Source of the DNA: Candidatus Hydrogenedentota bacterium
GTDB taxonomy: Bacteria; Hydrogenedentota; Hydrogenedentia; Hydrogenedentales; SLHB01
DNA length: 64,000 nt
Assembly: GCA_036769985.1 (NCBI GenBank)
Contig: DAIPKA010000033.1
Span: 8,900-72,899, forward strand
Reading direction: 5' to 3'
Positions 1 to 64,000 of the stretch are shown one piece after another; within the stretch, counting starts at the first letter, position 1, and each line of letters begins with the position of its first letter. The notes beneath the pieces are model-generated. The model ran no database searches. It was not told where the DNA came from and worked only from the letters and a program-made list of their open reading frames with translations. The position numbers were made by a program, and so were the translations under genes.

Positions 1-1242
1 GTCGACTTCGGATCGCGTGATGTGCGCGTCCTGATTGCTCGGAAAGAGGGCGAGACGATTGCCGTGACCGGCCACGGCACGGCGCCGGCCCGAGGATGCG
101 TTTCCCGGGGCGTCGTGCAGGATCTGAGCGCGGCCGAATCGGCCCTGGGCAAGGCGCTGGCCGAGGCGGAAGATCGCGCCCATGCCCACATGAGTACGCT
201 TTTCTGCGGGATCAATGGCACGAAGGTCGACAGCTCGATCCGCGAAGGAAAACACACCCTTACCCACGAGCGGGTTGACCGCGAGGATATGAAGCAGGCC
301 CATGAGAACGCCGCCACGGAGGCCGCCGAGGCCGGCAAAAGGATCGTTTCGTCCATCAGTGCTCAGGAGTGGTTTGTAGACGGCCTTCGTGTAGCCAACC
401 CTTTGAATATCCGAGGTCAGGTGCTGAAGACGCGCGTCCACTTGGCCCAACTTCCGAGCGTCATCGTCGACAACCTGGCCGCGTGTGTCCTGTCCCAACA
501 TCGTCGGATCGAGGACATGATATTCCTGCCGGTAGCCAATGCCCTGGGCTGCCTCACGCCCGAGGACATGGAATTGGGCGTGGCTGTGCTCGACCTTGGG
601 CACAACACGACCGGCATGGCGCTGTATCGCGGCCGGAGCATCCTGGATACCTTTGTGATCCCTGTGGGGGGCAACGATATTGTGAATGATGTGGCCGGCG
701 GCCTGAGCACCTCGTTTCTGGAGGCGGAGGAACTGGTTCTCGAGTACGGTGTGCCGGACGCCCTTATCCGGACGGATGGCGAGGCCGGTCCCGAGGGGGC
801 TCCAGGACGCGACGTGAATCCCTTGATCAAGCTGCATCATGCCGTTCGAAGCGCCCGCGACAGCGTCGAGCGGGGCGCTTTAGACCGGATCATCTATCTG
901 CGCGCCAAAGAAATCCTGACCAAGATGCGCCAGCATTTGCACAAGAAGGACCTCATGAACAACCTGGTCCGGGGAATTGTGCTGACCGGGGGGGGCAGCA
1001 TGCTGAAGAACCAGGTCGCTCTGGCCGAGTCCGTGTTCGAGGTGCCATGCCAGGTCGGTTTGCCCGAGAACATCAGCGTTCCTAAGGAAATACACACGCC
1101 GGAGTTCGTGTCGGCGGTCGGCATCGCCCACCACGCCTTCGAGTTCCGCAAGGCTGTCCGCGAGAAGCGGATCGACAGCGCCAACACAAGTCCATCCGGA
1201 ATCCGGATGGTGCTGGACGCCATCCGGCAGCTCTTCTTCTAG
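1..1242 (+). CDS. ftsA: Cell division protein FtsA (5' end outside window)
   Basis: The frame is open from base 1 (VDFGSRDVRVLIARKEG = actin-fold phosphate-1 region). It is colinear with E. coli FtsA as I recall it, e.g. LGVAVLDLGHNTTGMALY and GIVLTGGGSMLKNQVALAESVFEVPCQVGLP. The C-terminal amphipathic helix GIRMVLDAIRQLFF resembles the FtsA membrane-targeting sequence. Confidence 0.8.
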   Translation, partial: VDFGSRDVRVLIARKEGETIAVTGHGTAPARGCVSRGVVQDLSAAESALGKALAEAEDRAHAHMSTLFCGINGTKVDSSIREGKHTLTHERVDREDMKQAHENAATEAAEAGKRIVSSISAQEWFVDGLRVANPLNIRGQVLKTRVHLAQLPSVIVDNLAACVLSQHRRIEDMIFLPVANALGCLTPEDMELGVAVLDLGHNTTGMALYRGRSILDTFVIPVGGNDIVNDVAGGLSTSFLEAEELVLEYGVPDALIRTDGEAGPEGAPGRDVNPLIKLHHAVRSARDSVERGALDRIIYLRAKEILTKMRQHLHKKDLMNNLVRGIVLTGGGSMLKNQVALAESVFEVPCQVGLPENISVPKEIHTPEFVSAVGIAHHAFEFRKAVREKRIDSANTSPSGIRMVLDAIRQLFF

Positions 1243-1401
1243 GTAGCCTTACGGCAACCCAACTCATTCGTGCGCGGCCCTGTATCTTCTCCCGGTCGGT
1301 CCCGTTCGGGAAGGGGTCTAAAGCTCATTCGACAAGATGCCGATACATGAAGCGGAACGGCGAATGGGACGCCGGACGGATGACAGACGAGGAGAAGTCC
1401 A

Positions 1402-1707
1402 ATGGTTGGCATTCAGGGCATTAACGAAATCTACAAGCCGGCCAATCTTGGATCCGAAGTGGCCGATGGGGAGGTCCGCTCGGATCTCTGCCTGACGGCA
1501 GGCGACGATCTTGCGATCAGCAACGAGGCGCAGAAGGCCTCCAAGCTCTCCGAGCTCTTCAAGCTTTCTGAAGAGCAGGCAAAGCGGCGTGAGGAGGAGA
1601 TTGCGCGCGCGCAGGAGAACCTCAATCGAGGTACGTACCGAGTCCAGCGCGTGGTGCTCCAAGTGGCGGCGAGACTGAGCGCCTATGTGGCAGTCTCGAT
1701 GGAGTAG
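1402..1707 (+). CDS. Small FlgM-like protein (putative anti-sigma-28 factor)
   Basis: 101 aa. An AGGAGAAG Shine-Dalgarno sequence lies about 6 nt upstream of the ATG. DDLAISNEAQKASKL and the C-terminal IARAQENLNRGTYRVQRVVLQVAARL resemble the FlgM family pattern. A strong terminator follows. The family call is motif memory, not a search. Confidence 0.4.
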   Translation: MVGIQGINEIYKPANLGSEVADGEVRSDLCLTAGDDLAISNEAQKASKLSELFKLSEEQAKRREEEIARAQENLNRGTYRVQRVVLQVAARLSAYVAVSME

Positions 1708-1737
1708 AAGCTAGATTCGCGCGGCGACTCAATGGGC

Positions 1738-1772
1738 GTGTCCACGCAGTGGGTGGACACGTTTGTTTTTTG
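1738..1772 (+). terminator. Rho-independent terminator after the FlgM-like ORF
   Basis: Perfect 8-bp stem GTGTCCAC (1738-1745) / GTGGACAC (1753-1760) with a 7-nt loop, followed by GTTTGTTTTTTGGG. Confidence 0.6.
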
Positions 1773-1800
1773 GGTCTTTTGCGCGTTGATGGGACAAAGA

Positions 1801-1833
1801 GAACCGCCCTCGCGCGGAGCGCGAGGGCGGTTC
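1801..1833 (-). terminator. Hairpin terminator downstream of the outer-membrane protein gene
   Basis: 14-bp GC-rich stem GAACCGCCCTCGCG (1801-1814) / CGCGAGGGCGGTTC (1820-1833) with a 5-nt loop, 24 nt past the minus-strand stop at 1858. On the minus strand it is followed by TCTTTGT. Confidence 0.5.
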
Positions 1834-1857
1834 GATTTCGACTCTAGCTCGTAGACC

Positions 1858-3228
1858 TTAGAAGCAGATCTTGGTCTGCAAGAAGAGGTAGTCGGCGTCG
1901 TCGTCGTCCGTGCCGACAGCGGTCGCGAAACCGTTGTTCACGACGTAGTTGCCGATGAAGCGGTGGAAGTTGTCTTTGCTGACGCCTTCACCCGTGAAGA
2001 AGTGAGACCAACCGGCCTCGAAGGTCAGGTCCTCGCTGTAGTTGTAGGTCCCATACAGGCCGAGTTCCCAGCCGAGTTCGTCGTCGAGGTCTTCGGTTTC
2101 CCACGGCCAGAAATGCACGCGGGTCTCGAGGGCCTCTTCCGGCAGCATGTACGCGCCGCAGAGCATCAACTCGACGTTTTCGGTCGGCATCGCGCTGGCA
2201 CCCGCGCGGAACACCCACGCATTGCTCAGCTCGGTGGCATCCAAGAACTCGCTGTACTCCCAGTTCGAGAACAGGCGGTTGAAGGCCAACGCATCATCTT
2301 CCGCGCCTTCCAGATAGGCAGCGCCCACGAAGAGGCGGGGCGTCATCTGCATGTCGAAAGTGTATCCGACTTCAGCGTTGCCGCCGAAGGCGTCCACATC
2401 GGTGCCGTCCCAACGCTCGAAAACGTTGGCGGTCGTGAGCGGGCCAAGGCGATCCGCATTGCCGAACTGATAGGCGACTTCCGCCTCGAAATCGAAGGCG
2501 GCAACGTTACCGGCGGCGCGCAGGCCGATCGTGTGCAGGGTCGTGACGTCCCAGTCCTTGAGGGGGCAGAGCGGGACCAGACCACGCGCATCGCGCACGA
2601 ACAGCCAGTAGGCATCAAAGGTCATGTCCTCGACACCGAGGTAGCTTCCGTACACGCCGTACAGATCGACGTCGCCATCCTGCTCCAGCGGGCTCAACTC
2701 GGCCAGCTTGGCGGTGAAGGCATCGATGCTGACCATGTCGGTCGCGTAGGTCAAACGAACACCGTCGAAGGACAGGCCCGTGTACAGCGAGGACGTGTCA
2801 TTCACGCCCACGAGCCACTGGCTGCCCAGCGCAAGCTCTTGACGGCCGACGCGCAGGCTCAGGGGCTGGCCCCACATCTCGTCCGCCTGAACGTAGGACT
2901 GGTAGACTTCAACATCATCCGCCGTCGCCGCAGCGCGGTCAACGCCCGTGATGTAGTTCGAACGGAAATCCTGGCCCCACGTATCGTAGCTGTCCAGCTC
3001 GATGAACGCGCAGACCGAATCCGTGAAGTCCGCCTTCACATTGAGGCGCGTGCGCTGCTCGACGAACTTGATGTCGTTGCCGACGCTGTCGTCCCACGCA
3101 TTCACCTCATTGAAATACCAGTTGCCACGAATCCGCAGCGAACCGCCGACTTCGACGTTCTGCAGTTCGGCAACTGCCAACGGGGCGACCATCGCCACCG
3201 CGACAAGCACAAACATAATCTTACGCAT
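1858..3228 (-). CDS. Outer-membrane beta-barrel porin-like protein (alginate-export-like)
   Basis: Signal peptide MRKIMFVLVAVAMVAPLAVA. GGSLRIRGNWYF start, alternating aromatic/Gly-rich beta-strand pattern, and the C-terminal Phe (..LQTKICF) typical of OM barrels. An AAGGGAGA SD lies 9 nt upstream of the ATG. Confidence 0.65.
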   Translation of the reverse strand: MRKIMFVLVAVAMVAPLAVAELQNVEVGGSLRIRGNWYFNEVNAWDDSVGNDIKFVEQRTRLNVKADFTDSVCAFIELDSYDTWGQDFRSNYITGVDRAAATADDVEVYQSYVQADEMWGQPLSLRVGRQELALGSQWLVGVNDTSSLYTGLSFDGVRLTYATDMVSIDAFTAKLAELSPLEQDGDVDLYGVYGSYLGVEDMTFDAYWLFVRDARGLVPLCPLKDWDVTTLHTIGLRAAGNVAAFDFEAEVAYQFGNADRLGPLTTANVFERWDGTDVDAFGGNAEVGYTFDMQMTPRLFVGAAYLEGAEDDALAFNRLFSNWEYSEFLDATELSNAWVFRAGASAMPTENVELMLCGAYMLPEEALETRVHFWPWETEDLDDELGWELGLYGTYNYSEDLTFEAGWSHFFTGEGVSKDNFHRFIGNYVVNNGFATAVGTDDDDADYLFLQTKICF

Positions 3229-4059
3229 GGAGCGTATTCTCCCTTATTTCTTCCCGGTGGTCCCGGGTAGTATTCGTGTCGTTTACCTGTGAAACAGAAA
3301 CAGCTCTGTTCACTCTTCTTCCGTAACACTTCGCTGGGCCCAATCGCTCGGCCCTTTCTCTATAAGCCTCATCAAGGTCTAGCGGTTCTCGAGGGTGTCG
3401 CTCTTGCGGCTTCTTGCATCCCTCCTTTCGGCCCTCAAAATTACAGAACCACTAACGATGGTACTGTCTACGCTGGATTCCCGGTGCGCAACGCACCCCA
3501 GAATACACAACTCCTCCTTGAAGAACGATGTCAGTATAACAAAGGCCCGGTGGGAAGTCAAGACGTTTTGGGGGACTTTGTCAAGTGAATTCTTCCCGGC
3601 TCAAACGAATCGTTGCGGGCATCCGCCATCGGCCCGGTTCGCTGCCGACCCCGCCCTTCTGGCCCCATATATTGGGCATCACATCCGGAGACTCCCTGTA
3701 TTCGGTATGGACGCCCGCCTGCGAAAGGCGTCTCGGTCTGTTCGCATCCCCGGCCCAAGAGGATGAGCACGAGGGCTCGGCGGGAGCGGTCCAATCATAG
3801 TGATTTTTATGATAATATCACGTAATATTCTGCCGCAGAACTGCCGTAACCCTTTCCATTCTTGAAGCGGATGATGGTCTTCCTGCATGATTACCCCATT
3901 AAGAGAAGCCCATGCGGAAAGGGTTGTCGCGTTGAGTCGGGAACTCTGGGCAAGACAGCATTCGGCCAAAGGGGTGTTTTGGCCGGAAGGGGACGCGAAT
4001 CTTTGGGCGCGGCCCTCGACATTCTGGACCGGTGTTTCGCGACTTTGGAGAAGGAACAG

Positions 4060-5085
4060 ATGCTGTTGTTGGGGATTGGCTGCTCGATTACCGGTCCTCC
4101 TGAGAGCGCGTGGGCCGTTACCGATACCGGTCCGGGACTTGGCGCTCAACTGTTCCGGCTCAGCGTGTTCGTCGTCCTCGTGGTCCTCGTATACTACTTG
4201 GCCATCCGTTGGTTGTGGGTTCGGCGGCGCCGCGCATCGTCTCCCGGAAGCCGCGTTGCGCGCTGGTTTCGCAGTGGCCGGGCGGGGGCGGCGATTCTTG
4301 GCGTGGCCGGCCTTGGCTTGCTGTGCATTATCTACGGTTGTACCTTGGCGCCGGATCGATTGACCGTTCGGCGATACACCGTAGCCACGGCGAAACTCGA
4401 ACCGGGCGAGCACGTCCGGATCGTCCATCTTTCCGACCTACATGTTCGGGCGAAGGGTCACCGCGAGCGGACGTTGCCCGGTATTGTTCGGGATCTCAAA
4501 CCCGACTTGATCCTCCACACCGGCGATCTGTTTGGCTTGGGGCACAAAGAGGCCCTCGTCACCGCGCTCTTGCGCTCTTTCGACGCGCCGCAGTTTGTGT
4601 CGGAGGGTAACCTCGATGTCCTAGGTGACTATGGGGGCGTTATACGGGAGACGGGACTCCATGCCTTGAGCGGCGATACGGCCGCCGTGGAGATCCGGGG
4701 CGTCGGACTGAGCATCAGCGGGTTCGCTTCCGGCATGGAGGACACCATGCGGCCGGTTCTCGATAGGCTTTCGGATGAGACGTTCAACATCGTGCTGTAC
4801 CATCACCCGGAAGGGTTTCCGCAGACCTGGGATACGCCGGCCGACCTGATGCTGGCGGGCCATACGCACGGCGGCCAGGTGTGCTTGCCGTTCTACGGCG
4901 CGATCATCACGCTGGACCGCTATGGGAAGCGTTGGGAATCAGGTCAGTTCTACGAGCATGACACGCACCTCATCGTTTCGCGCGGCGTGGGCTGTGAACC
5001 GGTGACGCCTGAGTTACGGTTCTGGTGTCCCCCGGAGGTCGTGGTCGTCGATCTTGTCGGCGCGGAGCCTGCGGCTCCGGGATAG
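4060..5085 (+). CDS. Membrane-anchored metallophosphoesterase (YaeI-like)
   Basis: The ORF is open from 3862, but a GGAGAAGGA SD precedes ATG 4060. Hydrophobic helices (LFRLSVFVVLVVLVYYLAI, AAILGVAGLGLLCIIYG) are followed by calcineurin-like motifs VHLSDLHV, HTGDLFG and LAGHTHGGQV. Confidence 0.7.
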   Translation: MLLLGIGCSITGPPESAWAVTDTGPGLGAQLFRLSVFVVLVVLVYYLAIRWLWVRRRRASSPGSRVARWFRSGRAGAAILGVAGLGLLCIIYGCTLAPDRLTVRRYTVATAKLEPGEHVRIVHLSDLHVRAKGHRERTLPGIVRDLKPDLILHTGDLFGLGHKEALVTALLRSFDAPQFVSEGNLDVLGDYGGVIRETGLHALSGDTAAVEIRGVGLSISGFASGMEDTMRPVLDRLSDETFNIVLYHHPEGFPQTWDTPADLMLAGHTHGGQVCLPFYGAIITLDRYGKRWESGQFYEHDTHLIVSRGVGCEPVTPELRFWCPPEVVVVDLVGAEPAAPG

Positions 5086-5169
5086 GCCACTTCGATCGGC
5101 CGGAGGTCGTCCTGGGCGGGGGCGGCATGGATCACGGGCTCTCAAGCGAGTGGACATTTGCGCTTTCCG

Positions 5170-5198
5170 TTGTACGAGGCCTGTTCATGTGCTATGAT
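5170..5198 (+). promoter_or_regulatory. Putative sigma-70 promoter upstream of ftsH
   Basis: TTGTAC (5170-5175), a 17-nt spacer, then extended -10 TGcTATGAT (5190-5198). It lies about 150 nt upstream of the ftsH ATG. Sequence match only. Confidence 0.35.
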
Positions 5199-5350
5199 CT
5201 AGACTGAGAAGGGTATAGGAGCAGAAAGGCTGATGACGCGCTCGGCGTCCGTCCCCGTCGAGTCAAGGCAGTGCAGCGGAATGCGCGTTCGGGCGCCGCT
5301 GTTCCGGCGTGGTGGGACATGTCGAGGAGAGAGTTGGCGCAGCGAATACC

Positions 5351-7324
<1,974 letters not shown>

Positions 7325-7328
7325 GTTC

Positions 7329-8162
7329 ATGGCGGCCCCCGCGCTAGTCCGAGCGGCCGATCGGACGCTGATCATGGGCGTGATCAATCCCACTCCGGAC
7401 TCGTTTTATGATGGCGGTCGGATCCAAACCGTCGAGGAGGCATTCCAGTATGCCCGCGAGGCCGTGGCCCATGGGGCCGATATCCTGGATATCGGGGGCG
7501 AGTCTTCGCGACCGGGGGCCGATCCGGTCTCGGCGGACGAGGAACAGCGGCGGGTCCTTCCGGTGATCGAGCACGTGGCGGCGTTGGGCGTTCCGGTATC
7601 GGTGGACACGTATCGCGCCGATACGGCGCGCGAGGCCTTGCGTTGCGGGGCGACCGTTGTCAACGACATTACGGCGTTGCGCGGCGACCCGGAAATGGCC
7701 GCCGTTCTGGCGGAATCGGAATGCGCCTGTGTCCTTATGCATATGCGCGGAACGCCGAAGACCATGCAGCAAGCGCCGCACTACGCCGACGTGGTCGATG
7801 ACATCGCCGCCTTCTTTGATGAACGCCTGAGCTTCGCCGTGCGTGCCGGTATCGCCGAAGAGCGCGTGTGGCTGGATCCGGGCTTCGGTTTCGGCAAGCG
7901 TGTGGAGCACAATCTGGAAATCTTACGGCGACTGGACGTCTTCCAGCGGTTCGGACGTCCCGTGCTCGTCGGCACATCGAACAAGTCGACCATCGGGGCG
8001 GTGCTGGATCTGCCGGTGGATGAGCGTTTGGAAGGGACGGCGGCCACCGTCGCCGTAGCTATCATGCGAGGCGCCGATGCCGTGCGCGTGCACCAGGTGA
8101 AAGCGATGGCGCGAGTCGCACGAATGACCGACGCCATCATGGGGAAGCGCAGCTATGCCTAG
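7329..8162 (+). CDS. folP: Dihydropteroate synthase
   Basis: Pterin-binding domain motifs IMGVINPTPDSFYDGG, DIGGESSRPG and VSVDTYRA. Sits in the conserved ftsH-folP-glmM order. Confidence 0.9.
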   Translation: MAAPALVRAADRTLIMGVINPTPDSFYDGGRIQTVEEAFQYAREAVAHGADILDIGGESSRPGADPVSADEEQRRVLPVIEHVAALGVPVSVDTYRADTAREALRCGATVVNDITALRGDPEMAAVLAESECACVLMHMRGTPKTMQQAPHYADVVDDIAAFFDERLSFAVRAGIAEERVWLDPGFGFGKRVEHNLEILRRLDVFQRFGRPVLVGTSNKSTIGAVLDLPVDERLEGTAATVAVAIMRGADAVRVHQVKAMARVARMTDAIMGKRSYA

Positions 8163-9504
8163 ACAGCAACGACTCTTTGGAACGGATGGAATCCGCGGTC
8201 AGGCGAACACCTATCCGATGACGACGGAAATGGCGTTGCGCGTAGGCCGCGCCGCGGGCTATGTGTTTCGCAAGGAAGACCGACCTCACTCGATTCTCAT
8301 CGGAAAAGATACCCGGCAATCGGGCTACTTGATTGAGTATGCCCTAACGGCAGGCATCTGCTCGGTGGGCGTGAACGTGTTGCTCGTCGGCCCGCTTCCG
8401 ACGCCGGGCGTCTCCTACATCATGCGCAGTCTGCGGGCCGACGCCGCGATCATGATCTCGGCGTCTCACAACATGTTTGAGGATAACGGCATCAAGCTGT
8501 TCGCCCGCGACGGATTCAAGATTCCCGATGAAGTGGAGGACGAAATCGAGCGCCTCATCAACTCGAGCGAGATCGACGGCGTTCGTCCGACCGGCGAACA
8601 CGTCGGGATCGCCCGCCGCATCGATGACGCGGTCGGTCGCTACATCGAGTTTGCGAAGGCCTCGTTCCCCAAGGGCATGCGGCTGGATGGACTGCGGATC
8701 GTCTGCGATTGCGCGAACGGGGCGGCGTACAAGGTGGGTCCCTTCACGCTGCGGGAACTCGGGGCCGATGTGATTCCTATCGCCGACCGCCCCGACGGGC
8801 GCAACATCAACGCGGGCTGCGGCTCCGTTCATCCCGAGGAGATGCGTGCCCGCGTGATCCGTGAGCGGGCCGACTTGGGCGTGGCGTTTGACGGCGACGG
8901 CGACCGGATCGCCATGGCGGATGAGGAGGGCCGCCTGCTGGACGGGAACGCCCTGCTGACCATTCTGGGCGTCGATATGCTGGACCGCGGAGACCTTCCC
9001 GAGAAGACGCTTGCGACTACCGTCATGGCGAACGGCGGCCTCGAACGCGCCATCGAGGCCCATGGCGGTCAAGTCCTGCGGACGTCCGTGGGCGACCGGT
9101 ACGTGGTCGAGGCCATGCGCGAGCACGGACTCCTGCTCGGCGGTGAGTCATCGGGGCATATTGTGATGCTCGAACACAACACGACCGGCGACGCGTTGAT
9201 CACGGCGCTTCACGTGCTGGCCACCATGATCCGGAACAACCAGCCGTTGTCTGTTCTAGCCCATGAGTATCAGCCCATGCCCGAGGCGCATACGTCGGTG
9301 CCGGTGCAGCACGGCAAACGCCCGTCTGAAGAACAGATCAATACGATTACGCGCGAGGCGGAGGCTCTGCTGAAGGGATCGGGGCGTGTCGTGATCCGGC
9401 CCTCCGGCACCGAGCCCATCATCCGCGTTATGGTTCAGCACGGGGCGGTCCGCGAGGCCGAACGTCTGGCCAAGAAGCTTGCGGAGCAGATCGCCGCGCT
9501 ATAG
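8155..9504 (+). CDS. glmM: Phosphoglucosamine mutase
   Basis: LFGTDGIRGQAN N-terminus, active-site SASHNMFEDNGIK, 449 aa. Overlaps the folP stop by 8 nt. Confidence 0.9.
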   Translation: MPRQQRLFGTDGIRGQANTYPMTTEMALRVGRAAGYVFRKEDRPHSILIGKDTRQSGYLIEYALTAGICSVGVNVLLVGPLPTPGVSYIMRSLRADAAIMISASHNMFEDNGIKLFARDGFKIPDEVEDEIERLINSSEIDGVRPTGEHVGIARRIDDAVGRYIEFAKASFPKGMRLDGLRIVCDCANGAAYKVGPFTLRELGADVIPIADRPDGRNINAGCGSVHPEEMRARVIRERADLGVAFDGDGDRIAMADEEGRLLDGNALLTILGVDMLDRGDLPEKTLATTVMANGGLERAIEAHGGQVLRTSVGDRYVVEAMREHGLLLGGESSGHIVMLEHNTTGDALITALHVLATMIRNNQPLSVLAHEYQPMPEAHTSVPVQHGKRPSEEQINTITREAEALLKGSGRVVIRPSGTEPIIRVMVQHGAVREAERLAKKLAEQIAAL

Positions 9505-9526
9505 GTGCGTTGCCTCGATTCGAGCG

Positions 9527-10282
9527 CTACTTCTCGGACGTGAAATCCAAGGTGTTGAGAAAATCGTTGAGTGCGCTCTGTTCCTTCTTCGAGATATCGA
9601 CGAATTGCACGCCGCACGCAAAGGCGCCCTTCTCGGGGATTGCCTTTACCCATCGCACGGCGCCGTTGGCGCGAACCATGGCCTTGTTCGGCAGGGCGAT
9701 CTCGAGTCGGAGGTGCTGCGATGTCTCGAGGGGCTGCCGGGTGGCCAACGCGGCACCCCCGTGACTCAGATCCATCAGGCGCCCTTTCACCTCAAACTCA
9801 TCCACCGCCCAATCGTTCGAGTAGCCGGCCGAGGATCCGATCACGAGCTTGATCACCACGCGGCAGTTGTGACGGATCAGATGCCGGCGCTCGCGTTTGA
9901 CCTGACTGCTGTCCGAGGTCTTCAGGCGTTCGATGAGGGCTTGTTGCTCGCGGAGGCGCTGCAACAACTCCTTGTCGGCTTGACGCCGAACCGTTTTTCG
10001 TCGTTCTATCAATGGGCCACCTCGTGTCGAGCGGTAGGCGTTTCCGCGCGCCACTCGCTGTGGGAACGAACGCTTGTCTTCCCGACGCCGCGCTTCTCTG
10101 GCGGCCGAACCGGGCTTGCCGTAGCGCACCCATTCTGCCCGAAGCGCTCGCGATATTGCAATCATCTCTCGATAGGGGCTCTCCATCGGCGCGGCCCTGT
10201 GGGTGCTGCCGACAACCCGCGAGAAGGCGTGGCCGTTCTTCGGCGCCGGATACTCGTCAAAATGGACAAATAATTGACACAA
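9527..10282 (-). CDS. PilZ domain protein
   Basis: The C-terminal approximately 110 aa carry the canonical c-di-GMP motifs RRHLIR (RxxxR) and DLSHGG (D/NxSxxG). The N-terminal half is basic and low-complexity. The start is uncertain: TTG at 10282 or ATG at 10186, neither with a clear SD. Confidence 0.7.
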   Translation of the reverse strand: MCQLFVHFDEYPAPKNGHAFSRVVGSTHRAAPMESPYREMIAISRALRAEWVRYGKPGSAAREARRREDKRSFPQRVARGNAYRSTRGGPLIERRKTVRRQADKELLQRLREQQALIERLKTSDSSQVKRERRHLIRHNCRVVIKLVIGSSAGYSNDWAVDEFEVKGRLMDLSHGGAALATRQPLETSQHLRLEIALPNKAMVRANGAVRWVKAIPEKGAFACGVQFVDISKKEQSALNDFLNTLDFTSEK

Positions 10283-10305
10283 AAGGATTTATGGAGCGTA
10301 TTCAC

Positions 10306-10335
10306 TTGACGGAGAGTTCGCCCTGGTGATAGAAT
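10306..10335 (+). promoter_or_regulatory. Putative sigma-70 promoter for the fusion-pilB-pilT operon
   Basis: TTGACG (10306-10311), an 18-nt spacer, then extended -10 TGaTAGAAT (10327-10335). It lies about 125 nt upstream of ATG 10463. Sequence match only. Confidence 0.4.
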
Positions 10336-10462
10336 CGACACTGGTGTATGCTACACTGGCATCGTCGTTTCGTCGGCGCAGGATGACAGGCGCGAGGGTC
10401 CCCGGCTCCGGGGACACGGGCGAAGGCGGCGGCCATGACGTAGGCCAGGAACGAAGAGAAGC

Positions 10463-12337
10463 ATGCTGGGTTATCACCGATACAAAAAACAGAGTGGCGA
10501 GACGGAACCGGCCGCGAGTGATGCCTCCGCGAACGCCGCGATGACGCCCACTCCGCATGCCCAGGTGCAAGGCCTCGGTGAGGCCCTGGTGGCCCACGGA
10601 GTCATCTCGCAGGCACAGCTCGACCAAGCGTTGGCGATCCAACAGAAGCAGGGCGGCTTCGTGGGCCAGATCCTGGTCGACCTTGACCATGTTAAGCAGG
10701 ACGCGATTGTTTCGTTTCTCGTCAAGGAGTGCAAGATCCCGCATCTGAGTCTGCTCGACTACGATGTGAGCGACGACCTCATGCACCTGATTCCGATGGA
10801 GTTCTGTCTCGAGCACCACCTGCTTCCCATTGACAAGCTGGGCAAGATTCTGACCGTGGCCATGGTGGACCCCTTGGATTCGGCCACGCTGGACCAGGTT
10901 CGGGAGTTGTGTCCGGACCTGCGCATCAAGCCCATTCTGTGCAACTGGCGGCACTTCGAGACGGTGGCCCACAAGTTGTTCGGCGTGCAGGCCGGGGTTT
11001 CGAACGAAGTCACGGCGGACAGCCTTGGCCTGCCGAAGCTCCGCACTGCCCCGAAGGCGCCGTCTCCTTCCGAAAGCCCGGAGGGCGCGGAGGAAGCGGC
11101 ACCGGAAGCACTCGAGGAGGTGGTTGCCAATCTGGCTGCGGGTGCGGCGGAGACCGCAGCGGCCGCGGCGGGTCCCGAGGTGCCCCCACAGCCCCGTGGA
11201 CACGTCGCGGTGCCCGGTGACGCAACCGGGCCGGAGACAAGCGCCGCGCCGGTGGAAGAGGCCCCGTCGGCGGCGATCAGGGAGCCCGAGGCGCCTCCGC
11301 CGCGGCGGCACGAAGGCGGCGAGGGCCGTGGCGTCGAGGATGCGGCGGCTGCGCCGCTGGTCGCGGCGGTGCGTGAAGCCGTGCGCGAGGCGTCCGAGAA
11401 CCTGCTTCGGGCGGTGCCGTCGCTCCATCTCGCGCAGGCCGAGTCGGCGGCGGTGCGTGAGGCCGCCATGCGCGATCTCGTCGAGGCGGGTGAGAAACGC
11501 CAACGGGTTCAGCACGCATCGGTGCGGCCGTTCCGCCCCGATAGGGGCGCGCTGGGCCCGGAGATGCAGGAGGATGATCGGCACGTGATGGACGCCATGG
11601 CGTCTGAGACGCCGCTGGCGGGATTCACCTTCGAGACGTTCTACGCCGGAAAGGTCAACGAGTTTACATACAAGCTGGGACAGGCCGTGTCTGCCAATCC
11701 GGGCGGCGAATACAATCCTTTCTTTCTCTACGGCAATGTCGGGCTCGGGAAGACTCACCTCATCAACGCCATAGGGAACGCGATTTGTGAGTCGTCGCAC
11801 AACCGGCGCGTAGGTTACGTGTCGGCCAGTCACTTCGCGCGCAGACTGGCGGAGGCGCTCCAAGGGCATGCGCTCGAGATGTTCCGTCAGAACTACTGCC
11901 ATTGGGACGTTCTGATTCTGGACGACATTCAGTTCATGGGCGGGCGCATCGAGGCGCAGGAGGAGTTCTTTCACATCTTCAACGTGTTGCACCAGGAGGG
12001 ACGCCAGATTATCATTGCCGGAGACAAGGCGCCGGAGAAGCTGGGTCTGCTGGAACAGCGGCTCGTATCGCGTTTCGCCGGCGGCATTGTGGCGGAACTC
12101 AGGCCGCCCGAAATGGCCACGCGCCTGGCCATCCTGCGGCACTTGCTGAACGAGGCGAAGGCGGATATTCCGGAGGAGATCATTTCCGTCATTGCCATGC
12201 GCGTTCCGAACGACATGCGCATGATGGTCGGGGCGTTGCGGAAGATCATCGCCTTCGACAAGCTGATCGATCAGAAAATCACGTACGAGATGGCCAACGA
12301 GATTCTGAGCCATCTCGGTGTGGTCGAAGCGGCATAG
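10463..12337 (+). CDS. T2SS-E N-terminal (MshEN-like) domain fused to a DnaA/Hda-type AAA+ domain; no DnaA domain IV
   Basis: Residues about 36-172 form a T2SSE_N-like domain (GLGEALVAHGVISQAQLDQALAIQ..LLPIDKLGKILTVAMVDPLD). Residues about 175-385 are an Ala/Pro/Glu-rich linker. Residues about 388-624 are DnaA domain III-like: FTFETFYAGKVNEF, Walker A GNVGLGKTHL, Walker B LILDDIQF, RLVSRFAGG, NDMRMMVGAL. The protein ends at the domain III/IV boundary. Confidence 0.75.
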   Translation: MLGYHRYKKQSGETEPAASDASANAAMTPTPHAQVQGLGEALVAHGVISQAQLDQALAIQQKQGGFVGQILVDLDHVKQDAIVSFLVKECKIPHLSLLDYDVSDDLMHLIPMEFCLEHHLLPIDKLGKILTVAMVDPLDSATLDQVRELCPDLRIKPILCNWRHFETVAHKLFGVQAGVSNEVTADSLGLPKLRTAPKAPSPSESPEGAEEAAPEALEEVVANLAAGAAETAAAAAGPEVPPQPRGHVAVPGDATGPETSAAPVEEAPSAAIREPEAPPPRRHEGGEGRGVEDAAAAPLVAAVREAVREASENLLRAVPSLHLAQAESAAVREAAMRDLVEAGEKRQRVQHASVRPFRPDRGALGPEMQEDDRHVMDAMASETPLAGFTFETFYAGKVNEFTYKLGQAVSANPGGEYNPFFLYGNVGLGKTHLINAIGNAICESSHNRRVGYVSASHFARRLAEALQGHALEMFRQNYCHWDVLILDDIQFMGGRIEAQEEFFHIFNVLHQEGRQIIIAGDKAPEKLGLLEQRLVSRFAGGIVAELRPPEMATRLAILRHLLNEAKADIPEEIISVIAMRVPNDMRMMVGALRKIIAFDKLIDQKITYEMANEILSHLGVVEAA

Positions 12338-12356
12338 CCGCATAGGAGGAAGCGTT

Positions 12357-14087
12357 ATGCCTCCACGAGCAACCCGGCGCCGGTTGCCGGATATGCTTCT
12401 CGAGCAGGGACTCGTCACTGAGCGAGAACTCGAGGAGTGCATGGCAATCCATCGTGCCACCGGACAAGGTTTGGCCGACATCCTCGTCGAGAGAAACTAC
12501 CTTTCGGAAGAGGATCTCGTGGTCACGCTCAGCGAACAACTCGGCATTCCGCACATGCGCGTCGGCCACTACAACGTTCCCAAAAGCATCCTGGACGAGA
12601 TTCCCGAGACGCTCGCGCGCCAGTACATGATGCTACCGGTCTCGTTGACCGGCGACGTATTGACGATTGCCATGGCCGACCCGCTCAATATCATGGCTCT
12701 CGACGATCTCCAGATGCTGACAAGCTACGAGATTGAGCGCGTCGTCGCCATCCGCTCGGAACTGGCCGCCGCCATCGACAAGAACTATGGCGGCGGCAAG
12801 GCGGATGAAATGCTGGACGAGTTGCTCGGCAAGCAGGACGCCGAGCAGGCGAAGATCCAGGAAGTCGAATCCAAGGGAGAGGAGATCGAGGACGTCAGCG
12901 CCCTCGAGGCCGGGTCGGAGGACGAGCCCGTCAAGAAACTCGTCCGGCTGGTCGTCTTCAACGCCTTGGAGGTGGGGGCCAGCGACATCCACCTCGAGCC
13001 CTTCGAGAAGGAAATGCGGCTACGCTACCGGATCGACGGTTCGCTCGAAGAGGCCAAAGGTCCACCGAAGTCTCTACAGACCAAGATCATCGCGCGGCTG
13101 AAAATCCTGGCCGGCTGCAAGATCGACGAGAGCCGGCTGCCACAAGACGGCCGGTTCCGCATGCGATACAAGGGCAACGATATCGATTTTCGTGTTGGTT
13201 TCCTGCCATGTCGGTACGGCGAGAAGGTGGTGCTTCGCGTGCTCGACAAGAGCAGTCTCACGCTCGACCTTGACAAGATGGGGTTCGAAGACCAGCCGAT
13301 GGATGCCTTTCGGGAGGCGCTCGATCGCCCCAACGGCATGGTGTTGATGACCGGACCGACCGGGAGCGGCAAGACGACGACCCTCTACAGCGCCCTGTTC
13401 AAGCTGAACAAGGTGGACGTCAACATCGTGACCGTCGAGGATCCCATCGAGTACGAGCTCTACGGGATCAACCAGGTCCAGGTGCACGCCCGCATCGGCC
13501 TCACCTTCGCCGACGCGTTGCGCCAGATCTTGCGACAAGACCCGGACATTGTGATGCTGGGCGAGATCCGTGACAGCGAGACGGCCGACGTCGCCGTCAA
13601 GGCAGCGCTCACCGGACACCTCGTGCTCAGCACGCTCCACACCAACGATGCCGCCGGCGTGTTTCCCCGTCTGATCGATATGGGCGTGGAACCATTCCTG
13701 GTCCAATCGTCCGTCGTCTTAGCTGCGGCGCAGCGTCTGCTCAAACGCATCTGTGCCAGCTGCAAGGAGCCCATCCGTGTTCCGGCGGATGCGCTCGAAC
13801 GGATCCAGTTCAGGCCGGACCCGGGATCTCCGCCAGCCGAATTTGCTCGGGGACGAGGTTGCGCCAAGTGCAAGAATAGTGGCTACAAGGGCCGGCTGGC
13901 GACCATCGAGGCCATGCCGTGTTATCCGGAAGTGCAAGACCTCATCATGCAACAGGGATCCGGCAACATTATCAAGCGAACGGCCATGGCCTGCGGCATG
14001 CGGTCGCTCCGCCAGAACGCCTTGTCGAAGGCAGCCCGCGGCTTGACGACCATCGACCAAGTGCTTGAGCATACGATCGCAGACTGA
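12357..14087 (+). CDS. pilB: Type IV pilus assembly ATPase PilB (GspE family)
   Basis: An AGGAGGA SD precedes ATG 12357. T2SSE_N domain, Walker A GPTGSGKTTT, Walker B IVMLGEIRD, His box TGHLVLSTLHTN, C-terminal CASC..CAKC tetracysteine. 576 aa. Confidence 0.9.
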   Translation: MPPRATRRRLPDMLLEQGLVTERELEECMAIHRATGQGLADILVERNYLSEEDLVVTLSEQLGIPHMRVGHYNVPKSILDEIPETLARQYMMLPVSLTGDVLTIAMADPLNIMALDDLQMLTSYEIERVVAIRSELAAAIDKNYGGGKADEMLDELLGKQDAEQAKIQEVESKGEEIEDVSALEAGSEDEPVKKLVRLVVFNALEVGASDIHLEPFEKEMRLRYRIDGSLEEAKGPPKSLQTKIIARLKILAGCKIDESRLPQDGRFRMRYKGNDIDFRVGFLPCRYGEKVVLRVLDKSSLTLDLDKMGFEDQPMDAFREALDRPNGMVLMTGPTGSGKTTTLYSALFKLNKVDVNIVTVEDPIEYELYGINQVQVHARIGLTFADALRQILRQDPDIVMLGEIRDSETADVAVKAALTGHLVLSTLHTNDAAGVFPRLIDMGVEPFLVQSSVVLAAAQRLLKRICASCKEPIRVPADALERIQFRPDPGSPPAEFARGRGCAKCKNSGYKGRLATIEAMPCYPEVQDLIMQQGSGNIIKRTAMACGMRSLRQNALSKAARGLTTIDQVLEHTIAD

Positions 14088-14139
14088 AGAACGTTCGGGG
14101 ACTTCGCTGAGGAACTACTCACGGGAGGACGACGACACT

Positions 14140-15213
14140 ATGGTGCCAAGTTGCAAGGAACTCCTGACCAAGATGATCAAGGAGGGCGCCAGTGATATGC
14201 ACATTGTCGTCGGCGCGCCGCCGACGATTCGAGTCCACGGTAGTCTCGAGCCGCTGCCCGGCTACGACCCGTTGACGCCTGATGACACCCAAGAGATCAT
14301 TTACACCGTGATGACGGAAGAGCAGATCGCGGAGTTCGAGTCCGAGTTCGAGTGCGATCTCTCGTTCGGCATCGAGGGTCTCAGCCGATTCCGGCTCAAT
14401 GTCTTTCGCGACCGAGGCAGCACCGTCGCGGCGTTCCGCGCGATCCCCTTCGAGATCCTCTCGTTCCAGGACCTAGGCTTGCCTCAGGTGGTCTCGGACT
14501 TTGCCTACCGCCCGACGGGTCTCGTGCTGGTCTGCGGCGCCACGGGCAGCGGCAAGTCCACGACGTTGGCCGCCATCATCGGCAAGATCAACGCGGAGCG
14601 CGCCGTACACATCATCACCGTCGAGGACCCCATCGAGTTCCTCCACTCGCACAACCGATCCATTATCAACCAGCGCGAGGTCAATGCCGACACCAAGAGT
14701 TTCGGTGCGGCGCTCAAGCGGGTGTTGCGCCAGGATCCCGATGTGATTCTGATTGGCGAGATGCGCGACCCGGAGACAATTCAGGCTGCGTTGACGGTGG
14801 CCGAGACCGGCCACTTGGCCTTCGCCACGCTGCATACCAATGATGCCCTTCAGACCATCAACCGTATCGTGGACGTGTTCCCGTCCACCCAACAGGAGCA
14901 GATTCGGACCCAGCTTTCCTTCGTGCTCGAGGGCGTGGTGGTGCAGCAGTTATTGCCTCGCGCGGATGGTCTTGGGCGCGTGCTCGGACTCGAGATCATG
15001 GTGCCGAATCCGGCCATCCGCTCTTTGATCCGCAGTGAGAAGCTCGAGCAAATCCCATCGATGATCGAGATCGGTACGAGCGAGGGCATGATCACGATGA
15101 ATCAGTCGCTGTTTCGTCTCGCTCGCCGGGGGCTCATCACGACGGAAGTGGCCATGACGCGGAGCCCCAACCAGGAAGGCCTTGAACGGCTCATGGAAAA
15201 GGGACGTGAGTAA
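14140..15213 (+). CDS. pilT: Twitching-motility (retraction) ATPase PilT
   Basis: A GGGAGGA SD precedes ATG 14140. 357 aa with no N-terminal extension. ASDMHI, GATGSGKSTT, VILIGEMRD, TGHLAFATLHTN. Confidence 0.9.
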   Translation: MVPSCKELLTKMIKEGASDMHIVVGAPPTIRVHGSLEPLPGYDPLTPDDTQEIIYTVMTEEQIAEFESEFECDLSFGIEGLSRFRLNVFRDRGSTVAAFRAIPFEILSFQDLGLPQVVSDFAYRPTGLVLVCGATGSGKSTTLAAIIGKINAERAVHIITVEDPIEFLHSHNRSIINQREVNADTKSFGAALKRVLRQDPDVILIGEMRDPETIQAALTVAETGHLAFATLHTNDALQTINRIVDVFPSTQQEQIRTQLSFVLEGVVVQQLLPRADGLGRVLGLEIMVPNPAIRSLIRSEKLEQIPSMIEIGTSEGMITMNQSLFRLARRGLITTEVAMTRSPNQEGLERLMEKGRE

Positions 15214-16837
15214 GACGAGCCTGGATCACAGGCGACCCGTTTCGGAGAGTCACGGCGGTGTGCCGTGGATCATCGGCATCACGCGCGTGGCGGTGCTGAT
15301 TGTTGCGGCCTTCGGCCTCTACTGGTTTGGTGAGCTCTTCATCAGCCGGGGCGGCGTCTATCGCCTCGCGGTCCCGCGCTACATCGTCATCTTTCTGGTG
15401 ACGCTCTACGCCTTCAATCTGATCACCGGTGTGGTCTACCTCGGCGTGCTGCACCGCCATCGGGCCGCCACGGCCATCATGACCTGGACACAGGTCCTCC
15501 TCGATTTCAGCGTGGTGGTGAGCACGATCAGTGTCACGGGCGATAGCAACAGCGTGTTCACGGTGCTGTTGGTCATTGTCATTCTCGAGGCCGGGCTGTT
15601 GTTGGGACTGCCGCAAGGTTTTCTGTTTGCCATGCTGAGCATCGTATACGTGGCTGTTCAGGCATGGCCCAGCGATAGGGCCCAGGTGCCTCCTGAGCTC
15701 TGGTACGATATCCTTATTCAGAGCCTTGCCTTTCTCTTCACCGCCTTCATCAGCGGCTACTGGAACAACCTGATCTTCCGGCTGCGCTCGTTTCAGCGCG
15801 AGATCCTGGACAACCTGAGCAGCGGGTTTCTGATCACGGATCGCACGGGCGTCATTTCGGCTCAAAACCGCGCGGCCGATGAGATGCTGGGCCTGCCGGA
15901 CGGAAGCGCGCTGGGCCGTTCCGCTATCGAGATCCTCAGGCCGGAGTCCGGCGGCGAGTGTCCCATTATGACGGCGCTCCGGTCGGAGCGCGATTTCACG
16001 TCGTTCGAGTTCCACGCGGTGACTCATTCGGGGGGCTCCAAGCTGCTCGGACTCAGCACAAATCGCATCTACGACAAGCGCCACCGGCTCACGGGTTTGA
16101 TTGCGTCGTTCGCCGATATGACGGAAGTCGACACGATGCGTCAGGAGCTGCACCGGCAGGATCGCCTGGCCGCCTTGGGCGAGTTGGCCACCGACGTCGC
16201 GCACGAGATACGCAACCCGGTCGCCGTCATCCGTAGCGCGGTGGAAGAGTTGCAGAACAGTATCGAGTCGCCGGAGAAGGTCCGGAAGTTGGCGGCGCTG
16301 GCTCTGCGGGAATCGGATCATCTCAATCGGATCGTCCGCAGTTTCCTTGACTTCACGCGCAATCCCGTCCGCAAGCATGACGTGTTCGACGTGTGTGCCT
16401 TGTTGCGGGAGGTGGCCGATTCCCTACGGCATCAGTACGCCGACGCGTCGGCGCTCTCCGTCGAGCTCCGGAACGATGATCTCTCGTTTTCGGTTGCCGG
16501 TGACGCGTCGCAGATTCGGCAGGTGTTCATGAATCTGGGCACGAACGCGGTGGAAGCCATGGATAGGCGTGGCCTGCTGGCGATTATCGTCGCGCCTGCG
16601 GGACGATCGATCGAGATTCATTTCGACGACGAAGGCAGCGGCCTCGCGCCGGATCAGGTTGCGCGCATGTTCGAGCCTTTCTATACTACGAAGCAGTCGG
16701 GCGTAGGCATGGGCCTGGCCATCTGCATGCGGATTGTCACGGCCCACGACGGCACGCTGCGCGCCGTGCCGCGGGAGCAGGGGGGGACGCGGATGACGGT
16801 GCGATTGCCGGCTGCCCGCAACCCGCAGACGGAGTAA
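15182..16837 (+). CDS. Membrane sensor histidine kinase (PilS-like)
   Basis: Roughly 6 N-terminal TM helices, a PAS-like segment, the H-box ELATDVAHEIRNPV, and HATPase N/G boxes (NLGTNAVEAM, DEGSGL, GVGMGLAI). Overlaps the pilT 3' end; an alternative GTG start exists at 15206. Confidence 0.8.
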   Translation: MNGSWKRDVSKTSLDHRRPVSESHGGVPWIIGITRVAVLIVAAFGLYWFGELFISRGGVYRLAVPRYIVIFLVTLYAFNLITGVVYLGVLHRHRAATAIMTWTQVLLDFSVVVSTISVTGDSNSVFTVLLVIVILEAGLLLGLPQGFLFAMLSIVYVAVQAWPSDRAQVPPELWYDILIQSLAFLFTAFISGYWNNLIFRLRSFQREILDNLSSGFLITDRTGVISAQNRAADEMLGLPDGSALGRSAIEILRPESGGECPIMTALRSERDFTSFEFHAVTHSGGSKLLGLSTNRIYDKRHRLTGLIASFADMTEVDTMRQELHRQDRLAALGELATDVAHEIRNPVAVIRSAVEELQNSIESPEKVRKLAALALRESDHLNRIVRSFLDFTRNPVRKHDVFDVCALLREVADSLRHQYADASALSVELRNDDLSFSVAGDASQIRQVFMNLGTNAVEAMDRRGLLAIIVAPAGRSIEIHFDDEGSGLAPDQVARMFEPFYTTKQSGVGMGLAICMRIVTAHDGTLRAVPREQGGTRMTVRLPAARNPQTE

Positions 16838-16843
16838 ACCTCG

Positions 16844-18250
16844 ATGATCGCTAAGCAACGGGTGTTGGTTGTCGACGACGAAATCAACATGCGCGAACTG
16901 CTCGAGATCATTCTCGATACGGACGGATACGAAGTGGTGTCAGTTCCCGACGTGCCGTCGGCTATTGAGGCGTGCAACGCTACGGTGTTCGACGCGGTCC
17001 TCACCGATCTCCGCATCGGTAACGAGAAAGAAGCCGGCATGGAACTCCTGACGTGGCTCAGCGAGAATGCGCCGACTACACCGGCCATTATGATGACGGC
17101 CCACGGATCCGTCGAGACGGCCATCGAAGCCATGAAGCGCGGGGCCGACGACTACGTTATGAAACCGTTCAAAAACGACGAAATCCGGCTGCTGATTCGC
17201 CGCTCGATCCAGCAACGCAATATCCTTCGAGAGAATGTCGCGCTCCGTCGTGACCAGGTGGCTCGGGGGAAGATCACCAACATCATCGGCAACAGCCACG
17301 CTATCGAGGAAGTCAAGACCATGATCCGGCGCGTGGCTATGCTTCCCAGCACCATCGCGATCCACGGGGAAAGCGGCGTCGGAAAGGAAGTCGTGGCCCG
17401 CGCCATCCACACGCTCAGTGCCCGGGCGGACAAGCCCTTTGTCGCCATCAACTGCGGCGGGATCCCCGAGCACCTCCTCGAGAGCGAATTATTCGGCCAC
17501 AAGCGCGGATCGTTCACCGGCGCCGTAGACGACAAGGAAGGTCTGTTCGTGGTGGCGCACGGAGGGTCCTTGTTTCTCGACGAGATCGGCGAGATGCCCC
17601 TCAGTCTCCAAGTCCGTCTCCTGCGCGTCCTCGACAACAACAGCGTGATGCCCGTGGGCGGAACGTCCCAGATCAAGGTCGATGTACGCATCGTTTCGGC
17701 CACGAACCGCGACCTCGAGAAGATGGTGGCCGACGGCACGTTCCGCAAGGATTTGTTTTATCGCCTGAACGTGATTCCGGTGTATGTGCCGCCGCTCCGC
17801 GACCGGGCGGATGACATTCCGCTGCTGGCGCGGCATTTCATCGAAAAGCACGCCTCGAAGATGGGAAGGCAGCGCCTAGGCATCTCGAAGGCCGCAATGG
17901 CGGCCCTGCAGCGCTTCGCCTGGCCCGGCAATGTTCGTGAGCTCGAGAACGTCATGGAGCGCGCGGTGGCCCTGTGCTCGAGTGAGGAGATCAACGTGGA
18001 CGATCTACCTCAAAACGTGCGCAATTTCATGGCCGAGCCGGCAGAGTGCATGGTCGAGCTTCCCCCCGGGGGCCTCGATCTCGAGGCCCGCATGGACAAG
18101 ATTGAGTCGGCCATGATTGGCCAAGCACTCGAGCGCTCCAAGCACTCGCAGAAGCGTGCGGCCCAACTCCTCGGTCTTACGCCGCGCTCATTGCGGTACC
18201 GCCTCAAGAAGCACGGGCTCGAAACCGACGCTTCCGACGAAGACGAGTAG
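16844..18250 (+). CDS. Sigma-54-dependent response regulator (NtrC/PilR family)
   Basis: Receiver domain (VLVVDDE..LTDLRIG), sigma-54 AAA+ domain (GESGVGKE, ESELFGHKRGSFTGA, RLNV), C-terminal Fis-type HTH (AAQLLGLTPRSLRYRLKKHG). Starts 6 nt after the kinase stop. Confidence 0.85.
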   Translation: MIAKQRVLVVDDEINMRELLEIILDTDGYEVVSVPDVPSAIEACNATVFDAVLTDLRIGNEKEAGMELLTWLSENAPTTPAIMMTAHGSVETAIEAMKRGADDYVMKPFKNDEIRLLIRRSIQQRNILRENVALRRDQVARGKITNIIGNSHAIEEVKTMIRRVAMLPSTIAIHGESGVGKEVVARAIHTLSARADKPFVAINCGGIPEHLLESELFGHKRGSFTGAVDDKEGLFVVAHGGSLFLDEIGEMPLSLQVRLLRVLDNNSVMPVGGTSQIKVDVRIVSATNRDLEKMVADGTFRKDLFYRLNVIPVYVPPLRDRADDIPLLARHFIEKHASKMGRQRLGISKAAMAALQRFAWPGNVRELENVMERAVALCSSEEINVDDLPQNVRNFMAEPAECMVELPPGGLDLEARMDKIESAMIGQALERSKHSQKRAAQLLGLTPRSLRYRLKKHGLETDASDEDE

Positions 18251-18258
18251 CCGGCGGT

Positions 18259-21200
18259 CTACAGGTAGCCGAGCGCCTCGAGTTGCTTGCGCGTGTCGCC
18301 CGCCGCGTCCTTGCCGAGCGCCGGCTCGGCGGCATTCTCGCGAATGTGCAGGCCCATGTCGTTGAGGAGACGATCCAACTCCTCCTCATCGTTCTTGCGC
18401 GGATTCTCTCCGCCGGCGATGTTGGTTTGCTCGCCGGGATCGGTCGCAAGATCATAGAACGCGACGGGGGCGAATCCACGCGGATTATCCTCGTTGGCGT
18501 GGACGATCTTGGCGCTCGTCGTGCGGACGGCCTGCAGATCGTTGCCCTCGAAATCCACCTCGGCGTAGACATATGCCGTATCGGCGTTGACGTCGTTACC
18601 GGAACGATCGACGAGGGGTTTACCGGGCATGGCGGCAGGCTTTTCGAGGCCGGCGTATTCAAGGAAGGTTGCCGGGATATCGATGTGCCGCGCAAAGTGC
18701 GCATTGGTCTCGCCGGCGCGGCCATTGGCCGGTAGCTTGACGATCAGTGGCACATGCATGAGCTCGTCGAATAGGGTCTGACCGTGCCACCACCCCTGGT
18801 GATCGTAGAACTCCTCGCCGTGGTCGGCCGTGAATACAATCAACGCGTCATCGTAGAGACCGCGATCGCGCAACCCCTGGAACAACTCGCCGAGATACTT
18901 GTCCATGTACTCGATGTCGTCGTTGTAAGCCTTCTTCATGGGCTCGGCCATCTTCGGGTCGGGATCGCCCATACGCGCGCGGGCGTAGCCGACGCCAGGT
19001 TTGTCGTGGTCCATGAAGGGATCGTGCGGATCCATGTAGTGCAGGAAGAGATAGAACGGCGTGCCTTCCGGTACCGCGCCGGCATCGAGCCATGCCAACG
19101 CGTCGTGGGTGACGACGTCCGCCGGCTGATAGAACTCGGTTACGTCGAGCTTGTTCGAGATCTTCGATGCAACCTTCTGTTTGCCGTGCCGAAGCACCTC
19201 GTAGAGCGAGAGTTTCGAGGCCGAGGGCGTTGCGCCGAAATAGTAGACGCTCGGCTTGAGGTCGGTGTAGTCGACGAATCCCTGGTCGAAGCTCCAAATG
19301 CTCATGATGTTCGGATTGTTCGACAGGCCCTTCGTGTAATAGCCGCCGTCGCGGAGCACCTCGGCTACGGTCTCTACCTCATCCGGCAGCGACGAGGTCT
19401 TCGTGGTGGCGGTATGCGATTCGGGATACAGTCCTGTGAAGAGGGTGGCGAAACTGGGCTTGGTCCACGTTGACTGGGCGAAGCAATCCGCGAAGAAGAG
19501 GCCGTCCTTCTTGAGCGCATCAAGGTTGGGCGTTTCGGCGGCGGCGGCGTCCGAATACATTCTCAAGTAGTCCGCCCGGAGCGCATCCGCCGCCACCAGG
19601 ATGATGTTCGGGCCGTGGACGCCGGCGGTTGGCTCGAACGGCGCCGCGGCTACCGGCGCCGGTTTCATGGCCGCACTGAGTCCGACACCGACGACGACGA
19701 GCACTCCGTACGCCACGGCGCCGGCCACGAGGCCTTTCATACGCCCGCCGCCCACGATCCAGAGGATGACGCCGACAACCAGGGCTGCCGCCAGTCCGAT
19801 GCCGAGGGCCGCGACCAGGATCTGGCCATTCTGGCTCATGGTAGGCGCGTGGCCCTCGAGCACGTCTCGTTGGAACCGGAACCGGCCTATCACGAGTACG
19901 CCTGCCGCCAACACACCGCCCAGGCTAAGCGCAAAGGTGGTGCGGCCGCTGGCGAACCGGTCCACGAGCAGGTAGAAGAATGCCAGCGCGCCGGCCACGC
20001 CGAGTCCGACCAAGGCGAACATGACCCCATAGGCCAGCGGCCCCCACCAGAACAGGCCGAGCTCCTGAAGGCCCTGTACGGTGCGGACCACCCAGCCGGC
20101 CTCGGCCAGGGCGATCACGGCGCCGCCGAGCGCGCCACCGAACAGGCCGGCCAGCACACAGCCGATCAGGCTACACCGGTACCTCTGCACGGCTTCCGGC
20201 GCCAGATGCAGGTATTCCTCAGTCTTGGCGGCGGCCGCTTCGCGGCGCGCCTGAGCCAGTTCCGCTTGGAGTTCCATCTTGCCGGGCCTCTTGCGCGCGA
20301 CATAGATGGGCAATCCGATGAGGAATGGAATGACGTCGCCTATCCACCACCCGAGGTGCGCGAAGGTGGCCGCCGCCGCCGCGCCGCTCTTAGCGCTCAA
20401 CAAGGTGACAAACACGATCTCGCGAATGCCTTCGCCCCCGATGGACGGCCCGAGCACCGTTCCGTAGATCATGAGCGGACTGGCGAACAGGATGTCGAGG
20501 AGATCGGTGTTGGTGGCGCGGATGGCCATCATGGTGCCAAAGTACATGATGCACGTGCCCACATGCACCAGAAAACCGAAGAACACCGCCAGGAGCAGAT
20601 CCCACCGGTTTCCGCTGTACGCCGTCGCGGCCGCGCCCAGCTTGAGAAGCTTATTCCGCACGAAGCCCGGTGTCGGCACCACAGACACGAGCACCTGAAT
20701 CACCCGAGGGTTCAGCAGCAGCATTAGGAACACCGCCACCATGCCGCCGAGAACCGCCAGAATGACGGCCAAGACCGGCACGTTGATGTTCAGCAAACGG
20801 AATCCGAGCGGAAACGTCAGGAAGACGAGGCCCGTCAGCGCGATGAAGCCAATGAGCTTCTCGACAGCGATCACGGTGACGCACTTGATGACCTCGCCGG
20901 TGTACCGCGAGGAATCGTAGAGTCGGTAGCCGTCCAGACCGATGGTTCCCGGCAGGAAGATGCCAATCGTGCGGCCCACGAACCAGCTCTGGACCAAGTA
21001 CCAGAACGGAATACTCAGGCCTTGCCCGTGGAGTAGAAGTCGCCACCGGAGCACTCCGCACAGCATGCCGACTAGCTTCACGACCAGCGCAAAGGTCAGC
21101 CAGAACGCGACCGCATGCGCCTGCGACTCACGAATCTCGCGCATCATGTCGGCCGGGCTGATGTCGCCAAACCGGTCGGAGGGAAGCCCGAACGTCTCCG

Positions 21201-21342
21201 GTCGGAACAACAGCAGGAAAAGACCCGCCGTCACCGCAAGTTTGATCACCCACCCAACCGACTTCTTCACAGACACAGTTTTTCCTCCGGTGCGCCGCCG
21301 CTCTATCGAATAGTCAGCATTTCCCGTTCGGGAGAGTACCAT
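18259..21342 (-). CDS. Fusion: MprF/LPG-synthase-TM (flippase-like) polytopic domain plus extracytoplasmic alkaline-phosphatase-superfamily (sulfatase/phosphodiesterase-like) domain
   Basis: The ORF is open to a TTG at 21384; the first ATG is at 21342. The N-terminal approximately 560 aa are polytopic ([21 protein letters not shown].., many helices). The C-terminal approximately 430 aa carry [48 protein letters not shown] and [9 protein letters not shown]. A Thr occupies the nucleophile position and there is no C/S-x-P-x-R. Confidence 0.7.
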   Translation of the reverse strand: [1027 protein letters not shown]

Positions 21343-21512
21343 AGACTTCTCTGGCCTCACAACCTGGCGAGTGCTCGGTCCCAAAGCGCGCGGACCTCGC
21401 CGTCTCCTCGTCTCGTCCTTTCCGGCAGGCCTTGCATTTGCCTATCGCCGAGGTCACACTGGCGTTCGGAACGCGGTCACGACCATTCAGAACGTCCTGA
21501 CGAGGAGGCACC

Positions 21513-21926
21513 ATGAGATTCGCCACCGAATACCTTTGGTTTGAGACCAAGCGAAAGCGCGAGTACATCAACATGACGGACACCGTCGAGGGTATCGTCG
21601 AGAAGAGCGGTATTCGTGAAGGCATGGTGTTGGTCAGCGCGATGCATATTACCGCGGGCGTCTATGTCAACGACGCGGAGTCCGGCCTGATCCAGGATAT
21701 CGACGAGTGGCTCGAGCGGCTTGCGCCCTTCAAGCCCGATTACCGGCACCACCGAACCGGCGAGACCAACGGCGACGCCCATCTCAAGAATCTGCTTGTC
21801 CATCACGAAGTGGTGGTGCCCATCACGGACGGACGCCTCGACCTCGGTCCGTGGCAGCAGATCTACTACGCCGAGTTTGACGGCCTGCGACGCAAACGCG
21901 TCGTCGTGAAGGCTATGGGCGACTAG
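21513..21926 (+). CDS. yjbQ: YjbQ/UPF0047 family protein (secondary thiamine-phosphate synthase-like)
   Basis: 137 aa with a GAGGAGG SD. Family-typical [39 protein letters not shown] and [14 protein letters not shown]. Confidence 0.85.
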
Positions 21927-21994
21927 CGGCGGCGGCACCGGATTCTGCTATGATAGCCCTCTTCTCGCGTTGAAACCGTTGTGGGATTGACAAC

Positions 21995-23365
21995 ATGAAC
22001 GATTCAGTATCGTCCGTCAACTCGCGAGGGCAGTCGGTCTCGTGGAGTCCGGATTCGTGGCGCGCAAAAGAGGCGTTACAGCAGCCGGAGTACGACGACG
22101 CCGAGGCTGTGGCCGCCGCCCTACACACGTTGCGTAACAGGCCACCGCTCGTGGCGCCCGGCGAAATCGAGCGGCTGCGCCAGGCCCTGGCCGAGGCGGC
22201 CGAGGGTCGCCGTTTCGTGCTTCATGGAGGGGACTGCGCCGAGCGGTTCACCGATTGTACCGGCGCGGCGCTCAAGACGAAGCTTAAGGTTCTGCTCCAG
22301 ATGAGCGTCGTGCTCACGTACGGCACACGAAAACCCATCGTACGCATCGGTCGAATGGCGGGGCAATACGCCAAGCCTCGGAGTCAGGGTTTGGAACACG
22401 TTGGGCATCTTGAGGTGCCGGTTTATCGCGGCGACCTGATCAACGGCATCGAGCCCAACGCCGAGTCGAGAAAGCCCGATCCGCAACGGATGCTGGAGGG
22501 ATACAACCATGCCGCGGCGAGCCTGAACTACATCCGGGCGCTCATCGAGGGCGGATTCGCCGATCTTCACTATCCGCGTCAGTGGGATCTGGCATTCATC
22601 GACAGCAGTCCTCATCGCGAGGCGTATCATCAGGCCGTCGACGCGATTATCGATGCGATTGCCTTCATGGAGAGCATTGGTGCGGCCGGTATGACGCATT
22701 ACCTCCAGCGCGTCGACTTCTACACGTCGCACGAGGCCCTGCTGCTTCCCTACGAGGAGTGCCTGACGCGGGCGCACGATGATGGCCGCGTGTACAACCT
22801 CGGTGCCCATTTCCTTTGGGCCGGTTACCGAACGGCCGCCGTTGACGGCGCGCACATCGAGTATCTGCGCGGGATCCGCAATCCTATCGGCGTGAAAGTC
22901 GGTATCCATACGGGCGGCGAGGACTTGGTGCACCTCTTGCACGCCCTCGATCCGCGCTGCGAGCCGGGGCGCGTTACGCTCATCACCCGTTTCGGGGAGC
23001 GGCACGTCGCGGAACACCTGCCGCGCCTGGTGAGGGCCGTGGCCGGCGGGCGGCATTCCGTCGTGTGGAGCTGCGATCCGATGCACGGAAACACCGAGAC
23101 CGCGCGCGACGGACGCAAGACGAGGCGAATCGACGCGGTGTTCTCGGAACTCGAGCAGACCTTCGACCTGCACGCCGGCATGGGCACCTCGCTCGGCGGT
23201 GTGCATTTCGAACTCACCGGCGATCCGGTGACGGAATGCATTGGCGGATCAGCGGGCGTTGCCGAGAGCGACCTGGATCGGTGCTACGAAACGGCGTGCG
23301 ATCCTCGTCTGAACGGGGCCCAGGCCCTCGAGTTGGCGTTTCTTATTGCGCGGTTGCTGCGGTAG
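21995..23365 (+). CDS. Class II (plant/actinobacterial-type) 3-deoxy-7-phosphoheptulonate (DAHP) synthase
   Basis: 456 aa. WSPDSWRAKEALQQPEYDD N-terminus, GGDCAERF, GRMAGQYAKPRS and HFELTG are typical of the class II DAHPS family. Confidence 0.9.
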   Translation: MNDSVSSVNSRGQSVSWSPDSWRAKEALQQPEYDDAEAVAAALHTLRNRPPLVAPGEIERLRQALAEAAEGRRFVLHGGDCAERFTDCTGAALKTKLKVLLQMSVVLTYGTRKPIVRIGRMAGQYAKPRSQGLEHVGHLEVPVYRGDLINGIEPNAESRKPDPQRMLEGYNHAAASLNYIRALIEGGFADLHYPRQWDLAFIDSSPHREAYHQAVDAIIDAIAFMESIGAAGMTHYLQRVDFYTSHEALLLPYEECLTRAHDDGRVYNLGAHFLWAGYRTAAVDGAHIEYLRGIRNPIGVKVGIHTGGEDLVHLLHALDPRCEPGRVTLITRFGERHVAEHLPRLVRAVAGGRHSVVWSCDPMHGNTETARDGRKTRRIDAVFSELEQTFDLHAGMGTSLGGVHFELTGDPVTECIGGSAGVAESDLDRCYETACDPRLNGAQALELAFLIARLLR

Positions 23366-23393
23366 CCCCCGCGCGTGAAGGAGCGAGGCAGGC

Positions 23394-24455
23394 ATGTACA
23401 CGCAGGTTCAGGCCCGTGCCGTTGCCCGCCACGGCAAGGCCGTGGAGCTTCGGAGCGACACGTTCACGGTGCCGACCCCGGCCATGCGCGAGGCCATGGC
23501 CAATGCGGCCGTCGGCGATGATGTTTATGGCGAAGACCCAACGGTTAGGGCGCTCCAATCGCGCGCGGCCGAACTCATGGGCAAAGAGGCCGCGCTATTC
23601 TTGCCGTCGGGAACCATGGCCAACCTCGTGGCCATCCTGGCGCAGACGCGTCCCGGCGACAGTATCATTCTGAGTCGCGAAGCGCATCCCATCAACTACG
23701 AATCGGGCAATGTGGCCATGGTGGCGGGCGTGTTGCCGAGGCCGGTGATCGCCGAGTATGGGATTCTGAGCGCGGATGACATTGCGCCGTGGATCGTCCC
23801 GCGCGACGCCGACCATCATCTCGCGCCGACGACGTTGGTCTCGATCGAGAACACGTCCAACCGGGGCGGCGGCGCCGTCTATCCCATTGAGACGGCGGCG
23901 GCCATCGGCGATCTCGCCCACCGGCACGGCCTGAGGGTGCACTGCGATGGCGCGCGGATCTTCCACGCGGCCGTGGCGTCGGGCGTGCCGGCGATCGAGT
24001 ACGCCTCGCATACGGACACGATCAGCTTCTGTCTTTCCAAGGGCCTTGGCGCGCCGGTGGGTTCGGTGTTGGCGGGTGATGCGGCGACCCTCGACGTAGC
24101 GCACCGGTTCCGGAAGATGCTGGGGGGCGGCATGCGACAGGCCGGCATCCTTGCTGCGGCGGGTCTGTTTGCCCTCGATCATCACATCGGGCGACTCCGC
24201 GACGACCACCGGCGAGCCCGGCGCTTCCGGGAACTGGTCGAAGGAACGGCCGGCGTCTCGTTTCCCATGCCATCGCCGACGAACATGGTGTATTTCGAGG
24301 TGGCCGATGGGCCGGGCACGGCGGCGCGACTCCGGGAATTGGGGGTGTACGTGGGCGTGACGGCCGGGCGGCTACGGGCCGTGTTTCACCTCGATGTTTC
24401 GGACGAGGATGTGGAAATCGCCGCGGACGCGGTCAGGCAGGTGCTGCAGCCTTAG
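23394..24455 (+). CDS. ltaE: Low-specificity L-threonine aldolase
   Basis: AAGGAG SD. LRSDTFTVPTPAMREAMANAAVGDDVYGEDPTV, SGTMANL, and the PLP-lysine context FCLSKGLGAPVGS. Confidence 0.85.
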   Translation: MYTQVQARAVARHGKAVELRSDTFTVPTPAMREAMANAAVGDDVYGEDPTVRALQSRAAELMGKEAALFLPSGTMANLVAILAQTRPGDSIILSREAHPINYESGNVAMVAGVLPRPVIAEYGILSADDIAPWIVPRDADHHLAPTTLVSIENTSNRGGGAVYPIETAAAIGDLAHRHGLRVHCDGARIFHAAVASGVPAIEYASHTDTISFCLSKGLGAPVGSVLAGDAATLDVAHRFRKMLGGGMRQAGILAAAGLFALDHHIGRLRDDHRRARRFRELVEGTAGVSFPMPSPTNMVYFEVADGPGTAARLRELGVYVGVTAGRLRAVFHLDVSDEDVEIAADAVRQVLQP

Positions 24456-26097
24456 TCGCCGCGGATTCCGCCGGTTCGGCCGCCGGTTCGTCCGGGCACT
24501 CCAACGTCAGTTCGCCGGTGATTTCGCCGTCTTCATGCGCGATCAGGAGCGACACCTCGCGCATTGCGGAGACGCGTTCAGACCAGGGCGCAAGAGCCTC
24601 GTCCAGCGTTGCAGACGTGTAGCCTCGGAGCATACCGCTCTTGGCCCATTCCATGGCCAGGGCACGGACGGCCTCGATGCACGGTCCCGGCTTGATGCGC
24701 ACGTATACGTTGCCGGGCACGTCCAGGCGGGTCTCCGATACACCGCCGGCCAGAACGGCCTCGAGGGCCGTCCGACTGGTGCTCACGAGCAGACCGGTAT
24801 CCCACGGAACGGCCGTAGGCTCGATCGATGGGCCTCCAATCATCGGCAGCCACGCTCGGCCCAGCTCCGCGTCGTAGCGCGGAAACGTATCCCAGGGATA
24901 CAACCCTTCCGGCGTTGTCGGGATTGACGCCAGCGTAGCCGCGATGGCCTCGCGCTCGCCGCCGAATACGCCGACGAACTCTGGAACTGGCACCATTTCA
25001 TTCACGTCAACCCCCCGCCAACACAGGGCGAAACCCGGGCCGAGGGGCGCCACGAGGCCGGCCAGAAAGCGGCGGGCCAAGTCCCCCGTCGTCGGCTCGA
25101 TGTCCTGCGGTGTCCACGCGCCGATGAGATCGTCCAATGACATCTCCGACTCGAAGGCCTCGGCCACCTCCGACCAGAGCGCCTGAACGGAGACACCGAG
25201 GTCGGCCGACAACTCGATGAGCCCCTCGGGCGGGACTTGCAGTGGTCGTGGTGCGCTTGCTGAGAGCACGCCGGAAAAGCGCTCTTGCCATTGGGGCTTC
25301 AGCGCGGCGCGGTAACGCAGGCAGGCTTCGGACGCATCGATGCGCACCGCAAAGCTGAACGAGGCCAACATGGTGCCGGCGCGTCCCCACGCCGACGAGA
25401 CCGGCGTGTCGGGCGGCGGCGTGTCGGGAAAGCGGATGGCGCCGTGCAGGTCTTCGCCGCCGAAGGCTTCAGCGGTTTTCGCAAGCTCCTCACGCGTCAT
25501 GGCCTCATCTTCGGGCAGCGTCAACGCGCGGATCAGGGCGTCGCGCGAAGGACTGGCCGCCAGCACGCGGCCGCGGACGGCATAGTAGACGCCGAGCTTC
25601 TCGACGCGGCGCACGTTGAGACCGCCGGCCTCGTCTTCTTCAATGCCCGGCACGAATCGTCGGAGCTTCTCGGCGAGGCAACCGATTCGCCTCATCTTGG
25701 TCACAAATAGGATGTCGCTGAACTGCTCGGTGTCGTTGCCGGAGATGTGGCACACGGTGCCGATCAGGTTGTTGATGACCCACTCCGGGGCGCCCAAGTC
25801 GCCGCTCAAACGCGCCAACGCTTCGCCACCCCAGGACTCCGGCAGCGCGTCCCACACGTGTGACGTCGCCAGCTTCGCACGCCTGTCGAGCAAGTTGCTT
25901 GCCGAGATCCGGAAGGCCTGCTCCCTGGGAATGATACGACTGACGGCGCACGAGTCGCGACTCGCCCAGACCCCGTAAATCAGGACGGCCAACACCATCA
26001 CGGCGCCATACGCACAACCGCGCCGTCCGCGGCCTCGAGGCACCGCCGACTGAATGGGTCGCCGCGATCGCGGATATGTCCTGAGTGCCTCGCTCAT
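24433..26097 (-). CDS. Hypothetical membrane-anchored protein (unknown function)
   Basis: 554 aa. Basic N-terminus, one TM helix (AYGAVMVLAVLIYGVWA), then a large presumably extracytoplasmic domain with no motif I recognise. Its ATG overlaps the upstream gene's TGA (ATGA at 26094-26097), so it is translationally coupled. Confidence 0.6.
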   Translation of the reverse strand: MSEALRTYPRSRRPIQSAVPRGRGRRGCAYGAVMVLAVLIYGVWASRDSCAVSRIIPREQAFRISASNLLDRRAKLATSHVWDALPESWGGEALARLSGDLGAPEWVINNLIGTVCHISGNDTEQFSDILFVTKMRRIGCLAEKLRRFVPGIEEDEAGGLNVRRVEKLGVYYAVRGRVLAASPSRDALIRALTLPEDEAMTREELAKTAEAFGGEDLHGAIRFPDTPPPDTPVSSAWGRAGTMLASFSFAVRIDASEACLRYRAALKPQWQERFSGVLSASAPRPLQVPPEGLIELSADLGVSVQALWSEVAEAFESEMSLDDLIGAWTPQDIEPTTGDLARRFLAGLVAPLGPGFALCWRGVDVNEMVPVPEFVGVFGGEREAIAATLASIPTTPEGLYPWDTFPRYDAELGRAWLPMIGGPSIEPTAVPWDTGLLVSTSRTALEAVLAGGVSETRLDVPGNVYVRIKPGPCIEAVRALAMEWAKSGMLRGYTSATLDEALAPWSERVSAMREVSLLIAHEDGEITGELTLECPDEPAAEPAESAATKAAAPA

Positions 26098-28622
26098 TCG
26101 TTCTCGCCTTCCGACGCACTATCGACATGGATCTCGAAAAACTCGCCTGGCACGCCATCCTCCCCGGCAAAGCCGATGCGCACAAGACGTCGGCTCGGCA
26201 GGAACACGACGCCGAAGTCTGTCTGCTCACTCCAAACGCGCGTCGAGTCGGCCATCAGGGGCTCCGTGTCGCGGAGGGCGCGCTCCAGTTCAGCCGCCGA
26301 GATGATGTGCTCTTCCTCGAGCAACTCGGCTACGCGTCGGTGTCGCGCGCAGGCGACGGGATCGGCCTGTGACGCATCGGTGGCCACGCCTAGGAGCACG
26401 TCGTTCTGCGGCAGGCGCACCTGGGGCATAGGGCCGCACTCGAGCACGCACGCCCGGTCCCGCTCCGTCTTCTTCGCGGGCGTGGCCAGCATCACATGGT
26501 AGCCGGCTAGTTCCGGGATATCCCGGATCTGGGCCAGGGCGCGATCCAGACCGTCCGTGTCTTGCAGGATGCTTCGGAGCACGATGCCAAGCGGTGGGCC
26601 GGCCACGGGACGCGGTTCCTTCTCGGATTCATCGGCCAACATGGCCGCCAGCGATGGGACGTCGATTCCGGAAACGGGAGTGGTTGATACCGGCGCCGCG
26701 CACAACACGAGGCCGGAATCGTTCATGCCGGCGAAGGTTCCCATACTCGTGGTGGAACTCACCGCGACGAACCGATGCCCTTCCTTTGGCGCGACATCCG
26801 TAACGAGCATCGCTCCGAGGCCGTTCGCGGCGCTATTGAACCCCACGAGTAGATCATCCGCGCCGGCCCGTTCTCCGAGCGCCGCGAACAGCGTGCCGGC
26901 CAGTGGCCCGGCTGCCGGCGCCGACGGCTGCGCGCTCTCGAGAAGCCATAGGGCGTCGAAGGGGAGGCCGAGGACCTCCGCCTGGCCGGCGAGGCCATCG
27001 ATCACGTGCTGAGATACGCCGTACAGGCGAGGCCGCGCCTTGATCGCCGAGGCCGGCAAGAGCAGCGGCGTCGGATCGAGGTATCGCCCTAGGAAACGGC
27101 CCAGTCCGGTTTCGGGGATCATCTTCGCCTCGGCGATGCTCGCCACCACCCGGTCCTTGTACGCGCGCTCCATCTCGTCGCGGAAAGCCAGGGCGCGCTG
27201 CGCGCCCATGGCGAAGTCCGTTCCGCGCAAGGTCACCCACCGTGCCCCATTGTGCGTTTCAACGGCGGGCGGCTCCTCGGCTTCAGCCTCCTCGTCTTCA
27301 CCATGCGGTGCCCGACTGGTGAGTAGGGCCAGCTGAACGTAGAGCCACTGCGCGATATGGGGTCCGAAGAAGTTCATCGAGGCTTCATAGGAGGCGGTAC
27401 CGTACAGGTCCACGGGGGCGAAGTATCCCAGGAAATCGTTCGCCAGGCCCACGGTGAACTGGGCCGCGTAACCCCATTCCGCCGCGCGTCGGCGGAGTTC
27501 AAGTCCGATCTGCACGCACGGCTCGCCAGGCAGGAAATGAACGGCGAGCGTTTCAGGGGGGGGCGTTTGTGCCGTTTCGCCGGGTGCCGCGCTCTGGACC
27601 TCGACCTCGAGCACCTGGAGTATCCCTTCCCTCGGGAGAAGGGCGTCCGCCAAGGATCGCGGAAGACTCGGCGCCGCTTGGGCTACCCGCAAAGCCGCAT
27701 CCCCGCAGACGACACTGCCCGCGACTTCCCACGTGCGCTCGCCCAATAGCCGGCCGAGCGATTCCGTTCGCTCCCATCCTTTCTTGGCTTCGGGATTGCC
27801 CGGTCCCTGGTTTCCCTCGGCCCCGTTCAGGAAGAGCGCGATGGTGTCGCCGCCGGCGAGGGTCTCGATCGTCGCACAACAGTAACCAGGGAAATCGGCG
27901 GAGATCGAGAATAGATCTGGACCGTCAATGGTCGTGGGATGCATGGCGAAGTTGGCCACGACCGCGATCGGCACGCCATCGGCATTCTCAACGCGAATGA
28001 CCCCCAACTGCGTATCCACGGGTCCACCGTCCTCTTGGCGGTTGACGGACAGGCCTTCCGCGACGCCCGCCGCAAAACCCACGGCGGCCCGCTGATGGCT
28101 GGCCCGCGCACTTTGCATAGCCTGGACGAAGGCCTGGGCCGTCGCGTCCAGTACCTCGGGCATGAATCGGCCCGAGACCGCCCGGAACGGCAATGCGCTG
28201 ATCATGCCGCCTTGGCCGCTGTGGGTGTGGGTGGCCGTCAAGATGATGAATCGAGGGCGATCTGTTTCGGTGGAAGAACCGTCGCGTAACGAGGTCGCGG
28301 CGAGTTGGTGGATGCGCTCGCGAAGCTCCGGGTTGATCAAGCACAGATCCGCGCTGAGGAGGAACACTTCCGTCTTGCCATCGTCGAGGTACAAACAACG
28401 CACCCAGAGCGGATCGTGCACATCCCTTGACTCGCGGCCCAGTCGCGCCCCATAGCCGTTGAGCGGCGTGCCCACGGGTGGGGTGATCGCGACCTTCGCG
28501 GCGCCGGCCTCGATCGCGCTCGCCGCGTGATCGGCGCCCAAGCCGCCCACAAACGCCAAGGCGAGGATCGTCGCGAACGCGCGCCGACGCGCCGAATATC
28601 GCCATCGGTTATTCATACTCAT
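26094..28622 (-). CDS. Secreted neutral/alkaline ceramidase-like domain fused to a C45/Ntn-hydrolase-like C-terminal domain
   Basis: Tat-like signal (SARRRAFATILALAFVGG..AASA). The N-terminal half matches ceramidase-family motifs (GAAKVAITPPVGTPLNGYG, DPLWVRCLYLDDG, TATHTHSGQGG). The C-terminal approximately 390 aa show a C45-like pattern (AGTLFAALGERAG..LLVGFN..GTFAGMNDSGLVL) with Gly-Thr where Cys-Thr is usual. The C-terminal call has low certainty. Confidence 0.65.
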   Translation of the reverse strand: MSMNNRWRYSARRRAFATILALAFVGGLGADHAASAIEAGAAKVAITPPVGTPLNGYGARLGRESRDVHDPLWVRCLYLDDGKTEVFLLSADLCLINPELRERIHQLAATSLRDGSSTETDRPRFIILTATHTHSGQGGMISALPFRAVSGRFMPEVLDATAQAFVQAMQSARASHQRAAVGFAAGVAEGLSVNRQEDGGPVDTQLGVIRVENADGVPIAVVANFAMHPTTIDGPDLFSISADFPGYCCATIETLAGGDTIALFLNGAEGNQGPGNPEAKKGWERTESLGRLLGERTWEVAGSVVCGDAALRVAQAAPSLPRSLADALLPREGILQVLEVEVQSAAPGETAQTPPPETLAVHFLPGEPCVQIGLELRRRAAEWGYAAQFTVGLANDFLGYFAPVDLYGTASYEASMNFFGPHIAQWLYVQLALLTSRAPHGEDEEAEAEEPPAVETHNGARWVTLRGTDFAMGAQRALAFRDEMERAYKDRVVASIAEAKMIPETGLGRFLGRYLDPTPLLLPASAIKARPRLYGVSQHVIDGLAGQAEVLGLPFDALWLLESAQPSAPAAGPLAGTLFAALGERAGADDLLVGFNSAANGLGAMLVTDVAPKEGHRFVAVSSTTSMGTFAGMNDSGLVLCAAPVSTTPVSGIDVPSLAAMLADESEKEPRPVAGPPLGIVLRSILQDTDGLDRALAQIRDIPELAGYHVMLATPAKKTERDRACVLECGPMPQVRLPQNDVLLGVATDASQADPVACARHRRVAELLEEEHIISAAELERALRDTEPLMADSTRVWSEQTDFGVVFLPSRRLVRIGFAGEDGVPGEFFEIHVDSASEGENE

Positions 28623-28671
28623 TCCGTATTATGTCACCCACGCGCCGGCTCCGGCACGCGTATTCTGCCCA

Positions 28672-29451
28672 TCACTGATGACTGAATCTCGGTTCCCGTT
28701 TCTCGAGGAACGCGGTGATTCCCTCGAGGGCATCCGGGCTCTTCGACACCGCAAGGAAGGCGTCACCTTCAACGGCCACGCCTTGCGACGTATCGTAGGC
28801 GCGCGCACTCAACGCGCTCAACGTGGCCCGGACGGCACTCGCCGGGAGCTTTGCCAGATCGGCCGCCAACGCCTTGGCCGTATCCATCAACTGCTCGGCC
28901 GGGACCACTGTGCTCACGAAACCCATCTCGAGCGCTTCCGGCGCCGTAAACGTCCGGCCCGTCAACAGCAGGTCGGTGGCGCGGGCCTGCCCGATAAGGC
29001 GAGGCAGCCGAAACGTGCCGCCCCAGCCCGGAATGATGCCCAGCTTGATCTCAGGCTGTCCGAAGACGGCGGAATCCGCGGCGATACGAAGGTCGCAGGC
29101 GAGCGTCAGTTCGCAACCGCCGCCCAGGGCCATACCGTTGACCACCGCGACCACCGGCTTCGTGCACGCCTCGACGGCGTTCATGGTCTTCACGCCTTCC
29201 GAGAGCAGCCCGCCTTCGACGAAGGGGTCCGCCAACATAGACTGGATGGTGGGCACGTCTGCGCCGGCGCTGAAGAACCGACCACTGCCCGTGATCAGCA
29301 CGCACCGAACCGACGCGTCCTGTTCGAGCTCCTCGAGGGCCGCCCGGATATCCAGAACCAAACCCAACGATAAGGCGTTTGCCTTGGGACGATTCAACGT
29401 GATGACTCCGTACGCCTCACCCTTGTTCACCAACACATTATCATAGCTCAT
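28672..29451 (-). CDS. Enoyl-CoA hydratase/isomerase (crotonase family)
   Basis: A GGAGGA SD lies 7 nt before ATG 29451; the ORF is open to 29568. ITLNRPKALNAL-like GVITLNRPKANALS, FFSAGADV and VNGMALGGGCELTLACD. 259 aa. Confidence 0.85.
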   Translation of the reverse strand: MSYDNVLVNKGEAYGVITLNRPKANALSLGLVLDIRAALEELEQDASVRCVLITGSGRFFSAGADVPTIQSMLADPFVEGGLLSEGVKTMNAVEACTKPVVAVVNGMALGGGCELTLACDLRIAADSAVFGQPEIKLGIIPGWGGTFRLPRLIGQARATDLLLTGRTFTAPEALEMGFVSTVVPAEQLMDTAKALAADLAKLPASAVRATLSALSARAYDTSQGVAVEGDAFLAVSKSPDALEGITAFLEKREPRFSHQ

Positions 29452-29666
29452 GTCCATTCCTCCCTCAATTCCCGGATATCCGGACTCCTTTCCCTTGAGT
29501 GCTCCCCAGGATGCGTGCCGACACAAGCCCTGACGAACAGGCCCCATCGTCTTGTCTGCCTGCCGCAACCCTCGACTACATGGTACCGACCCCGTTCGGG
29601 CCAGTCAACTGACCGCGGGTAGCGGGCCGTCGGGGGCCGATCACACCGGCTGGAGGCTACGCCCGC

Positions 29667-30917
29667 CTAGACCAGGCGGTGAATGACCGCACCCGAGGGA
29701 AGCTTGGGGAAGAAGTACGTGGCCTTCTGCGGCATCGTGTCTCCGGCTTCGGCACACGCCGCCACGTCCTCCGGCTGCGAGGGCTTGAGCAAGAACGCCA
29801 TGTCGAACCGGCCTTCGCGAACGGCGCGGATGGCCTCGGCGGCGTTGCATTCATACTCGAAGGGCGTATCGGCCCCCAACCCTAGGATGCGCTCGAGGAT
29901 GCCCCGATGGAGTACGGCCACGTCCAGATTGCGCCAAGCCGGCCCGTGATCGTTACCCAAGAGCGCGACGCGGTCGATAGGACGCAACCGGAGCAGATAC
30001 TGGCCAATGCCGTCGAGAATCAGCCCGATGGCGCAGCCGCTCTCCGCCCGGACGCGCCCCGGGAGGTCATCCACGTAATGCACCTCGAACCAGGGCTCGA
30101 GATCGGCCAGGAACCGGCGTTCGTCGAGGCGATGTCCGAGCGAGACCATTCGGTGCGGCGGATAGATGCGCAAGCCCGGATCCTGGAACGCCACGAATCC
30201 CATCAACACGTAGTCGTAGGGCCGAAGACCGTCAGGCCGCTCGATCGCGCGCTGTTCGTCCCGGTAGAGCATCGCGGTGCGGAATCGGTGATGCCCGTCG
30301 GCAATATACAGCTTCTTGTCGGCAAAGAATCGGGTGATGGTCGGTTCGTCGGGCGTGATCCACACCCGATGGATCACGCCGTCGTGCGTCCGGGCCTCGA
30401 AGGATGGCGAGGATGCGTTTGTTCCTTCCAGAAAACTGGACAGGGCGCCCGCCGAGTCGTCGTACAGCACGAAGACCGGGCCGAGGTTCGCCCGGGTCGC
30501 CCGCGTGAGGCGCAGCCGGTCATCGACCCGCACGTCGAAGGTGCGTTCATGTCCCAACACGAAGGATTGACCGGGCTCGGGAAGGCGCGTTACCGCGAAG
30601 AAACCCCGGCGTCGCTGAACGTAGCCTTCCCCATCGGCAAACTCCTGCTCGAGCAAGTAGAAGCACGGCGTGTCTTCCTGCTGGAGAACGCCGCGGGCAA
30701 TCCACTCCTCGATTCGCCGTCCTGCCGCGTCGGCCGGCATCTCCTCCGCGTCCGGCTGAGGCAGGATCAGATGCACCATGTTGTAGGGATTGCGCTGGGC
30801 CAAGGCCGCGCGGTGCTCCGGGCCGATGACGTCCCACGGGGGGGTGATTACGTCGTCCAACAACCCCGCGAGGGAGGGGTCGAAACGATGCGCTCGGAAT
30901 GGTCTCACTTCAAGCAT
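29667..30917 (-). CDS. DUF1015 family protein
   Basis: The MLEVRPFRAHRFDP.. N-terminus, VITPPWDVI and LYIADGHHRF are typical of DUF1015. The ORF is open to ATG 30983; the start choice is uncertain. Confidence 0.7.
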   Translation of the reverse strand: MLEVRPFRAHRFDPSLAGLLDDVITPPWDVIGPEHRAALAQRNPYNMVHLILPQPDAEEMPADAAGRRIEEWIARGVLQQEDTPCFYLLEQEFADGEGYVQRRRGFFAVTRLPEPGQSFVLGHERTFDVRVDDRLRLTRATRANLGPVFVLYDDSAGALSSFLEGTNASSPSFEARTHDGVIHRVWITPDEPTITRFFADKKLYIADGHHRFRTAMLYRDEQRAIERPDGLRPYDYVLMGFVAFQDPGLRIYPPHRMVSLGHRLDERRFLADLEPWFEVHYVDDLPGRVRAESGCAIGLILDGIGQYLLRLRPIDRVALLGNDHGPAWRNLDVAVLHRGILERILGLGADTPFEYECNAAEAIRAVREGRFDMAFLLKPSQPEDVAACAEAGDTMPQKATYFFPKLPSGAVIHRLV

Positions 30918-31108
30918 GGTATGGTGTCGGTTCGTTCCGCGAATTGAACAGGGCGAGGTTGCGTCACTGAGCAGGAGGATCATACCGTCCGGAACTCAGA
31001 GGATCAAGTTCATGGAGACCGTTTCATGGCCCTGAACGTTGGGCGAAACAAGAAAGTCCTGTTGTTAATAGAATTCATAGATTTCGATACAATGTGGCCG
31101 GTTTTTTC

Positions 31109-31138
31109 TTGACTTGTGCGCGGGCACTGGTGTACAAA
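31109..31138 (+). promoter_or_regulatory. Putative sigma-70 promoter upstream of the M4 protease gene
   Basis: TTGACT (31109-31114), an 18-nt spacer, then TACAAA (31133-31138), in the less GC-rich 30984-31286 intergenic region. Sequence match only. Confidence 0.3.
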
Positions 31139-31286
31139 AGGATTGGCTATACATAGTGTCTGGAAAGCCTGTTGCGAACGGGTGGCGTGTGTCTTGACTT
31201 GGGAGAAGGACGGAATGGTTGTTCTCGGCAGGGTCCACGCCGCACGATCCCGACTGGCCGGGCGGTGCTTCTTCAGGAGAGGGTGA

Positions 31287-34200
31287 ATGCGAGCACAAGT
31301 TATTCTGCCCTGGGTCGTTCTGTGCCTCTGTCTGCTTCCTCTGGCATCGTTCGGTGCGCCGGAGGCGGATCACGAGGATCTGAACAAGGTCTTGAAGACG
31401 CTCCATGCGCCCGCCGCCCAGGAGGCGCCGCGTCTACTCACCACCGACGAAGGATTCCTGCGCTATCTCGGCGCCCCACCCGGCGGGGAGTTCGATGTCC
31501 CCCGCGAACCGGGCAAGGCACTTGATCCCGTACAGCGTTCGAATCAGTTTCTGGTGGACCACGGTCGGGCGTTCGGCATCCTGAGTGCATGCGTCGACTT
31601 TCGACTTGATCGCGTCACCGCCGGTACCAGCCAATCGTATGTGCGACTGCAGCAGACCTATGACGGCGTCGACGTATTCGCCGGGCAGGTCGTGGTGCAG
31701 GTCGATGGCTCGGGGGGCATCAACAGCGTGCTGAGCGATATCCTCCGCGACACCGAGGCGTTCGACGACGGCGCGATCGATACCCTTCCCGAGGTCAGCG
31801 CGAAGGACGCGCGCACCTTGGCCGGAAAGGCCGTGGCCAACGAATCGCCCAGCCACGGGATCGGCGATCTCAAGGTCATCGCCGGCCCAACGCTCGTGAT
31901 CTACAGTCCGGCCGTCCTGGGCCTGGACGGCGACGCGGCCCTCGCGTGGTACGTCACGGTGGCCAGCCTCTACGACGCACAACTGTGCAAGGACGTTTTT
32001 GTGGACGCCCATAGCGGCGAAGTGCTCCTCCAATTCAACACCATTCCCGAGGCCCGGTATCGCGAGGTCTACGATGCCGCGAATATGTACGACACGGCAG
32101 GTGATCTGGCACGCAAGGAGGGTGATCCGCCGTCCGCCGTCGTCGATGTGAACGATGCCTACAACCACCTCGGTGACACGTACGATTTCTACTATGAGCA
32201 ACATGCGCGTGATAGCATCGACGGCCTAGGCATGACGCTGACCGCTATCGTGCGGGTATGCAGTATCTACTATGGATGCCCGATGCAGAACGCGTTCTGG
32301 GATCCGCAGGCCAAGCTGATGGCTTTTGGCGAGGGTTTCGCCTCCGCCGATGACGTGGTGGGCCACGAGTTGACCCACGGCGTGACGCGCAACGAGTCCA
32401 ATCTCATCTACATGGGCGAATCGGGCGCCATCAACGAGACCTTTTCAGACGTCTGGGGCGAGTTTGTCGATCTCACCAACGGCCGAGGCAACGACACGGA
32501 AGAAGTCCGGTGGCTCGTGGGCGAAGACCTTCCCGAGAGCATCGGCGTCATACGCAACATGGCGGATCCGCCGGAGTATGGCCTTCCGGATCGAATGGGG
32601 AGTCCGTACTGGAGACCTACAGACTGGATTTGGGACGACCAGGGCGGCGTGCATACCAACTGCGGCGTGGGCAGCAAGCTGTGTTATCTCTTGACCGATG
32701 GCGACGATTTCAACGGCTACCGCATTGATCCGCTGGCCGAGGAGTCGGATGCGAGCATTGCCCGCGTGGCCGATCTGTTTTACGAACTCCAGACGAAACT
32801 GCTCACGCCGGCCTCCGACTACAACGACATGTACATGCAATTGGCTCAGGCGACTATCAACCAGGGGTACACCTTCGATGAACGCCTGAACGTCCGCGCC
32901 GCGGGCCTGGCGGTGGAGATCGCCCCGTTGGGGTCGGGCCGCGAGTTGGACCGGTTCCGCGTCATGCCCGCCTACGACCGCGCGGCCAATCCCGTGGTCG
33001 TGCTCACCTGGGGGAATCCGAAGACGACGGACTTCATCGGCGTGACCGTAGTCCGGAATCTCTACCGGTTCCCGCTGGACCAGGGTGACGGAGTCGTTGT
33101 CTACTCGGGCAAAGCGGAGAAGGCGCTGGATCGAGACGTGGTCAAGAACACGGAGTATTACTACGCGATCTTCGCGGACTTCAAAAAGGACTTCCCGCAG
33201 GTGCTCTATGGCCGTGCGACGGCGGGCACCGAACCGCCGAACATGCTGAGCGAGGCCTTCGACATGAATCTGGCCGGCGAGGTGGGCTTGAAGATCGACC
33301 TGGACGAGTTCATCGATCTGCAGTTCCAGCAGTTGCTGTTTACGCCCGTCGGCCCGCCGGAATCTGCCCTGGGTGGTGACGAGGGATACGCCGACTATTT
33401 CAACTACGAGGCGACGAACACGCCCGGTGTTGTTGAGCTTCCCGTGCCTCGGCACGACAGTCAAGGAACGGCGTATGGGATTCCGTTGAACGACGACAGC
33501 TTCATCGCGTTTAGGTTGGACGACCCATTCCCGTTCTTCGGCAAGGAGTACTATACGTTGTATCTTGCGGCGAATGGGTACATCGCTCTCGAGCCTCCCA
33601 GCTACGACGAGAACTTCCCGTCGCTGGCGGCGCATTTCGCCTCGCCTCGGATCTCGTTCCTGTTCGGCGACCTCTCGCCCCAAAGCGGCGGGGAGGTTTG
33701 GGTGCGCGACTTGCCGGACCGCGTCGTGGTCACCTTCGACGGCATCCTCGAGTACAACGAGTCGATGTTCCTGCCCCCGGCCTCGTGGCGGAGCACGGTT
33801 CAAACGGAGTTGTTCTACAACGGCCAGATTCGGATCACCTATCTCCAGGTCTACAATGTGGGGAGCATCGTGTGCGGTATCTCCGATGGCCGCGGCGTTC
33901 CCATCGACCCGAGCGAGCTATTCCCGGATCTCGTCGAGGTGGATTACACGACGGACCTCTCCGACTTGCCGAACGACCGCACGCTCCTCAGCATCGATCC
34001 CGTCGCGCCGCAGTGGGTTTTGGCCGGCCAACCCGTGAGTTTTGCCGTGACAACGCACTCGCCGGCCGGCGTGCCACGCCTCCTCGCTCAGTGGGACGGC
34101 CCCTTGGCTGTTCCGCCGTTCGCGGATAAGGGGGATGGCACCGGCGTATTCTACTGGAGGACGGTGCTCGGCCAAGAAGGGATCTACACGTTGCGCGTGA

Positions 34201-35039
34201 CCGCGGCCCTGGGCGAGGAAGGCGCATATCAGGACGTCCGGATCCATGTCGGCGATCCGTCGCCCAAACCCGAGGCGCGGGACCTGCGCCTGCGATCGGC
34301 CAACCCCACCGAGGATCCCACGGAGGATCGGCCGGTCGACGGCCAGTCGCCCCTTATGGCCGAATATACCTACTACCACCCGCTGGCCGATAAGGATCCC
34401 GACCTCTATGGCGAGAGCATCCCGCTTCTTTACTGGGTGAGGAACGGCGGAGCGGTGGCGGCGCTCGATAACGCGTGGCAGGTGCCGCCGAAGTTCACGA
34501 GGGCGGGCGACAAGTGGTTCTTCGTTGTGACGCCGATGACCAAGCAGGGCGTCCGGGGCGAGCCGGCACGTTCGTGCACCGTCACGGTGGTATCCATGCC
34601 GACGATCACCAGCGCCACGCCGGCCACCGGACCCAGCACGGGCGCGACGACGGTTCTACTCACGGGCACCCGGCTGAGCAATCCGAAGAAAGTCACCTTC
34701 GGTTCAATCCCCGTGCAGAACATCCGATGCCTGGGTGATACGCAACTCGAGGTGGTTAGCCCCGCGCATGCGCCCGGCGTGGTGGATATTCTCGTCACCA
34801 CCGCCGAGGGCACCGGCTATCTGCTCGGCGGTTACGCGTTCGTCGATCTCGGGGCGACCATCGTCAAGGCCGACGTCAATCGCGACGGGCGGACGGACGC
34901 GCTCGACGTGCAACTGGTTGTTAACGTGGTGCTGGATCGCGTCGGCGCCAAGGCCGGCGTCGATGCCGACGCCAACCGTGACGGTGCCGTGAACGCGGGC
35001 GACATCCAGGCCGTTGTGAACGTGGTCCTGAGCAAGTGA
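31287..35039 (+). CDS. Secreted M4 (thermolysin-like) zinc metalloprotease with long C-terminal extension, IPT/TIG-like domain and dockerin-like repeats
   Basis: Signal peptide MRAQVILPWVVLCLCLLPLASFGA. Zinc site VVGHELTHGV plus GAINETFSD. An IPT-like segment (PTITSATPATGPSTGATTVLLTGTRL..VDILVTT). A terminal duplicated Ca-binding repeat: DVNRDGRTDALDVQLVVNVVL and DANRDGAVNAGDIQAVVNVVL. Confidence 0.85.
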   Translation: MRAQVILPWVVLCLCLLPLASFGAPEADHEDLNKVLKTLHAPAAQEAPRLLTTDEGFLRYLGAPPGGEFDVPREPGKALDPVQRSNQFLVDHGRAFGILSACVDFRLDRVTAGTSQSYVRLQQTYDGVDVFAGQVVVQVDGSGGINSVLSDILRDTEAFDDGAIDTLPEVSAKDARTLAGKAVANESPSHGIGDLKVIAGPTLVIYSPAVLGLDGDAALAWYVTVASLYDAQLCKDVFVDAHSGEVLLQFNTIPEARYREVYDAANMYDTAGDLARKEGDPPSAVVDVNDAYNHLGDTYDFYYEQHARDSIDGLGMTLTAIVRVCSIYYGCPMQNAFWDPQAKLMAFGEGFASADDVVGHELTHGVTRNESNLIYMGESGAINETFSDVWGEFVDLTNGRGNDTEEVRWLVGEDLPESIGVIRNMADPPEYGLPDRMGSPYWRPTDWIWDDQGGVHTNCGVGSKLCYLLTDGDDFNGYRIDPLAEESDASIARVADLFYELQTKLLTPASDYNDMYMQLAQATINQGYTFDERLNVRAAGLAVEIAPLGSGRELDRFRVMPAYDRAANPVVVLTWGNPKTTDFIGVTVVRNLYRFPLDQGDGVVVYSGKAEKALDRDVVKNTEYYYAIFADFKKDFPQVLYGRATAGTEPPNMLSEAFDMNLAGEVGLKIDLDEFIDLQFQQLLFTPVGPPESALGGDEGYADYFNYEATNTPGVVELPVPRHDSQGTAYGIPLNDDSFIAFRLDDPFPFFGKEYYTLYLAANGYIALEPPSYDENFPSLAAHFASPRISFLFGDLSPQSGGEVWVRDLPDRVVVTFDGILEYNESMFLPPASWRSTVQTELFYNGQIRITYLQVYNVGSIVCGISDGRGVPIDPSELFPDLVEVDYTTDLSDLPNDRTLLSIDPVAPQWVLAGQPVSFAVTTHSPAGVPRLLAQWDGPLAVPPFADKGDGTGVFYWRTVLGQEGIYTLRVTAALGEEGAYQDVRIHVGDPSPKPEARDLRLRSANPTEDPTEDRPVDGQSPLMAEYTYYHPLADKDPDLYGESIPLLYWVRNGGAVAALDNAWQVPPKFTRAGDKWFFVVTPMTKQGVRGEPARSCTVTVVSMPTITSATPATGPSTGATTVLLTGTRLSNPKKVTFGSIPVQNIRCLGDTQLEVVSPAHAPGVVDILVTTAEGTGYLLGGYAFVDLGATIVKADVNRDGRTDALDVQLVVNVVLDRVGAKAGVDADANRDGAVNAGDIQAVVNVVLSK

Positions 35040-35071
35040 TTTCACCGGAGTGAACGCACGCCGCTGCGCTC

Positions 35072-36220
35072 TTGTGCGTGGCGGCGTTGTTATTGTCGGC
35101 CGGCCAAGGGTATCCAACCATGTGCGGCACAGTCGTACTCATAGGCGCGGTTTCCCTATTGCTCGGGGGAACCAGCGGACAGATCGCCTACGTCTCCGGT
35201 ACCGAGCAGGAAGACCACTGCGTGTGCATCCTCGACCTCGCCAACGGTGCCGTCCGCCGTATCGGCATCGGCAAGTGCGACGGCGCACCGTCATGGTCGC
35301 CCGACGGCGAATGGCTGGCCTTCACGACGGGATCCGCCGAGGGTCTGGCCGTGGCCGTCGTGCGGGCGGATGGCAGCGGCCTTCGAATTGTCTCGCAACG
35401 GCACGGCTGGAACCTCTGGCCGCGGTGGTCGCCCGACGGCAAACGGCTGGCCTATGCCGCTGCAGAGTGGGATGCCTTCGAGACGCGCATCATCGTGTGC
35501 GATCTCGAAACCGGGGTCGAGTCGGAATGGGGCGAGGGGAAGACGGGCCTGATGCGCCCGGTGTGGCTGAACGGCGTCAAGCTGCTCTACAGTCTCAAAC
35601 AGCGCGAGGAGGCGCTGTACGGCGCGTCGGCGATGAACGACGTCTTTCGCGAACTCGAGCAGCTCAATGCGGTGGTTGCTGTCGGCACGGTCGGCGCGCC
35701 CGGCGCCTTCTCGACCGATCTGTTCATTGTCACGGCGCGCGCGACTATTCCCCTGGTGCCGAGAGATCTCAACACGGGGTCTTACTTCGAGTGGATCGTC
35801 GAGCTCAGCGATCGGGGCAGTATGATTGCGGTCGAGTCCAACGACGGCGGCGATCGCGAGATCTTCGTTTACTCGAAGCGAGGGATGGCCGACGTCACCA
35901 ACCATCGCGAGGCCGATTGGAATCCGGTGTGGTCGCCGGACGGCCAGTGGCTCGCGTTCGAGTCCTTCCGGAGCGGCCGCCGAGGCGTGTACCGCGTCTA
36001 TCCGGAAACCACCCGCGTCTTTCCCGTCGCCGTCGCCGCCGATCACGACAACTGGGCGCCAACGTGGTCGCCCGATGGGCAATGGATTGCCTTCGTGTCT
36101 GACCGGACGGGCGATCCCGAAATCTACTTCACGGATGCCTCCGGCAACGAGTGCCACCGCGTGACAGACCATTGCGGCGGAGACTACGCGCCCGCGTGGC
36201 GGCCGGAGGTCGATGAATGA
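35072..36220 (+). CDS. TolB-like PD40/WD40-like beta-propeller repeat protein
   Basis: Repeated PD40 motifs: SWSPDGEWLAF, RWSPDGKRLAY, VWSPDGQWLAF, TWSPDGQWIAF, YAPAWRP. Signal-like N-terminus; an alternative ATG exists at 35120. Confidence 0.75.
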   Translation: MCVAALLLSAGQGYPTMCGTVVLIGAVSLLLGGTSGQIAYVSGTEQEDHCVCILDLANGAVRRIGIGKCDGAPSWSPDGEWLAFTTGSAEGLAVAVVRADGSGLRIVSQRHGWNLWPRWSPDGKRLAYAAAEWDAFETRIIVCDLETGVESEWGEGKTGLMRPVWLNGVKLLYSLKQREEALYGASAMNDVFRELEQLNAVVAVGTVGAPGAFSTDLFIVTARATIPLVPRDLNTGSYFEWIVELSDRGSMIAVESNDGGDREIFVYSKRGMADVTNHREADWNPVWSPDGQWLAFESFRSGRRGVYRVYPETTRVFPVAVAADHDNWAPTWSPDGQWIAFVSDRTGDPEIYFTDASGNECHRVTDHCGGDYAPAWRPEVDE

Positions 36221-37239
36221 GACGCAGCGCGCTATGCATCCTGTGCGGGCTGATGGCGGCCTCGGCCGCGGCGCGCCAACCCGACGGTACGCTCGGTGCC
36301 GTGATCACGCCGAACAACGGCGTGCCGGCGGTCCAATGCGCCGGGGGCCTCTTCGAGGTGGTCATTGCCGACCATTCGAACCTCTCGATCCATATCGCGT
36401 CCGCCGACGGGACGCGACACGCCGTCGAGATCGCCGGGCGGTCCGAGTCGGCCCACGGCCGGACGCGTCTCGAGTGTCGTATCCCGCCCGACGTGACGCC
36501 CGGAACCTACGCCGTTGAAGCCCGCGACGACGCGCGTACCGTCGATCGGACAGCGCGCGCCGTCCACGTGCTCGACGCGTTCCCCGAGCAGTACATCGTC
36601 GCGCATATCTCCGACACCCACATCGGGAAGGAGCAGACCGACCGTCCACCGGCCGACGTGTTCCGGGACGTGCTCGCATCCATCAATGAGTCCGAGCCGG
36701 CCTTCGTACTCGTCACCGGCGATCTCACCGAGGGCGGCGCCATCGAGCAGTTCCAGCGCTTCCTCGATGTGTTGGACACGTGCCAGCGGCCCACCTTCGT
36801 ATGCCCCGGAAACCATGATCGCCTCGCCCAACACTACGAGCATTTCTTCGGCCCCCTGACGTACACCTTCCGGTTCGGCCAGGATGGGTACCTCGCCTTC
36901 GACACCAAGGACTACTGCCCCGCCGACGAGCTTGGGCGCCAAGACGCCGATCTCGAGATCGCGCGCCGCGCCATCAAGCGCGCCCGGTGGTCCATCGGTT
37001 TCACGCATCGCTACGAACCCGGCATGGGGATGCGTAGCCAGATTACCCTCTTCGTCGACAATCCGCTCGACTACCTCTTGTTCGGCCACTGGCATCGCGC
37101 CAACACCGAAGACGAGAAGACTGTGCCGTGGGGATTCACTCGGATCTCGGTGGTGCCGGCCGCGTTTAACGGTCACCTCCAACTCATCGATGTCGCCCCC
37201 GCAGGAATCCGGCCCCGCCCTCCGGAGAAGGTGGACTGA
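36217..37239 (+). CDS. Secreted calcineurin-like metallophosphoesterase
   Basis: Its ATG overlaps the upstream TGA (ATGA at 36217-36220). Signal peptide MRRSALCILCGLMAASAAA. Motifs VAHISDTHIG, VLVTGDLTEGG, CPGNHD and FGHWH. Confidence 0.8.
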   Translation: MRRSALCILCGLMAASAAARQPDGTLGAVITPNNGVPAVQCAGGLFEVVIADHSNLSIHIASADGTRHAVEIAGRSESAHGRTRLECRIPPDVTPGTYAVEARDDARTVDRTARAVHVLDAFPEQYIVAHISDTHIGKEQTDRPPADVFRDVLASINESEPAFVLVTGDLTEGGAIEQFQRFLDVLDTCQRPTFVCPGNHDRLAQHYEHFFGPLTYTFRFGQDGYLAFDTKDYCPADELGRQDADLEIARRAIKRARWSIGFTHRYEPGMGMRSQITLFVDNPLDYLLFGHWHRANTEDEKTVPWGFTRISVVPAAFNGHLQLIDVAPAGIRPRPPEKVD

Positions 37240-37491
37240 CGCGCCCGGGCCTTGGAGACGGCTTCACGAGGTCGCCCGGATCCGGCGTGCTCACGCTCTG
37301 AGCCAAGCCATGGGCAAGATGCCCGTGCCACGTCACAGGAAGCCTACCTCGGCTACCGGAGGCGGTTGCCGGAATCCGGTAGCCTGAGGTCGGAAACGGG
37401 AGTCTGCCTTGTTGGGCGGAAAACGGGCGCGGACCGTGACCCAGTCTTCTGGGACGACGGTGTGCGCCTGTCTTCCTCGATCGTGCTGTGC

Positions 37492-38892
37492 TCATGCCTC
37501 TTGTGCGGCGACGATGTATTCGGGGGCGGTAGCGTCTTCAGGATAGGCCTCGATGCCCATCTCGCTCTTGTCGAGGCCGATGAACTCTTCTTCGGGCGTA
37601 ACGCGCATGCCGACCAGGGCTCTCGTCAGTCCCCAGAGGATGAAGGACGCCGCGACGGTGAACGCGGCGACGGCCAGCACGCCGATAGTCTGGACGATCA
37701 ACTGGTTGACGCCGTGGCCGTAGAAGAGGCCCGCGTCGACGCTGAACAGACCGACGGCCAACGTGCCCCAGATGCCGTTGACGAGGTGCACAGAGAGCGC
37801 ACCGACGGGATCATCAAGGCGCAGTTTGTCGAAAGTGAGTACGGCCTCGATGACGAGCACGCCGGCCACGAGACCGATCGCCACGGAACCGAAGATGCTG
37901 ACTGCGTTGCAGGGCGCCGTGATGGCCACCAATCCGGCAAGGCAGCCGTTGATGATCATGCTCAGGTCGGGCGTGCCGATACGAATCCACGCATAGGCGG
38001 TAGCGGCAGCGACCCCGGCCGCGGCGGCCATCGCGGTCGTCACGGAGATGTGGGCTATGGCCGCGCCGTCCGCCGCCATGGTGCTGCCCGGATTGAATCC
38101 GAACCAGCCGAGCCACAGGACGAGCCCGCCCAGGGTCGCCAAGGCGATGCTGTGGCCCGGAATGGCCCGAATGCTGCCGTCCTTTCCGTACTTGCCGAGC
38201 CGGGGGCCGAGAATGATGACGCCGACCAGGGCGGCCCAACCGCCAACGCTGTGGACGACCGTCGAGCCGGCGAAGTCGCCGAAGGCCGTGCCGCGAATAT
38301 CACTCAACCAACCGCCGCCCCAGATCCAGTGGCCCGTCACCGGATACATGACCGCCACCAGCAGTCCGGAGAACAGGATATATGCCTGAAACTTGATCCG
38401 TTCGGCGACGGCGCCCGAGACGATGGTGGCCGCGGTGCCCGCGAACACGAGCTGGAAGAAGAACTTCGCCTCGAGCGGGATACCCGTCCAGTTCAGGGCG
38501 CCGTACACGCCGGCATACGCGTCGCCCATGGCAGGGCTGTTGTCGGCCCCTGCCAGAAACAGGCCCTTCAGTCCGATGAGGCCCGAGCCGTCGCCGAACA
38601 TCAGGGCGAAACCCGACGCCCAGAAAGTCAGACAGGCGATGGCGAACACAATGAAATTCTTCGCGAGGATATTCACCGTGTTCTTCGATCTACAGAATCC
38701 GGATTCGACCAGGGCGAAACCGGCATTCATGAAGAACACCAGGAATCCGGCAATCATCACCCACATCGTGTCGACCATCACCTGGAGGTCGCCGCCGGAC
38801 GGCCCGTCTTCCTGGGCGGCCACGACGGGCGCCAGAATCGCCAACGCCATGATCGCCAAAAGGGCGATTCGAACTGCATTGTGCTTCAACAT
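37492..38892 (-). CDS. amtB: Ammonium transporter
   Basis: Amt family: signal-like MLKHNAVRIALLAIMALAILAPVVAA, 11 TM helices, DFAGSTVVHSVGGWAAL and LSVHLVNGIWGTL. A GAAGGA SD precedes ATG 38892; the ORF is open to 38922. Confidence 0.9.
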   Translation of the reverse strand: MLKHNAVRIALLAIMALAILAPVVAAQEDGPSGGDLQVMVDTMWVMIAGFLVFFMNAGFALVESGFCRSKNTVNILAKNFIVFAIACLTFWASGFALMFGDGSGLIGLKGLFLAGADNSPAMGDAYAGVYGALNWTGIPLEAKFFFQLVFAGTAATIVSGAVAERIKFQAYILFSGLLVAVMYPVTGHWIWGGGWLSDIRGTAFGDFAGSTVVHSVGGWAALVGVIILGPRLGKYGKDGSIRAIPGHSIALATLGGLVLWLGWFGFNPGSTMAADGAAIAHISVTTAMAAAAGVAAATAYAWIRIGTPDLSMIINGCLAGLVAITAPCNAVSIFGSVAIGLVAGVLVIEAVLTFDKLRLDDPVGALSVHLVNGIWGTLAVGLFSVDAGLFYGHGVNQLIVQTIGVLAVAAFTVAASFILWGLTRALVGMRVTPEEEFIGLDKSEMGIEAYPEDATAPEYIVAAQEA

Positions 38893-38947
38893 CGTGCTAT
38901 TCCTTCTTCTCGGGGGCGCCATGGGCGCCGATGCTTGTCCAGTCGCC

Positions 38948-39436
<489 letters not shown>

Positions 39437-39698
39437 TTACGCGTGCTGCGAAGAGGGAGCGCTCGAGTGCATGAATTATCGAGAAACGCCACGTGCGCGT
39501 ATGCCTCGGGATCCGAAACTACATTCGCGTAGGAATCCCGGAACCACCATTACGGTGGGGGATCGCGCGGCTGAGCTCACGCCGCATCAGGTGAGTATTG
39601 GTTCAGGTTCAGTTGTCTGAAGATTGTGCCAAGGCGAAGTTGAGGAAATGGTGATTTTCTGGCATCATCGTTGAACAGGACCGCAGAGGAGGAAAGCC

Positions 39699-40283
39699 AT
39701 GACGGAAGAGAATCGGCTTGGCGCTAGGATCCGGCAGTTGCGCGAAGCCCGAGATATGTCTGTCCACGATCTCGCTGAACGCAGTCAGACGCACGAGGAG
39801 GCCATCGAGCAACTCGAGGCGGGCGAGTTAGTGCCATCACTCGCGCCGCTGCTCAAGATCGCGCGGGGGCTGGACGTCCGCTTGGGGACTCTGCTGGACG
39901 ACGATCCGCACGCCTCGCCCACGGTGGTGCGCGCGGGTCAGTCCGAGGCAGTGGTGCGATTCTCGGGCCTTGGGCCGACGTGCCTGAGCACGTTGGATTT
40001 CTTTGCCCTGGCCCAGAACAAAAAAGACCGCCACATGGAACCGTTCATCATCGACGTGCATCCGTCCGTCGAGGAGGAGTGCACCTTTTCGTTCCACGAA
40101 GGCGAGGAGTTCATCTACGTTCTTGCCGGCCAGATCGAGGTGTCCTACGGCAACGATCGGTACCTTCTTGCCGTCGGCGACAGCATCTACTACGACTCGA
40201 CGACGGCGCATCAAGTCAAAGCGGCCGGGGAATCCGACGCCCGGATCCTGGCGGTGGTCTATACGCCTTTCGTGGATGCCTGA
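39699..40283 (+). CDS. XRE-family HTH transcriptional regulator with C-terminal cupin domain
   Basis: AGAGGAGGA SD. N-terminal HTH_3 ([23 protein letters not shown]), C-terminal cupin ([28 protein letters not shown]). Confidence 0.8.
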
Positions 40284-40423
40284 GCGTCGCATCGCTGGCG
40301 CGTGCGTCCTTCGAGACAAACCTGCTATGCTCTCATCCGGCTGCGGAGCATGCCTTCGGCCAATCACGCATGATGTTCTTCGACGGGGCAAGCAGTCTCC
40401 CGTCGTCGAGAAAGGAACCCGCC

Positions 40424-41692
40424 ATGACTACGGACGCCACGGTTCAGAAGGCCTATGATCTCGCCCGAGCGCACTACGCCGAATGGGGCGTCGATACGGA
40501 CGCGGTGATGAGGCGCCTCGAAGGAATTCCGGTGTCGATGCACTGTTGGCAGGGCGACGACGTCGGTGGGTTCGAGTGCGTTGAGGCCGTGGATGGCGGC
40601 GGCATTCAGGCCACGGGAAACTACCCCGGCAAGGCGCGCACGGCCGATGAACTCCGCGCCGACGCCGAGAAGGCCTTCCGTCTAATCCCAGGGCGGCATC
40701 GCTTCAGCCTGCACGCCTGCTATGCCGAGACCGGCGGCGTGCGCGTCGATCGCGACGCATTGCAGCCCGAGCACTTCGCCGCGTGGATTGATTGGGCGAA
40801 GGCCGTCGGGATCGGTATCGACTTCAACCCGACATTCTTCGCCCATCCCAAGGCCGATGGCGGATTCACGCTGGCCAGCTACGACAAGGGCATCCGCGAC
40901 TTCTGGGTCGAACACGGCATCGCCTGCCGCAAGATCGGCGCACATATCGGCCGGGCCCTGGGGAGTGCCGCGGTCACCAACGTCTGGATTCCGGACGGTT
41001 ACAAGGATATCCCCGTGGACCGCCGGGCGCCGCGCGAGTTGCTCCGCGATTCCCTCGATCGGATATTCGCCGAGGATATCGATCCGAGGTACAACCTCGA
41101 CGCCGTCGAGAGCAAGCTGTTTGGCATCGGCTCGGAGAGTTACGTGGTCGGGTCGCATGAGTTCTACCTCGCGTACGCCGTCCAGCGCGGCAAGCTGCTT
41201 TGTCTCGATGCCGGACACTTTCATCCCACCGAGGTCATCTCCGACAAGCTCTCGGCCGTGCTCAGCTTCCTGGACGAGGTCTTGCTCCACGTGAGTCGGG
41301 GCGTACGGTGGGACAGCGACCACGTGATCATCCTCTCCGACGAACTGCGCGCTATCGCCCAGGAACTGGTCCGAGGCGACTATCTCGATCGGGTCCACAT
41401 CGGCCTCGATTTCTTTGACGCCAGCATCAACCGGATCGCGGCATGGGTTATCGGGACGCGCAACATGATCAAGGCGCTCCTGCTGGCCTTGCTCGAGCCA
41501 ACGGATCGGTTGCGGCAACTCGAGGTGGGCGGCGATTTCACCTCGCGGCTGGCCCTGCTGGAGGAACTGAAGACCTTGCCCGCCGGCGCGGTCTGGGATT
41601 TCTACTGCGCGCAGCACGGGGTTCCCGCCGGCGCGGCCTGGCTGGACGAGGTCAAGCGGTACGAAGCAGACGTGCTGTCCGCGCGCGGATGA
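40424..41692 (+). CDS. rhaA: L-rhamnose isomerase
   Basis: 422 aa. The N-terminus [51 protein letters not shown] is closely colinear with E. coli RhaA (..[17 protein letters not shown]). The supplied ORF start at 39980 is an out-of-context extension that overlaps the regulator gene. Confidence 0.85.
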
Positions 41693-41722
41693 CGTGCGCG
41701 AAGGCGCGGGAGAGGACACGCG

Positions 41723-42625
41723 ATGTACGAAGAGGCTATTCGCATTGGGACCTTGGTATCCGGCGGCGACGGCGGCCGGAACACCGCCGGCTACATTCGG
41801 CAAATCCTGCCGCACGGATTCGAGTCGTTCAGCATCACCTTCTGGCAGGTGCTCGGGCCGGTCGACCTTGATCGGCTCGCCGACGAGGTGCGCGGCGTCC
41901 TGGCCGATAGCGGCGCCGTGATCAGTAGCCTCGGTATCTTCGGCAATCCCCTCGAAACGAACGAGACGGCCGAAGCCACGCGCGACGGCTGGCGTCGCCT
42001 CATCGACGCCGCGCCGAGGTTCGGGTGCGATATCGTGGCGGGCTTTGCCGGGCGGCTGGTCGACCGGCGCATCGACGAGAGCGTGCCTCGTTTCGTTGAG
42101 ATCTTCATGCCGTTGGCTGAACGGGCCGCCGAGAAGGGCGTTCGTTTGGCATTTGAGAACTGCGATATGGGCGGCACCTGGGAGCGGGGCGACTGGAATA
42201 TGGCCCAGATCCCGGCCGCCTGGGATCTCATGTTCGAGGCCTTGCCGATGTCGAACATCGGCCTCGAGTGGGAGCCGTGTCATCAGATGGTCAAGCTGAT
42301 CGATCCGATGCCTCAACTGCGCCGCTACGTCTCGCGCATCTTCCACGTCCACGGCAAAGACGCCACCATCCTCTGGGATGTCGTACGCGAGCAGGGCATC
42401 TTCGGCGGCCAACCGTTCGCCTTTCACCGGACCCCCGGCTTTGGCGACAGCAACTGGGCGGACATCATCTCCGAACTGCGGCGCGGTGGATTCCGCGGCA
42501 GCATCGACATCGAGGGATGGCATGATCCCGTGTACCGCGAGGCCCTCGAGATGACCGGACAGGTGCACGGGCTCAACTACCTCAAGCGATGTCGCGGCGG
42601 CGACTACGTGCCCAACCCGTCTTGA
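41723..42625 (+). CDS. Sugar phosphate isomerase/epimerase (xylose-isomerase-like TIM barrel)
   Basis: 300 aa with a GGGAGAGGA SD. AP-endonuclease-2/TIM-barrel pattern (LAFENC, GLEWEPCH, HVHGKD, IDIEGWHD). Confidence 0.7.
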   Translation: MYEEAIRIGTLVSGGDGGRNTAGYIRQILPHGFESFSITFWQVLGPVDLDRLADEVRGVLADSGAVISSLGIFGNPLETNETAEATRDGWRRLIDAAPRFGCDIVAGFAGRLVDRRIDESVPRFVEIFMPLAERAAEKGVRLAFENCDMGGTWERGDWNMAQIPAAWDLMFEALPMSNIGLEWEPCHQMVKLIDPMPQLRRYVSRIFHVHGKDATILWDVVREQGIFGGQPFAFHRTPGFGDSNWADIISELRRGGFRGSIDIEGWHDPVYREALEMTGQVHGLNYLKRCRGGDYVPNPS

Positions 42626-42638
42626 TCCGATTCCGGCT

Positions 42639-44846
42639 ATGGATGACACATCGCGAACGTTGCGCGGAAACAGCGAATGCCCTGCCGGGCGTGGACGTCT
42701 TGTGCGACGTCTCGTCGAGACCGTTGTCGTTCTGACGATCACCGTGGGGCTGCTGGCGGCGCTCGAGGTCGGGCTGCGGCTGGCCCGGTTCGGGTACCCG
42801 ACCTCGTTTGCGCTCGAACAGCCTGTCCAGGGCGAGGCCGCGTACGTCAACAACGTGCGTTTCACTTGGCGGTACTTGCCCAAGGCGATGGCGCGCGAGT
42901 CGTGGCCCTTCACGATACCGGTGCGCAAAAGCGAGCGGACGTGCCGGGTCTTCGTTCTGGGGGGATCGGCCGCCCACGGCACACCCGCGCCCGCCTTTGG
43001 CTTGGCGCGTATGCTCAATGCCCAACTTGAGGCCGAGTTTCCGGACGTCCGGTTCGAGGTGGTGAACGCCGCCCTCGTCGCCGTCAACTCCCATGTGGTG
43101 CTGGATATTGCCCGCGACTGCGCCGAACTCGATCCCGACCTGTTCGTCGTCTACCTCGGCAACAACGAAGTCGTTGGCCCCTTCGGCGCTGGCACGGTGT
43201 TCGATCCCCTGGTGTCGAGTCGGACGTTGATCCGTGCGCGGCTTCTCGCAACGGCGACGCGTGTCGGCCAGTGGCTCGACACGCTTCGCGACCGCGCAGG
43301 TCATTCGCCGTCGGGGCCGTGGCGTGGTATGCAGATGTTTCTCGACCACCAAGTGCCGGCCGATGCGCCCGCCCTCGATACGGTGTACCGCCATTTCGAA
43401 GAGAACCTTGACGCCTTGTGCGCCTTGGCCGAACGACAGCGTATCCCAACGCTGCTGTGCACGGTAGCCGTGAACCTCCGCGACTGTCCGCCCTTCGCCT
43501 CGCAACACAAACGAGGTCTGGCCGCCGATGCCGAGGCGCAGTGGAATGCCCTTTATGAACAGGCGACGGCGTGCGAAGCCTCCGGCGACTCTGCGTCGGC
43601 GGTGGATCGCTGCGGCGAGGCGCTCGAGATCGACGCCGCGCACGCCGCGCTCCAGTTCCGCATGGCGCGCGCCCTTTCGAGTCTCGGCCGCGACGAGGAG
43701 GCCGGCGATCATTTCCGCCAGGCGCGTGAGCTCGATACCCTCCGATTCCGGGCCGATGCGCGCATCAACGCGATCATTCGAGCTGCTGCCGCGCGCGAGA
43801 GAGGACATCACGTGCGCCTCGTGGATGTCGAGGACGCCTTCGGTCAGGCCAGTCCTCACGGCCTGCCGGGCAACGAGTTCTTCCACGAGCACGTTCACCT
43901 CAACCTTGCGGGAAACCACCTCCTGGCGACAACCATCCTCGGGGAGGCCGTGGACGCGCTGCGCGATCGGTTCGGCACGGAGACCGGTGTGATCCTCGGC
44001 GTCCATGCCTGCGCCGAACGCCTCGCGTACACACAATGGGACGAATACAACGTGCAGGAGTTCATGCTGAACCGTTTCCTTGCGCGTCCTCCATTCACGA
44101 ACCAAATCGATCACGAGGCCCGTCTGCACGAGCGACTCGTCGCCTTCGCCGATCTCTGTAACACAATCACGCCCGACGTCGTCCAGGGCATCGATGAGCA
44201 ATACAAGCAGGCCGTCGGTGAATACCCCAAGGACTGCGACATCCGGTGCAACTATGCCCAGTTCCTCGATACTGCCCTGGCGCGGTACGAGGACGCCTGC
44301 GCACAACTGACCCGGTCGCTCGTGGCGCGTCCCAACGATGTGGCGGGCCTACATCTCTTGGCCGGAATCCTGCTACACGCCGGGCGGCCGGTCGAGGCCG
44401 TGCAGGCCGCCGAACGGGCAGTATCGCTACGGCCCTACGACGCGGAGGTCCGTCAAGGGCTGGCCCTGGCCCTGGCGCGTTCGGGCGAGACCGAGCGAGC
44501 CATCTTCGCGTTCCGCGAAGCGCTCCACCTCGATCCCGAGTACGTCGACGCCCACGTGAATCTGGGCATTGCCTTGGCCAAGCAAGGCCGTCACAGCGAG
44601 GCCGTTGCCGAGTACCAAGCCGTACTGGAATGGATGCCGGAGTCCGTGGACGCCCTGGTGTATTGCGGTCTATCGTTGCGGGAGCTCGGGCGATTCGACG
44701 AAGCGATCCAGTCCTTCCGGCGGGCGCTCGAACTCAATCCGGCCCATCCCACCGTGCGCGTCGATATGGATAAGACGCTCGAAATGGTGCACAATAGCGC
44801 GACTCCGAACGCGTCGAGTCCGGAGCACCCAACCAACCCTGACTGA
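42639..44846 (+). CDS. Membrane-anchored SGNH-like domain / TPR-repeat protein
   Basis: N-terminal TM helix (VVVLTITVGLLAALEVGL). SGNH-like blocks VFVLGGSAAHG and VVYLGNNEV; this domain call is tentative. The C-terminal third has clear TPR repeats (e.g. EAVQAAERAVSLRPYDAEVRQGLALALARSGE.., AIQSFRRALELNPAHP). Confidence 0.6.
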   Translation: MDDTSRTLRGNSECPAGRGRLVRRLVETVVVLTITVGLLAALEVGLRLARFGYPTSFALEQPVQGEAAYVNNVRFTWRYLPKAMARESWPFTIPVRKSERTCRVFVLGGSAAHGTPAPAFGLARMLNAQLEAEFPDVRFEVVNAALVAVNSHVVLDIARDCAELDPDLFVVYLGNNEVVGPFGAGTVFDPLVSSRTLIRARLLATATRVGQWLDTLRDRAGHSPSGPWRGMQMFLDHQVPADAPALDTVYRHFEENLDALCALAERQRIPTLLCTVAVNLRDCPPFASQHKRGLAADAEAQWNALYEQATACEASGDSASAVDRCGEALEIDAAHAALQFRMARALSSLGRDEEAGDHFRQARELDTLRFRADARINAIIRAAAARERGHHVRLVDVEDAFGQASPHGLPGNEFFHEHVHLNLAGNHLLATTILGEAVDALRDRFGTETGVILGVHACAERLAYTQWDEYNVQEFMLNRFLARPPFTNQIDHEARLHERLVAFADLCNTITPDVVQGIDEQYKQAVGEYPKDCDIRCNYAQFLDTALARYEDACAQLTRSLVARPNDVAGLHLLAGILLHAGRPVEAVQAAERAVSLRPYDAEVRQGLALALARSGETERAIFAFREALHLDPEYVDAHVNLGIALAKQGRHSEAVAEYQAVLEWMPESVDALVYCGLSLRELGRFDEAIQSFRRALELNPAHPTVRVDMDKTLEMVHNSATPNASSPEHPTNPD

Positions 44847-44855
44847 GGACCTGCA

Positions 44856-45899
44856 ATGAAGGCATACGGAATCACGCTGAATTGGCTTGCGGCGATCGGC
44901 GTAGCGATGTGTGGCGCGGCCTGTGCCCAGGACGCGGCCGAGCAAGCGCTCCGCGACGAGCTGCGCGCCGTCTCGCACCGGATCCTGTTCGAGCGCTACG
45001 ACGACAACAACTGGGAACTGTACATCATGAACGCGGACGGATCCGATGCGTTCAACCTGACACAGACGCCGGATAGCCACGAGCTGTATCCACAAGCCTC
45101 GCCCGATGGCCGGCGCATCTGCTTCCTCTTGGATGTCGAGCGCGCCGGCGACACGATCCGGAGCGTGTATTACATGAACGCGGACGGATCCGGCCGCACA
45201 TGCGTTGCCGAGAAGGTGCGGCAGCCCTGCTGGAGTCCGGACGGCAAAACGATCGCCTTCGTGAAACAGGAGTTCGATCGGTTCAAGACCACGGACTTCG
45301 CCAGCAAGCGGCTGTATCTCTACGACCTCGAGAGCGGTGCGACCACCGAGCATCCCAACGCGGCGATTGAACATCTCTACAATCTGTCCTGGGCGGCCGA
45401 CGGCCGCTGGATCGTGTCGACCGTGCACGCCGGGATGGGGCTCAGCCACGGCATCGTGGCCATCGAGATCGGCGGCATGCGTGTCGTGAATCTGAATGTC
45501 GGCGGATGCCGCCCGTGTGTGAGTCCTGACGGCAGCGCCCTGACGTGGAGCACCAACGACCACACGATCGAACGGGCCAGCATCGATTTCGGCGGCGATG
45601 AGCCCAAGGTGAGCAACCTGGCCGACGTGTATCACGAGGAAGAGACGCACCTCTACCATCCGGACTTCTCGCCCGATGGAAAGTATATTACCTTCAGCGG
45701 GGGACCGGGCGGGCGCATGCCGGCGGCAGGCCCCGGAACCCATGTCGACGTCGCCGAGATGGTTGGCGTGTGCGGCGTGTGGGACGTTTACCTCAAGCGG
45801 GCCGACGGCACGGGTCCCGTCATCCGCCTCACTCAGGAGCCTCGCAAATCGAACAAGGAATCGGAATGGCTGCCCGGCCGCACGGGAGATTCGAAATGA
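44856..45899 (+). CDS. TolB-like PD40 beta-propeller repeat protein
   Basis: Signal peptide (LNWLAAIGVAMCGAACA). PD40 repeats: YIMNADGSDAFNLT, ASPDGRRICF, WSPDGKTIAF, VSPDGSALTW, FSPDGKYITF. Confidence 0.75.
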   Translation: MKAYGITLNWLAAIGVAMCGAACAQDAAEQALRDELRAVSHRILFERYDDNNWELYIMNADGSDAFNLTQTPDSHELYPQASPDGRRICFLLDVERAGDTIRSVYYMNADGSGRTCVAEKVRQPCWSPDGKTIAFVKQEFDRFKTTDFASKRLYLYDLESGATTEHPNAAIEHLYNLSWAADGRWIVSTVHAGMGLSHGIVAIEIGGMRVVNLNVGGCRPCVSPDGSALTWSTNDHTIERASIDFGGDEPKVSNLADVYHEEETHLYHPDFSPDGKYITFSGGPGGRMPAAGPGTHVDVAEMVGVCGVWDVYLKRADGTGPVIRLTQEPRKSNKESEWLPGRTGDSK

Positions 45900-53819: not shown

Positions 53820-55652
53820 CTAACGTGGTCGGCCATGGTAGGTCATCGTGAACCGGACTTGTGTTTCGGGGGCGGGATCGAGGTCCAACGTGATTCGAGT
53901 CAGCATGCCCGATTTCTGGTTGTCGCGGCAGGCCTGCTCGAGGCGCTCGGTCTTGAAGACCCCGCGGTCCGCCGCGATATCGAGATGGCCCTCGGACGAG
54001 TCAACGCGCGCGGTATTGCCCTCGACGGTCACATCGAGCCAGGTGATGAACGCTTCCTCGACCGGCATGCCGCCGCCTGTGAAGGCGTAGCGGTCTTCGA
54101 GCGTGACCATGCCGCCCTCGGCACCGAGCATGCGACTAGCGGAGGTGAGCTCTTCGATGCCGTAGGCATCTTGGAACACGATCGTCGCCTGGTGGCCGCC
54201 ATCGGCCTCGAGGGTGCCGCGGTACTTGGAGCCGGTCTTTTGGAGCTGGCCGTTGACGCGTGGCACGCTGTGGCCGTAGGAGTTTGCGAACACGTTCTCA
54301 TAGCGCTTGCTCGAGAAGTAGTCCTTCGAGTAGAGCCCGCCGCCCGGATCGCAAAGGTACGTCTGGTTACCGATACGCAGGATGAAGCTGCCGACATCGT
54401 TGTTGTTGTGCGGCTCGCCGTTATGGCCGGCCTTCGCCATGAGCACCAGCGGCCCCTCGCCCACGGTGTCCACAATGCGCACGATGCCCGAAACGGGCAA
54501 CACCGCGTTGTCGAGGGCCGAGAACGGCGTGACGCGGCCATCCCACCAGATCAGATTCCGGATCACGGTGGTCACGCGCCAATCCGTGGTGCCGCCGATG
54601 AGCGGCAATAGCGTGCTTGCGCCGACCCGGTCGGCAAGCCGCGAGGCCAGGAACGGCCGGACCGAGGATGCCTCGTGGCTGTCGGCGAAGCTGGCATACA
54701 CCTCCGGACCCATGACGACGCAACCAGGGTAGCGGGCGATGGATTTCAGTTTGTCCTGGGCCAAAAGATCGATGGCGCCTTCGGTGCGCGCGCGCAACAT
54801 CTCGGCGAAGGCGACATAGTGGATTAGGCCATAGTTCCAGTAACCGATGCCCTCGAGGCAACCGCCATCCTCCTCGAAGCCATACTCGATGAACCTATCC
54901 AACTGCTCGAGCACAAGCGCGAGCGCCGCGCACGTCCGGTCGAGGTCCGGTTCCATCATGAGGAACACCTGGCCGATGGAGCCCGCGCACACGCCGGTCC
55001 AGTTATTCCGGCCGGCAACCCACCAGTATTCCTCGCCATGCTCGAGGTAGCGATCCATGATCCGGGTCTTGATCTCCGCGACGACACGGTGGCGGACTTC
55101 TTCCGGAAGCCGGTCTCCCACCAGCAGGAGCACGTGCGCCAGTTCGACCGCAGTCTCGGATGCGAACAGGTCGATGGTCCATTCCGTACGCTCATGCGCA
55201 GGAAGCACCCAGGTGGTCTCTTCACAAATGCTCCAAAGAACATCGTTGATGCGCTCGACCCGCGCGGCCTCGTCGCCCAGCCACAAGGCGATCACTTCCT
55301 GCGTGAGCAGCGTCCGCTTCCCGAAATAGGGCGCCTCGTAGGGCCGTCGAGCGCCAGTCCGTTGGTACTCCCGGTACAGCGAGTACGTCGTCTCCGGTAT
55401 CGCGGGGGTCTCCCGGCCCGCAGCCGCCCACTCCAGCACGGGTTTCGCAAGGGGATGCGCCGCGATTGCCGACGGTGTGCGCGCCGCCAACTCGGGCAAC
55501 AGAGACGACGCGCGAGCCTTCTCGAGAAGGGCGCGCAGCACACTGGGAGATGGGGACGAAGGCATGGGATCGTTCTCCAGGCAGGGGGCGGTCGTGCAAA
55601 ACACCAGCAGGACGCCGATCAACCCCATCCAGGCAGCTCTTGTCTGGTTCAT
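53820..55652 (-). CDS. Heparinase II/III-like (polysaccharide lyase-like) secreted protein
   Basis: Signal peptide MNQTRAAWMGLIGVLLVFCTTAPC. The N-terminal alpha/alpha-toroid-like region has WSICEETTWVLPAHE. The C-terminal KAGHNGEPHNNNDVGSFILRIGNQTYLCDPGGGLY..SYGHSVPRVNG matches the Hepar_II_III pattern as I recall it. Confidence 0.6.
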   Translation of the reverse strand: MNQTRAAWMGLIGVLLVFCTTAPCLENDPMPSSPSPSVLRALLEKARASSLLPELAARTPSAIAAHPLAKPVLEWAAAGRETPAIPETTYSLYREYQRTGARRPYEAPYFGKRTLLTQEVIALWLGDEAARVERINDVLWSICEETTWVLPAHERTEWTIDLFASETAVELAHVLLLVGDRLPEEVRHRVVAEIKTRIMDRYLEHGEEYWWVAGRNNWTGVCAGSIGQVFLMMEPDLDRTCAALALVLEQLDRFIEYGFEEDGGCLEGIGYWNYGLIHYVAFAEMLRARTEGAIDLLAQDKLKSIARYPGCVVMGPEVYASFADSHEASSVRPFLASRLADRVGASTLLPLIGGTTDWRVTTVIRNLIWWDGRVTPFSALDNAVLPVSGIVRIVDTVGEGPLVLMAKAGHNGEPHNNNDVGSFILRIGNQTYLCDPGGGLYSKDYFSSKRYENVFANSYGHSVPRVNGQLQKTGSKYRGTLEADGGHQATIVFQDAYGIEELTSASRMLGAEGGMVTLEDRYAFTGGGMPVEEAFITWLDVTVEGNTARVDSSEGHLDIAADRGVFKTERLEQACRDNQKSGMLTRITLDLDPAPETQVRFTMTYHGRPR

Positions 55653-55865
55653 ACGCCCTAGTATACGGGATGACCGTCGCCGGGTCCAAAACGACCTCCC
55701 TGAAGCGCAATCCGGCTACCAATGGCGTCGGAAACGAGGATAGGTCTTGCATATAGGTGGCGTTCGTGGTAGGATTTGCATCAATATATTGTATCCTTCG
55801 GGACTTGTAGCCCATATTTTGTGGTTGGCCGGATCTGCTGGCATGGTCCGTGTGTGGGAGAGCCT

Positions 55866-57572
55866 ATGAGTATTCGCTGTCTCTTGATCCGCTTGCCCGG
55901 TCCTCCGTTTACCCTGGAGACGTTCATGCCGGAAGGCCGCCTGGCGAGCACGGCGGCCTGTCTGGTCGGCCAAGGGCACTCCGCCCGGATCTGGGATTTC
56001 GGCACCGCCGAGGCGTTTGACGAGCTGTTTCCCGGCGATTGGCGCGAAAGGTTTGCGCCCCTTGCTGCGGTTCTGCTCGACGAGCCGGAGCGCGCGGGAG
56101 GTCTTCGCGGCGAACTGCAGCGCCGAATACGGCCCTTCGCCCGGATCATGGACGGACGTCTCACGGCGCGGGTCGAGCGTGTGGCAGGGCGTGTGGCCTC
56201 CCTTCCCGATCTGGGTCTAGTGGTGTTTCACGTGGGCCGACGCGAAGACTTGCCCATGGCGAAGGCCGTGGCCGCGTCCTTGCGCGAGAAGTGTCCCGAT
56301 GTGCGTCTGGTTGCGGTGGGGGCGTGGATCGACGTGTACGGCGAGTTGCTGGCGCGCCACGGGGCGGTGGACACGTTCGATGCGTTGTGCGTGGGCGACT
56401 ACGAGTGGGCGCTGTGTGAGCTTGCCGGGCGTCTCGCAAAGCCCGAGACGTGGCTGATGATACCGAATCTGGTGCTGACATCGATCGCCGCGCGGCGGGT
56501 GACCGTGCGCCGTTCGGACTATGGCCTCGAGGGTCTTCCTCTTCCTCGGTATGACGCGGACACCTATCCCGCATTTCATGACTCGACGTTGGCCAGAGTC
56601 GTTGGCATCGAGATGAGCCGAGGATGCGATCGTAACTGCCACGCGTGCCCGCTGCCGACCTTGAGTGAGAGACGCGTCCGTCTGGCGCCCGTGGATCATA
56701 TTCGCCGGACGATGAGCCACCTGGCGCGCACCTATGGCCTGCGGACCTTCCGCTTCACGGGGCCGGGAACGCCGGCCTTCCACGCGGAAGCCGTGGCGCA
56801 CGGGATTCTGGCAGCCCGCATGTCGGTGGCGTACAGCCAGACCTTTCCACCGAATTACGCCGAACCGGGCATCGCGGCGGTGCTGCGCGAGTCGGGATGC
56901 GAAGCCTGCGCCGTGCGTCTGGACTCCGGGAGTCAGCGGCTTCTGGACGACTACTACGGCCGGGGATTCGGTGTGACGGAGGTCGAGCAGATGCTCCGAG
57001 CCTGCGTGGCCGAAGACATCTTCACGGAAGCCCGAATCATGTATCCCAGTCCGCGAGACGATTACAACTCGCGGGCGGAAACGCTGCGCATTGTGAATCG
57101 GGCGCGCCCGCATACGGTTACGGTAATTCCTCCCGAAGCGCCACCCGGTTCGGACTGGCACTGCTGGCTGGACGAGTTCGGTTTCTCGCTTCCCGAGAAA
57201 CCCTACAGCCGATGGATCGCCGGCGAGGATGACCTCGAGATGGCCTGCGCCGGTCGGGGCGAAGCTTCGCCCATACGCGTCGGCCCTCGTCTACTGCGCA
57301 AGACCGAACGGGAATATGCCGAGATCGTGGCGGAACTCCGCGAGACCGGCGTGAACACGACGGTCTCGGCCGAGGTCGCGCTGCTCGCACGCGTCGCCGA
57401 CTACGGCGGCCGTGAAGCCGAATTCCAGCGCGCGATTCGTCGCGCGATTCTGTCTGGCGATGCCCTCGCGCTCGCCTCGGCGCTCGAGGGCTTTAATCGG
57501 CGTGCGTGCGTACCTCCTCACACGATAGTGTGCAGGCCCTTCACGCCGGTCCTCGCCGCTGTCGGAAACTGA
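55866..57572 (+). CDS. Radical SAM protein with N-terminal B12-binding-like domain
   Basis: A GGGAGAG SD precedes ATG 55866; the ORF is open from 55776. The CxxxCxxC cluster CDRNCHAC is encoded at 56625-56648 (IEMSRGCDRNCHACPLP). The N-terminal Rossmann-like region (CLLIRLPGPP..GHSARIWDFG) resembles class B radical SAM enzymes. Confidence 0.8.
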   Translation: MSIRCLLIRLPGPPFTLETFMPEGRLASTAACLVGQGHSARIWDFGTAEAFDELFPGDWRERFAPLAAVLLDEPERAGGLRGELQRRIRPFARIMDGRLTARVERVAGRVASLPDLGLVVFHVGRREDLPMAKAVAASLREKCPDVRLVAVGAWIDVYGELLARHGAVDTFDALCVGDYEWALCELAGRLAKPETWLMIPNLVLTSIAARRVTVRRSDYGLEGLPLPRYDADTYPAFHDSTLARVVGIEMSRGCDRNCHACPLPTLSERRVRLAPVDHIRRTMSHLARTYGLRTFRFTGPGTPAFHAEAVAHGILAARMSVAYSQTFPPNYAEPGIAAVLRESGCEACAVRLDSGSQRLLDDYYGRGFGVTEVEQMLRACVAEDIFTEARIMYPSPRDDYNSRAETLRIVNRARPHTVTVIPPEAPPGSDWHCWLDEFGFSLPEKPYSRWIAGEDDLEMACAGRGEASPIRVGPRLLRKTEREYAEIVAELRETGVNTTVSAEVALLARVADYGGREAEFQRAIRRAILSGDALALASALEGFNRRACVPPHTIVCRPFTPVLAAVGN

Positions 57573-60097
57573 TGGAAACCGCACTGGCCACCGGCACGCT
57601 CTTGGCGGTTGCGGCGTTGGACCTCTGCTTCGGCGCGGTCATCCTGCTCCGTAACCCCGCCAAACCCGTGAACCGGGCGTTTGCACTCTTGGCGCTGGCC
57701 GTCGTCCTGTGGTGTGTCGTGATACTCCTTTCGCTGCGCTCCGACACCGACGCCGAAGCGCGCTTCTGGCTGCTTGCGCGCGGCGCGGCCGGCGTTCTGA
57801 TTGTGCCGGCGCTTCTGGTCTTCGTGACCCTGTTTCCGCAGCACCCCTTCCGGTGCAATCGGGTCTTGTTCGGCCTCATTGCCGCGAGCGTGCCGGTGAT
57901 GGCGTTGAGCGGCCTCACGCGGCTATTCGTCCGGGAGGTTCATCTTGAGCCCAACGGACGCCTGGAGATCGCGCACGGACCCTTAGTGTACGGCATCCTC
58001 GCGTGGCTGCTCCTGGTGATCGCGTATATCGCCGTCAACCTGGCCATCAAGCATCGCCACGCGGCCGGTTCGGAACGACGGCAGATCGAGCACGTCTTCA
58101 TCGGCACGTTGATGACCACAATCCTTGTTGTGCTCACGAACGTCGTCGCGCCGCTGTTGGGCGAAAAGCAGCTCTATGTGTACGGCCCGATCTGGACGCT
58201 CATTCTCGTTGCCTGGGTGGCCTACTCGATGGCCCGGTACCAGTTGCTGGGCGTTCCGGAACTGCTCTCGAGAACGGTGCTGTATACCGTGTTGACGGTC
58301 TTCGTCGCCGCGACTTTCCTAGGCACCGTCTTCCTTGTGGATGTCCTCTTCCAGACGTGGTGGCTGGGGCGGCGTCTCGTGCCGACGATTCTGGGCGCCC
58401 TGGTGATTGTCATGCTGCTTCAGCCGCTGAAGGAGCGCCTGCAACGACTTCTCGAGCGTCGGCTGCTCAAGCGCCGCTATGACATCAGCCGGCTGCTCGG
58501 CCGGATCAGCTCGTACGTGGCGGAACTGGCCGATCTCGATGAGATGATCGGGGCGGTAGCGCGCGATATCCAGGACGCCGTCGGGGCCCGCACCATTCGC
58601 GTGCTCCTTGTCAGTGAACGCGCGCCGGGCGCCGTGACGATTCAGTACTCGTCGGATGGCGCTGAGGCGGGGCGGGAGGTTATGCAGTATGCCGACCTGG
58701 TCCGGTATGCCGCCAACCAGGCCGAGGCCGTGCGTCTCGATCAACTGGTACAGGAACCGCCCAGCGACCAACGCGTCCACATGGCGGCGCTTCTCGCCGA
58801 GGCCGAGATCTACGTATGCGTCCCCTTGCGCCAGACGCGCCGGCTCGTGGGGTTCTTGGCGTTCGGCCCCAAGACATCTCAGGACATCTACTCGGCAGAC
58901 GACATGGCGGTGTTCGCCGCCGTTGCCGGTCCTTGGGCTACGGCCATTGAGAACGCCCGGTTGTACCGCCAACTGGAAGAAGCCCATGTCCACCTGACTC
59001 GATTGCTCGAGAGCATGCGCGGGGCCGTCGTCGCCGTAGATGAACGGGGGACGGTGACGACGTTCAATCGCAGTGCGGTGAGGCTGTTGGGACCGCTGAT
59101 GGTGGGCCAACCCGTGGATTCCCTGCCCGAGGAAATCCGTGAAGTCATCGAGCATGCCATCGAGACCGGCCGCGAGACGCCGGAGTTCGAGACGGCCACG
59201 CGCGGCTCCGACGGCACGGCGATCCCCGTGGCGATCGCCTCGACCTGCCTCGCTACGCCCGAGGGCGAACGCTCCGGGGCCATGGTGATGATCTACGACC
59301 TGAGTCGACTGCGCCGACTCGAGCAACACGTCCAACGCGCGGAGCGTCTCTCGTCGGTGGGCCTACTGGCCGCGGGCATGGCCCACGAGATCAAGAATCC
59401 CCTGGTGTCCATCCAAACCTTCGCGCAGCTCCTGCCGACCCATTTCGACGATGCGGACTTCCGCCAGACCTTCGCCGAGGTCGTGCCCGACGAGGTGGCG
59501 CGCATCAACGAACTCGTGGGGCAGATGCTGGATCTCGGCCAGCCCCGGCCGGTGGTGCTGGAACCAGTCGCCCTCGAGCCCGTACTCGAGGGCGTTCTCA
59601 AACTGCTCGGCAGCCAGGTGAAGAAGGCCAACGCCGTCATCCAACGCGTTTTCGACGGAACGGGGACGCCGGTCATAGGTGATTCGCGGCAACTGCACCA
59701 GATCTTCTTCAATCTCTTGCTGAATGCACTGGACGCCCTGAAGGGTACCGGCGGCGAACTGTGCGTGGCCGTCGAGAACACGCGCAAGCACCTCAAGCGC
59801 GACGTACTGGTTCCCACGCGCGAGACGCTGTGCCGGCAGGTTACGATCCGCGATTCCGGTTGTGGAATCGCCCCGGAACACCTGGACCAGCTCTTCACAC
59901 CGTTCTTCACTACCAAGGTCGAGGGACGCGGTTTGGGCCTGGCCGTCGTGTACGGTATGATCACCGAGATGGGCGGCGAAATCGACGTGTCAAGCGCGAT
60001 CGGCGTGGGCACCACCGTGACCGTGTCCATCCCCGTAGCGAATGTGACCGAACCGACGGAGCCGCGTGAAGAGGCCGCGGACGCATCGCACGCCTGA
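57572..60097 (+). CDS. Sensor histidine kinase: N-terminal 7TM-type domain, GAF, PAS, HisKA, HATPase
   Basis: ATG 57572 overlaps the radical SAM TGA (TGATG). Approximately 7 TM helices (..NRAFALLALAVVLWCVVILL..), a GAF-like segment (..RTIRVLLV..YVCVPL..LVGFLAFG), a PAS segment (VVAVDERGTVTTFN), the H-box GMAHEIKNPL and the G-boxes DSGCGI and GRGLGLAV. Confidence 0.85.
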   Translation: METALATGTLLAVAALDLCFGAVILLRNPAKPVNRAFALLALAVVLWCVVILLSLRSDTDAEARFWLLARGAAGVLIVPALLVFVTLFPQHPFRCNRVLFGLIAASVPVMALSGLTRLFVREVHLEPNGRLEIAHGPLVYGILAWLLLVIAYIAVNLAIKHRHAAGSERRQIEHVFIGTLMTTILVVLTNVVAPLLGEKQLYVYGPIWTLILVAWVAYSMARYQLLGVPELLSRTVLYTVLTVFVAATFLGTVFLVDVLFQTWWLGRRLVPTILGALVIVMLLQPLKERLQRLLERRLLKRRYDISRLLGRISSYVAELADLDEMIGAVARDIQDAVGARTIRVLLVSERAPGAVTIQYSSDGAEAGREVMQYADLVRYAANQAEAVRLDQLVQEPPSDQRVHMAALLAEAEIYVCVPLRQTRRLVGFLAFGPKTSQDIYSADDMAVFAAVAGPWATAIENARLYRQLEEAHVHLTRLLESMRGAVVAVDERGTVTTFNRSAVRLLGPLMVGQPVDSLPEEIREVIEHAIETGRETPEFETATRGSDGTAIPVAIASTCLATPEGERSGAMVMIYDLSRLRRLEQHVQRAERLSSVGLLAAGMAHEIKNPLVSIQTFAQLLPTHFDDADFRQTFAEVVPDEVARINELVGQMLDLGQPRPVVLEPVALEPVLEGVLKLLGSQVKKANAVIQRVFDGTGTPVIGDSRQLHQIFFNLLLNALDALKGTGGELCVAVENTRKHLKRDVLVPTRETLCRQVTIRDSGCGIAPEHLDQLFTPFFTTKVEGRGLGLAVVYGMITEMGGEIDVSSAIGVGTTVTVSIPVANVTEPTEPREEAADASHA

Positions 60098-60122
60098 TGC
60101 GCTCGAAACAGGAGTGGGGTCA

Positions 60123-61019
60123 ATGGATGTTGCTGTGGTCGGATCGGTTGCGCTTGATACCGTCGAGACGCCATGGGGCCGAAACGAGGACGGCCTCGGC
60201 GGTGCGGCTACCTACTTCTCCCTCGCGGCGGCGCCCTACGCGCGCGTGCATCTCGTGGGGGTGGTAGGAGACGACTTTCCCGAGGGTCACATGGCCCTGC
60301 TCCGGGATCGGGGCGTTGTGTTGGACGGGCTCGAACGGGCTTCCGGGAAGACCTTCCGGTGGAGCGGGCGCTATCACGAGGACGTGAACGTGCGCGACAC
60401 GCTGGACACCCAGCTCAATGTCTTCGAGCAATTCCATCCGAACCTGTCCGACGGCGCGCGCAACGCCCCCTACATGTTCCTCGGTAATATCCACCCGCGA
60501 CTGCAACTTGAGGTACTCGAACAGGCACGGCCGAAGTTCGTCGGTCTCGATACGATGAACCTCTGGATCCAAACGACGCGTAAGGATCTTGACGAAGTCC
60601 TCAAACGCGTCGACGCCATCCTCATCAACGATTCCGAAGTGAAGGAACTCACCGGCCACGCCAGTGTCGTCCAAGGCGCTCGCGCCGTCCAGGCGCTCGG
60701 ACCGCGCATCGTGCTCGTGAAGAAGGGCGAACACGGCTGCCTGCTGGTGACCCCTGAGGATGTCTTTGCCGTGCCGGCCATTCCGCTCGACGATGTACGA
60801 GACCCCACCGGCGCAGGTGACAGCTTCGCGGGCGGATTCATGGGCTTCATTGCCGCCCAGGATCGCTCCGACGACGGGACCTTGCGCAAGGCCGCCGTCC
60901 ACGGCAGTGTCGTGGCTTCGTTCACGTGTCAAGCTTTCGGCACCGACGGGTTGGCCCGTATCGGCCAAGACGACATCGCCGAGCGCTATCAGGCCTTCGG
61001 CCGCCTGGTTCGATTCTAG
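60123..61019 (+). CDS. PfkB-family carbohydrate kinase
   Basis: An AGGAG SD lies 8-11 nt before ATG 60123. [14 protein letters not shown], and the C-terminal PfkB signature [15 protein letters not shown]. Confidence 0.8.
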
Positions 61020-61149
61020 GGTTGTGGCGGCTCTTCATGGGTGCTCCCGCCGCGCGTGTCCGTGGTACAATGCCCCACGGAAGGGCGCAGTGGCGCTGCT
61101 GCGCTCCGTGCTCTTATCGGCCGTGAGCAACGAGAAGAGGAGATGGGCC

Positions 61150-62055
61150 ATGAAGAAGCCTGGTTTCACACTGATTGAGCTCCTCGTGGTGATTGCGATC
61201 ATCGGGATTCTGGCGGCAATTCTGTTGCCGGCGCTGGCCCGGGCCCGCGAGGCGGCCCGGCGCTCCAGTTGCGCCAACAACCTCAAACAAATGGGTATCG
61301 TGTTCAAGATGTACTCGGGTGAAGCCGCGGAACTCAAGTTCCCGACGCTTCAGATCGAGACGGCCGTGGAGGTCGGCGGCGTCAAGAACATGGCCTGCCA
61401 GACCGGCTTCGACGGTATGCCCAACGGACGCTCGATCTATCCCGAGTACTTGACGGATGAGAACGTGCTGGGATGCCCGTCCGATGCGGATTTCGACAAA
61501 CTGCAGGGCGGTCGTTGGCACGAAGCCGAGGATCCGGGGCGGCCCGTGAATCCGTGCGCGTTCGACAGCCTGTCTTACCTATACCTGGGCTGGGCGTTGC
61601 TTCCTCAGCACTACCTCCGCGCCGGCGTCGGAGAGAACCAGCCCGACTATACACTGGCCAGCGATTTCTCGGGCCAGTTCATCGCCCAGCTTGTTTGGAT
61701 CATCGCCGCCGTCGAGGCCAAAGACCAGGAGGCCCTGCTGGCGCTTGTCGACAACGACATCCCGTTTGTCCACGAAGACCGAGGTCCCATGACGGTCTTC
61801 CGCCTGAGGGAGGGCGTCGAGCGATTCATGATCCAGGACGTGGCCAATGCCGGTGCCAGCTCGGTTTCCCAAAGCGAGATTCCGGTCATGTCGGACATTG
61901 CCAGTCCCAATGTCCAAGATTTCAACCATGCGCCCGGCGGCTCGAATGTCCTGTACATGGACGGCCATGTGCAGTTCGTCAAATATCCGAGCACGCATCC
62001 CGTGAGTGGGGCGCTGGCGTATATCTGGAACATCATTGAGAGCGGCGAGCTATAG
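61150..62055 (+). CDS. Prepilin-type N-terminal cleavage/methylation domain protein, DUF1559 (H-X9-DG) pseudopilin
   Basis: A GAGGAG SD lies 7 nt before ATG 61150. [29 protein letters not shown] is a class III signal with Glu+5. C-terminal [15 protein letters not shown] is the H-X9-DG motif. The supplied ORF start at 60760 overlaps the PfkB gene and is rejected. Confidence 0.85.
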
Positions 62056-62087
62056 AGCGTGGCCCTGTCCGCAGTGGGCCGCGCGCC

Positions 62088-64000
62088 TCAGTCCAGCGCC
62101 TTCGCGATGATGCCGAGGTCGCCGGCCTTCGCCTTACCCGATGGCGCCCCGCACAAGACCTTCAGCGCCGGCTTCATTACGGCCAAAGGATCCGAGCCGC
62201 CGCCATACGCCTTGAGGTTCTCGCGCAACCATCCGAGAATCGTTGCCGCATCCGATGCGGCCAGTTCCGAGGCGCGTCCGAGGAACGCCGGCGTGAACGT
62301 TTTGTCGAAGGCCTGTTTGAGATCCGTCTCGACGTGATCCGGAATCCGACCGGCGGCCTTCGAGAGCGAGTAGCCCAGGCGTTCGAGGCAGACGCCATAC
62401 ATCTCGGTCGCCAGGCCGTAGGCGCGGGCCTTGGCCTCGGCGCGGCTCGCGCCCGGCGCCTCTGCTTCGGCGTAGACCTTCACCTTGGGCTCGGTGCCGG
62501 ACGGGCGGATGATCGTCCGCGCCCCGTCGAAGCGGAACATGAGCAGGTTGCTTGACTTGTCCTCTGACGACACGATCTCGACATCCGGCCATCCCGGCGT
62601 CTGGCCGATGGGTCGCTCGCCCAGGAAATCGCGGAACTCGACGACGTCGCGGTCGCCCACCCGTTTGGGCGGATCGGCGCGCAACGAGAGCATGAGCGCC
62701 TTCATCTGATCCGAGCCCTTCATGCCGCTCATGAGCACCGAACGGATATCGTTTCCGAAATTGCCGGAGTTGGCGGCCACCTCGTCCACATAGTCGAGAA
62801 TGGTTTTCCCTTCGGCGGCGAGTTTGACCACGAGGTCGGCAAGTACCAGCGCGGCGCCGGCCGCGTCCTTATCGCGGATCTTCGGTGTCAGCAAGAATCC
62901 GTGGCTCTCCTCACAGGCGAGGATGAGGTCCTCGGCGCGGCCGTCGACGTCGTGGTAGCGGCCGTCGAACTCGAGGCCGTGGAGCACGTGGGCGATATAC
63001 TTGAAGCCCACCAGCAGGTCACTGACGATCGAGCAGCCGCCGTTGCGCGCGATGCGTTCGATCATCCCCGTCGTGACGGCCGTCGTGATGACGATGCCCT
63101 TTCTGCGCGGGCCGCGCTCCGCGTCGATGACGAGATAATACGCGAGAATCGACGCGATTTCGTTGCCGTTGAGATGAACCCATCGACCGTCGGCGCCTTT
63201 GGCGATGAGGCCGAGCCGGTCGGCGTCGGGATCCGTCGAGATCACGATGGACGCGCCGCACGCGTCCGCCGTCTCGGTCGCCGGCCATGGGGCCTGTGGC
63301 ACTTCGGGATTCGGCAGCCGGAACGGGATGGTATGGAAGGTCCCGTCGAACGTGGCCTGCGGCTCGTGAAGAACGAGGTTGTGCCCGGCCGCCCGGAGCA
63401 CTTCGGCCACGGTGGTCAGGCCGGTGCCCGAGAGCGGCGTGTAGACAATAGGCGGCGCCTGCTTGCCCAGGACGGGCAGCGTGCCTCGGCGCAATTCGAG
63501 ACTCGATTCGAGATATGCCGTGTGGCCTTCGGGGGAAATCCCCCTGATCAGGCCACCCGCTACGCCGTCCGCAAACGGCATGCGTTTGATCGCGCCGGGA
63601 CCGTTCATGAAATCGGCCAGTTCCTCGTCATGCGGCGGCACGTCCTGGGCGCCGTCCGTGTTGAAGAACTTGTAGCCGTTATCGTCGGGATGGTTGTGCG
63701 AGGCACTGACGTTGATGCCGCCCAGGGCGCCGAGATGGCGGATCAGAAACGACAGTTCCGGTGTGGACAGGTAGCCTTTGGGTTCGCCCGGCTTCACGAA
63801 AAAGCACATGACGCCGTTGCCGGCATAGATCTCGGCGGCGATCCCGGCGAGTATCCGCGACGAGAGATCTAACATGGGATTGTCGTCGAGGAAATCATAC
63901 GTGCCGCAAATATCCTTGAAGATCCGCACATCGCACGCAATGACCACGGTCTTCTCGCCCGACATCCGCTCGATCAGGTAGTTGCAGTGACCTTGAACGG
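62088..64000 (-). CDS. Phosphoglucomutase/phosphomannomutase-family phosphohexomutase (5' end outside window)
   Basis: Active-site GGINVSASHNHPDDNGYKFF, a metal loop region (ISTDPDADRLG), and a sugar/phosphate loop (IIRPSGTEPKVKVY). The frame stays open upstream of ATG 63965 to base 64000 (..VQGHCNYLIER-MSGEK..), and the usual N-terminal approximately 50 aa are missing. Confidence 0.85.
   Translation of the reverse strand, partial: VQGHCNYLIERMSGEKTVVIACDVRIFKDICGTYDFLDDNPMLDLSSRILAGIAAEIYAGNGVMCFFVKPGEPKGYLSTPELSFLIRHLGALGGINVSASHNHPDDNGYKFFNTDGAQDVPPHDEELADFMNGPGAIKRMPFADGVAGGLIRGISPEGHTAYLESSLELRRGTLPVLGKQAPPIVYTPLSGTGLTTVAEVLRAAGHNLVLHEPQATFDGTFHTIPFRLPNPEVPQAPWPATETADACGASIVISTDPDADRLGLIAKGADGRWVHLNGNEIASILAYYLVIDAERGPRRKGIVITTAVTTGMIERIARNGGCSIVSDLLVGFKYIAHVLHGLEFDGRYHDVDGRAEDLILACEESHGFLLTPKIRDKDAAGAALVLADLVVKLAAEGKTILDYVDEVAANSGNFGNDIRSVLMSGMKGSDQMKALMLSLRADPPKRVGDRDVVEFRDFLGERPIGQTPGWPDVEIVSSEDKSSNLLMFRFDGARTIIRPSGTEPKVKVYAEAEAPGASRAEAKARAYGLATEMYGVCLERLGYSLSKAAGRIPDHVETDLKQAFDKTFTPAFLGRASELAASDAATILGWLRENLKAYGGGSDPLAVMKPALKVLCGAPSGKAKAGDLGIIAKALD

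Follow-up and report, generated by a model that had tools for sequence, protein, structure and literature searches.

Results

Organization of the locus

The window, that is the whole stretch of 64,000 nucleotides that was analysed, contains a gene for a three-part fusion protein, which consists of a complete MshEN domain, a disordered linker of ∼190 aa and an AAA+ module of the DnaA domain III type. The open reading frame was found exactly as the preliminary description had given it (10463–12337, forward strand, 624 aa), and its start codon is backed by the N-terminus of the family, since at least 90% of 121 members have a Met aligned with query position 1. These 121 aligned members are the basis of all family residue statistics given below. 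The features of the locus, in window positions, are as follows.

9527–10282, reverse strand: PilZ-domain gene, 251 aa, divergently transcribed (Pfam PilZ, 48 bits)
10306–10335, forward strand: sigma-70-like promoter candidate (TTGACG, 18-nt spacer, TAGAAT, extended -10 TG)
10463–12337, forward strand: MshEN-DnaA-III fusion gene, 624 aa, ATG start, heading the gene block
10571–10729, forward strand: MshEN_N four-helix subdomain, predicted to bind c-di-GMP (NF053729, motif scoring, model, Foldseek)
10733–10990, forward strand: MshEN_C alpha/beta subdomain, residues 91–176 (Pfam PF05157, 61 bits)
10991–11554, forward strand: Ala/Pro/Glu-rich disordered linker, residues 177–364 (low pLDDT, variable in the family)
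11555–12334, forward strand: DnaA domain III-type AAA+ module (Pfam, PDB phmmer, Foldseek, residue mapping)
12357–14087, forward strand: pilB, MshEN plus T2SSE assembly ATPase (Pfam, NCBIfam)
14065–15213, forward strand: pilT, retraction ATPase (TIGR01420, 470 bits against a cut-off of 319)
15182–16837, forward strand: pilS-like PAS histidine kinase (Pfam; orthologs with a 6TM_PilS domain)
16844–18250, forward strand: pilR-like sigma-54-dependent response regulator (Pfam)

The promoter candidate, proposed previously, agrees with the consensus at 10 of 12 positions, a better match than any other between 9400 and 18600, although this consensus may not be that of the host phylum. The stop codon of the fusion gene is separated from the pilB ATG (12357) by 19 nt that include AGGAGG, again as described before, and pilT probably starts in fact at the ATG at 14140. 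Sigma-54 promoters were also sought, PilR being an activator of that class; matches were no more frequent than chance would give, and there was no match upstream of the fusion gene. No riboswitch or structured RNA was detected in the 5' leader, with no Rfam match at the gathering threshold anywhere in the window.

Conservation of the arrangement was assessed in 72 species genomes with enough downstream sequence, 67 of which carry the fusion. In all 67, pilB lies immediately downstream, with a median of 70 nt between the tblastn matches of the AAA+ module and of PilB. The complete order fusion-pilB-pilT-pilS-pilR was found in 42 of the 54 loci with at least 9 kb of downstream sequence; six genomes have kept only the fusion and pilB, and the flanks of the five-gene block differ between loci. 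No pilC, pilM–Q or pilin genes were located near the fusion. The upstream PilZ gene was considered as a conserved component and rejected, as 86 other loci contained no ortholog of it close to the fusion; the gene is peculiar to the present locus and stands outside the conserved block. The fusion gene is slightly more probably than not the founder of a type IVa pilus motor-and-regulator block that is conserved in Candidatus Hydrogenedentota. A divergent short homolog, ∼40% identical in the AAA+ module, is located between pilT and pilB in a cluster with a complete pilus set (GGDEF-pilT-X-pilB-pilB-pilC-pilS-pilR-pilin).

Distribution and authenticity of the fusion family

Database searching yielded 563 matches, and the top 120 clusters all combined MshEN with Bac_DnaA. 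The architecture is common to more than 500 protein clusters, all of them without a domain IV, and the AAA+ module is situated at the extreme C-terminus in ∼90 of the best 150 representatives (50% level). When 185,579 species genomes were scanned, the fusion was found almost only in Candidatus Hydrogenedentota, of which it is a real and conserved phylum-wide family. The preliminary description had raised the possibility that such an architecture is already common and functionally described; it is not rare, being phylum-wide and present in databases, but no publication on it was found. Its statement that no characterised protein pairs MshEN with DnaA-III was upheld by the literature searches.

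Chimeric assembly or a frameshift across the low-complexity linker, or truncation of a true dnaA, could be invoked on the grounds of the high GC content and low complexity of the linker and because some databases call members 'chromosomal replication initiator protein DnaA', but such an artefact is refuted by the comparative data and its probability is negligible: independent assemblies, closed long-read chromosomes among them, supply the more than 500 clusters with this architecture, a separate contig encodes a protein of equal length that is 99% identical (four substitutions, no indels), the distance from Walker A to the C-terminus is 197–207 aa in all 120 top relatives, and pilB begins just past the fusion stop codon. 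Truncation by sequencing error had been suggested as a concern, and tblastn with domain IV of E. coli DnaA gave no match in any frame of the window. A canonical dnaA of the same organisms was sought with domains I and IV of E. coli DnaA in the window and the 86 other loci together; nothing was found, which carries no weight because these 1.45 Mb of DNA are fragmentary.

The MshEN module and its c-di-GMP motifs

Both domain calls of the preliminary description proved right in Pfam, with 61 bits for MshEN (PF05157, cut-off 23.1 bits) over residues 91–176 and 188 bits for Bac_DnaA (PF00308, cut-off 23 bits) over residues 388–544. The curated c-di-GMP motif model NF053729 (NCBIfam) matched residues 38–86 with 50.2 bits (cut-off 38 bits). 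In an alignment-based AlphaFold prediction of the fusion the four MshEN_N helices had pLDDT values above 90, and Foldseek matched the MshEN model to c-di-GMP-bound MshE (5htl) with a TM score of 0.73 over 136 columns. MshEN_C carries the family-specific stretches CKIPHL, LPIDKLGxILTVAMVDPLD and LRIKPILC, the columns of which are near-invariant.

The motifs were scored by the published relaxed MshEN motif, which has 11 specified positions per 24-residue motif. Motif I (residues 37–60) had earlier been counted as matching at 23 of 24 positions; restated over the specified positions it matches at 10 of 11, the leading Arg being missing as reported, with G37 in its place. The 5-residue spacer is present, and motif II (residues 66–89) is degenerate in this copy, as had been noted, with 7 of 11 positions (D75, H76, E89). 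Of the 121 family members, 98 match motif I at 10 or all 11 positions, and the best score for motif II is 10 of 11. Position 1 of motif II differs from that of published MshEN receptors in always being Phe or Tyr, and not Arg, Lys, Pro or Asn, so that no family member meets the relaxed motif fully. Given the degenerate motif II and the missing Arg of motif I, binding of c-di-GMP by this particular ortholog may be weak. In MshEN the guanine is contacted by glycine backbone amides (Wang et al., 2016, PMC5013675), and the guanine-contacting glycines of the two half-sites are retained in 112/121 and 114/121 family members.

The adjacent PilB was compared at the same sites. Its N-terminus aligns without gaps to the MshEN_C region of the fusion (28% identity), and the PilB of this locus has degenerate c-di-GMP motifs, reading RLP at motif I and GLA at motif II. 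Among 69 genomes, the Gly of motif I is present in only 34 PilB proteins and that of motif II in none. The N-module of the fusion thus appears to have kept the residues for c-di-GMP binding, some of which its partner PilB has lost.

Known MshEN receptors (V. cholerae MshE, PilB-type ATPases and NfrB-type glycosyltransferases) have the same full MshEN_N plus MshEN_C layout as the fusion, and two 24-residue motifs 5 residues apart, which is exactly the spacing found here. Their output is a T2SSE ATPase or a glycosyltransferase, whereas the output of the fusion is a DnaA-type AAA+ module. The C-terminal hexameric T2SSE ATPase domain (PF00437) of the secretion ATPases PilB, MshE and GspE is lacking in the fusion protein, for which Pfam gave no PF00437 match, compared with 434 bits for the adjacent PilB. 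Within Candidatus Hydrogenedentota the N-module and linker are also joined to PAS-GGDEF or cNMP-binding domains, and the N-module appears, as judged from these sequences, to be portable.

The linker varies in length and sequence in the family, the proteins ranging from 548 to 1042 aa, while the modules on either side of it are both strongly conserved. In the AlphaFold model pLDDT is below 50 over most of residues 180–365, with a moderately predicted helix at residues 320–350, which is followed by a conserved HASVxPF motif (residues 351–357, nt 11513–11533). The in-frame GC3 of the linker is 0.75–0.82.

The AAA+ module is related to DnaA domain III

All the motifs listed in the preliminary description were recovered: Walker A, Walker B, sensor 1 and boxes VII and VIII correspond to E. 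coli DnaA residues K178, D235/D236, D269, R281/R285 and R334. In the fusion, Walker A is encoded at nt 11732–11755, and the residues concerned are D487/D488 (Walker B), D521 (sensor 1), R533 and R537 (box VII, including the Arg finger) and R586 (sensor 2). Walker A, Walker B, sensor 1, the R281/R285 positions with the Arg finger, and sensor 2 are invariant in 121/121 members, and the module is, from its residues, predicted to be catalytically intact. Against the PDB, phmmer gave 199 bits to B. subtilis DnaA (8bv3), and Foldseek superposed the model on the same structure with a TM score of 0.92 and an rmsd of 2.0 Å; 3r8f and 8btg were also among the best structural matches. The two-helix insertion specific to initiators is kept in the model and superposes on DnaA at 1.7–2.0 Å.

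The protein ends at the junction of domains III and IV, as first described, A624 aligning with K372 of E. coli DnaA; the distance from box VIII to the stop, given previously as about 25 aa, is in fact 32 aa. All 120 top relatives likewise stop 197–207 aa past Walker A. Neither Bac_DnaA_C (PF08299) nor DnaA_N (PF11638) was matched in the fusion protein, and the full-length DnaA model TIGR00362 (NCBIfam) scored 281.2 bits, below its cut-off of 343.9, and covered only model positions 99–338 of 437.

Single positions in which the module departs from DnaA were also identified. E. coli V211, the hydrophobic H-motif residue that is needed for ssDNA binding (PMC5716108), corresponds to A463 in the query. 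This position is unconstrained in the family (A35, S20, K13, G12 and T11 among 121 members) and is I, V or L in 11 of 11 canonical DnaAs. The position of AID-1 R227 is Cys in 111/121 members; in E. coli DnaA this Arg is needed for the inter-protomer contacts specific to ATP-DnaA. R245 is replaced by Glu in 115/121 members. This last change was considered as a sign of lost ssDNA binding and was downgraded, because the DnaA proteins of B. subtilis and T. maritima likewise have no Arg there. The family conserves three basic residues close to the former ssDNA site (R460, R461 and R495), so binding of nucleic acid would still be possible.

Comparison with DnaA and Hda

The fusion shares with DnaA the AAA+ domain III fold at ∼40% identity (B. 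subtilis 8bv3/8btg, T. maritima 2z4r, A. aeolicus 3r8f). DnaA has in addition a domain I and a domain IV, the DnaA-box helix-turn-helix; in the fusion MshEN takes the place of domain I and there is no domain IV. The hydrophobic H-motif residue of DnaA is not conserved and the AID-1 Arg is Cys, and the gene is placed in a pilus operon and not, like dnaA, next to dnaN. As the whole family lacks domains I and IV, a role as replication initiator was ruled out. Recent duplication of dnaA within the phylum was also considered and is unsupported, since the closest canonical DnaAs were not, as it would predict, those of the phylum itself but generic ones of Chloroflexota and Clostridia, with 42–45% identity to the AAA+ module.

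Hda/HdaA, which inactivates DnaA in RIDA, resembles the fusion in that its AAA+ module derives from DnaA, has no domain IV and retains the Arg finger. Hda is a stand-alone protein of ∼230–250 aa (solved chains, 225–253 residues), whereas the fusion has 624 aa and an extra N-terminal domain. Hda also carries an N-terminal beta-clamp-binding motif of the QL[SP]LPL type. The strict form of this motif (QL[SDPE]L[FPL]) was found in 0/121 family members, the Hda model TIGR03420 scored 100.6 bits against a cut-off of 194.8, and the AAA+ module is far closer to DnaA: Hda chains in the PDB scored 34–48 bits, compared with 199 bits for DnaA (phmmer), and the model lies at an rmsd of ∼2 Å from DnaA and 4–5 Å from Hda. 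The earlier suggestion of an Hda-like adaptor is therefore not supported. With domains I and IV, the ssDNA H-motif and the clamp-binding motif all missing, the fusion is neither DnaA nor Hda.

Proposed function

The fusion is best explained, with slightly better than even confidence, as a two-module accessory regulator of the pilus motor that depends on c-di-GMP and ATP. Alongside the observed architecture, residue conservation, phyletic spread and synteny, guilt by association and the conserved residues point to c-di-GMP binding, to oligomerization and to the pilus motor as the probable target. The earlier proposal that the protein is recruited to the pilus motor and not to oriC fits the synteny, with pilB downstream in 67/67 genomes and the short homolog inside a pilus cluster. 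In the proposed mechanism the N-module would sense c-di-GMP, or dock at the same pilus-base partner as the N-domain of PilB, or both, and the long disordered linker would tether the AAA+ module to it. The AAA+ module, having apparently shed domain I, domain IV and the hydrophobic H-motif residue of the initiator, may self-assemble in an ATP-dependent manner through its Arg finger into an open DnaA-like oligomer. Jointly the two modules could tune the activity or placement of the PilB/PilT motor according to c-di-GMP. Points that count against this reading are the incomplete c-di-GMP motifs, the conserved basic residues at the former ssDNA site, the six genomes in which just the fusion and pilB are left, and the lack of pilC, pilM–Q and pilin genes in the vicinity.

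The FimX-PilZ-PilB complex of Xanthomonas (7lkm/7lko) embodies the same concept of a separate c-di-GMP-binding protein tied to the PilB motor, and 7lkm was a Foldseek match through the PilB N-domain fold that it has in common with the fusion. There the sensor is an EAL or PilZ protein, whereas the putative sensor described here from sequence and model is a paralog of PilB-N, and the ATPase output of the fusion further distinguishes it from regulators of that type. For c-di-GMP signalling the fusion would represent a new MshEN effector architecture and a candidate for sensing in trans on behalf of a PilB with a decayed site.

A coupling to replication is an unlikely alternative. The DnaA-III module would hetero-oligomerize with canonical DnaA, so that surface contact or the c-di-GMP state gates initiation, either by capping or poisoning the DnaA filament or by stimulating hydrolysis of DnaA-bound ATP with the Arg finger. 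The invariant Arg finger, box VII, sensor 2 and nucleotide site agree with this, and an invariant Arg finger would be expected equally if the partner were the real DnaA of the cell. The module is near true DnaA domain III (199 bits, TM 0.92), which makes an interface of the DnaA-DnaA type plausible, and a dominant-negative regulator would look much as the fusion does, with the DNA-binding parts gone. In Caulobacter, moreover, pili and c-di-GMP feed into cell-cycle initiation. Hda, which is built of DnaA-III only and has DnaA as its target, offers a precedent (PMC7049699, PMC5397184). Against such coupling stand the AID-1 Cys in 111/121 members, the absence of the clamp-binding motif from all 121 together with a score under the Hda cut-off, and the identity of just 42–45% to any canonical DnaA found; the strict linkage to pilB in 67/67 genomes and the short homolog inside a full pilus cluster argue for a pilus partner. 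The more specific version, in which MshEN docks at the pilus motor and senses c-di-GMP and DnaA-III then co-assembles with, sequesters or inactivates true DnaA, is quite improbable. If it were true, surface contact or the level of a second messenger would license or block initiation, and one polypeptide would form a direct bridge from a surface organelle to the replication initiator.

A further reading, which is very unlikely, is a pilus of a competence type, at whose base the DnaA-III module would bind ssDNA that enters in natural transformation. Many bacteria take up DNA by means of type IV pili (PMC12024867), DnaA domain III binds ssDNA elsewhere (3r8f and 8btg, both among the best structural matches), and basic R460, R461 and R495 are conserved near the ISM. 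The H-motif residue (V211; PMC5716108) is unconstrained in the family, however, the R245 position is Glu in 115/121 members, and none of comEA, comEC and dprA occurs in the conserved block.

A second family of proteins restricted to DnaA domain III

Tandem DnaA-III proteins of Gemmatimonadota resemble the fusion in having only domain III, with no domain IV, and in keeping the catalytic and Arg-finger residues intact. They differ from it in possessing two AAA+ modules and no MshEN, the fusion having one AAA+ module plus MshEN, and in their neighbours, which are Che, small-GTPase, Roadblock and PATAN genes, conserved as a cluster in 3/3 loci, as opposed to pilB and pilT. They formed a separate clade in a rough NJ tree without support values. 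The location of this second DnaA-III-only family in a motility-control cluster argues against the coupling to replication, and the tandem proteins would provide a precedent for a non-replicative DnaA-III.

The AAA+ core of DnaA is regarded as dedicated to the initiation of replication and its control (DnaA, Hda). Here a DnaA core that seems catalytically intact is a constant member of a pilus motor operon throughout an uncultured phylum, joined to a c-di-GMP receptor domain, and the fusion and the Gemmatimonadota family together suggest that motility systems have repeatedly reused the initiator ATPase as a switch for signalling or assembly. For the study of replication, these would be natural DnaA-III variants in which the oligomerization chemistry has been kept and DNA recognition has been shed. 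Members of the fusion family are named 'DnaA/Hda family protein' or 'chromosomal replication initiator protein DnaA' in databases, and the latter label, which annotation pipelines give to many of these proteins, is wrong. A homolog search started from the short fusion P0213 was dominated by the Gemmatimonadota tandem DnaA-III proteins.

Identification of an MshEN and DnaA domain III fusion protein

The preliminary description had proposed a protein combining an MshEN domain with DnaA domain III (DnaA-III) and lacking a DNA-binding domain, and this was borne out by Pfam and NCBIfam profiles. The gene and its presumed control region are as follows:

10463-12337 (+), fusion ORF, 624 codons
10306-10335, promoter-like site, 10/12 matches plus extended -10 TG

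Pfam located MshEN at residues 91-176 (61 bits) and Bac_DnaA at residues 388-544 (188 bits), while DnaA_N and Bac_DnaA_C had no match in the protein. Residues 38-86 matched the curated NCBIfam model of the MshE-type c-di-GMP motif with 50.2 bits (cut-off 38 bits). The DnaA equivalog model TIGR00362 was matched in its central part alone (model positions 99-338 of 437), scoring 281 bits against a cut-off of 343.9, and the Hda model TIGR03420 scored 100.6 bits, below its cut-off of 194.8. The Walker A motif (nt 11732-11755) had been located correctly, as had the start of pilB 19 nt past the fusion stop codon, which is preceded by AGGAGG; the promoter suggested upstream proved to be the best site in the region.

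A structure prediction, also advocated in the preliminary description, gave a confident N-terminal part and a confident AAA+ part. In this alignment-based AlphaFold model pLDDT exceeded 90 at residues 31-175 and 385-615, which flank a disordered linker. The modelled N-terminal part superposed on c-di-GMP-bound MshE (5htl, TM 0.73) and the AAA+ part on B. subtilis DnaA domain III (8bv3, TM 0.92, rmsd 2.0 Å, ~40% identity).

The fusion gene is neither an artefact nor a broken dnaA. An independent contig carries a 99%-identical protein of equal length, with four substitutions and no indels. A homolog search returned 563 matches; MshEN and Bac_DnaA were both present in 120/120 top clusters, and the distance from Walker A to the C-terminus was 197-207 residues in all 120. 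When the 121 aligned fusion proteins, including the query, were compared with E. coli DnaA, the last residue of the query lay opposite K372, which marks the domain III/IV boundary. A domain IV encoded in frame beyond a sequencing error had been raised as a concern; neither domain I nor domain IV of E. coli DnaA had a match in any frame of the 64-kb window. In-frame GC3 was steady at 0.68-0.90 along the ORF.

The predicted c-di-GMP site and the adjacent PilB

The tandem 24-residue half-sites have the family consensus KRLGELLLEEGLITQEQLDEALAIQ for motif I and, after a 5-residue spacer, FLGQILVELGFVTQEAVASCLVKQ for motif II. They were scored at the 11 positions that the relaxed motif of Wang et al. 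2016 (PMC5013675) defines. Motif I satisfied at least 10/11 positions in 98/121 members, and motif II 10/11 in 69 of 121, the sole failure being position 1, invariably an aromatic residue (Phe or Tyr) that could stack on guanine. In the window's fusion the motif I recognized earlier (residues 37-60, followed by the spacer) scored 10/11, and the second copy, rightly called degenerate, scored 7/11. The site in this copy is somewhat eroded (G37, D75, H76 and E89), and its affinity for c-di-GMP may be below that of typical orthologs.

In MshE, guanine O6/N7 is bound by the backbone amides of two motif glycines (PMC5013675). Both are kept by the fusion, in 112/121 and 114/121 members, whereas they have been partly lost from the N-domain of the adjacent PilB, which is paralogous to the fusion N-module (28% identity over 120 residues, no gaps). 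PilB has the motif II glycine in 0/69 genomes (A36, P19, Q10, S3) and that of motif I in just 34/69; about half carry Pro or Glu instead, among them the PilB of the window, with Pro (RLP). Despite its degenerate motifs, the latter still passes the NCBIfam c-di-GMP motif model with 47.3 bits, in the following region:

12381-12539, c-di-GMP motif region of the window's PilB, PilB residues 9-61

The pattern of glycines suggests that the fusion is the operon's intact c-di-GMP sensor, perhaps working in trans on a PilB with a decayed site of its own.

Distribution and gene neighbourhood

One genome from each of 185,579 species was scanned with patterns specific to the N-module; 90 sites were confirmed and 80 kept. 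Almost all came under the names Candidatus Hydrogenedentota, Hydrogenedentes or Hydrogenedentales. A handful had other labels ('uncultured Nitrospiraceae/Nitrospirales' for co-assembly bins and one each of 'FCB group', 'Rhodothermaeota' and 'Bathyarchaeia'); their contigs have the same operon, and these labels are probably errors of taxonomy, labelling or binning.

Neighbourhoods were surveyed by local tblastn with the window's proteins as queries. The N-module was followed by a DnaA-III module in 67/72 loci with enough downstream DNA, and pilB was directly downstream in all 67 (median 70 nt between matches). The full series of fusion, pilB, pilT, PAS histidine kinase and sigma-54 response regulator was present in 42 of the 54 loci whose downstream sequence extended to 9 kb or more, and orthologs of the kinase carry 6TM_PilS. 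Flanking genes vary among lineages. The conserved unit is thus a motor-plus-regulator block, since pilC was absent within 10 kb in every Hydrogenedentota locus examined. On balance, the best-supported reading, which we regard as somewhat probable, is that the fusion acts on the PilB/PilT motor as an accessory switch that depends on c-di-GMP and ATP.

Two further genes adjoin the block in the window:

9527-10282 (-), PilZ-domain gene, 251 aa, PilZ domain at residues 141-242
18259-21384 (-), 1,041-aa membrane protein, directly after pilR, transcribed from the other strand; lysylphosphatidylglycerol-synthase-type transmembrane region fused to a sulfatase/phosphodiesterase domain

The PilZ gene is transcribed divergently from the fusion gene, with a common intergenic region of ~180 nt, and was absent near the fusion in every other locus compared; its product may serve this pilus locus as an additional c-di-GMP receptor peculiar to the lineage.

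A divergent short homolog of 454 aa (P0213; AAA+ module ~40% identical) lies between pilT and pilB in a complete cluster: GGDEF, pilT, P0213, pilB, pilB, pilC, pilS, pilR, pilin. Further short forms with the MshEN and DnaA-III pair exist, as does a giant protein of 1,876 aa (P0122) with MshEN and two DnaA-III modules.

Other architectures with the N-module or with DnaA-III

The N-module and the same style of low-complexity linker were found on other outputs in five loci, with the signatures CKIPHL, LPIDKLG and LRIKPILC:

L079, 9956-11530, N-module and PAS-GGDEF; L084 and L085, same architecture
L049, 9821-11242, N-module and cNMP-binding domain
L074, 3124-4452, N-module and cNMP-binding domain

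The GGDEF output is a diguanylate cyclase. The N-module thus seems to be portable, a unit for sensing or docking. The genomes of L079 and L084 also encode the DnaA fusion, which fits a common device that would bring varied outputs to one place or answer one signal.

An exhaustive search (18,942 matches at E <= 1e-3) also detected other non-canonical DnaA-III proteins. Abundant in Gemmatimonadota are proteins of ~640 aa in which two DnaA-III modules stand in tandem and domain IV is missing. Their annotation is 'DnaA/Hda family protein', and no publication describing them was found in the literature search. Three of their genes were located:

L089, 8001-9944
L090, 7001-8914
L091, 7001-8947

All three lie in the same conserved type of cluster, in which CheA, CheC/X, TPR, PATAN, TPR, two Roadblock proteins and a small GTPase precede the tandem gene and PATAN/TPR, CheR, CheD, CheB, CheW and CheW follow it. 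In myxobacteria and cyanobacteria, motility based on pili is under the control of Roadblock/small-GTPase pairs (MglB/MglA) and PATAN proteins. Publications on MglA, SgmX and FrzS were among those that the literature search found. These clusters provide independent, circumstantial support for DnaA-III-only modules working in motility or signalling contexts. A third architecture, an N-terminal DnaA-III followed by ~370-440 residues without a Pfam match, occurs for example in Candidatus Auribacterota (P0203, P0207, P0214-P0216, P0243). Each architecture formed its own clade in a rough NJ tree.

Retained and lost features of the AAA+ module

The Walker A Lys, Walker B Asp-Asp, sensor-1 Asp, box VII R281 and R285 (E. 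coli DnaA numbering) and sensor-2 Arg are invariant in 121/121 members; R285 is the Arg finger of DnaA (PMC5716108). The two-helix initiator-specific insertion is also retained in the AlphaFold model. Given these features, the module is predicted to bind ATP, to hydrolyse it and to assemble through its Arg finger into open oligomers like those of DnaA. The canonical DnaAs nearest to it, from Chloroflexota and Clostridia, share just 42-45% identity with the module, which indicates an old, diverged paralog.

In the main alternative reading, the protein would act on the real DnaA through a DnaA-like interface, and the state of the pilus or of c-di-GMP would be coupled in this way to replication. 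The invariant Arg finger fits this reading as well as a role at the pilus motor. Such coupling appears unlikely, as the AID-1 residue R227 is replaced (Cys in 111/121), a beta-clamp-binding motif was found in 0/121 members, linkage to pilB is strict and the Gemmatimonadota parallel leans towards the pilus. The B-motif R245 is Glu in 115/121, a change of small weight here, as that Arg is missing from the DnaA of B. subtilis and T. maritima too.

Binding of ssDNA requires E. coli DnaA V211, a hydrophobic H-motif residue (PMC5716108). This position is I, V or L in 11/11 canonical DnaAs, whereas the fusion family has no conserved hydrophobic residue there (A35, S20, K13, G12, T11 among 121 members). 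With the conserved basic residues R460, R461 and R495 near the former ssDNA-site motifs, binding of nucleic acid is possible; a role in handling ssDNA during DNA uptake is weakened by the lost H-motif residue and is very improbable.

The family is already in public databases under generic or wrong names. Many members bear the name 'chromosomal replication initiator protein DnaA', incorrectly, because domains I and IV of DnaA are absent. The preliminary description knew of no characterized pairing of this kind, and the literature search, with most subscription-journal papers outside its reach, likewise found nothing on the MshEN and DnaA-III architecture. The family adds an MshEN effector architecture and a non-replicative DnaA-III paralog, from uncultured hosts and with functions that we infer.

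Other features of the window

Three long ORFs of 413-801 aa (37252-39015, 40682-43087 and 44670-45911) lack any Pfam match. Their GC3 is 0.61-0.68, compared with 0.77-0.84 in the genes around them, and they may be of foreign origin or not be real genes. Two large secreted-type proteins are encoded at 31287-35039 and 47782-52956 (-), one of 1,250 aa with M4 thermolysin-like peptidase, TIG and dockerin domains and one of 1,724 aa with Big_12 and fn3 repeats.

Follow-up and report, generated by a model that had tools for sequence, protein, structure and literature searches.

The gene and its setting

On the minus strand of the window (the whole 64,000-nt stretch of DNA that was analysed) lies a gene for a three-module inner-membrane protein: an N-terminal PF03706 module, five further transmembrane (TM) helices, and a C-terminal PF00884 domain of the alkaline-phosphatase (AP) superfamily (Table 1). 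The maximal open reading frame in the ORF list, 18259–21384, begins with a TTG and runs for 1041 aa without interruption. This TTG, at 21384, is probably not the true start; the sequence favours a GTG downstream instead, because a GGAGG precedes it at a spacing of 7 nt and the product that it initiates, MSVKKSVGW..., agrees with the N-termini of homologues. Residue numbers below are those of the 1041-aa maximal ORF; subtracting 36 gives those of the GTG-start protein.

The gene is solitary. A convergent NtrC-type regulator gene lies on one side of it and a divergent UPF0047 gene on the other, and no envelope genes adjoin it in the window. A promoter/terminator scan found no promoter-like site around the gene, and the terminator-like matches that it returned lie inside coding sequence, at background frequency. 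The coordinates in an earlier note on this DNA hold in part: the Thr codon is where the note placed it, the AP domain begins close to where it said (~19614), and all of the motifs that it quoted are present, but the 20-residue segment assigned to 19450–19479 really occupies 19414–19473, and 19450–19464 encodes only TKPSF.

Table 1. Positions of the gene, its modules and its catalytic motifs in the window
Feature	Position	Strand	Remarks
Whole gene, probable true extent	18259..21276	minus	GTG start 21276-21274, stop 18259-18261, 1005 aa
Shine-Dalgarno GGAGG	21284..21288	minus	7 nt 5' of GTG start; read from sequence
Module 1, MprF TMD1/PplT (UPF0104, PF03706), flippase/scramblase-like	20296..21276	minus	ORF residues 37-363
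Charged linker with amphipathic helix	20176..20295	minus	Residues 364-403; predicted cytoplasmic
Module 2, TM9-13	19669..20175	minus	Residues 404-572; five long AF2 helices
Module 3, AP-superfamily domain, sulfatase/PMH scaffold	18262..19614	minus	Residues 591-1041; predicted periplasmic
Asp600, first metal ligand	19585..19587	minus	Invariant; equivalent to MCR-1 Glu246 and the first Asp of sulfatases
Nucleophile motif W640-T641-K642-P-S-F645	19450..19467	minus	Thr codon ACC 19462-19464
H782-Y-M-D-P-H787-D-P motif	19018..19041	minus	His787 equivalent to MCR-1 His395
D854-H855-G-E-E...H862...H867 block	18784..18825	minus	Invariant; aligned to SDHGE...LHG of EptA

Domain organization

Pfam assigns residues 45–342 to PF03706 (LPG_synthase_TM) at 75.8 bits, against a gathering cut-off of 33.4, and residues 592–912 to PF00884 (Sulfatase) at 153.9 bits (E 7.6e-45), likewise above the curated cut-off, so that the two domain identities proposed in the earlier note, MprF-type and AP-superfamily, are both secured. 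PF16347 (SGSH_C) is recognized at residues 863–995 (E 3e-14). The NCBIfam model TIGR00374 scores on Module 1 below its own cut-off (17.8 vs 43.2 bits).

The AF2 model of the full-length protein has a pLDDT of 88.7 and a pTM of 0.78. Module 1 comprises eight helices with putative re-entrant hairpins at residues 127–162 and 295–333, the combination of eight helices and two hairpins that characterizes MprF TMD1. This likeness is seen by fold comparison only; by sequence, neither the single protein nor the family profile found a match to the TM region in the PDB. Module 1 is the best-conserved part of the protein—66% identity on average—and contains many invariant polar residues, D151, R154 and E322 among them. 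The linker that follows forms an AF2 helix at 369–388, and its loop carries a family mean of 6.9 K+R. Five further AF2 helices then span residues 396–572. As Module 2, these are predicted to lead the polypeptide out of the cytoplasm and into the periplasm. With the AP domain they make up a conserved unit, found in stand-alone proteins (~66 representatives) and in fusions alike.

A threonine in place of formylglycine

In alignments with sequences from the PDB, Thr641 pairs with the formylglycine Cys/Ser of the sulfatases, and Phe645 with the Arg of their C/S-x-P-x-R motif. The W-T-K of the nucleophile motif is invariant in 121 of 121 family members (consensus W-T-K-[PA]-[SA]-F), and among 148 distant representatives, 146 have Thr at the nucleophile position and none has Arg at +4. 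This invariant Thr, together with the missing Arg, excludes formylglycine, just as the earlier note had proposed.

Six residues, D600, T641, H787, D854, H855 and H867, each pair with a catalytic residue of EptA/MCR-1 (hhalign, 94.5% probability): Asp600 with the Glu of GETSRAEN in EptA, for example, Thr641 with the nucleophile Thr, and His787 with the His of GSHGP. The pairing of Asp600 and Thr641 comes from global-mode alignment and is of moderate confidence, the local alignment covering only residues ~779–914. The roles of the catalytic residues of MCR-1, His395 included, have been described (PMC5031297). By this correspondence Asp854 and His855 would be metal ligands equivalent to MCR-1 Asp465 and His466, and His867 would be equivalent to MCR-1 His478. 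These six positions (nucleophile, metal ligands and the two further histidines) vary hardly or not at all among 150 representatives, some of them as little as 34% identical; His787, for instance, is present in 150 of 151 sequences. The cationic positions with which sulfatases bind sulfate are altered, in contrast. Asn689 stands at the Lys of GKWH in the alignment with 5G2V, and a later sulfatase Lys, in 4UPI, pairs with Gln869/His867, at alignment ends that are moderately reliable.

Affinities of the enzyme domain

The earlier note placed the AP domain nearer to NPP, LtaS and EptA than to true sulfatases; the comparisons point the other way. PF01663 (Phosphodiest) matches it more weakly than does PF00884 (E 4e-15, 56.6 bits), and the NCBIfam models for arylsulfatase, choline-sulfatase and PehA reach E-values of 1e-33 to 1e-38, whereas LtaS gives 2.5e-7 and EptA 1.6e-3. 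All sequence and fold matches in the PDB are S1 sulfatases or phosphonate monoester hydrolases (PMHs). These are the nearest by both measures, SGSH_C subdomain included (4UPI, 4UPH, 2VQR, 2W8S and 5G2V are examples), with Foldseek TM-scores, normalised to the sulfatase/PMH targets, of 0.6–0.7; the sulfatase module 6hr5, which is shorter, reaches 0.82. Judged by sequence and fold, the scaffold as a whole is that of the sulfatase/PMH branch, and the likeness to transferases is limited to the catalytic residues. The Asp...Asp-His metal site is common to the fusion protein and its nearest relatives, but Thr replaces Cys/Ser, Phe replaces Arg, Asn689 replaces the sulfate-binding Lys, and 13 helices embed the fusion protein in the membrane. 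It falls outside the PMH/PehA equivalog, too (NF045661, 115.6 bits vs a cut-off of 900), the nucleophile being Thr and not formylglycine.

The transferases, for their part, share its general plan. EptA/MCR-1/LptA, LtaS, OpgB and GacH also have a polytopic anchor and, after it, a PF00884 domain with a Thr nucleophile, periplasmic in them and predicted to be so here; the six catalytic positions align, and chemistry on outer-leaflet lipids would be expected of the fusion protein as it is of them. The corresponding HMMs score far below their cut-offs, however (EptA, 16.8 vs 561 bits; MCR-12, 18.7 vs 1200; LtaS, 29.6 vs 970; EptB, 16.4 vs 493), profile comparison of TM9–13 with the anchors of EptA and LapC reveals no similarity, and none of these transferases has a fused scramblase module. 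The alignments suggest that a sulfatase/PMH scaffold has independently gained the catalytic set, Thr plus His, that phosphotransferases use, which makes the family a useful case for functional evolution in the AP superfamily.

Membrane topology and comparison with MprF

The AP domain most probably lies on the periplasmic side, as the earlier note had it. The TMD1 of MprF terminates in the cytoplasm (PMC11980842), and five helices follow TMD1 here, an odd number, so the AP domain would emerge in the periplasm. The charge bias agrees: by a hand-made count, the family means for K+R are 19.4 in the predicted inside loops and 10.0 in the outside loops.

In MprF (7DUW, 6LVF, 9J8Q, 9GOE), six helices make up TMD2 and bring the chain back to the cytoplasm, and the enzyme is an aminoacyl-PG synthase domain. 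The fusion protein lacks that domain according to Pfam and ends in PF00884 instead, and its five helices do not superpose on TMD2. With five helices rather than six after TMD1, its enzyme would be periplasmic, and translocation would precede its action instead of following it. MprF is a demonstrated promiscuous scramblase. Scrambling by the fusion protein is not assured, since TM9–13 do not match TMD2. The lipid groove of MprF lies at the TMD1/TMD2 interface. Stand-alone PF03706 proteins have yet to be proven to be flippases (PMC12713373). In the published view, what the transport domain of MprF does is set by the enzyme fused to it (PMC11980842).

The PplT/UPF0104 proteins, such as YbhN of Escherichia coli, GpgF of Pseudomonas aeruginosa and HexF of Clostridioides difficile, belong to the same domain family. 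They are repeatedly paired with enzymes that modify lipid head groups, and a related locus with adjoining PF03706 and TM+AP genes (L017, below) fits this habit. Their known partners (GT4 synthase, deacetylase, cardiolipin synthase) act in the cytoplasm or at the inner leaflet, however, and none is an AP-superfamily ectoenzyme.

Fused and split forms

The fusion is no rarity, and it already bears such machine annotations as 'sulfatase-like hydrolase/transferase' and 'arylsulfatase A-like enzyme/YbhN'. PF03706 and PF00884 are joined in proteins of ~1000 aa in at least 120 protein clusters, mostly from Hydrogenedentota MAGs, and the 120 clusters listed are 49–72% identical to the query, except for a 100% match (P0001). 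The architecture is far beyond chance, and since these clusters share the linker as well, the fusion is real and conserved. The note was aware of no characterised example, and the literature yielded none either: nothing was found on fusions of a PF03706 or flippase domain with a sulfatase, the Hydrogenedentes literature on sulfatases and sulfotransferases contains generic gene mentions only, and the text of the PplT survey does not name the PF03706–AP fusion. We are dealing with a real, conserved and uncharacterised inner-membrane protein.

The two halves also occur apart. Among 151 sequences (150 representatives and the query), ~51 are fused and ~66 are stand-alone TM9–13+AP proteins, the latter number being an upper estimate because some of the short representatives are truncated genes. 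At L017 the halves are split but adjacent: a gene for a 335-aa PF03706 protein precedes, by 62 bp and on the same strand, one for a 637-aa TM+AP protein, each 35% identical to the corresponding half of the query. Some lineages have the modules as one protein and another has them side by side, so that they are genetically coupled, and this 'Rosetta-stone' arrangement backs the functional coupling that the note proposed. Genes for envelope glycans often flank the related loci: GT2, GT4, GT9, PMT/ArnT-like, BamA, sugar-nucleotide enzymes and GDSL lipases.

Proposed function and alternatives

The protein probably remodels envelope lipids or glycans. The reading that we prefer, and to which we give a probability of a little under 0.6, is that the protein couples a lipid scramblase with a phospho-ester transferase or hydrolase that has a Thr nucleophile and works in the periplasm. 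The MprF-TMD1/PplT module would carry lipids across the cytoplasmic membrane from leaflet to leaflet: it would present a phospholipid or another lipid-linked head group to the enzyme at the outer leaflet, and it could take the lipid product back. There, the metal-dependent enzyme would attack the phospho-ester of the head group with Thr641 (a sulfo-ester is less likely), giving a covalent enzyme intermediate that either an envelope acceptor (transfer) or water (hydrolysis) would resolve, and an envelope lipid or glycan would be remodelled. The enzyme domain has its closest relatives among hydrolases—sulfatases and PMH—and this counts against transfer; a sulfotransferase neighbour, conserved in relatives, hints at sulfo rather than phospho chemistry.

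The partner enzymes of MprF-type transport domains that have been studied (the MprF synthase, GpgS/D and HexS/D) all modify their lipid in the cytoplasm, ahead of flipping. In the fusion family the enzyme is on the far side of the membrane, by our predicted topology, and flipping would come first. How donor lipids for EptA, LtaS and OpgB are supplied to the outer leaflet, and how diacylglycerol returns, is to our knowledge an open point. The fusion protein, if we read it correctly, would address it by hard-wiring lipid supply and return to the enzyme in one polypeptide.

Several other explanations deserve weighing. The protein might be a membrane-anchored periplasmic phosphodiesterase or phosphatase that acts on soluble or polymeric substrates, in nutrient scavenging or glycan trimming, with PF03706 serving as an anchor or in some unrelated role. 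Its nearest relatives are promiscuous hydrolases (PMH, arylsulfatases), genes for NPP-type Phosphodiest proteins adjoin the fusion or TM+AP gene at L009 and L017, and the context in the window is housekeeping. But a module as highly conserved as PF03706 is unlikely to be a passive anchor, the two modules are linked whether fused or split, and the stand-alone forms are already anchored by TM9–13; we regard this explanation as unlikely. A non-catalytic sensor of lipid or LPS with a degenerate AP-like domain, of the PbgA/YejM/LapC type, is a very improbable alternative. The AP domain does align with the periplasmic domain of LapC (hhalign 98.1%, E 1.4e-13), but the full catalytic set is conserved throughout the family, the pattern of an active enzyme; the PbgA/YejM/LapC HMM (NF038282) gives 23.8 bits where its cut-off is 825, and profile comparison shows no similarity between the TM regions. 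We can dismiss, for practical purposes, a frameshift or assembly join of two genes, for which nothing was found even though a split version exists in another lineage: the frame is intact, the independent clusters and conserved linker speak for a single gene, and the AF2 model is confident. A conventional formylglycine sulfatase falls with it, ruled out by the invariant Thr and the lack of C/S-x-P-x-R.

A sulfated lipid is a somewhat different matter. A cytoplasmic sulfotransferase of the PAPS type might sulfate a lipid or a lipid-linked head group, PplT flip it, and the periplasmic domain act on the sulfate ester, removing it or handing the sulfo or sulfated group to an acceptor outside the cytoplasm, where there is no PAPS. 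In favour of such a pathway, a sulfotransferase gene is near in 7 of 12 independent related loci: a PF13469/PF00685 gene is the divergent next-door neighbour of the fusion gene in six (L006, L007, L013, L014, L015 and L016) and three genes off in L012, and APS kinase adjoins in L014 and L015. The fusion members so linked are mutually only 46–72% identical, and their other flanking genes differ. The sulfatase/PMH scaffold, too, suits this account, and the nearest solved relatives of the sulfotransferase, the CurM/OLS enzymes, have hydroxyacyl chains as substrates. Sulfotransferase genes are absent, however, from the 64-kb window and from L001, L002, L009, L010, L011 and L017, the altered sulfate-binding positions (Phe645, Asn689) tell against it, and the catalytic hexad is that of phosphotransferases. 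We know of no sulfuryl transfer via Thr in the AP superfamily, and on balance we think the sulfated-lipid pathway doubtful. More speculatively, and at rather long odds, the family and its sulfotransferase/APS-kinase neighbour could form a pathway for extracytoplasmic sulfation or for the display of sulfated head groups. A lipid sulfated from PAPS in the cytoplasm and flipped by PplT would serve the periplasmic enzyme as substrate. Thr in place of formylglycine would then allow the covalent intermediate to pass to an envelope acceptor in lieu of hydrolysis, and there would be a lipid-linked donor of sulfate or of a sulfated phospho-head group, comparable to the undecaprenyl-phosphate sugars and to the phosphatidylethanolamine that EptA uses as donor.

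The fused and split forms and the sulfotransferase linkage offer a first handle on the envelope chemistry of the uncultivated phylum Hydrogenedentota.

Gene and domains

The fusion protein—an MprF-type PF03706 (PplT) module (TMD1), five further transmembrane helices (TM9-13) and an alkaline-phosphatase-superfamily (AP) domain—is encoded in a single uninterrupted frame. A GTG at 21276-21274, preceded by GGAGG (21288-21284) at a spacer of 7 nt, is on sequence grounds probably the true start; the 1005-aa product, MSVKKSVGW..., agrees with the N-termini of homologues. (Residues are numbered here in the 1041-aa maximal frame; subtract 36 for the shorter protein.) The motifs quoted in the earlier note all occur in the translation, and the Thr codon (ACC) lies where the note had put it, at 19462-19464; the 20-aa motif that it assigned to 19450-19479 is encoded by 19414-19473, instead. 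The frameshift artefact that it considered, two genes joined into one, can be rejected, given the unbroken frame and an architecture kept across at least 120 homologous clusters. All of the clusters listed are ~1000 aa long, each with PF03706 and PF00884, and all are 49-72% identical to the query except P0001, which is identical. Where named, they belong mostly to Candidatus Hydrogenedentes/Hydrogenedentota, as 'sulfatase-like hydrolase/transferase'. The PF03706 module is the best-conserved part of the protein (mean identity 66%).

The flippase-like assignment holds: in Pfam, PF03706 (LPG_synthase_TM) matches residues 45-342 at 75.8 bits (cut-off 33.4). PF00884 (Sulfatase) matches residues 592-912 at E 7.6e-45 and PF16347 (SGSH_C) residues 863-995; PF01663 (Phosphodiest) is much weaker (E 4e-15). 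The NCBIfam matches to the AP domain, every one below its own family cut-off, are headed by arylsulfatase, choline-sulfatase and PehA (E 1e-33 to 1e-38), with LtaS (2.5e-7), LapC (1.3e-5) and EptA (1.6e-3) far lower. Matches in the PDB by sequence are sulfatases and phosphonate monoester hydrolases (PMHs), and Foldseek matches of the full-length AlphaFold2 model, which is confident (pLDDT 88.7, pTM 0.78), are S1 sulfatases and PMHs. The AP domain had been thought closer to NPP or LtaS/EptA than to sulfatases; by these comparisons, this is wrong for the domain as a whole.

Active site

In the alignment to sulfatases, Thr641 falls on the formylglycine Cys/Ser and Phe645 on the Arg of that motif. 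W-T-K is present in 121 of 121 family members, and Thr occupies the nucleophile position in 146 of 148 aligned sequences from 150 representatives, down to 34% identity; the motif in this distant set is W-T-[KR]-[PA]-[SA]-[FVTI], and none has Arg at +4. A Thr this nearly invariant, and never an Arg at +4, exclude formylglycine, and with it a true formylglycine sulfatase, as the earlier note had argued from this one protein. Further positions with little or no variation are D600, R603, D605, H657, N690, H787, D854, H855, E857, E858, H862, H867 and E874. Asn689 aligns with the sulfate-binding Lys of GKWH.

Profile alignment to Escherichia coli EptA (hhalign 94.5%, E 1.6e-8), which in local mode spans the H787-H867 part only, pairs H787 with the His of GSHGP (MCR-1 His395), D854/H855 with SDHGE (Asp465/His466) and H867 with the His of LHG (His478). 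Global mode, with moderate confidence, pairs D600 with the Glu of GETSRAEN (Glu246) and T641 with the nucleophile, the second Thr of CGTAT (Thr285); both pairings agree with the sulfatase alignment. Roles of the MCR-1 residues are from PMC5031297. Judged by these alignments, the domain is a sulfatase/PMH scaffold bearing the catalytic set of lipid-donor phosphotransferases.

Fused and split forms

An exhaustive search with query residues 396-1041 found 10,116 representatives at E <1e-30. Among the best 150 of these plus the query, ~51 of 151 combine TMD1, TM9-13 and AP, and ~66 have TM9-13 and AP alone, some of them truncated genes. In one relative, L017, the two parts are separate genes, each with 35% identity to the corresponding half of the query. 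That one lineage joins the modules and another keeps them side by side is a classical sign of functional coupling. L017 also has two PF01663 (Phosphodiest) genes upstream and an Alginate_exp-type outer-membrane porin gene downstream.

Fused and unfused forms can share one genome, since L007 encodes a 691-aa paralogue only a few genes away from its fusion protein. Several TM segments at the paralogue's N-terminus precede an AP domain with the motifs W-T-P-P-S-F and DHGEEFWDH..HG; this domain has 26% identity to that of the query, and both proteins share the ALGYL C-terminus.

Membrane part and topology

PDB sequence searches with residues 15-590 gave no match. In PaMprF, TM1-8 make up TMD1, TM3 and TM7 being re-entrant hairpins, and TM9-14 make up TMD2; the transport domain acts as a promiscuous scramblase, and the enzyme fused to it determines its role (PMC11980842). 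Because MprF TMD1 ends in the cytoplasm and an odd number of helices follows here, the AP domain is predicted to be periplasmic. Predicted inside loops of 121 family members average 19.4 K+R, against 10.0 in predicted outside loops, and stand-alone TM+AP proteins show the same bias, more weakly. By homology and charge, then, the enzyme domain should be on the periplasmic side.

A survey of the PplT domain puts the number of its architectures at 148. The fusion partners that it names are aminoacyl-PG synthase, glycosyltransferases, kinases, HAD hydrolases, O-antigen ligases, methyltransferases and phosphotransferases; its text makes no mention of a sulfatase or alkaline-phosphatase fusion. Full-text literature searches found no description of a PF03706-sulfatase fusion and, in keeping with the earlier note, no characterised example. 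The architecture itself is not unseen, because annotation pipelines already display it. Compared with the systems studied, the enzyme of the fusion protein would sit on the trans side of the membrane, and it joins a sulfatase scaffold to a transferase-type catalytic set.

Proposed mechanism and alternatives

The best-supported reading is that the PplT module supplies a lipid for periplasmic, Thr641-metal phospho-ester chemistry. The module would equilibrate the lipid between leaflets beside the enzyme, the Thr641-metal site would attack the phospho-ester of the head group, and an acceptor or water would resolve the covalent intermediate. EptA, LtaS and OpgB consume an outer-leaflet phospholipid and release diacylglycerol. 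The chemistry would be parallel, with the difference that in the fusion protein lipid supply and recycling would be built in.

In the main rival reading, a neighboring sulfotransferase would make a sulfated lipid on which the enzyme acts. Flanks vary among related loci, with envelope-glycan genes recurring (GT2, GT4, GT9, PMT/ArnT-like, BamA, UDP-sugar enzymes, GDSL lipases), and the sole conserved neighbor of the fusion gene is a PF13469/PF00685 sulfotransferase of 320-340 aa. It is linked in seven of 12 independent loci, divergently adjacent in six, and is 63-76% identical between loci; the fusion proteins linked to it are 46-72% identical to one another and scattered over the family. An APS kinase gene adjoins it in L014 and L015. 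The sulfotransferase was not found in the window, nor in L001, L002, L009, L010, L011 or L017. Its nearest solved relatives are CurM and the olefin-synthase enzymes. As lesser rivals to lipid-fed phospho-ester chemistry, the protein might hydrolyse substrates other than lipids, or might be a sensor like PbgA.

Past its Pfam domain the sulfotransferase continues into a conserved, very basic C-terminal tail that could bind membranes. In L009 the fusion gene lies between a BamA gene and that of an NPP-type protein with a twin-arginine signal and a possible lipobox (RRDFLAAGAAAGVALGCG).

Features of the window and of related loci
Feature	Location	Strand	Remarks
Maximal ORF	window 18259-21384	-	uninterrupted, 1041 aa from TTG
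NtrC-type regulator gene (sigma-54, PilR-like)	window 16844-18250	+	convergent with fusion gene
UPF0047 gene	window 21513-21926		divergent from fusion gene
Type IV pilus cluster	window 12318-18250	+	PilB-like (T2SSE + MshEN) and PilT-like ATPases; PilS/PilR-like PAS histidine kinase and NtrC-type response regulator
842-aa protein	window 26094-28622	-	N-terminal neutral/alkaline ceramidase-like domain (PF04734, E 2.7e-19)
554-aa ORF	window 24433-26097	-	no Pfam match; 4-bp overlap with ceramidase-like gene
M4 protease, 1250 aa	window 31287-35039	+	thermolysin-like; FTP propeptide, TIG domain, C-terminal type I dockerin
1724-aa ORF	window 47782-52956	-	recognised domains only Big_12 and fn3, near N-terminus
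Candidate ORF	window 10289-12481	-	overlaps opposite-strand 624-aa ORF
Candidate ORF	window 37252-39015	+	
Candidate ORF	window 53820-55652	-	
Candidate ORF	window 35050-36102	+	
Sulfotransferase	L006:8416-9432	-	divergent from fusion gene
Sulfotransferase	L007:8794-9807	-	divergent from fusion gene
Sulfotransferase	L013:4848-5807	-	divergent from fusion gene
Sulfotransferase	L014:4824-5825	-	divergent from fusion gene
Sulfotransferase	L015:4821-5834	-	divergent from fusion gene
Sulfotransferase	L016:1-612	-	divergent from fusion gene
Sulfotransferase	L012:3474-4490		three genes from fusion gene
APS kinase	L014:4200-4814		
APS kinase	L015:4071-4685		
PF03706 gene, 335 aa	L017:4932-5939		62 bp upstream of TM+AP gene, same strand
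Stand-alone TM+Thr-AP gene, 637 aa	L017:6001-7914		same strand as PF03706 gene
Phosphodiest gene	L017:1083-3113		
Phosphodiest gene	L017:3249-4910		
Alginate_exp-type porin gene	L017:7961-9262		
Paralogue, 691 aa	L007:2023-4098		
BamA (POTRA + Omp85)	L009:4594-6828		upstream of fusion gene, same strand
NPP-type Phosphodiest protein, 667 aa	L009:10162-12165		downstream of fusion gene, same strand

Other genes in the window

The fusion gene's surroundings in the window are housekeeping: FtsH, FolP, GlmM, PilB/PilT, DAHP synthase and threonine aldolase. The NtrC-type regulator gene ends 9 bp short of the fusion gene's stop codon. Some 3 kb away, the ceramidase-like gene and the overlapping 554-aa ORF may form a two-gene, lipid-related operon. 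For four candidate ORFs, 350-730 aa long, Pfam gave no match at E 1e-5 or better. The 1724-aa ORF is probably a large surface protein, and the type I dockerin is an unusual addition for the M4 protease family.

Follow-up and report, generated by a model that had tools for sequence, protein, structure and literature searches.

The window analysed here, a 64-kb stretch of DNA from a Candidatus Hydrogenedentota bacterium, carries two overlapping genes on its minus strand. One (26094..28622) is an 842-aa open reading frame for a predicted exported protein, referred to here as the fusion, and the other (24433..26097) is a 554-aa open reading frame, referred to as the partner. The junction reads GAATGAGC, in which the ATG (26097-26095) shares two letters with the TGA (26096-26094), and a GGAAGG lies about 10 nt upstream. 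The ATGA overlap given in a preliminary description of this DNA (26094-26097) was confirmed, and the translational coupling proposed there is supported. The strings which that description quoted (SARRRAFATILALAF, GAAKVAITPPVGTPLNGYG, TATHTHSGQGG, GEDEEAEAEEPP, AGTLFAALGERAG, LLVGFN, GTFAGMNDSGLVL and LRSILQDTDGLDRALAQI) are all present in the fusion translation. The public accessions of the protein, HOZ47002.1 and HPG68512.1, start at the second ATG and are 840 aa long.

A frameshift, chimeric assembly or sequencing error was considered as the origin of the fusion, or of the glycine codon described below, and was rejected; we give it practically no chance of being correct. The identical protein was recovered on four contigs from independent sources (NCBI, JGI, ENA and Logan assemblies), the reading frame is uninterrupted with no stop between the two domains, the same glycine is found in relatives at 47-52% identity, and the same architecture, with PF04734 and PF03417, recurs in over 120 full-length homologs (40-52% identity). 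The single-frame fusion is real, and what had been regarded as unusual for this genome is the norm of a whole family.

Directly upstream on the same strand is a crotonase / enoyl-CoA hydratase gene (28672..29457, approximately 260 aa; Pfam ECH_1, E = 1e-65), for which no NCBIfam equivalog cutoff was reached, and beyond it lies a DUF1015 gene (2e-77), both as originally noted. Translation of the crotonase starts at M38 or M40 of a 298-aa mechanical ORF; the gaps of 215 and 49 nt hold with M40, and M38 reduces the former to 209 nt. A promoter-like site is weakly indicated at 29608-29580 on the minus strand, and the crotonase is probably co-transcribed with the fusion. Of 37 GTDB loci that could be assessed, 20 have a crotonase homolog directly ahead of the fusion in the same orientation, as do L004-L006 and L087. 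DUF1015 adjoins none of 51 related loci and was dropped from the unit.

The AF2 model of the fusion has a pLDDT of 86 and a pTM of 0.86. Residues 1-36 (28515..28622, minus strand as for all features below) read as a predicted signal peptide, with RRRAF, a hydrophobic core and the boundary ASA/IEAG. It had been taken for a Tat-type leader, but the twin arginine is not conserved (RR is present in 16 of 104 homolog leaders) and a Tat-signal HMM search of the leader gave no match. The homolog leaders are Sec-like, with a median of 23 aa, and terminate in AxA ahead of (L/F)EAGAAK. Residues 37-440 (27303..28514) form a neutral-ceramidase-type Zn-amidase domain (Pfam PF04734, Ceramidase_alk, E = 2.7e-19), and here the original fold assignment was right. 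PDB profile matches were obtained with the ceramidases 2zws (1.6e-26) and 4wgk (7.7e-25), as were Foldseek matches with the model (4e-25 and 4e-23, respectively). In a phmmer alignment H132 (28227-28229), H134 (28221-28223), R195 (28038-28040), H228 (27939-27941), E367 (27522-27524), Y400 (27423-27425) and Y412 (27387-27389) correspond to H97, H99, R160, H204, E411, Y448 and Y460 of the Pseudomonas enzyme 2zws. All seven of these catalytic or Zn-binding residues are intact, and each is unchanged in 119-120 of 120 homologs. The Zn-amidase site of the window protein is complete. An acidic, flexible linker follows (residues 441-456, 27255..27302; HGEDEEAEAEEPPAVE), read from the sequence; its length differs between homologs in the family alignment, and pLDDT is 65 for the block 441-450.

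The remainder of the fusion is a C45/Ntn-type domain, as first suggested (NCBIfam C45_proenzyme, E = 4.2e-21). Its PDB profile match is to 3gvz (1.6e-6), and the match of the fusion to the acid ceramidase/NAAA profile was weak (0.11). Foldseek, again with the AF2 model, matched it to 2x1c (3e-13), 6dxw (6e-9) and 5u84 (1e-8), which represent IAT, NAAA and acid ceramidase in their precursor forms. Residues 457-575 (26898..27254) correspond to the alpha (pro) region, with two strands followed by helices according to DSSP, and end in a low-confidence loop (567-573, pLDDT <50) at the place where the relatives are expected to cleave themselves. Residues 576-842 (26097..26897) correspond to the beta core, which the alignment and the DNA indicate to be catalytically degenerate. 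In relatives NF040521 was matched over the whole proenzyme profile (1-313).

Gly576 (GGC, 26897-26895) stands in the family alignment in place of the Cys nucleophile and is followed by Thr577 (ACG, 26894-26892). Over 120 sequences, the nucleophile column holds Cys in 112, Gly in six and Ser in two; the next column is Thr in 117, which gives a C-T motif with the Cys, and the Arg column is Arg in 111. From the G-R-N-x-D motif the window protein has lost both the Arg (F595, 26838-26840) and the Asp (A598, 26829-26831), and it has retained N634 and R760. Its NF040521 score, 75.6 bits, lies below the cutoff of 85 and is the lowest in the family, compared with 115-143 bits for the Cys forms and 96-102 for the other Gly-clade members. 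With Cys, Arg and Asp replaced, the Ntn site is dead and should be incapable of self-cleavage, and the fusion would remain one chain of about 86 kDa. Identity within the C-domain was 0.462 for Gly-clade pairs and 0.464 for matched Cys-clade pairs; purifying selection thus maintains the Ntn-fold domain of the window protein in a non-catalytic role.

The preliminary description located Gly576-Thr577 and the codon at 26892-26894 correctly, but placed the nucleophile column at Thr577, one residue off, and concluded that the domain was either inactive or used an N-terminal Thr. Inactivity is borne out. The other option would require self-cleavage between Gly576 and Thr577, at a proteasome-like Gly-Thr site, to give an active Thr-Ntn hydrolase, and we regard it as very unlikely, even though the dipeptide lies exactly at the x-Cys-Thr of the relatives, the preceding loop is flexible, and N634 and R760 are still in place. 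Thr577 is the residue following the Cys in nearly all homologs and is conserved whatever the nucleophile, and is thus inherited rather than a new or substitute nucleophile. It is also out of register by one residue, its Arg and Asp partners are gone, and the HMM score is the poorest of the family. Other sequences without the Cys have Leu or Val at this position (G-L in P0004, G-V in L082, P0296 and P0297), and the Leu in P0004, a close relative, argues against an N-terminal-Thr mechanism.

The partner starts with a basic tail, followed by a TM helix (residues 26-45, 25963-26022) and, from its sequence, an extracytoplasmic domain of about 500 aa. It is predicted to be anchored in the inner membrane, N-in, with the large domain in the periplasm. 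Searches of Pfam, NCBIfam and PDB sequences gave no match, in agreement with the earlier statement that it lacks a known motif, and DUF3352, which had been named there for testing, gave no match in any of 33 family members. An exhaustive search returned only 213 relatives, and no internal duplication was detected. The structure model, which is confident, matches only TP0453, over about 190 of the 500 or so residues (TM about 0.48), suggesting a TP0453-like, lipid-carrier-like fold for the periplasmic domain. TP0453 is described as a membrane-associated periplasmic protein and proposed lipid/glycolipid carrier which integrates into membranes by amphipathic helices (PMC5421087, citing Luthra 2011).

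The two-gene module is conserved across the phylum and is apparently restricted to Candidatus Hydrogenedentota. The partner follows the fusion in all 41 GTDB loci whose downstream sequence extends far enough, and the 4-nt overlap recurs in L001-L006, L038 and L087-L089 (8 nt in L004 and L006). Stand-alone N-domain homologs of other phyla are accompanied by neither the partner nor a C45 domain. With the N-domain and C-domain sites scored as present or lost, each of the four states is represented by uninterrupted ORFs of some 800 aa. The majority of the family is N+C+; the window clade and L042/L043/L049 are N+C−, P0299-P0302 are N−C+, and P0295-P0298, L033/L038/L082, P0308-P0310, P0312, P0313 and P0315-P0317 are N−C−. 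Loss has thus affected one active site in some lineages and both in others.

The overlapping partner was found with each state type tested (L038, L087, L088 and L089), and its conserved motifs AGGLxLR and YYAVRGR..SPSR persist next to an enzyme with both sites dead. Since the ORF and the partner persist where the N-site or both sites are destroyed, catalysis cannot be the function that all copies of the module share. The pair might then owe its conservation to a non-catalytic role, such as lipid binding or transport or a part in an envelope-structural complex, with the amidase sites accessory and dispensable, and the lack of any acceleration in the dead C-domain agrees with this. On such a reading the intact Zn site of the window protein may be active, yet not the main target of selection. 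We consider it possible but rather doubtful, as in the first search the Ntn site was kept in 112 and the Zn site in 119-120 of the 120 sequences, and perfect retention of both in most genomes indicates that the majority of lineages are strongly selected for catalysis. Dead copies might also coexist with active paralogs, since the pattern scan behind the per-genome copy numbers favoured active N-domains and gives minimum numbers.

We put about even weight on the proposal that fusion and partner form a periplasmic machine handling N-acyl lipids. The two would come together in the periplasm, at the surface of the inner membrane; it is the gene coupling that suggests a physical interaction. The anchored partner would extract or present an N-acylated membrane lipid, which might be ceramide-like, an N-acyl-amino-acid lipid such as an ornithine lipid, or another lipid amide, and the Zn site would hydrolyse the amide bond. 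The Ntn-fold domain could hold the lipid by its head group or acyl chain, or dock the partner; in most relatives it would serve as an additional amidase that depends on the Cys. The frequent presence of a crotonase gene just upstream suggests that the fatty acid set free may enter beta-oxidation. After IAT, the nearest solved folds are neutral ceramidase, NAAA and acid ceramidase, in line with a lipid-amide theme. Against the proposal, 17 of the 37 loci assessed lack the crotonase, which is moreover a cytoplasmic enzyme, and the function of TP0453 is itself only proposed.

The N-domain might instead be a true neutral ceramidase, with the module degrading sphingolipids that the organism makes or scavenges. 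The full catalytic constellation, the ceramidases as best structural matches, and the acid ceramidase and NAAA among the fold relatives of the second domain favour this, as does the inference of sphingolipid synthesis in bacteria of about 40 phyla (PMC11334938). The main text of that source does not mention Hydrogenedentota among the producers, however, and no sphingolipid-synthesis gene of the Spt/CerS type was found within the window. The N-domain reaches 46 bits against an equivalog cutoff of 1200, shares about 20% identity with the solved ceramidases and lacks their C-terminal Ig-like domain, and short PF04734-only proteins are widespread, among the matches listed, in phyla without known sphingolipids. 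A bona fide ceramidase is accordingly improbable.

The N-domain shares the catalytic-domain fold of neutral ceramidase (P. aeruginosa PaCD, 2ZWS/2ZXC; human ASAH2, 4WGK), which is secreted, as is predicted for the fusion, and whose seven aligned residues are all present and family-invariant. Identity is approximately 17-20%, however; the N-domain is compact at about 400 aa, and the Ntn domain takes the place of the Ig-like one. With the peptidase C45 / acyl-CoA:isopenicillin-N acyltransferase family (P. chrysogenum IAT, 2X1C-E; CV2077, 3GVZ; NF040521) the fusion has in common the proenzyme architecture of alpha region and alpha-beta-beta-alpha core (Foldseek 3e-13, TMt 0.70; 3gvz TMt 0.72). 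Relatives score above the curated cutoff and have the C-T and G-R-N-x-D motifs; the window protein, without Cys, Arg and Asp, stays below it, and its Ntn domain sits downstream of another amidase. As acyl-CoA is not expected in the periplasm, where the fusion is predicted to reside, hydrolase chemistry would be likelier than acyl-CoA transfer. TP0453 of Treponema pallidum (3K8G-J) is half the length of the partner and 8-10% identical to it, with no sequence-level relationship, and has a lipid anchor where the partner has an N-terminal TM helix. Acid ceramidase and NAAA (peptidase C89; 5U84, 6DXW, 6DY3) are lipid-amide hydrolases with the same Ntn fold and a helical alpha-subunit, but belong to a different family, similar only at the fold level (11-12% identity). 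Acid ceramidase requires a lipid-presenting accessory protein, saposin, to which the coupled partner may be functionally analogous, although the partner is membrane-anchored and unrelated in fold.

The fusion gene (26094..28622, reverse strand, 842 aa) and the gene for its partner (24433..26097, reverse strand, 554 aa) form a translationally coupled pair. An exported two-domain protein, whose Zn-amidase site is complete and whose Ntn site is dead as judged from its sequence, is obligately paired with a membrane-anchored, TP0453-like protein, with frequent linkage to a crotonase gene. Both ORFs and their ATGA overlap, as given in a preliminary description, were read directly from the window DNA. 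The junction is GAATGAGC, with the partner ATG overlapping the fusion TGA and a GGAAGG approximately 10 nt upstream, and the peptide strings quoted in that description are all present in the translation. The crotonase (Pfam ECH_1, E = 1e-65) and the DUF1015 protein (E = 2e-77) do lie upstream on the same strand, as had been reported. A PLP-dependent aldolase of the GntG/threonine-aldolase type (23394..24455, forward strand) converges on the partner gene, the 3' ends overlapping by 23 nt; it scores 374 bits against a GntG-family cutoff of 230 and falls slightly under the cutoff for low-specificity L-threonine aldolase. The computed G+C content of the window is about 63%. A promoter/terminator scan of the window gave weak consensus matches only, and no sphingolipid or other lipid-synthesis gene was found among the approximately 35 window ORFs scanned against Pfam, the window being a small fraction of the genome.

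Elsewhere in the window, an ORF at 18259..21384 (reverse strand) encodes 1041 aa with a lysyl-phosphatidylglycerol-synthase-type TM region (residues 45-342) and a sulfatase/phosphodiesterase domain (592-995), possibly a membrane-lipid or teichoic-type modifying enzyme. The ORF at 31287..35039 (forward strand) specifies a secreted metallopeptidase of 1250 aa, thermolysin-like (M4), in which FTP propeptide, TIG and type I dockerin domains are recognised; dockerins are unusual outside cellulosome-forming bacteria. The 1724-aa product of 47782..52956 (reverse strand) has only Big_12 Ig-like and fn3 domains recognised, near its N-terminus, the other 1400 or so aa being unannotated, and the 735-aa product of 42639..44846 (forward strand) begins with a region weakly resembling GDSL lipases (26.8 bits, under cutoff), after which comes a strong TPR array. 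Putative genes with no Pfam match lie at 10289..12481 (reverse strand, 730 aa) and 53820..55652 (reverse strand, 610 aa), both at E<=1e-5, and at 37252..39015 (forward strand, 587 aa) at E<=1e-3. The 730-aa ORF overlaps an opposite-strand ORF of 624 aa.

The fusion had been described as a ceramidase-type N-domain joined to a C45/Ntn C-domain. Pfam Ceramidase_alk matched residues 40-259 (E = 2.7e-19) and NCBIfam C45_proenzyme residues 522-812 (E = 4.2e-21). A family profile run against the PDB found the neutral ceramidases 2zws (1.6e-26) and 4wgk (7.7e-25), the C45-like CV2077 (3gvz, 1.6e-6) and, weakly, NAAA. The AlphaFold2 model, generated with 36 homologs as input, was confident (pLDDT 86, pTM 0.86). 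Foldseek matched it to 2zws (4.4e-25) and 4wgk (3.6e-23), the isopenicillin-N acyltransferase precursor 2x1c (3e-13, TMt 0.70), 3gvz (6e-8, TMt 0.72), the NAAA precursor (6e-9) and acid ceramidase (1e-8), with weaker matches to penicillin V acylase, bile-salt hydrolase and proteasome beta subunits. On the strength of the sequence searches and the structural matches, both assignments are therefore correct. The protein consists of a signal peptide (residues 1-36), a compact ceramidase-type catalytic domain (37-440), an acidic linker (441-456), a helical Ntn "alpha/pro" region (457-575) and the Ntn core (576-842).

Export of the fusion protein is well supported; the twin-arginine (Tat) route proposed earlier is not. 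The 36-aa leader, in which R-R-R-A-F-A precedes a hydrophobic core and ASA, could be that of a Tat substrate, for which the motif is S/T-R-R-x-F-L-K. However, only 16 of 104 homolog leaders have RR and none has the strict Tat motif; these leaders are Sec-like, with a median length of 23 aa and an AxA|(L/F)EAGAAK site. The Tat models TIGR01409 and PF10518, which are short and insensitive, matched neither the fusion nor the isolated leader at E<=10.

Alignment by phmmer to the Pseudomonas ceramidase (PaCD) places H132, H134, R195, H228, E367, Y400 and Y412 of the fusion on H97, H99, R160, H204, E411, Y448 and Y460, the Zn ligands and catalytic residues of that enzyme (2ZWS). Each of the seven is unchanged in 119-120 of 120 full-length homologs, and on this alignment the window protein has a complete Zn-amidase site. 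The Ig-like C-terminal domain Ceramidse_alk_C (PF17048) gave no match in the fusion, where the C45/Ntn domain follows residue 456 instead. Against the neutral-ceramidase equivalog NF041649 the fusion scores 45.8 bits and its relatives 31-66 bits, compared to a cutoff of 1200.

The Ntn site is different. The family consensus is P-x-C-T-M-F-A…G-D-R-A-G-A-D-D-L-L-V-G-R-N-L-D-W, and among 120 homologs the nucleophile column contains Cys in 112, Gly in six and Ser in two, the following column Thr in 117 and the Arg column Arg in 111. The window protein has G576 in the Cys column, followed by T577, with F595 in place of the Arg and A598 in place of the Asp; the Arg and Asp of the G-R-N-x-D motif are equivalent to Arg17 and Asp20 of penicillin V acylase. 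The preliminary description had put the nucleophile position at Gly576-Thr577. The codons are as described (GGC at 26897-26895 and ACG at 26894-26892), but the family alignment corrects the assignment by one residue, Gly576 occupying the nucleophile column and Thr577 being the inherited next residue. It had further offered an inactive domain or an N-terminal Thr as alternatives. The former is what the alignment and codons indicate, all of the Cys, Arg and Asp having been replaced. The latter, with Thr577 as a replacement nucleophile, is very improbable and was rejected: the residue is inherited, with Leu in its place in the close relative P0004 and Val in other Cys-less sequences. An artefact is more improbable still, to the point of being negligible. 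The identical fusion protein is found in NCBI (HOZ47002.1, HPG68512.1), JGI, ENA and Logan records, which excludes assembly or read error, and a sequencing error as the source of G576 was rejected both because those records are independent and because Gly recurs in six of the 120 homologs.

With NF040521 (cutoff 85 bits), Cys-bearing relatives score 115-143 bits, the other members of the Gly clade 96-102 and the window protein 75.6; its score with Pfam AAT (PF03417) is 14.7 against a cutoff of 23.2. Ten relatives exceed the NF040521 cutoff, at 96-143 bits, so the family belongs to C45 and the window member is degenerate. When pairs are matched for divergence of the N-domain, the C-domains of the Gly clade are 0.462 identical and those of the Cys clade 0.464, the pairs not being independent, and the domain as a whole is not decaying. 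We conclude that the window Ntn domain is a predicted uncleaved, non-catalytic yet maintained module.

In a scan of GTDB species representatives, with search patterns that favour active N-domains, at least 47 loci among the matches listed encode the fusion, each from a different assembly. Their labels are Hydrogenedentota, Hydrogenedentes or Hydrogenedentales, generic "uncultured" and, in a few cases, names beginning Nitrospir-, which we take to be mis-assigned or placeholder names. Outside Hydrogenedentota only the stand-alone N-domain occurs among the matches listed. Local tblastn of the stand-alone loci found no partner, C45 domain or crotonase; the only neighbours that recur there, a tandem paralog at 5 loci and a DegT-like gene at 4, provide no functional lead. 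In five genomes from other phyla (L063, L074, L075, L076 and L084) the stand-alone ceramidase-like gene adjoins a second, divergent ceramidase-like paralog.

Neighbours of the fusion gene were counted by local tblastn, at least 600 nt downstream being required for the partner and at least 900 nt upstream for the crotonase. The partner is directly downstream in 41 of 41 assessable loci and the crotonase directly upstream in 20 of 37. The start/stop overlap recurs in the related loci L001-L006, L038 and L087-L089, where it is 4 nt except in L004 and L006, which have 8 nt. What is conserved as a unit is therefore the fusion plus partner, often with the crotonase in front. DUF1015 was found by the same method at 0 of 51 related loci, and was rejected as a member.

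The N-terminus of the partner, MS(E/D)xxRxY…RRR–TM–W(T/S)RD, is conserved across 33 homologs. NCBI records differ in its start (HPG68511.1, 522 aa; HOZ47001.1, 554 aa); the ATGA-coupled start, giving 554 aa, is favoured by the conserved MS(E/D)xxRxY and by the 4-nt overlap that recurs at other loci. Read from its sequence, the partner would have a single TM helix at residues 26-45 between a basic cytoplasmic tail and an external domain of about 500 aa; it has no lipobox, the TM helix being found at the N-terminus instead. It had been said to carry no motif that could be placed, and indeed no Pfam family matched the 33 homologs and NCBIfam and PDB searches (sequence and profile) gave no family. 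DUF3352 (PF11832), put forward as a candidate, had no HMM match at E<=1 in 33 family members. An exhaustive profile search of 1.84e9 representatives returned 213 proteins, essentially all of them full-length partner-family members or fragments, and no distant relatives. No internal duplication was detected by hhalign (probability 0.8%). The fold of the partner is structurally similar to that of TP0453, which is described in PMC5421087 as having an alpha/beta/alpha architecture and amphipathic helices by which it enters membranes, and as a proposed lipid/glycolipid carrier.

When the catalytic columns were tabulated for the loci and for the proteins of a third homology search, all four combinations of live and dead sites were present. 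Both sites are intact in the majority of members. The Zn site is intact and the Ntn site lost in the window protein and the L001 clade, and in L042/L043/L049 (and L047), where the Ntn site is heavily degenerate. The reverse holds for proteins P0299-P0302, with H134M, R195T/A and H228R and with C-T-R-N-D intact. Both sites are lost in loci L033/L038/L082 and in proteins P0295-P0298, P0308-P0310, P0312, P0313 and P0315-P0317, the double-dead motif blocks (THTMNG, NT/NA, FGAQ, PGAP, FFF) being unambiguous. The dead-site orthologs have intact ORFs of about 800 aa, with the partner gene next and a 4-nt overlap. In a neighbour-joining tree the three Cys-less clades from GTDB loci (window/L001; L033/L038/L082; L042/L043/L049) are all basal, and because they branch close to the base, one to three Cys losses are possible. 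Complementary paralogs may coexist within one genome, since the scan patterns are biased to active N-domains and the loci listed are a minimum. At dead-N-domain loci a PIG-L family deacetylase, joined in L088 and L089 by two GT4 glycosyltransferases, is found near the cassette (L087, 1202-2050; L088, 7097-10189; L089, 6224-9229); these neighbours may connect the cassette with a pathway for glycolipids or envelope glycans, or may be a coincidence. Whatever it does, the family offers a clean natural experiment on how pseudoenzymes evolve, in which one two-domain scaffold has both, either or neither site active and the partner stays constant.

The reading we prefer, at what we judge to be even chances, is that fusion and partner handle an N-acylated lipid in the periplasm. 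The two would act jointly on the periplasmic side of the inner membrane, with the partner extracting or presenting the lipid and the Zn site cleaving the amide. The Ntn-fold domain of the window protein would bind substrate or dock the partner; in most relatives it would be a second, Cys amidase that first cleaves itself. The released fatty acid may enter beta-oxidation. A narrower version, a true sphingolipid ceramidase, would draw on the same Zn site and is improbable in view of the 46 bits against a cutoff of 1200 and the missing C-terminal domain.

The main rival to the lipid-amide reading holds that the conserved function is non-catalytic. That both catalytic sites can be lost speaks for it, and the seven Zn-site positions, all but invariant in 120 full-length homologs, speak for catalysis; we consider this rival rather unlikely. 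Somewhat more doubtful is the specific proposal that fusion and partner form a periplasmic complex peculiar to Hydrogenedentota, with an essential non-enzymatic role, for example in lipid extraction/transport or envelope biogenesis. Its two recruited lipid-amidase folds would now be decaying independently into pseudoenzymes in different lineages, giving all four combinations, and the window protein would be an intermediate, still live at its Zn site and dead at its Ntn site.

How the module is built and how it has evolved are solidly established, and somewhat surprising. Each of the enzyme folds is well known; what is undescribed is that they are fused, that a fold-orphan membrane protein is obligately coupled to them and that the arrangement appears confined to one uncultured phylum. 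A literature search found no publication on the fusion architecture, or tying fusion, partner coupling and phylum restriction together. Public records name only one domain of the fusion (e.g. "C45 family autoproteolytic acyltransferase/hydrolase") and call the partner "hypothetical", and automated names such as "neutral ceramidase" claim more than is known. If the lipid-amide reading is true, it points to an unsought N-acyl lipid metabolism in Hydrogenedentota, and the module would be a bacterial counterpart of the eukaryotic arrangement in which an accessory protein presents lipid to a ceramidase.

Compared to neutral ceramidases, the N-domain has the same catalytic-domain fold and aligned Zn/catalytic residues; the Ig-like C-terminal domain is theirs and is absent here, and the fusion is below the curated cutoff. 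On these alignments the N-domain is predicted to work like a neutral ceramidase, yet lies outside the curated equivalog. The C-domain belongs to C45 by its fold (Ntn alpha-beta-beta-alpha with a pro-region) and by its relatives, whereas the window copy, without the nucleophile Cys and the Arg/Asp residues and below the score cutoff, is best termed a degenerate C45-like domain. The resemblance of the partner to TP0453 is confined to the fold. The nearest functional analogy to the fusion with its partner is acid ceramidase, which works with saposin.
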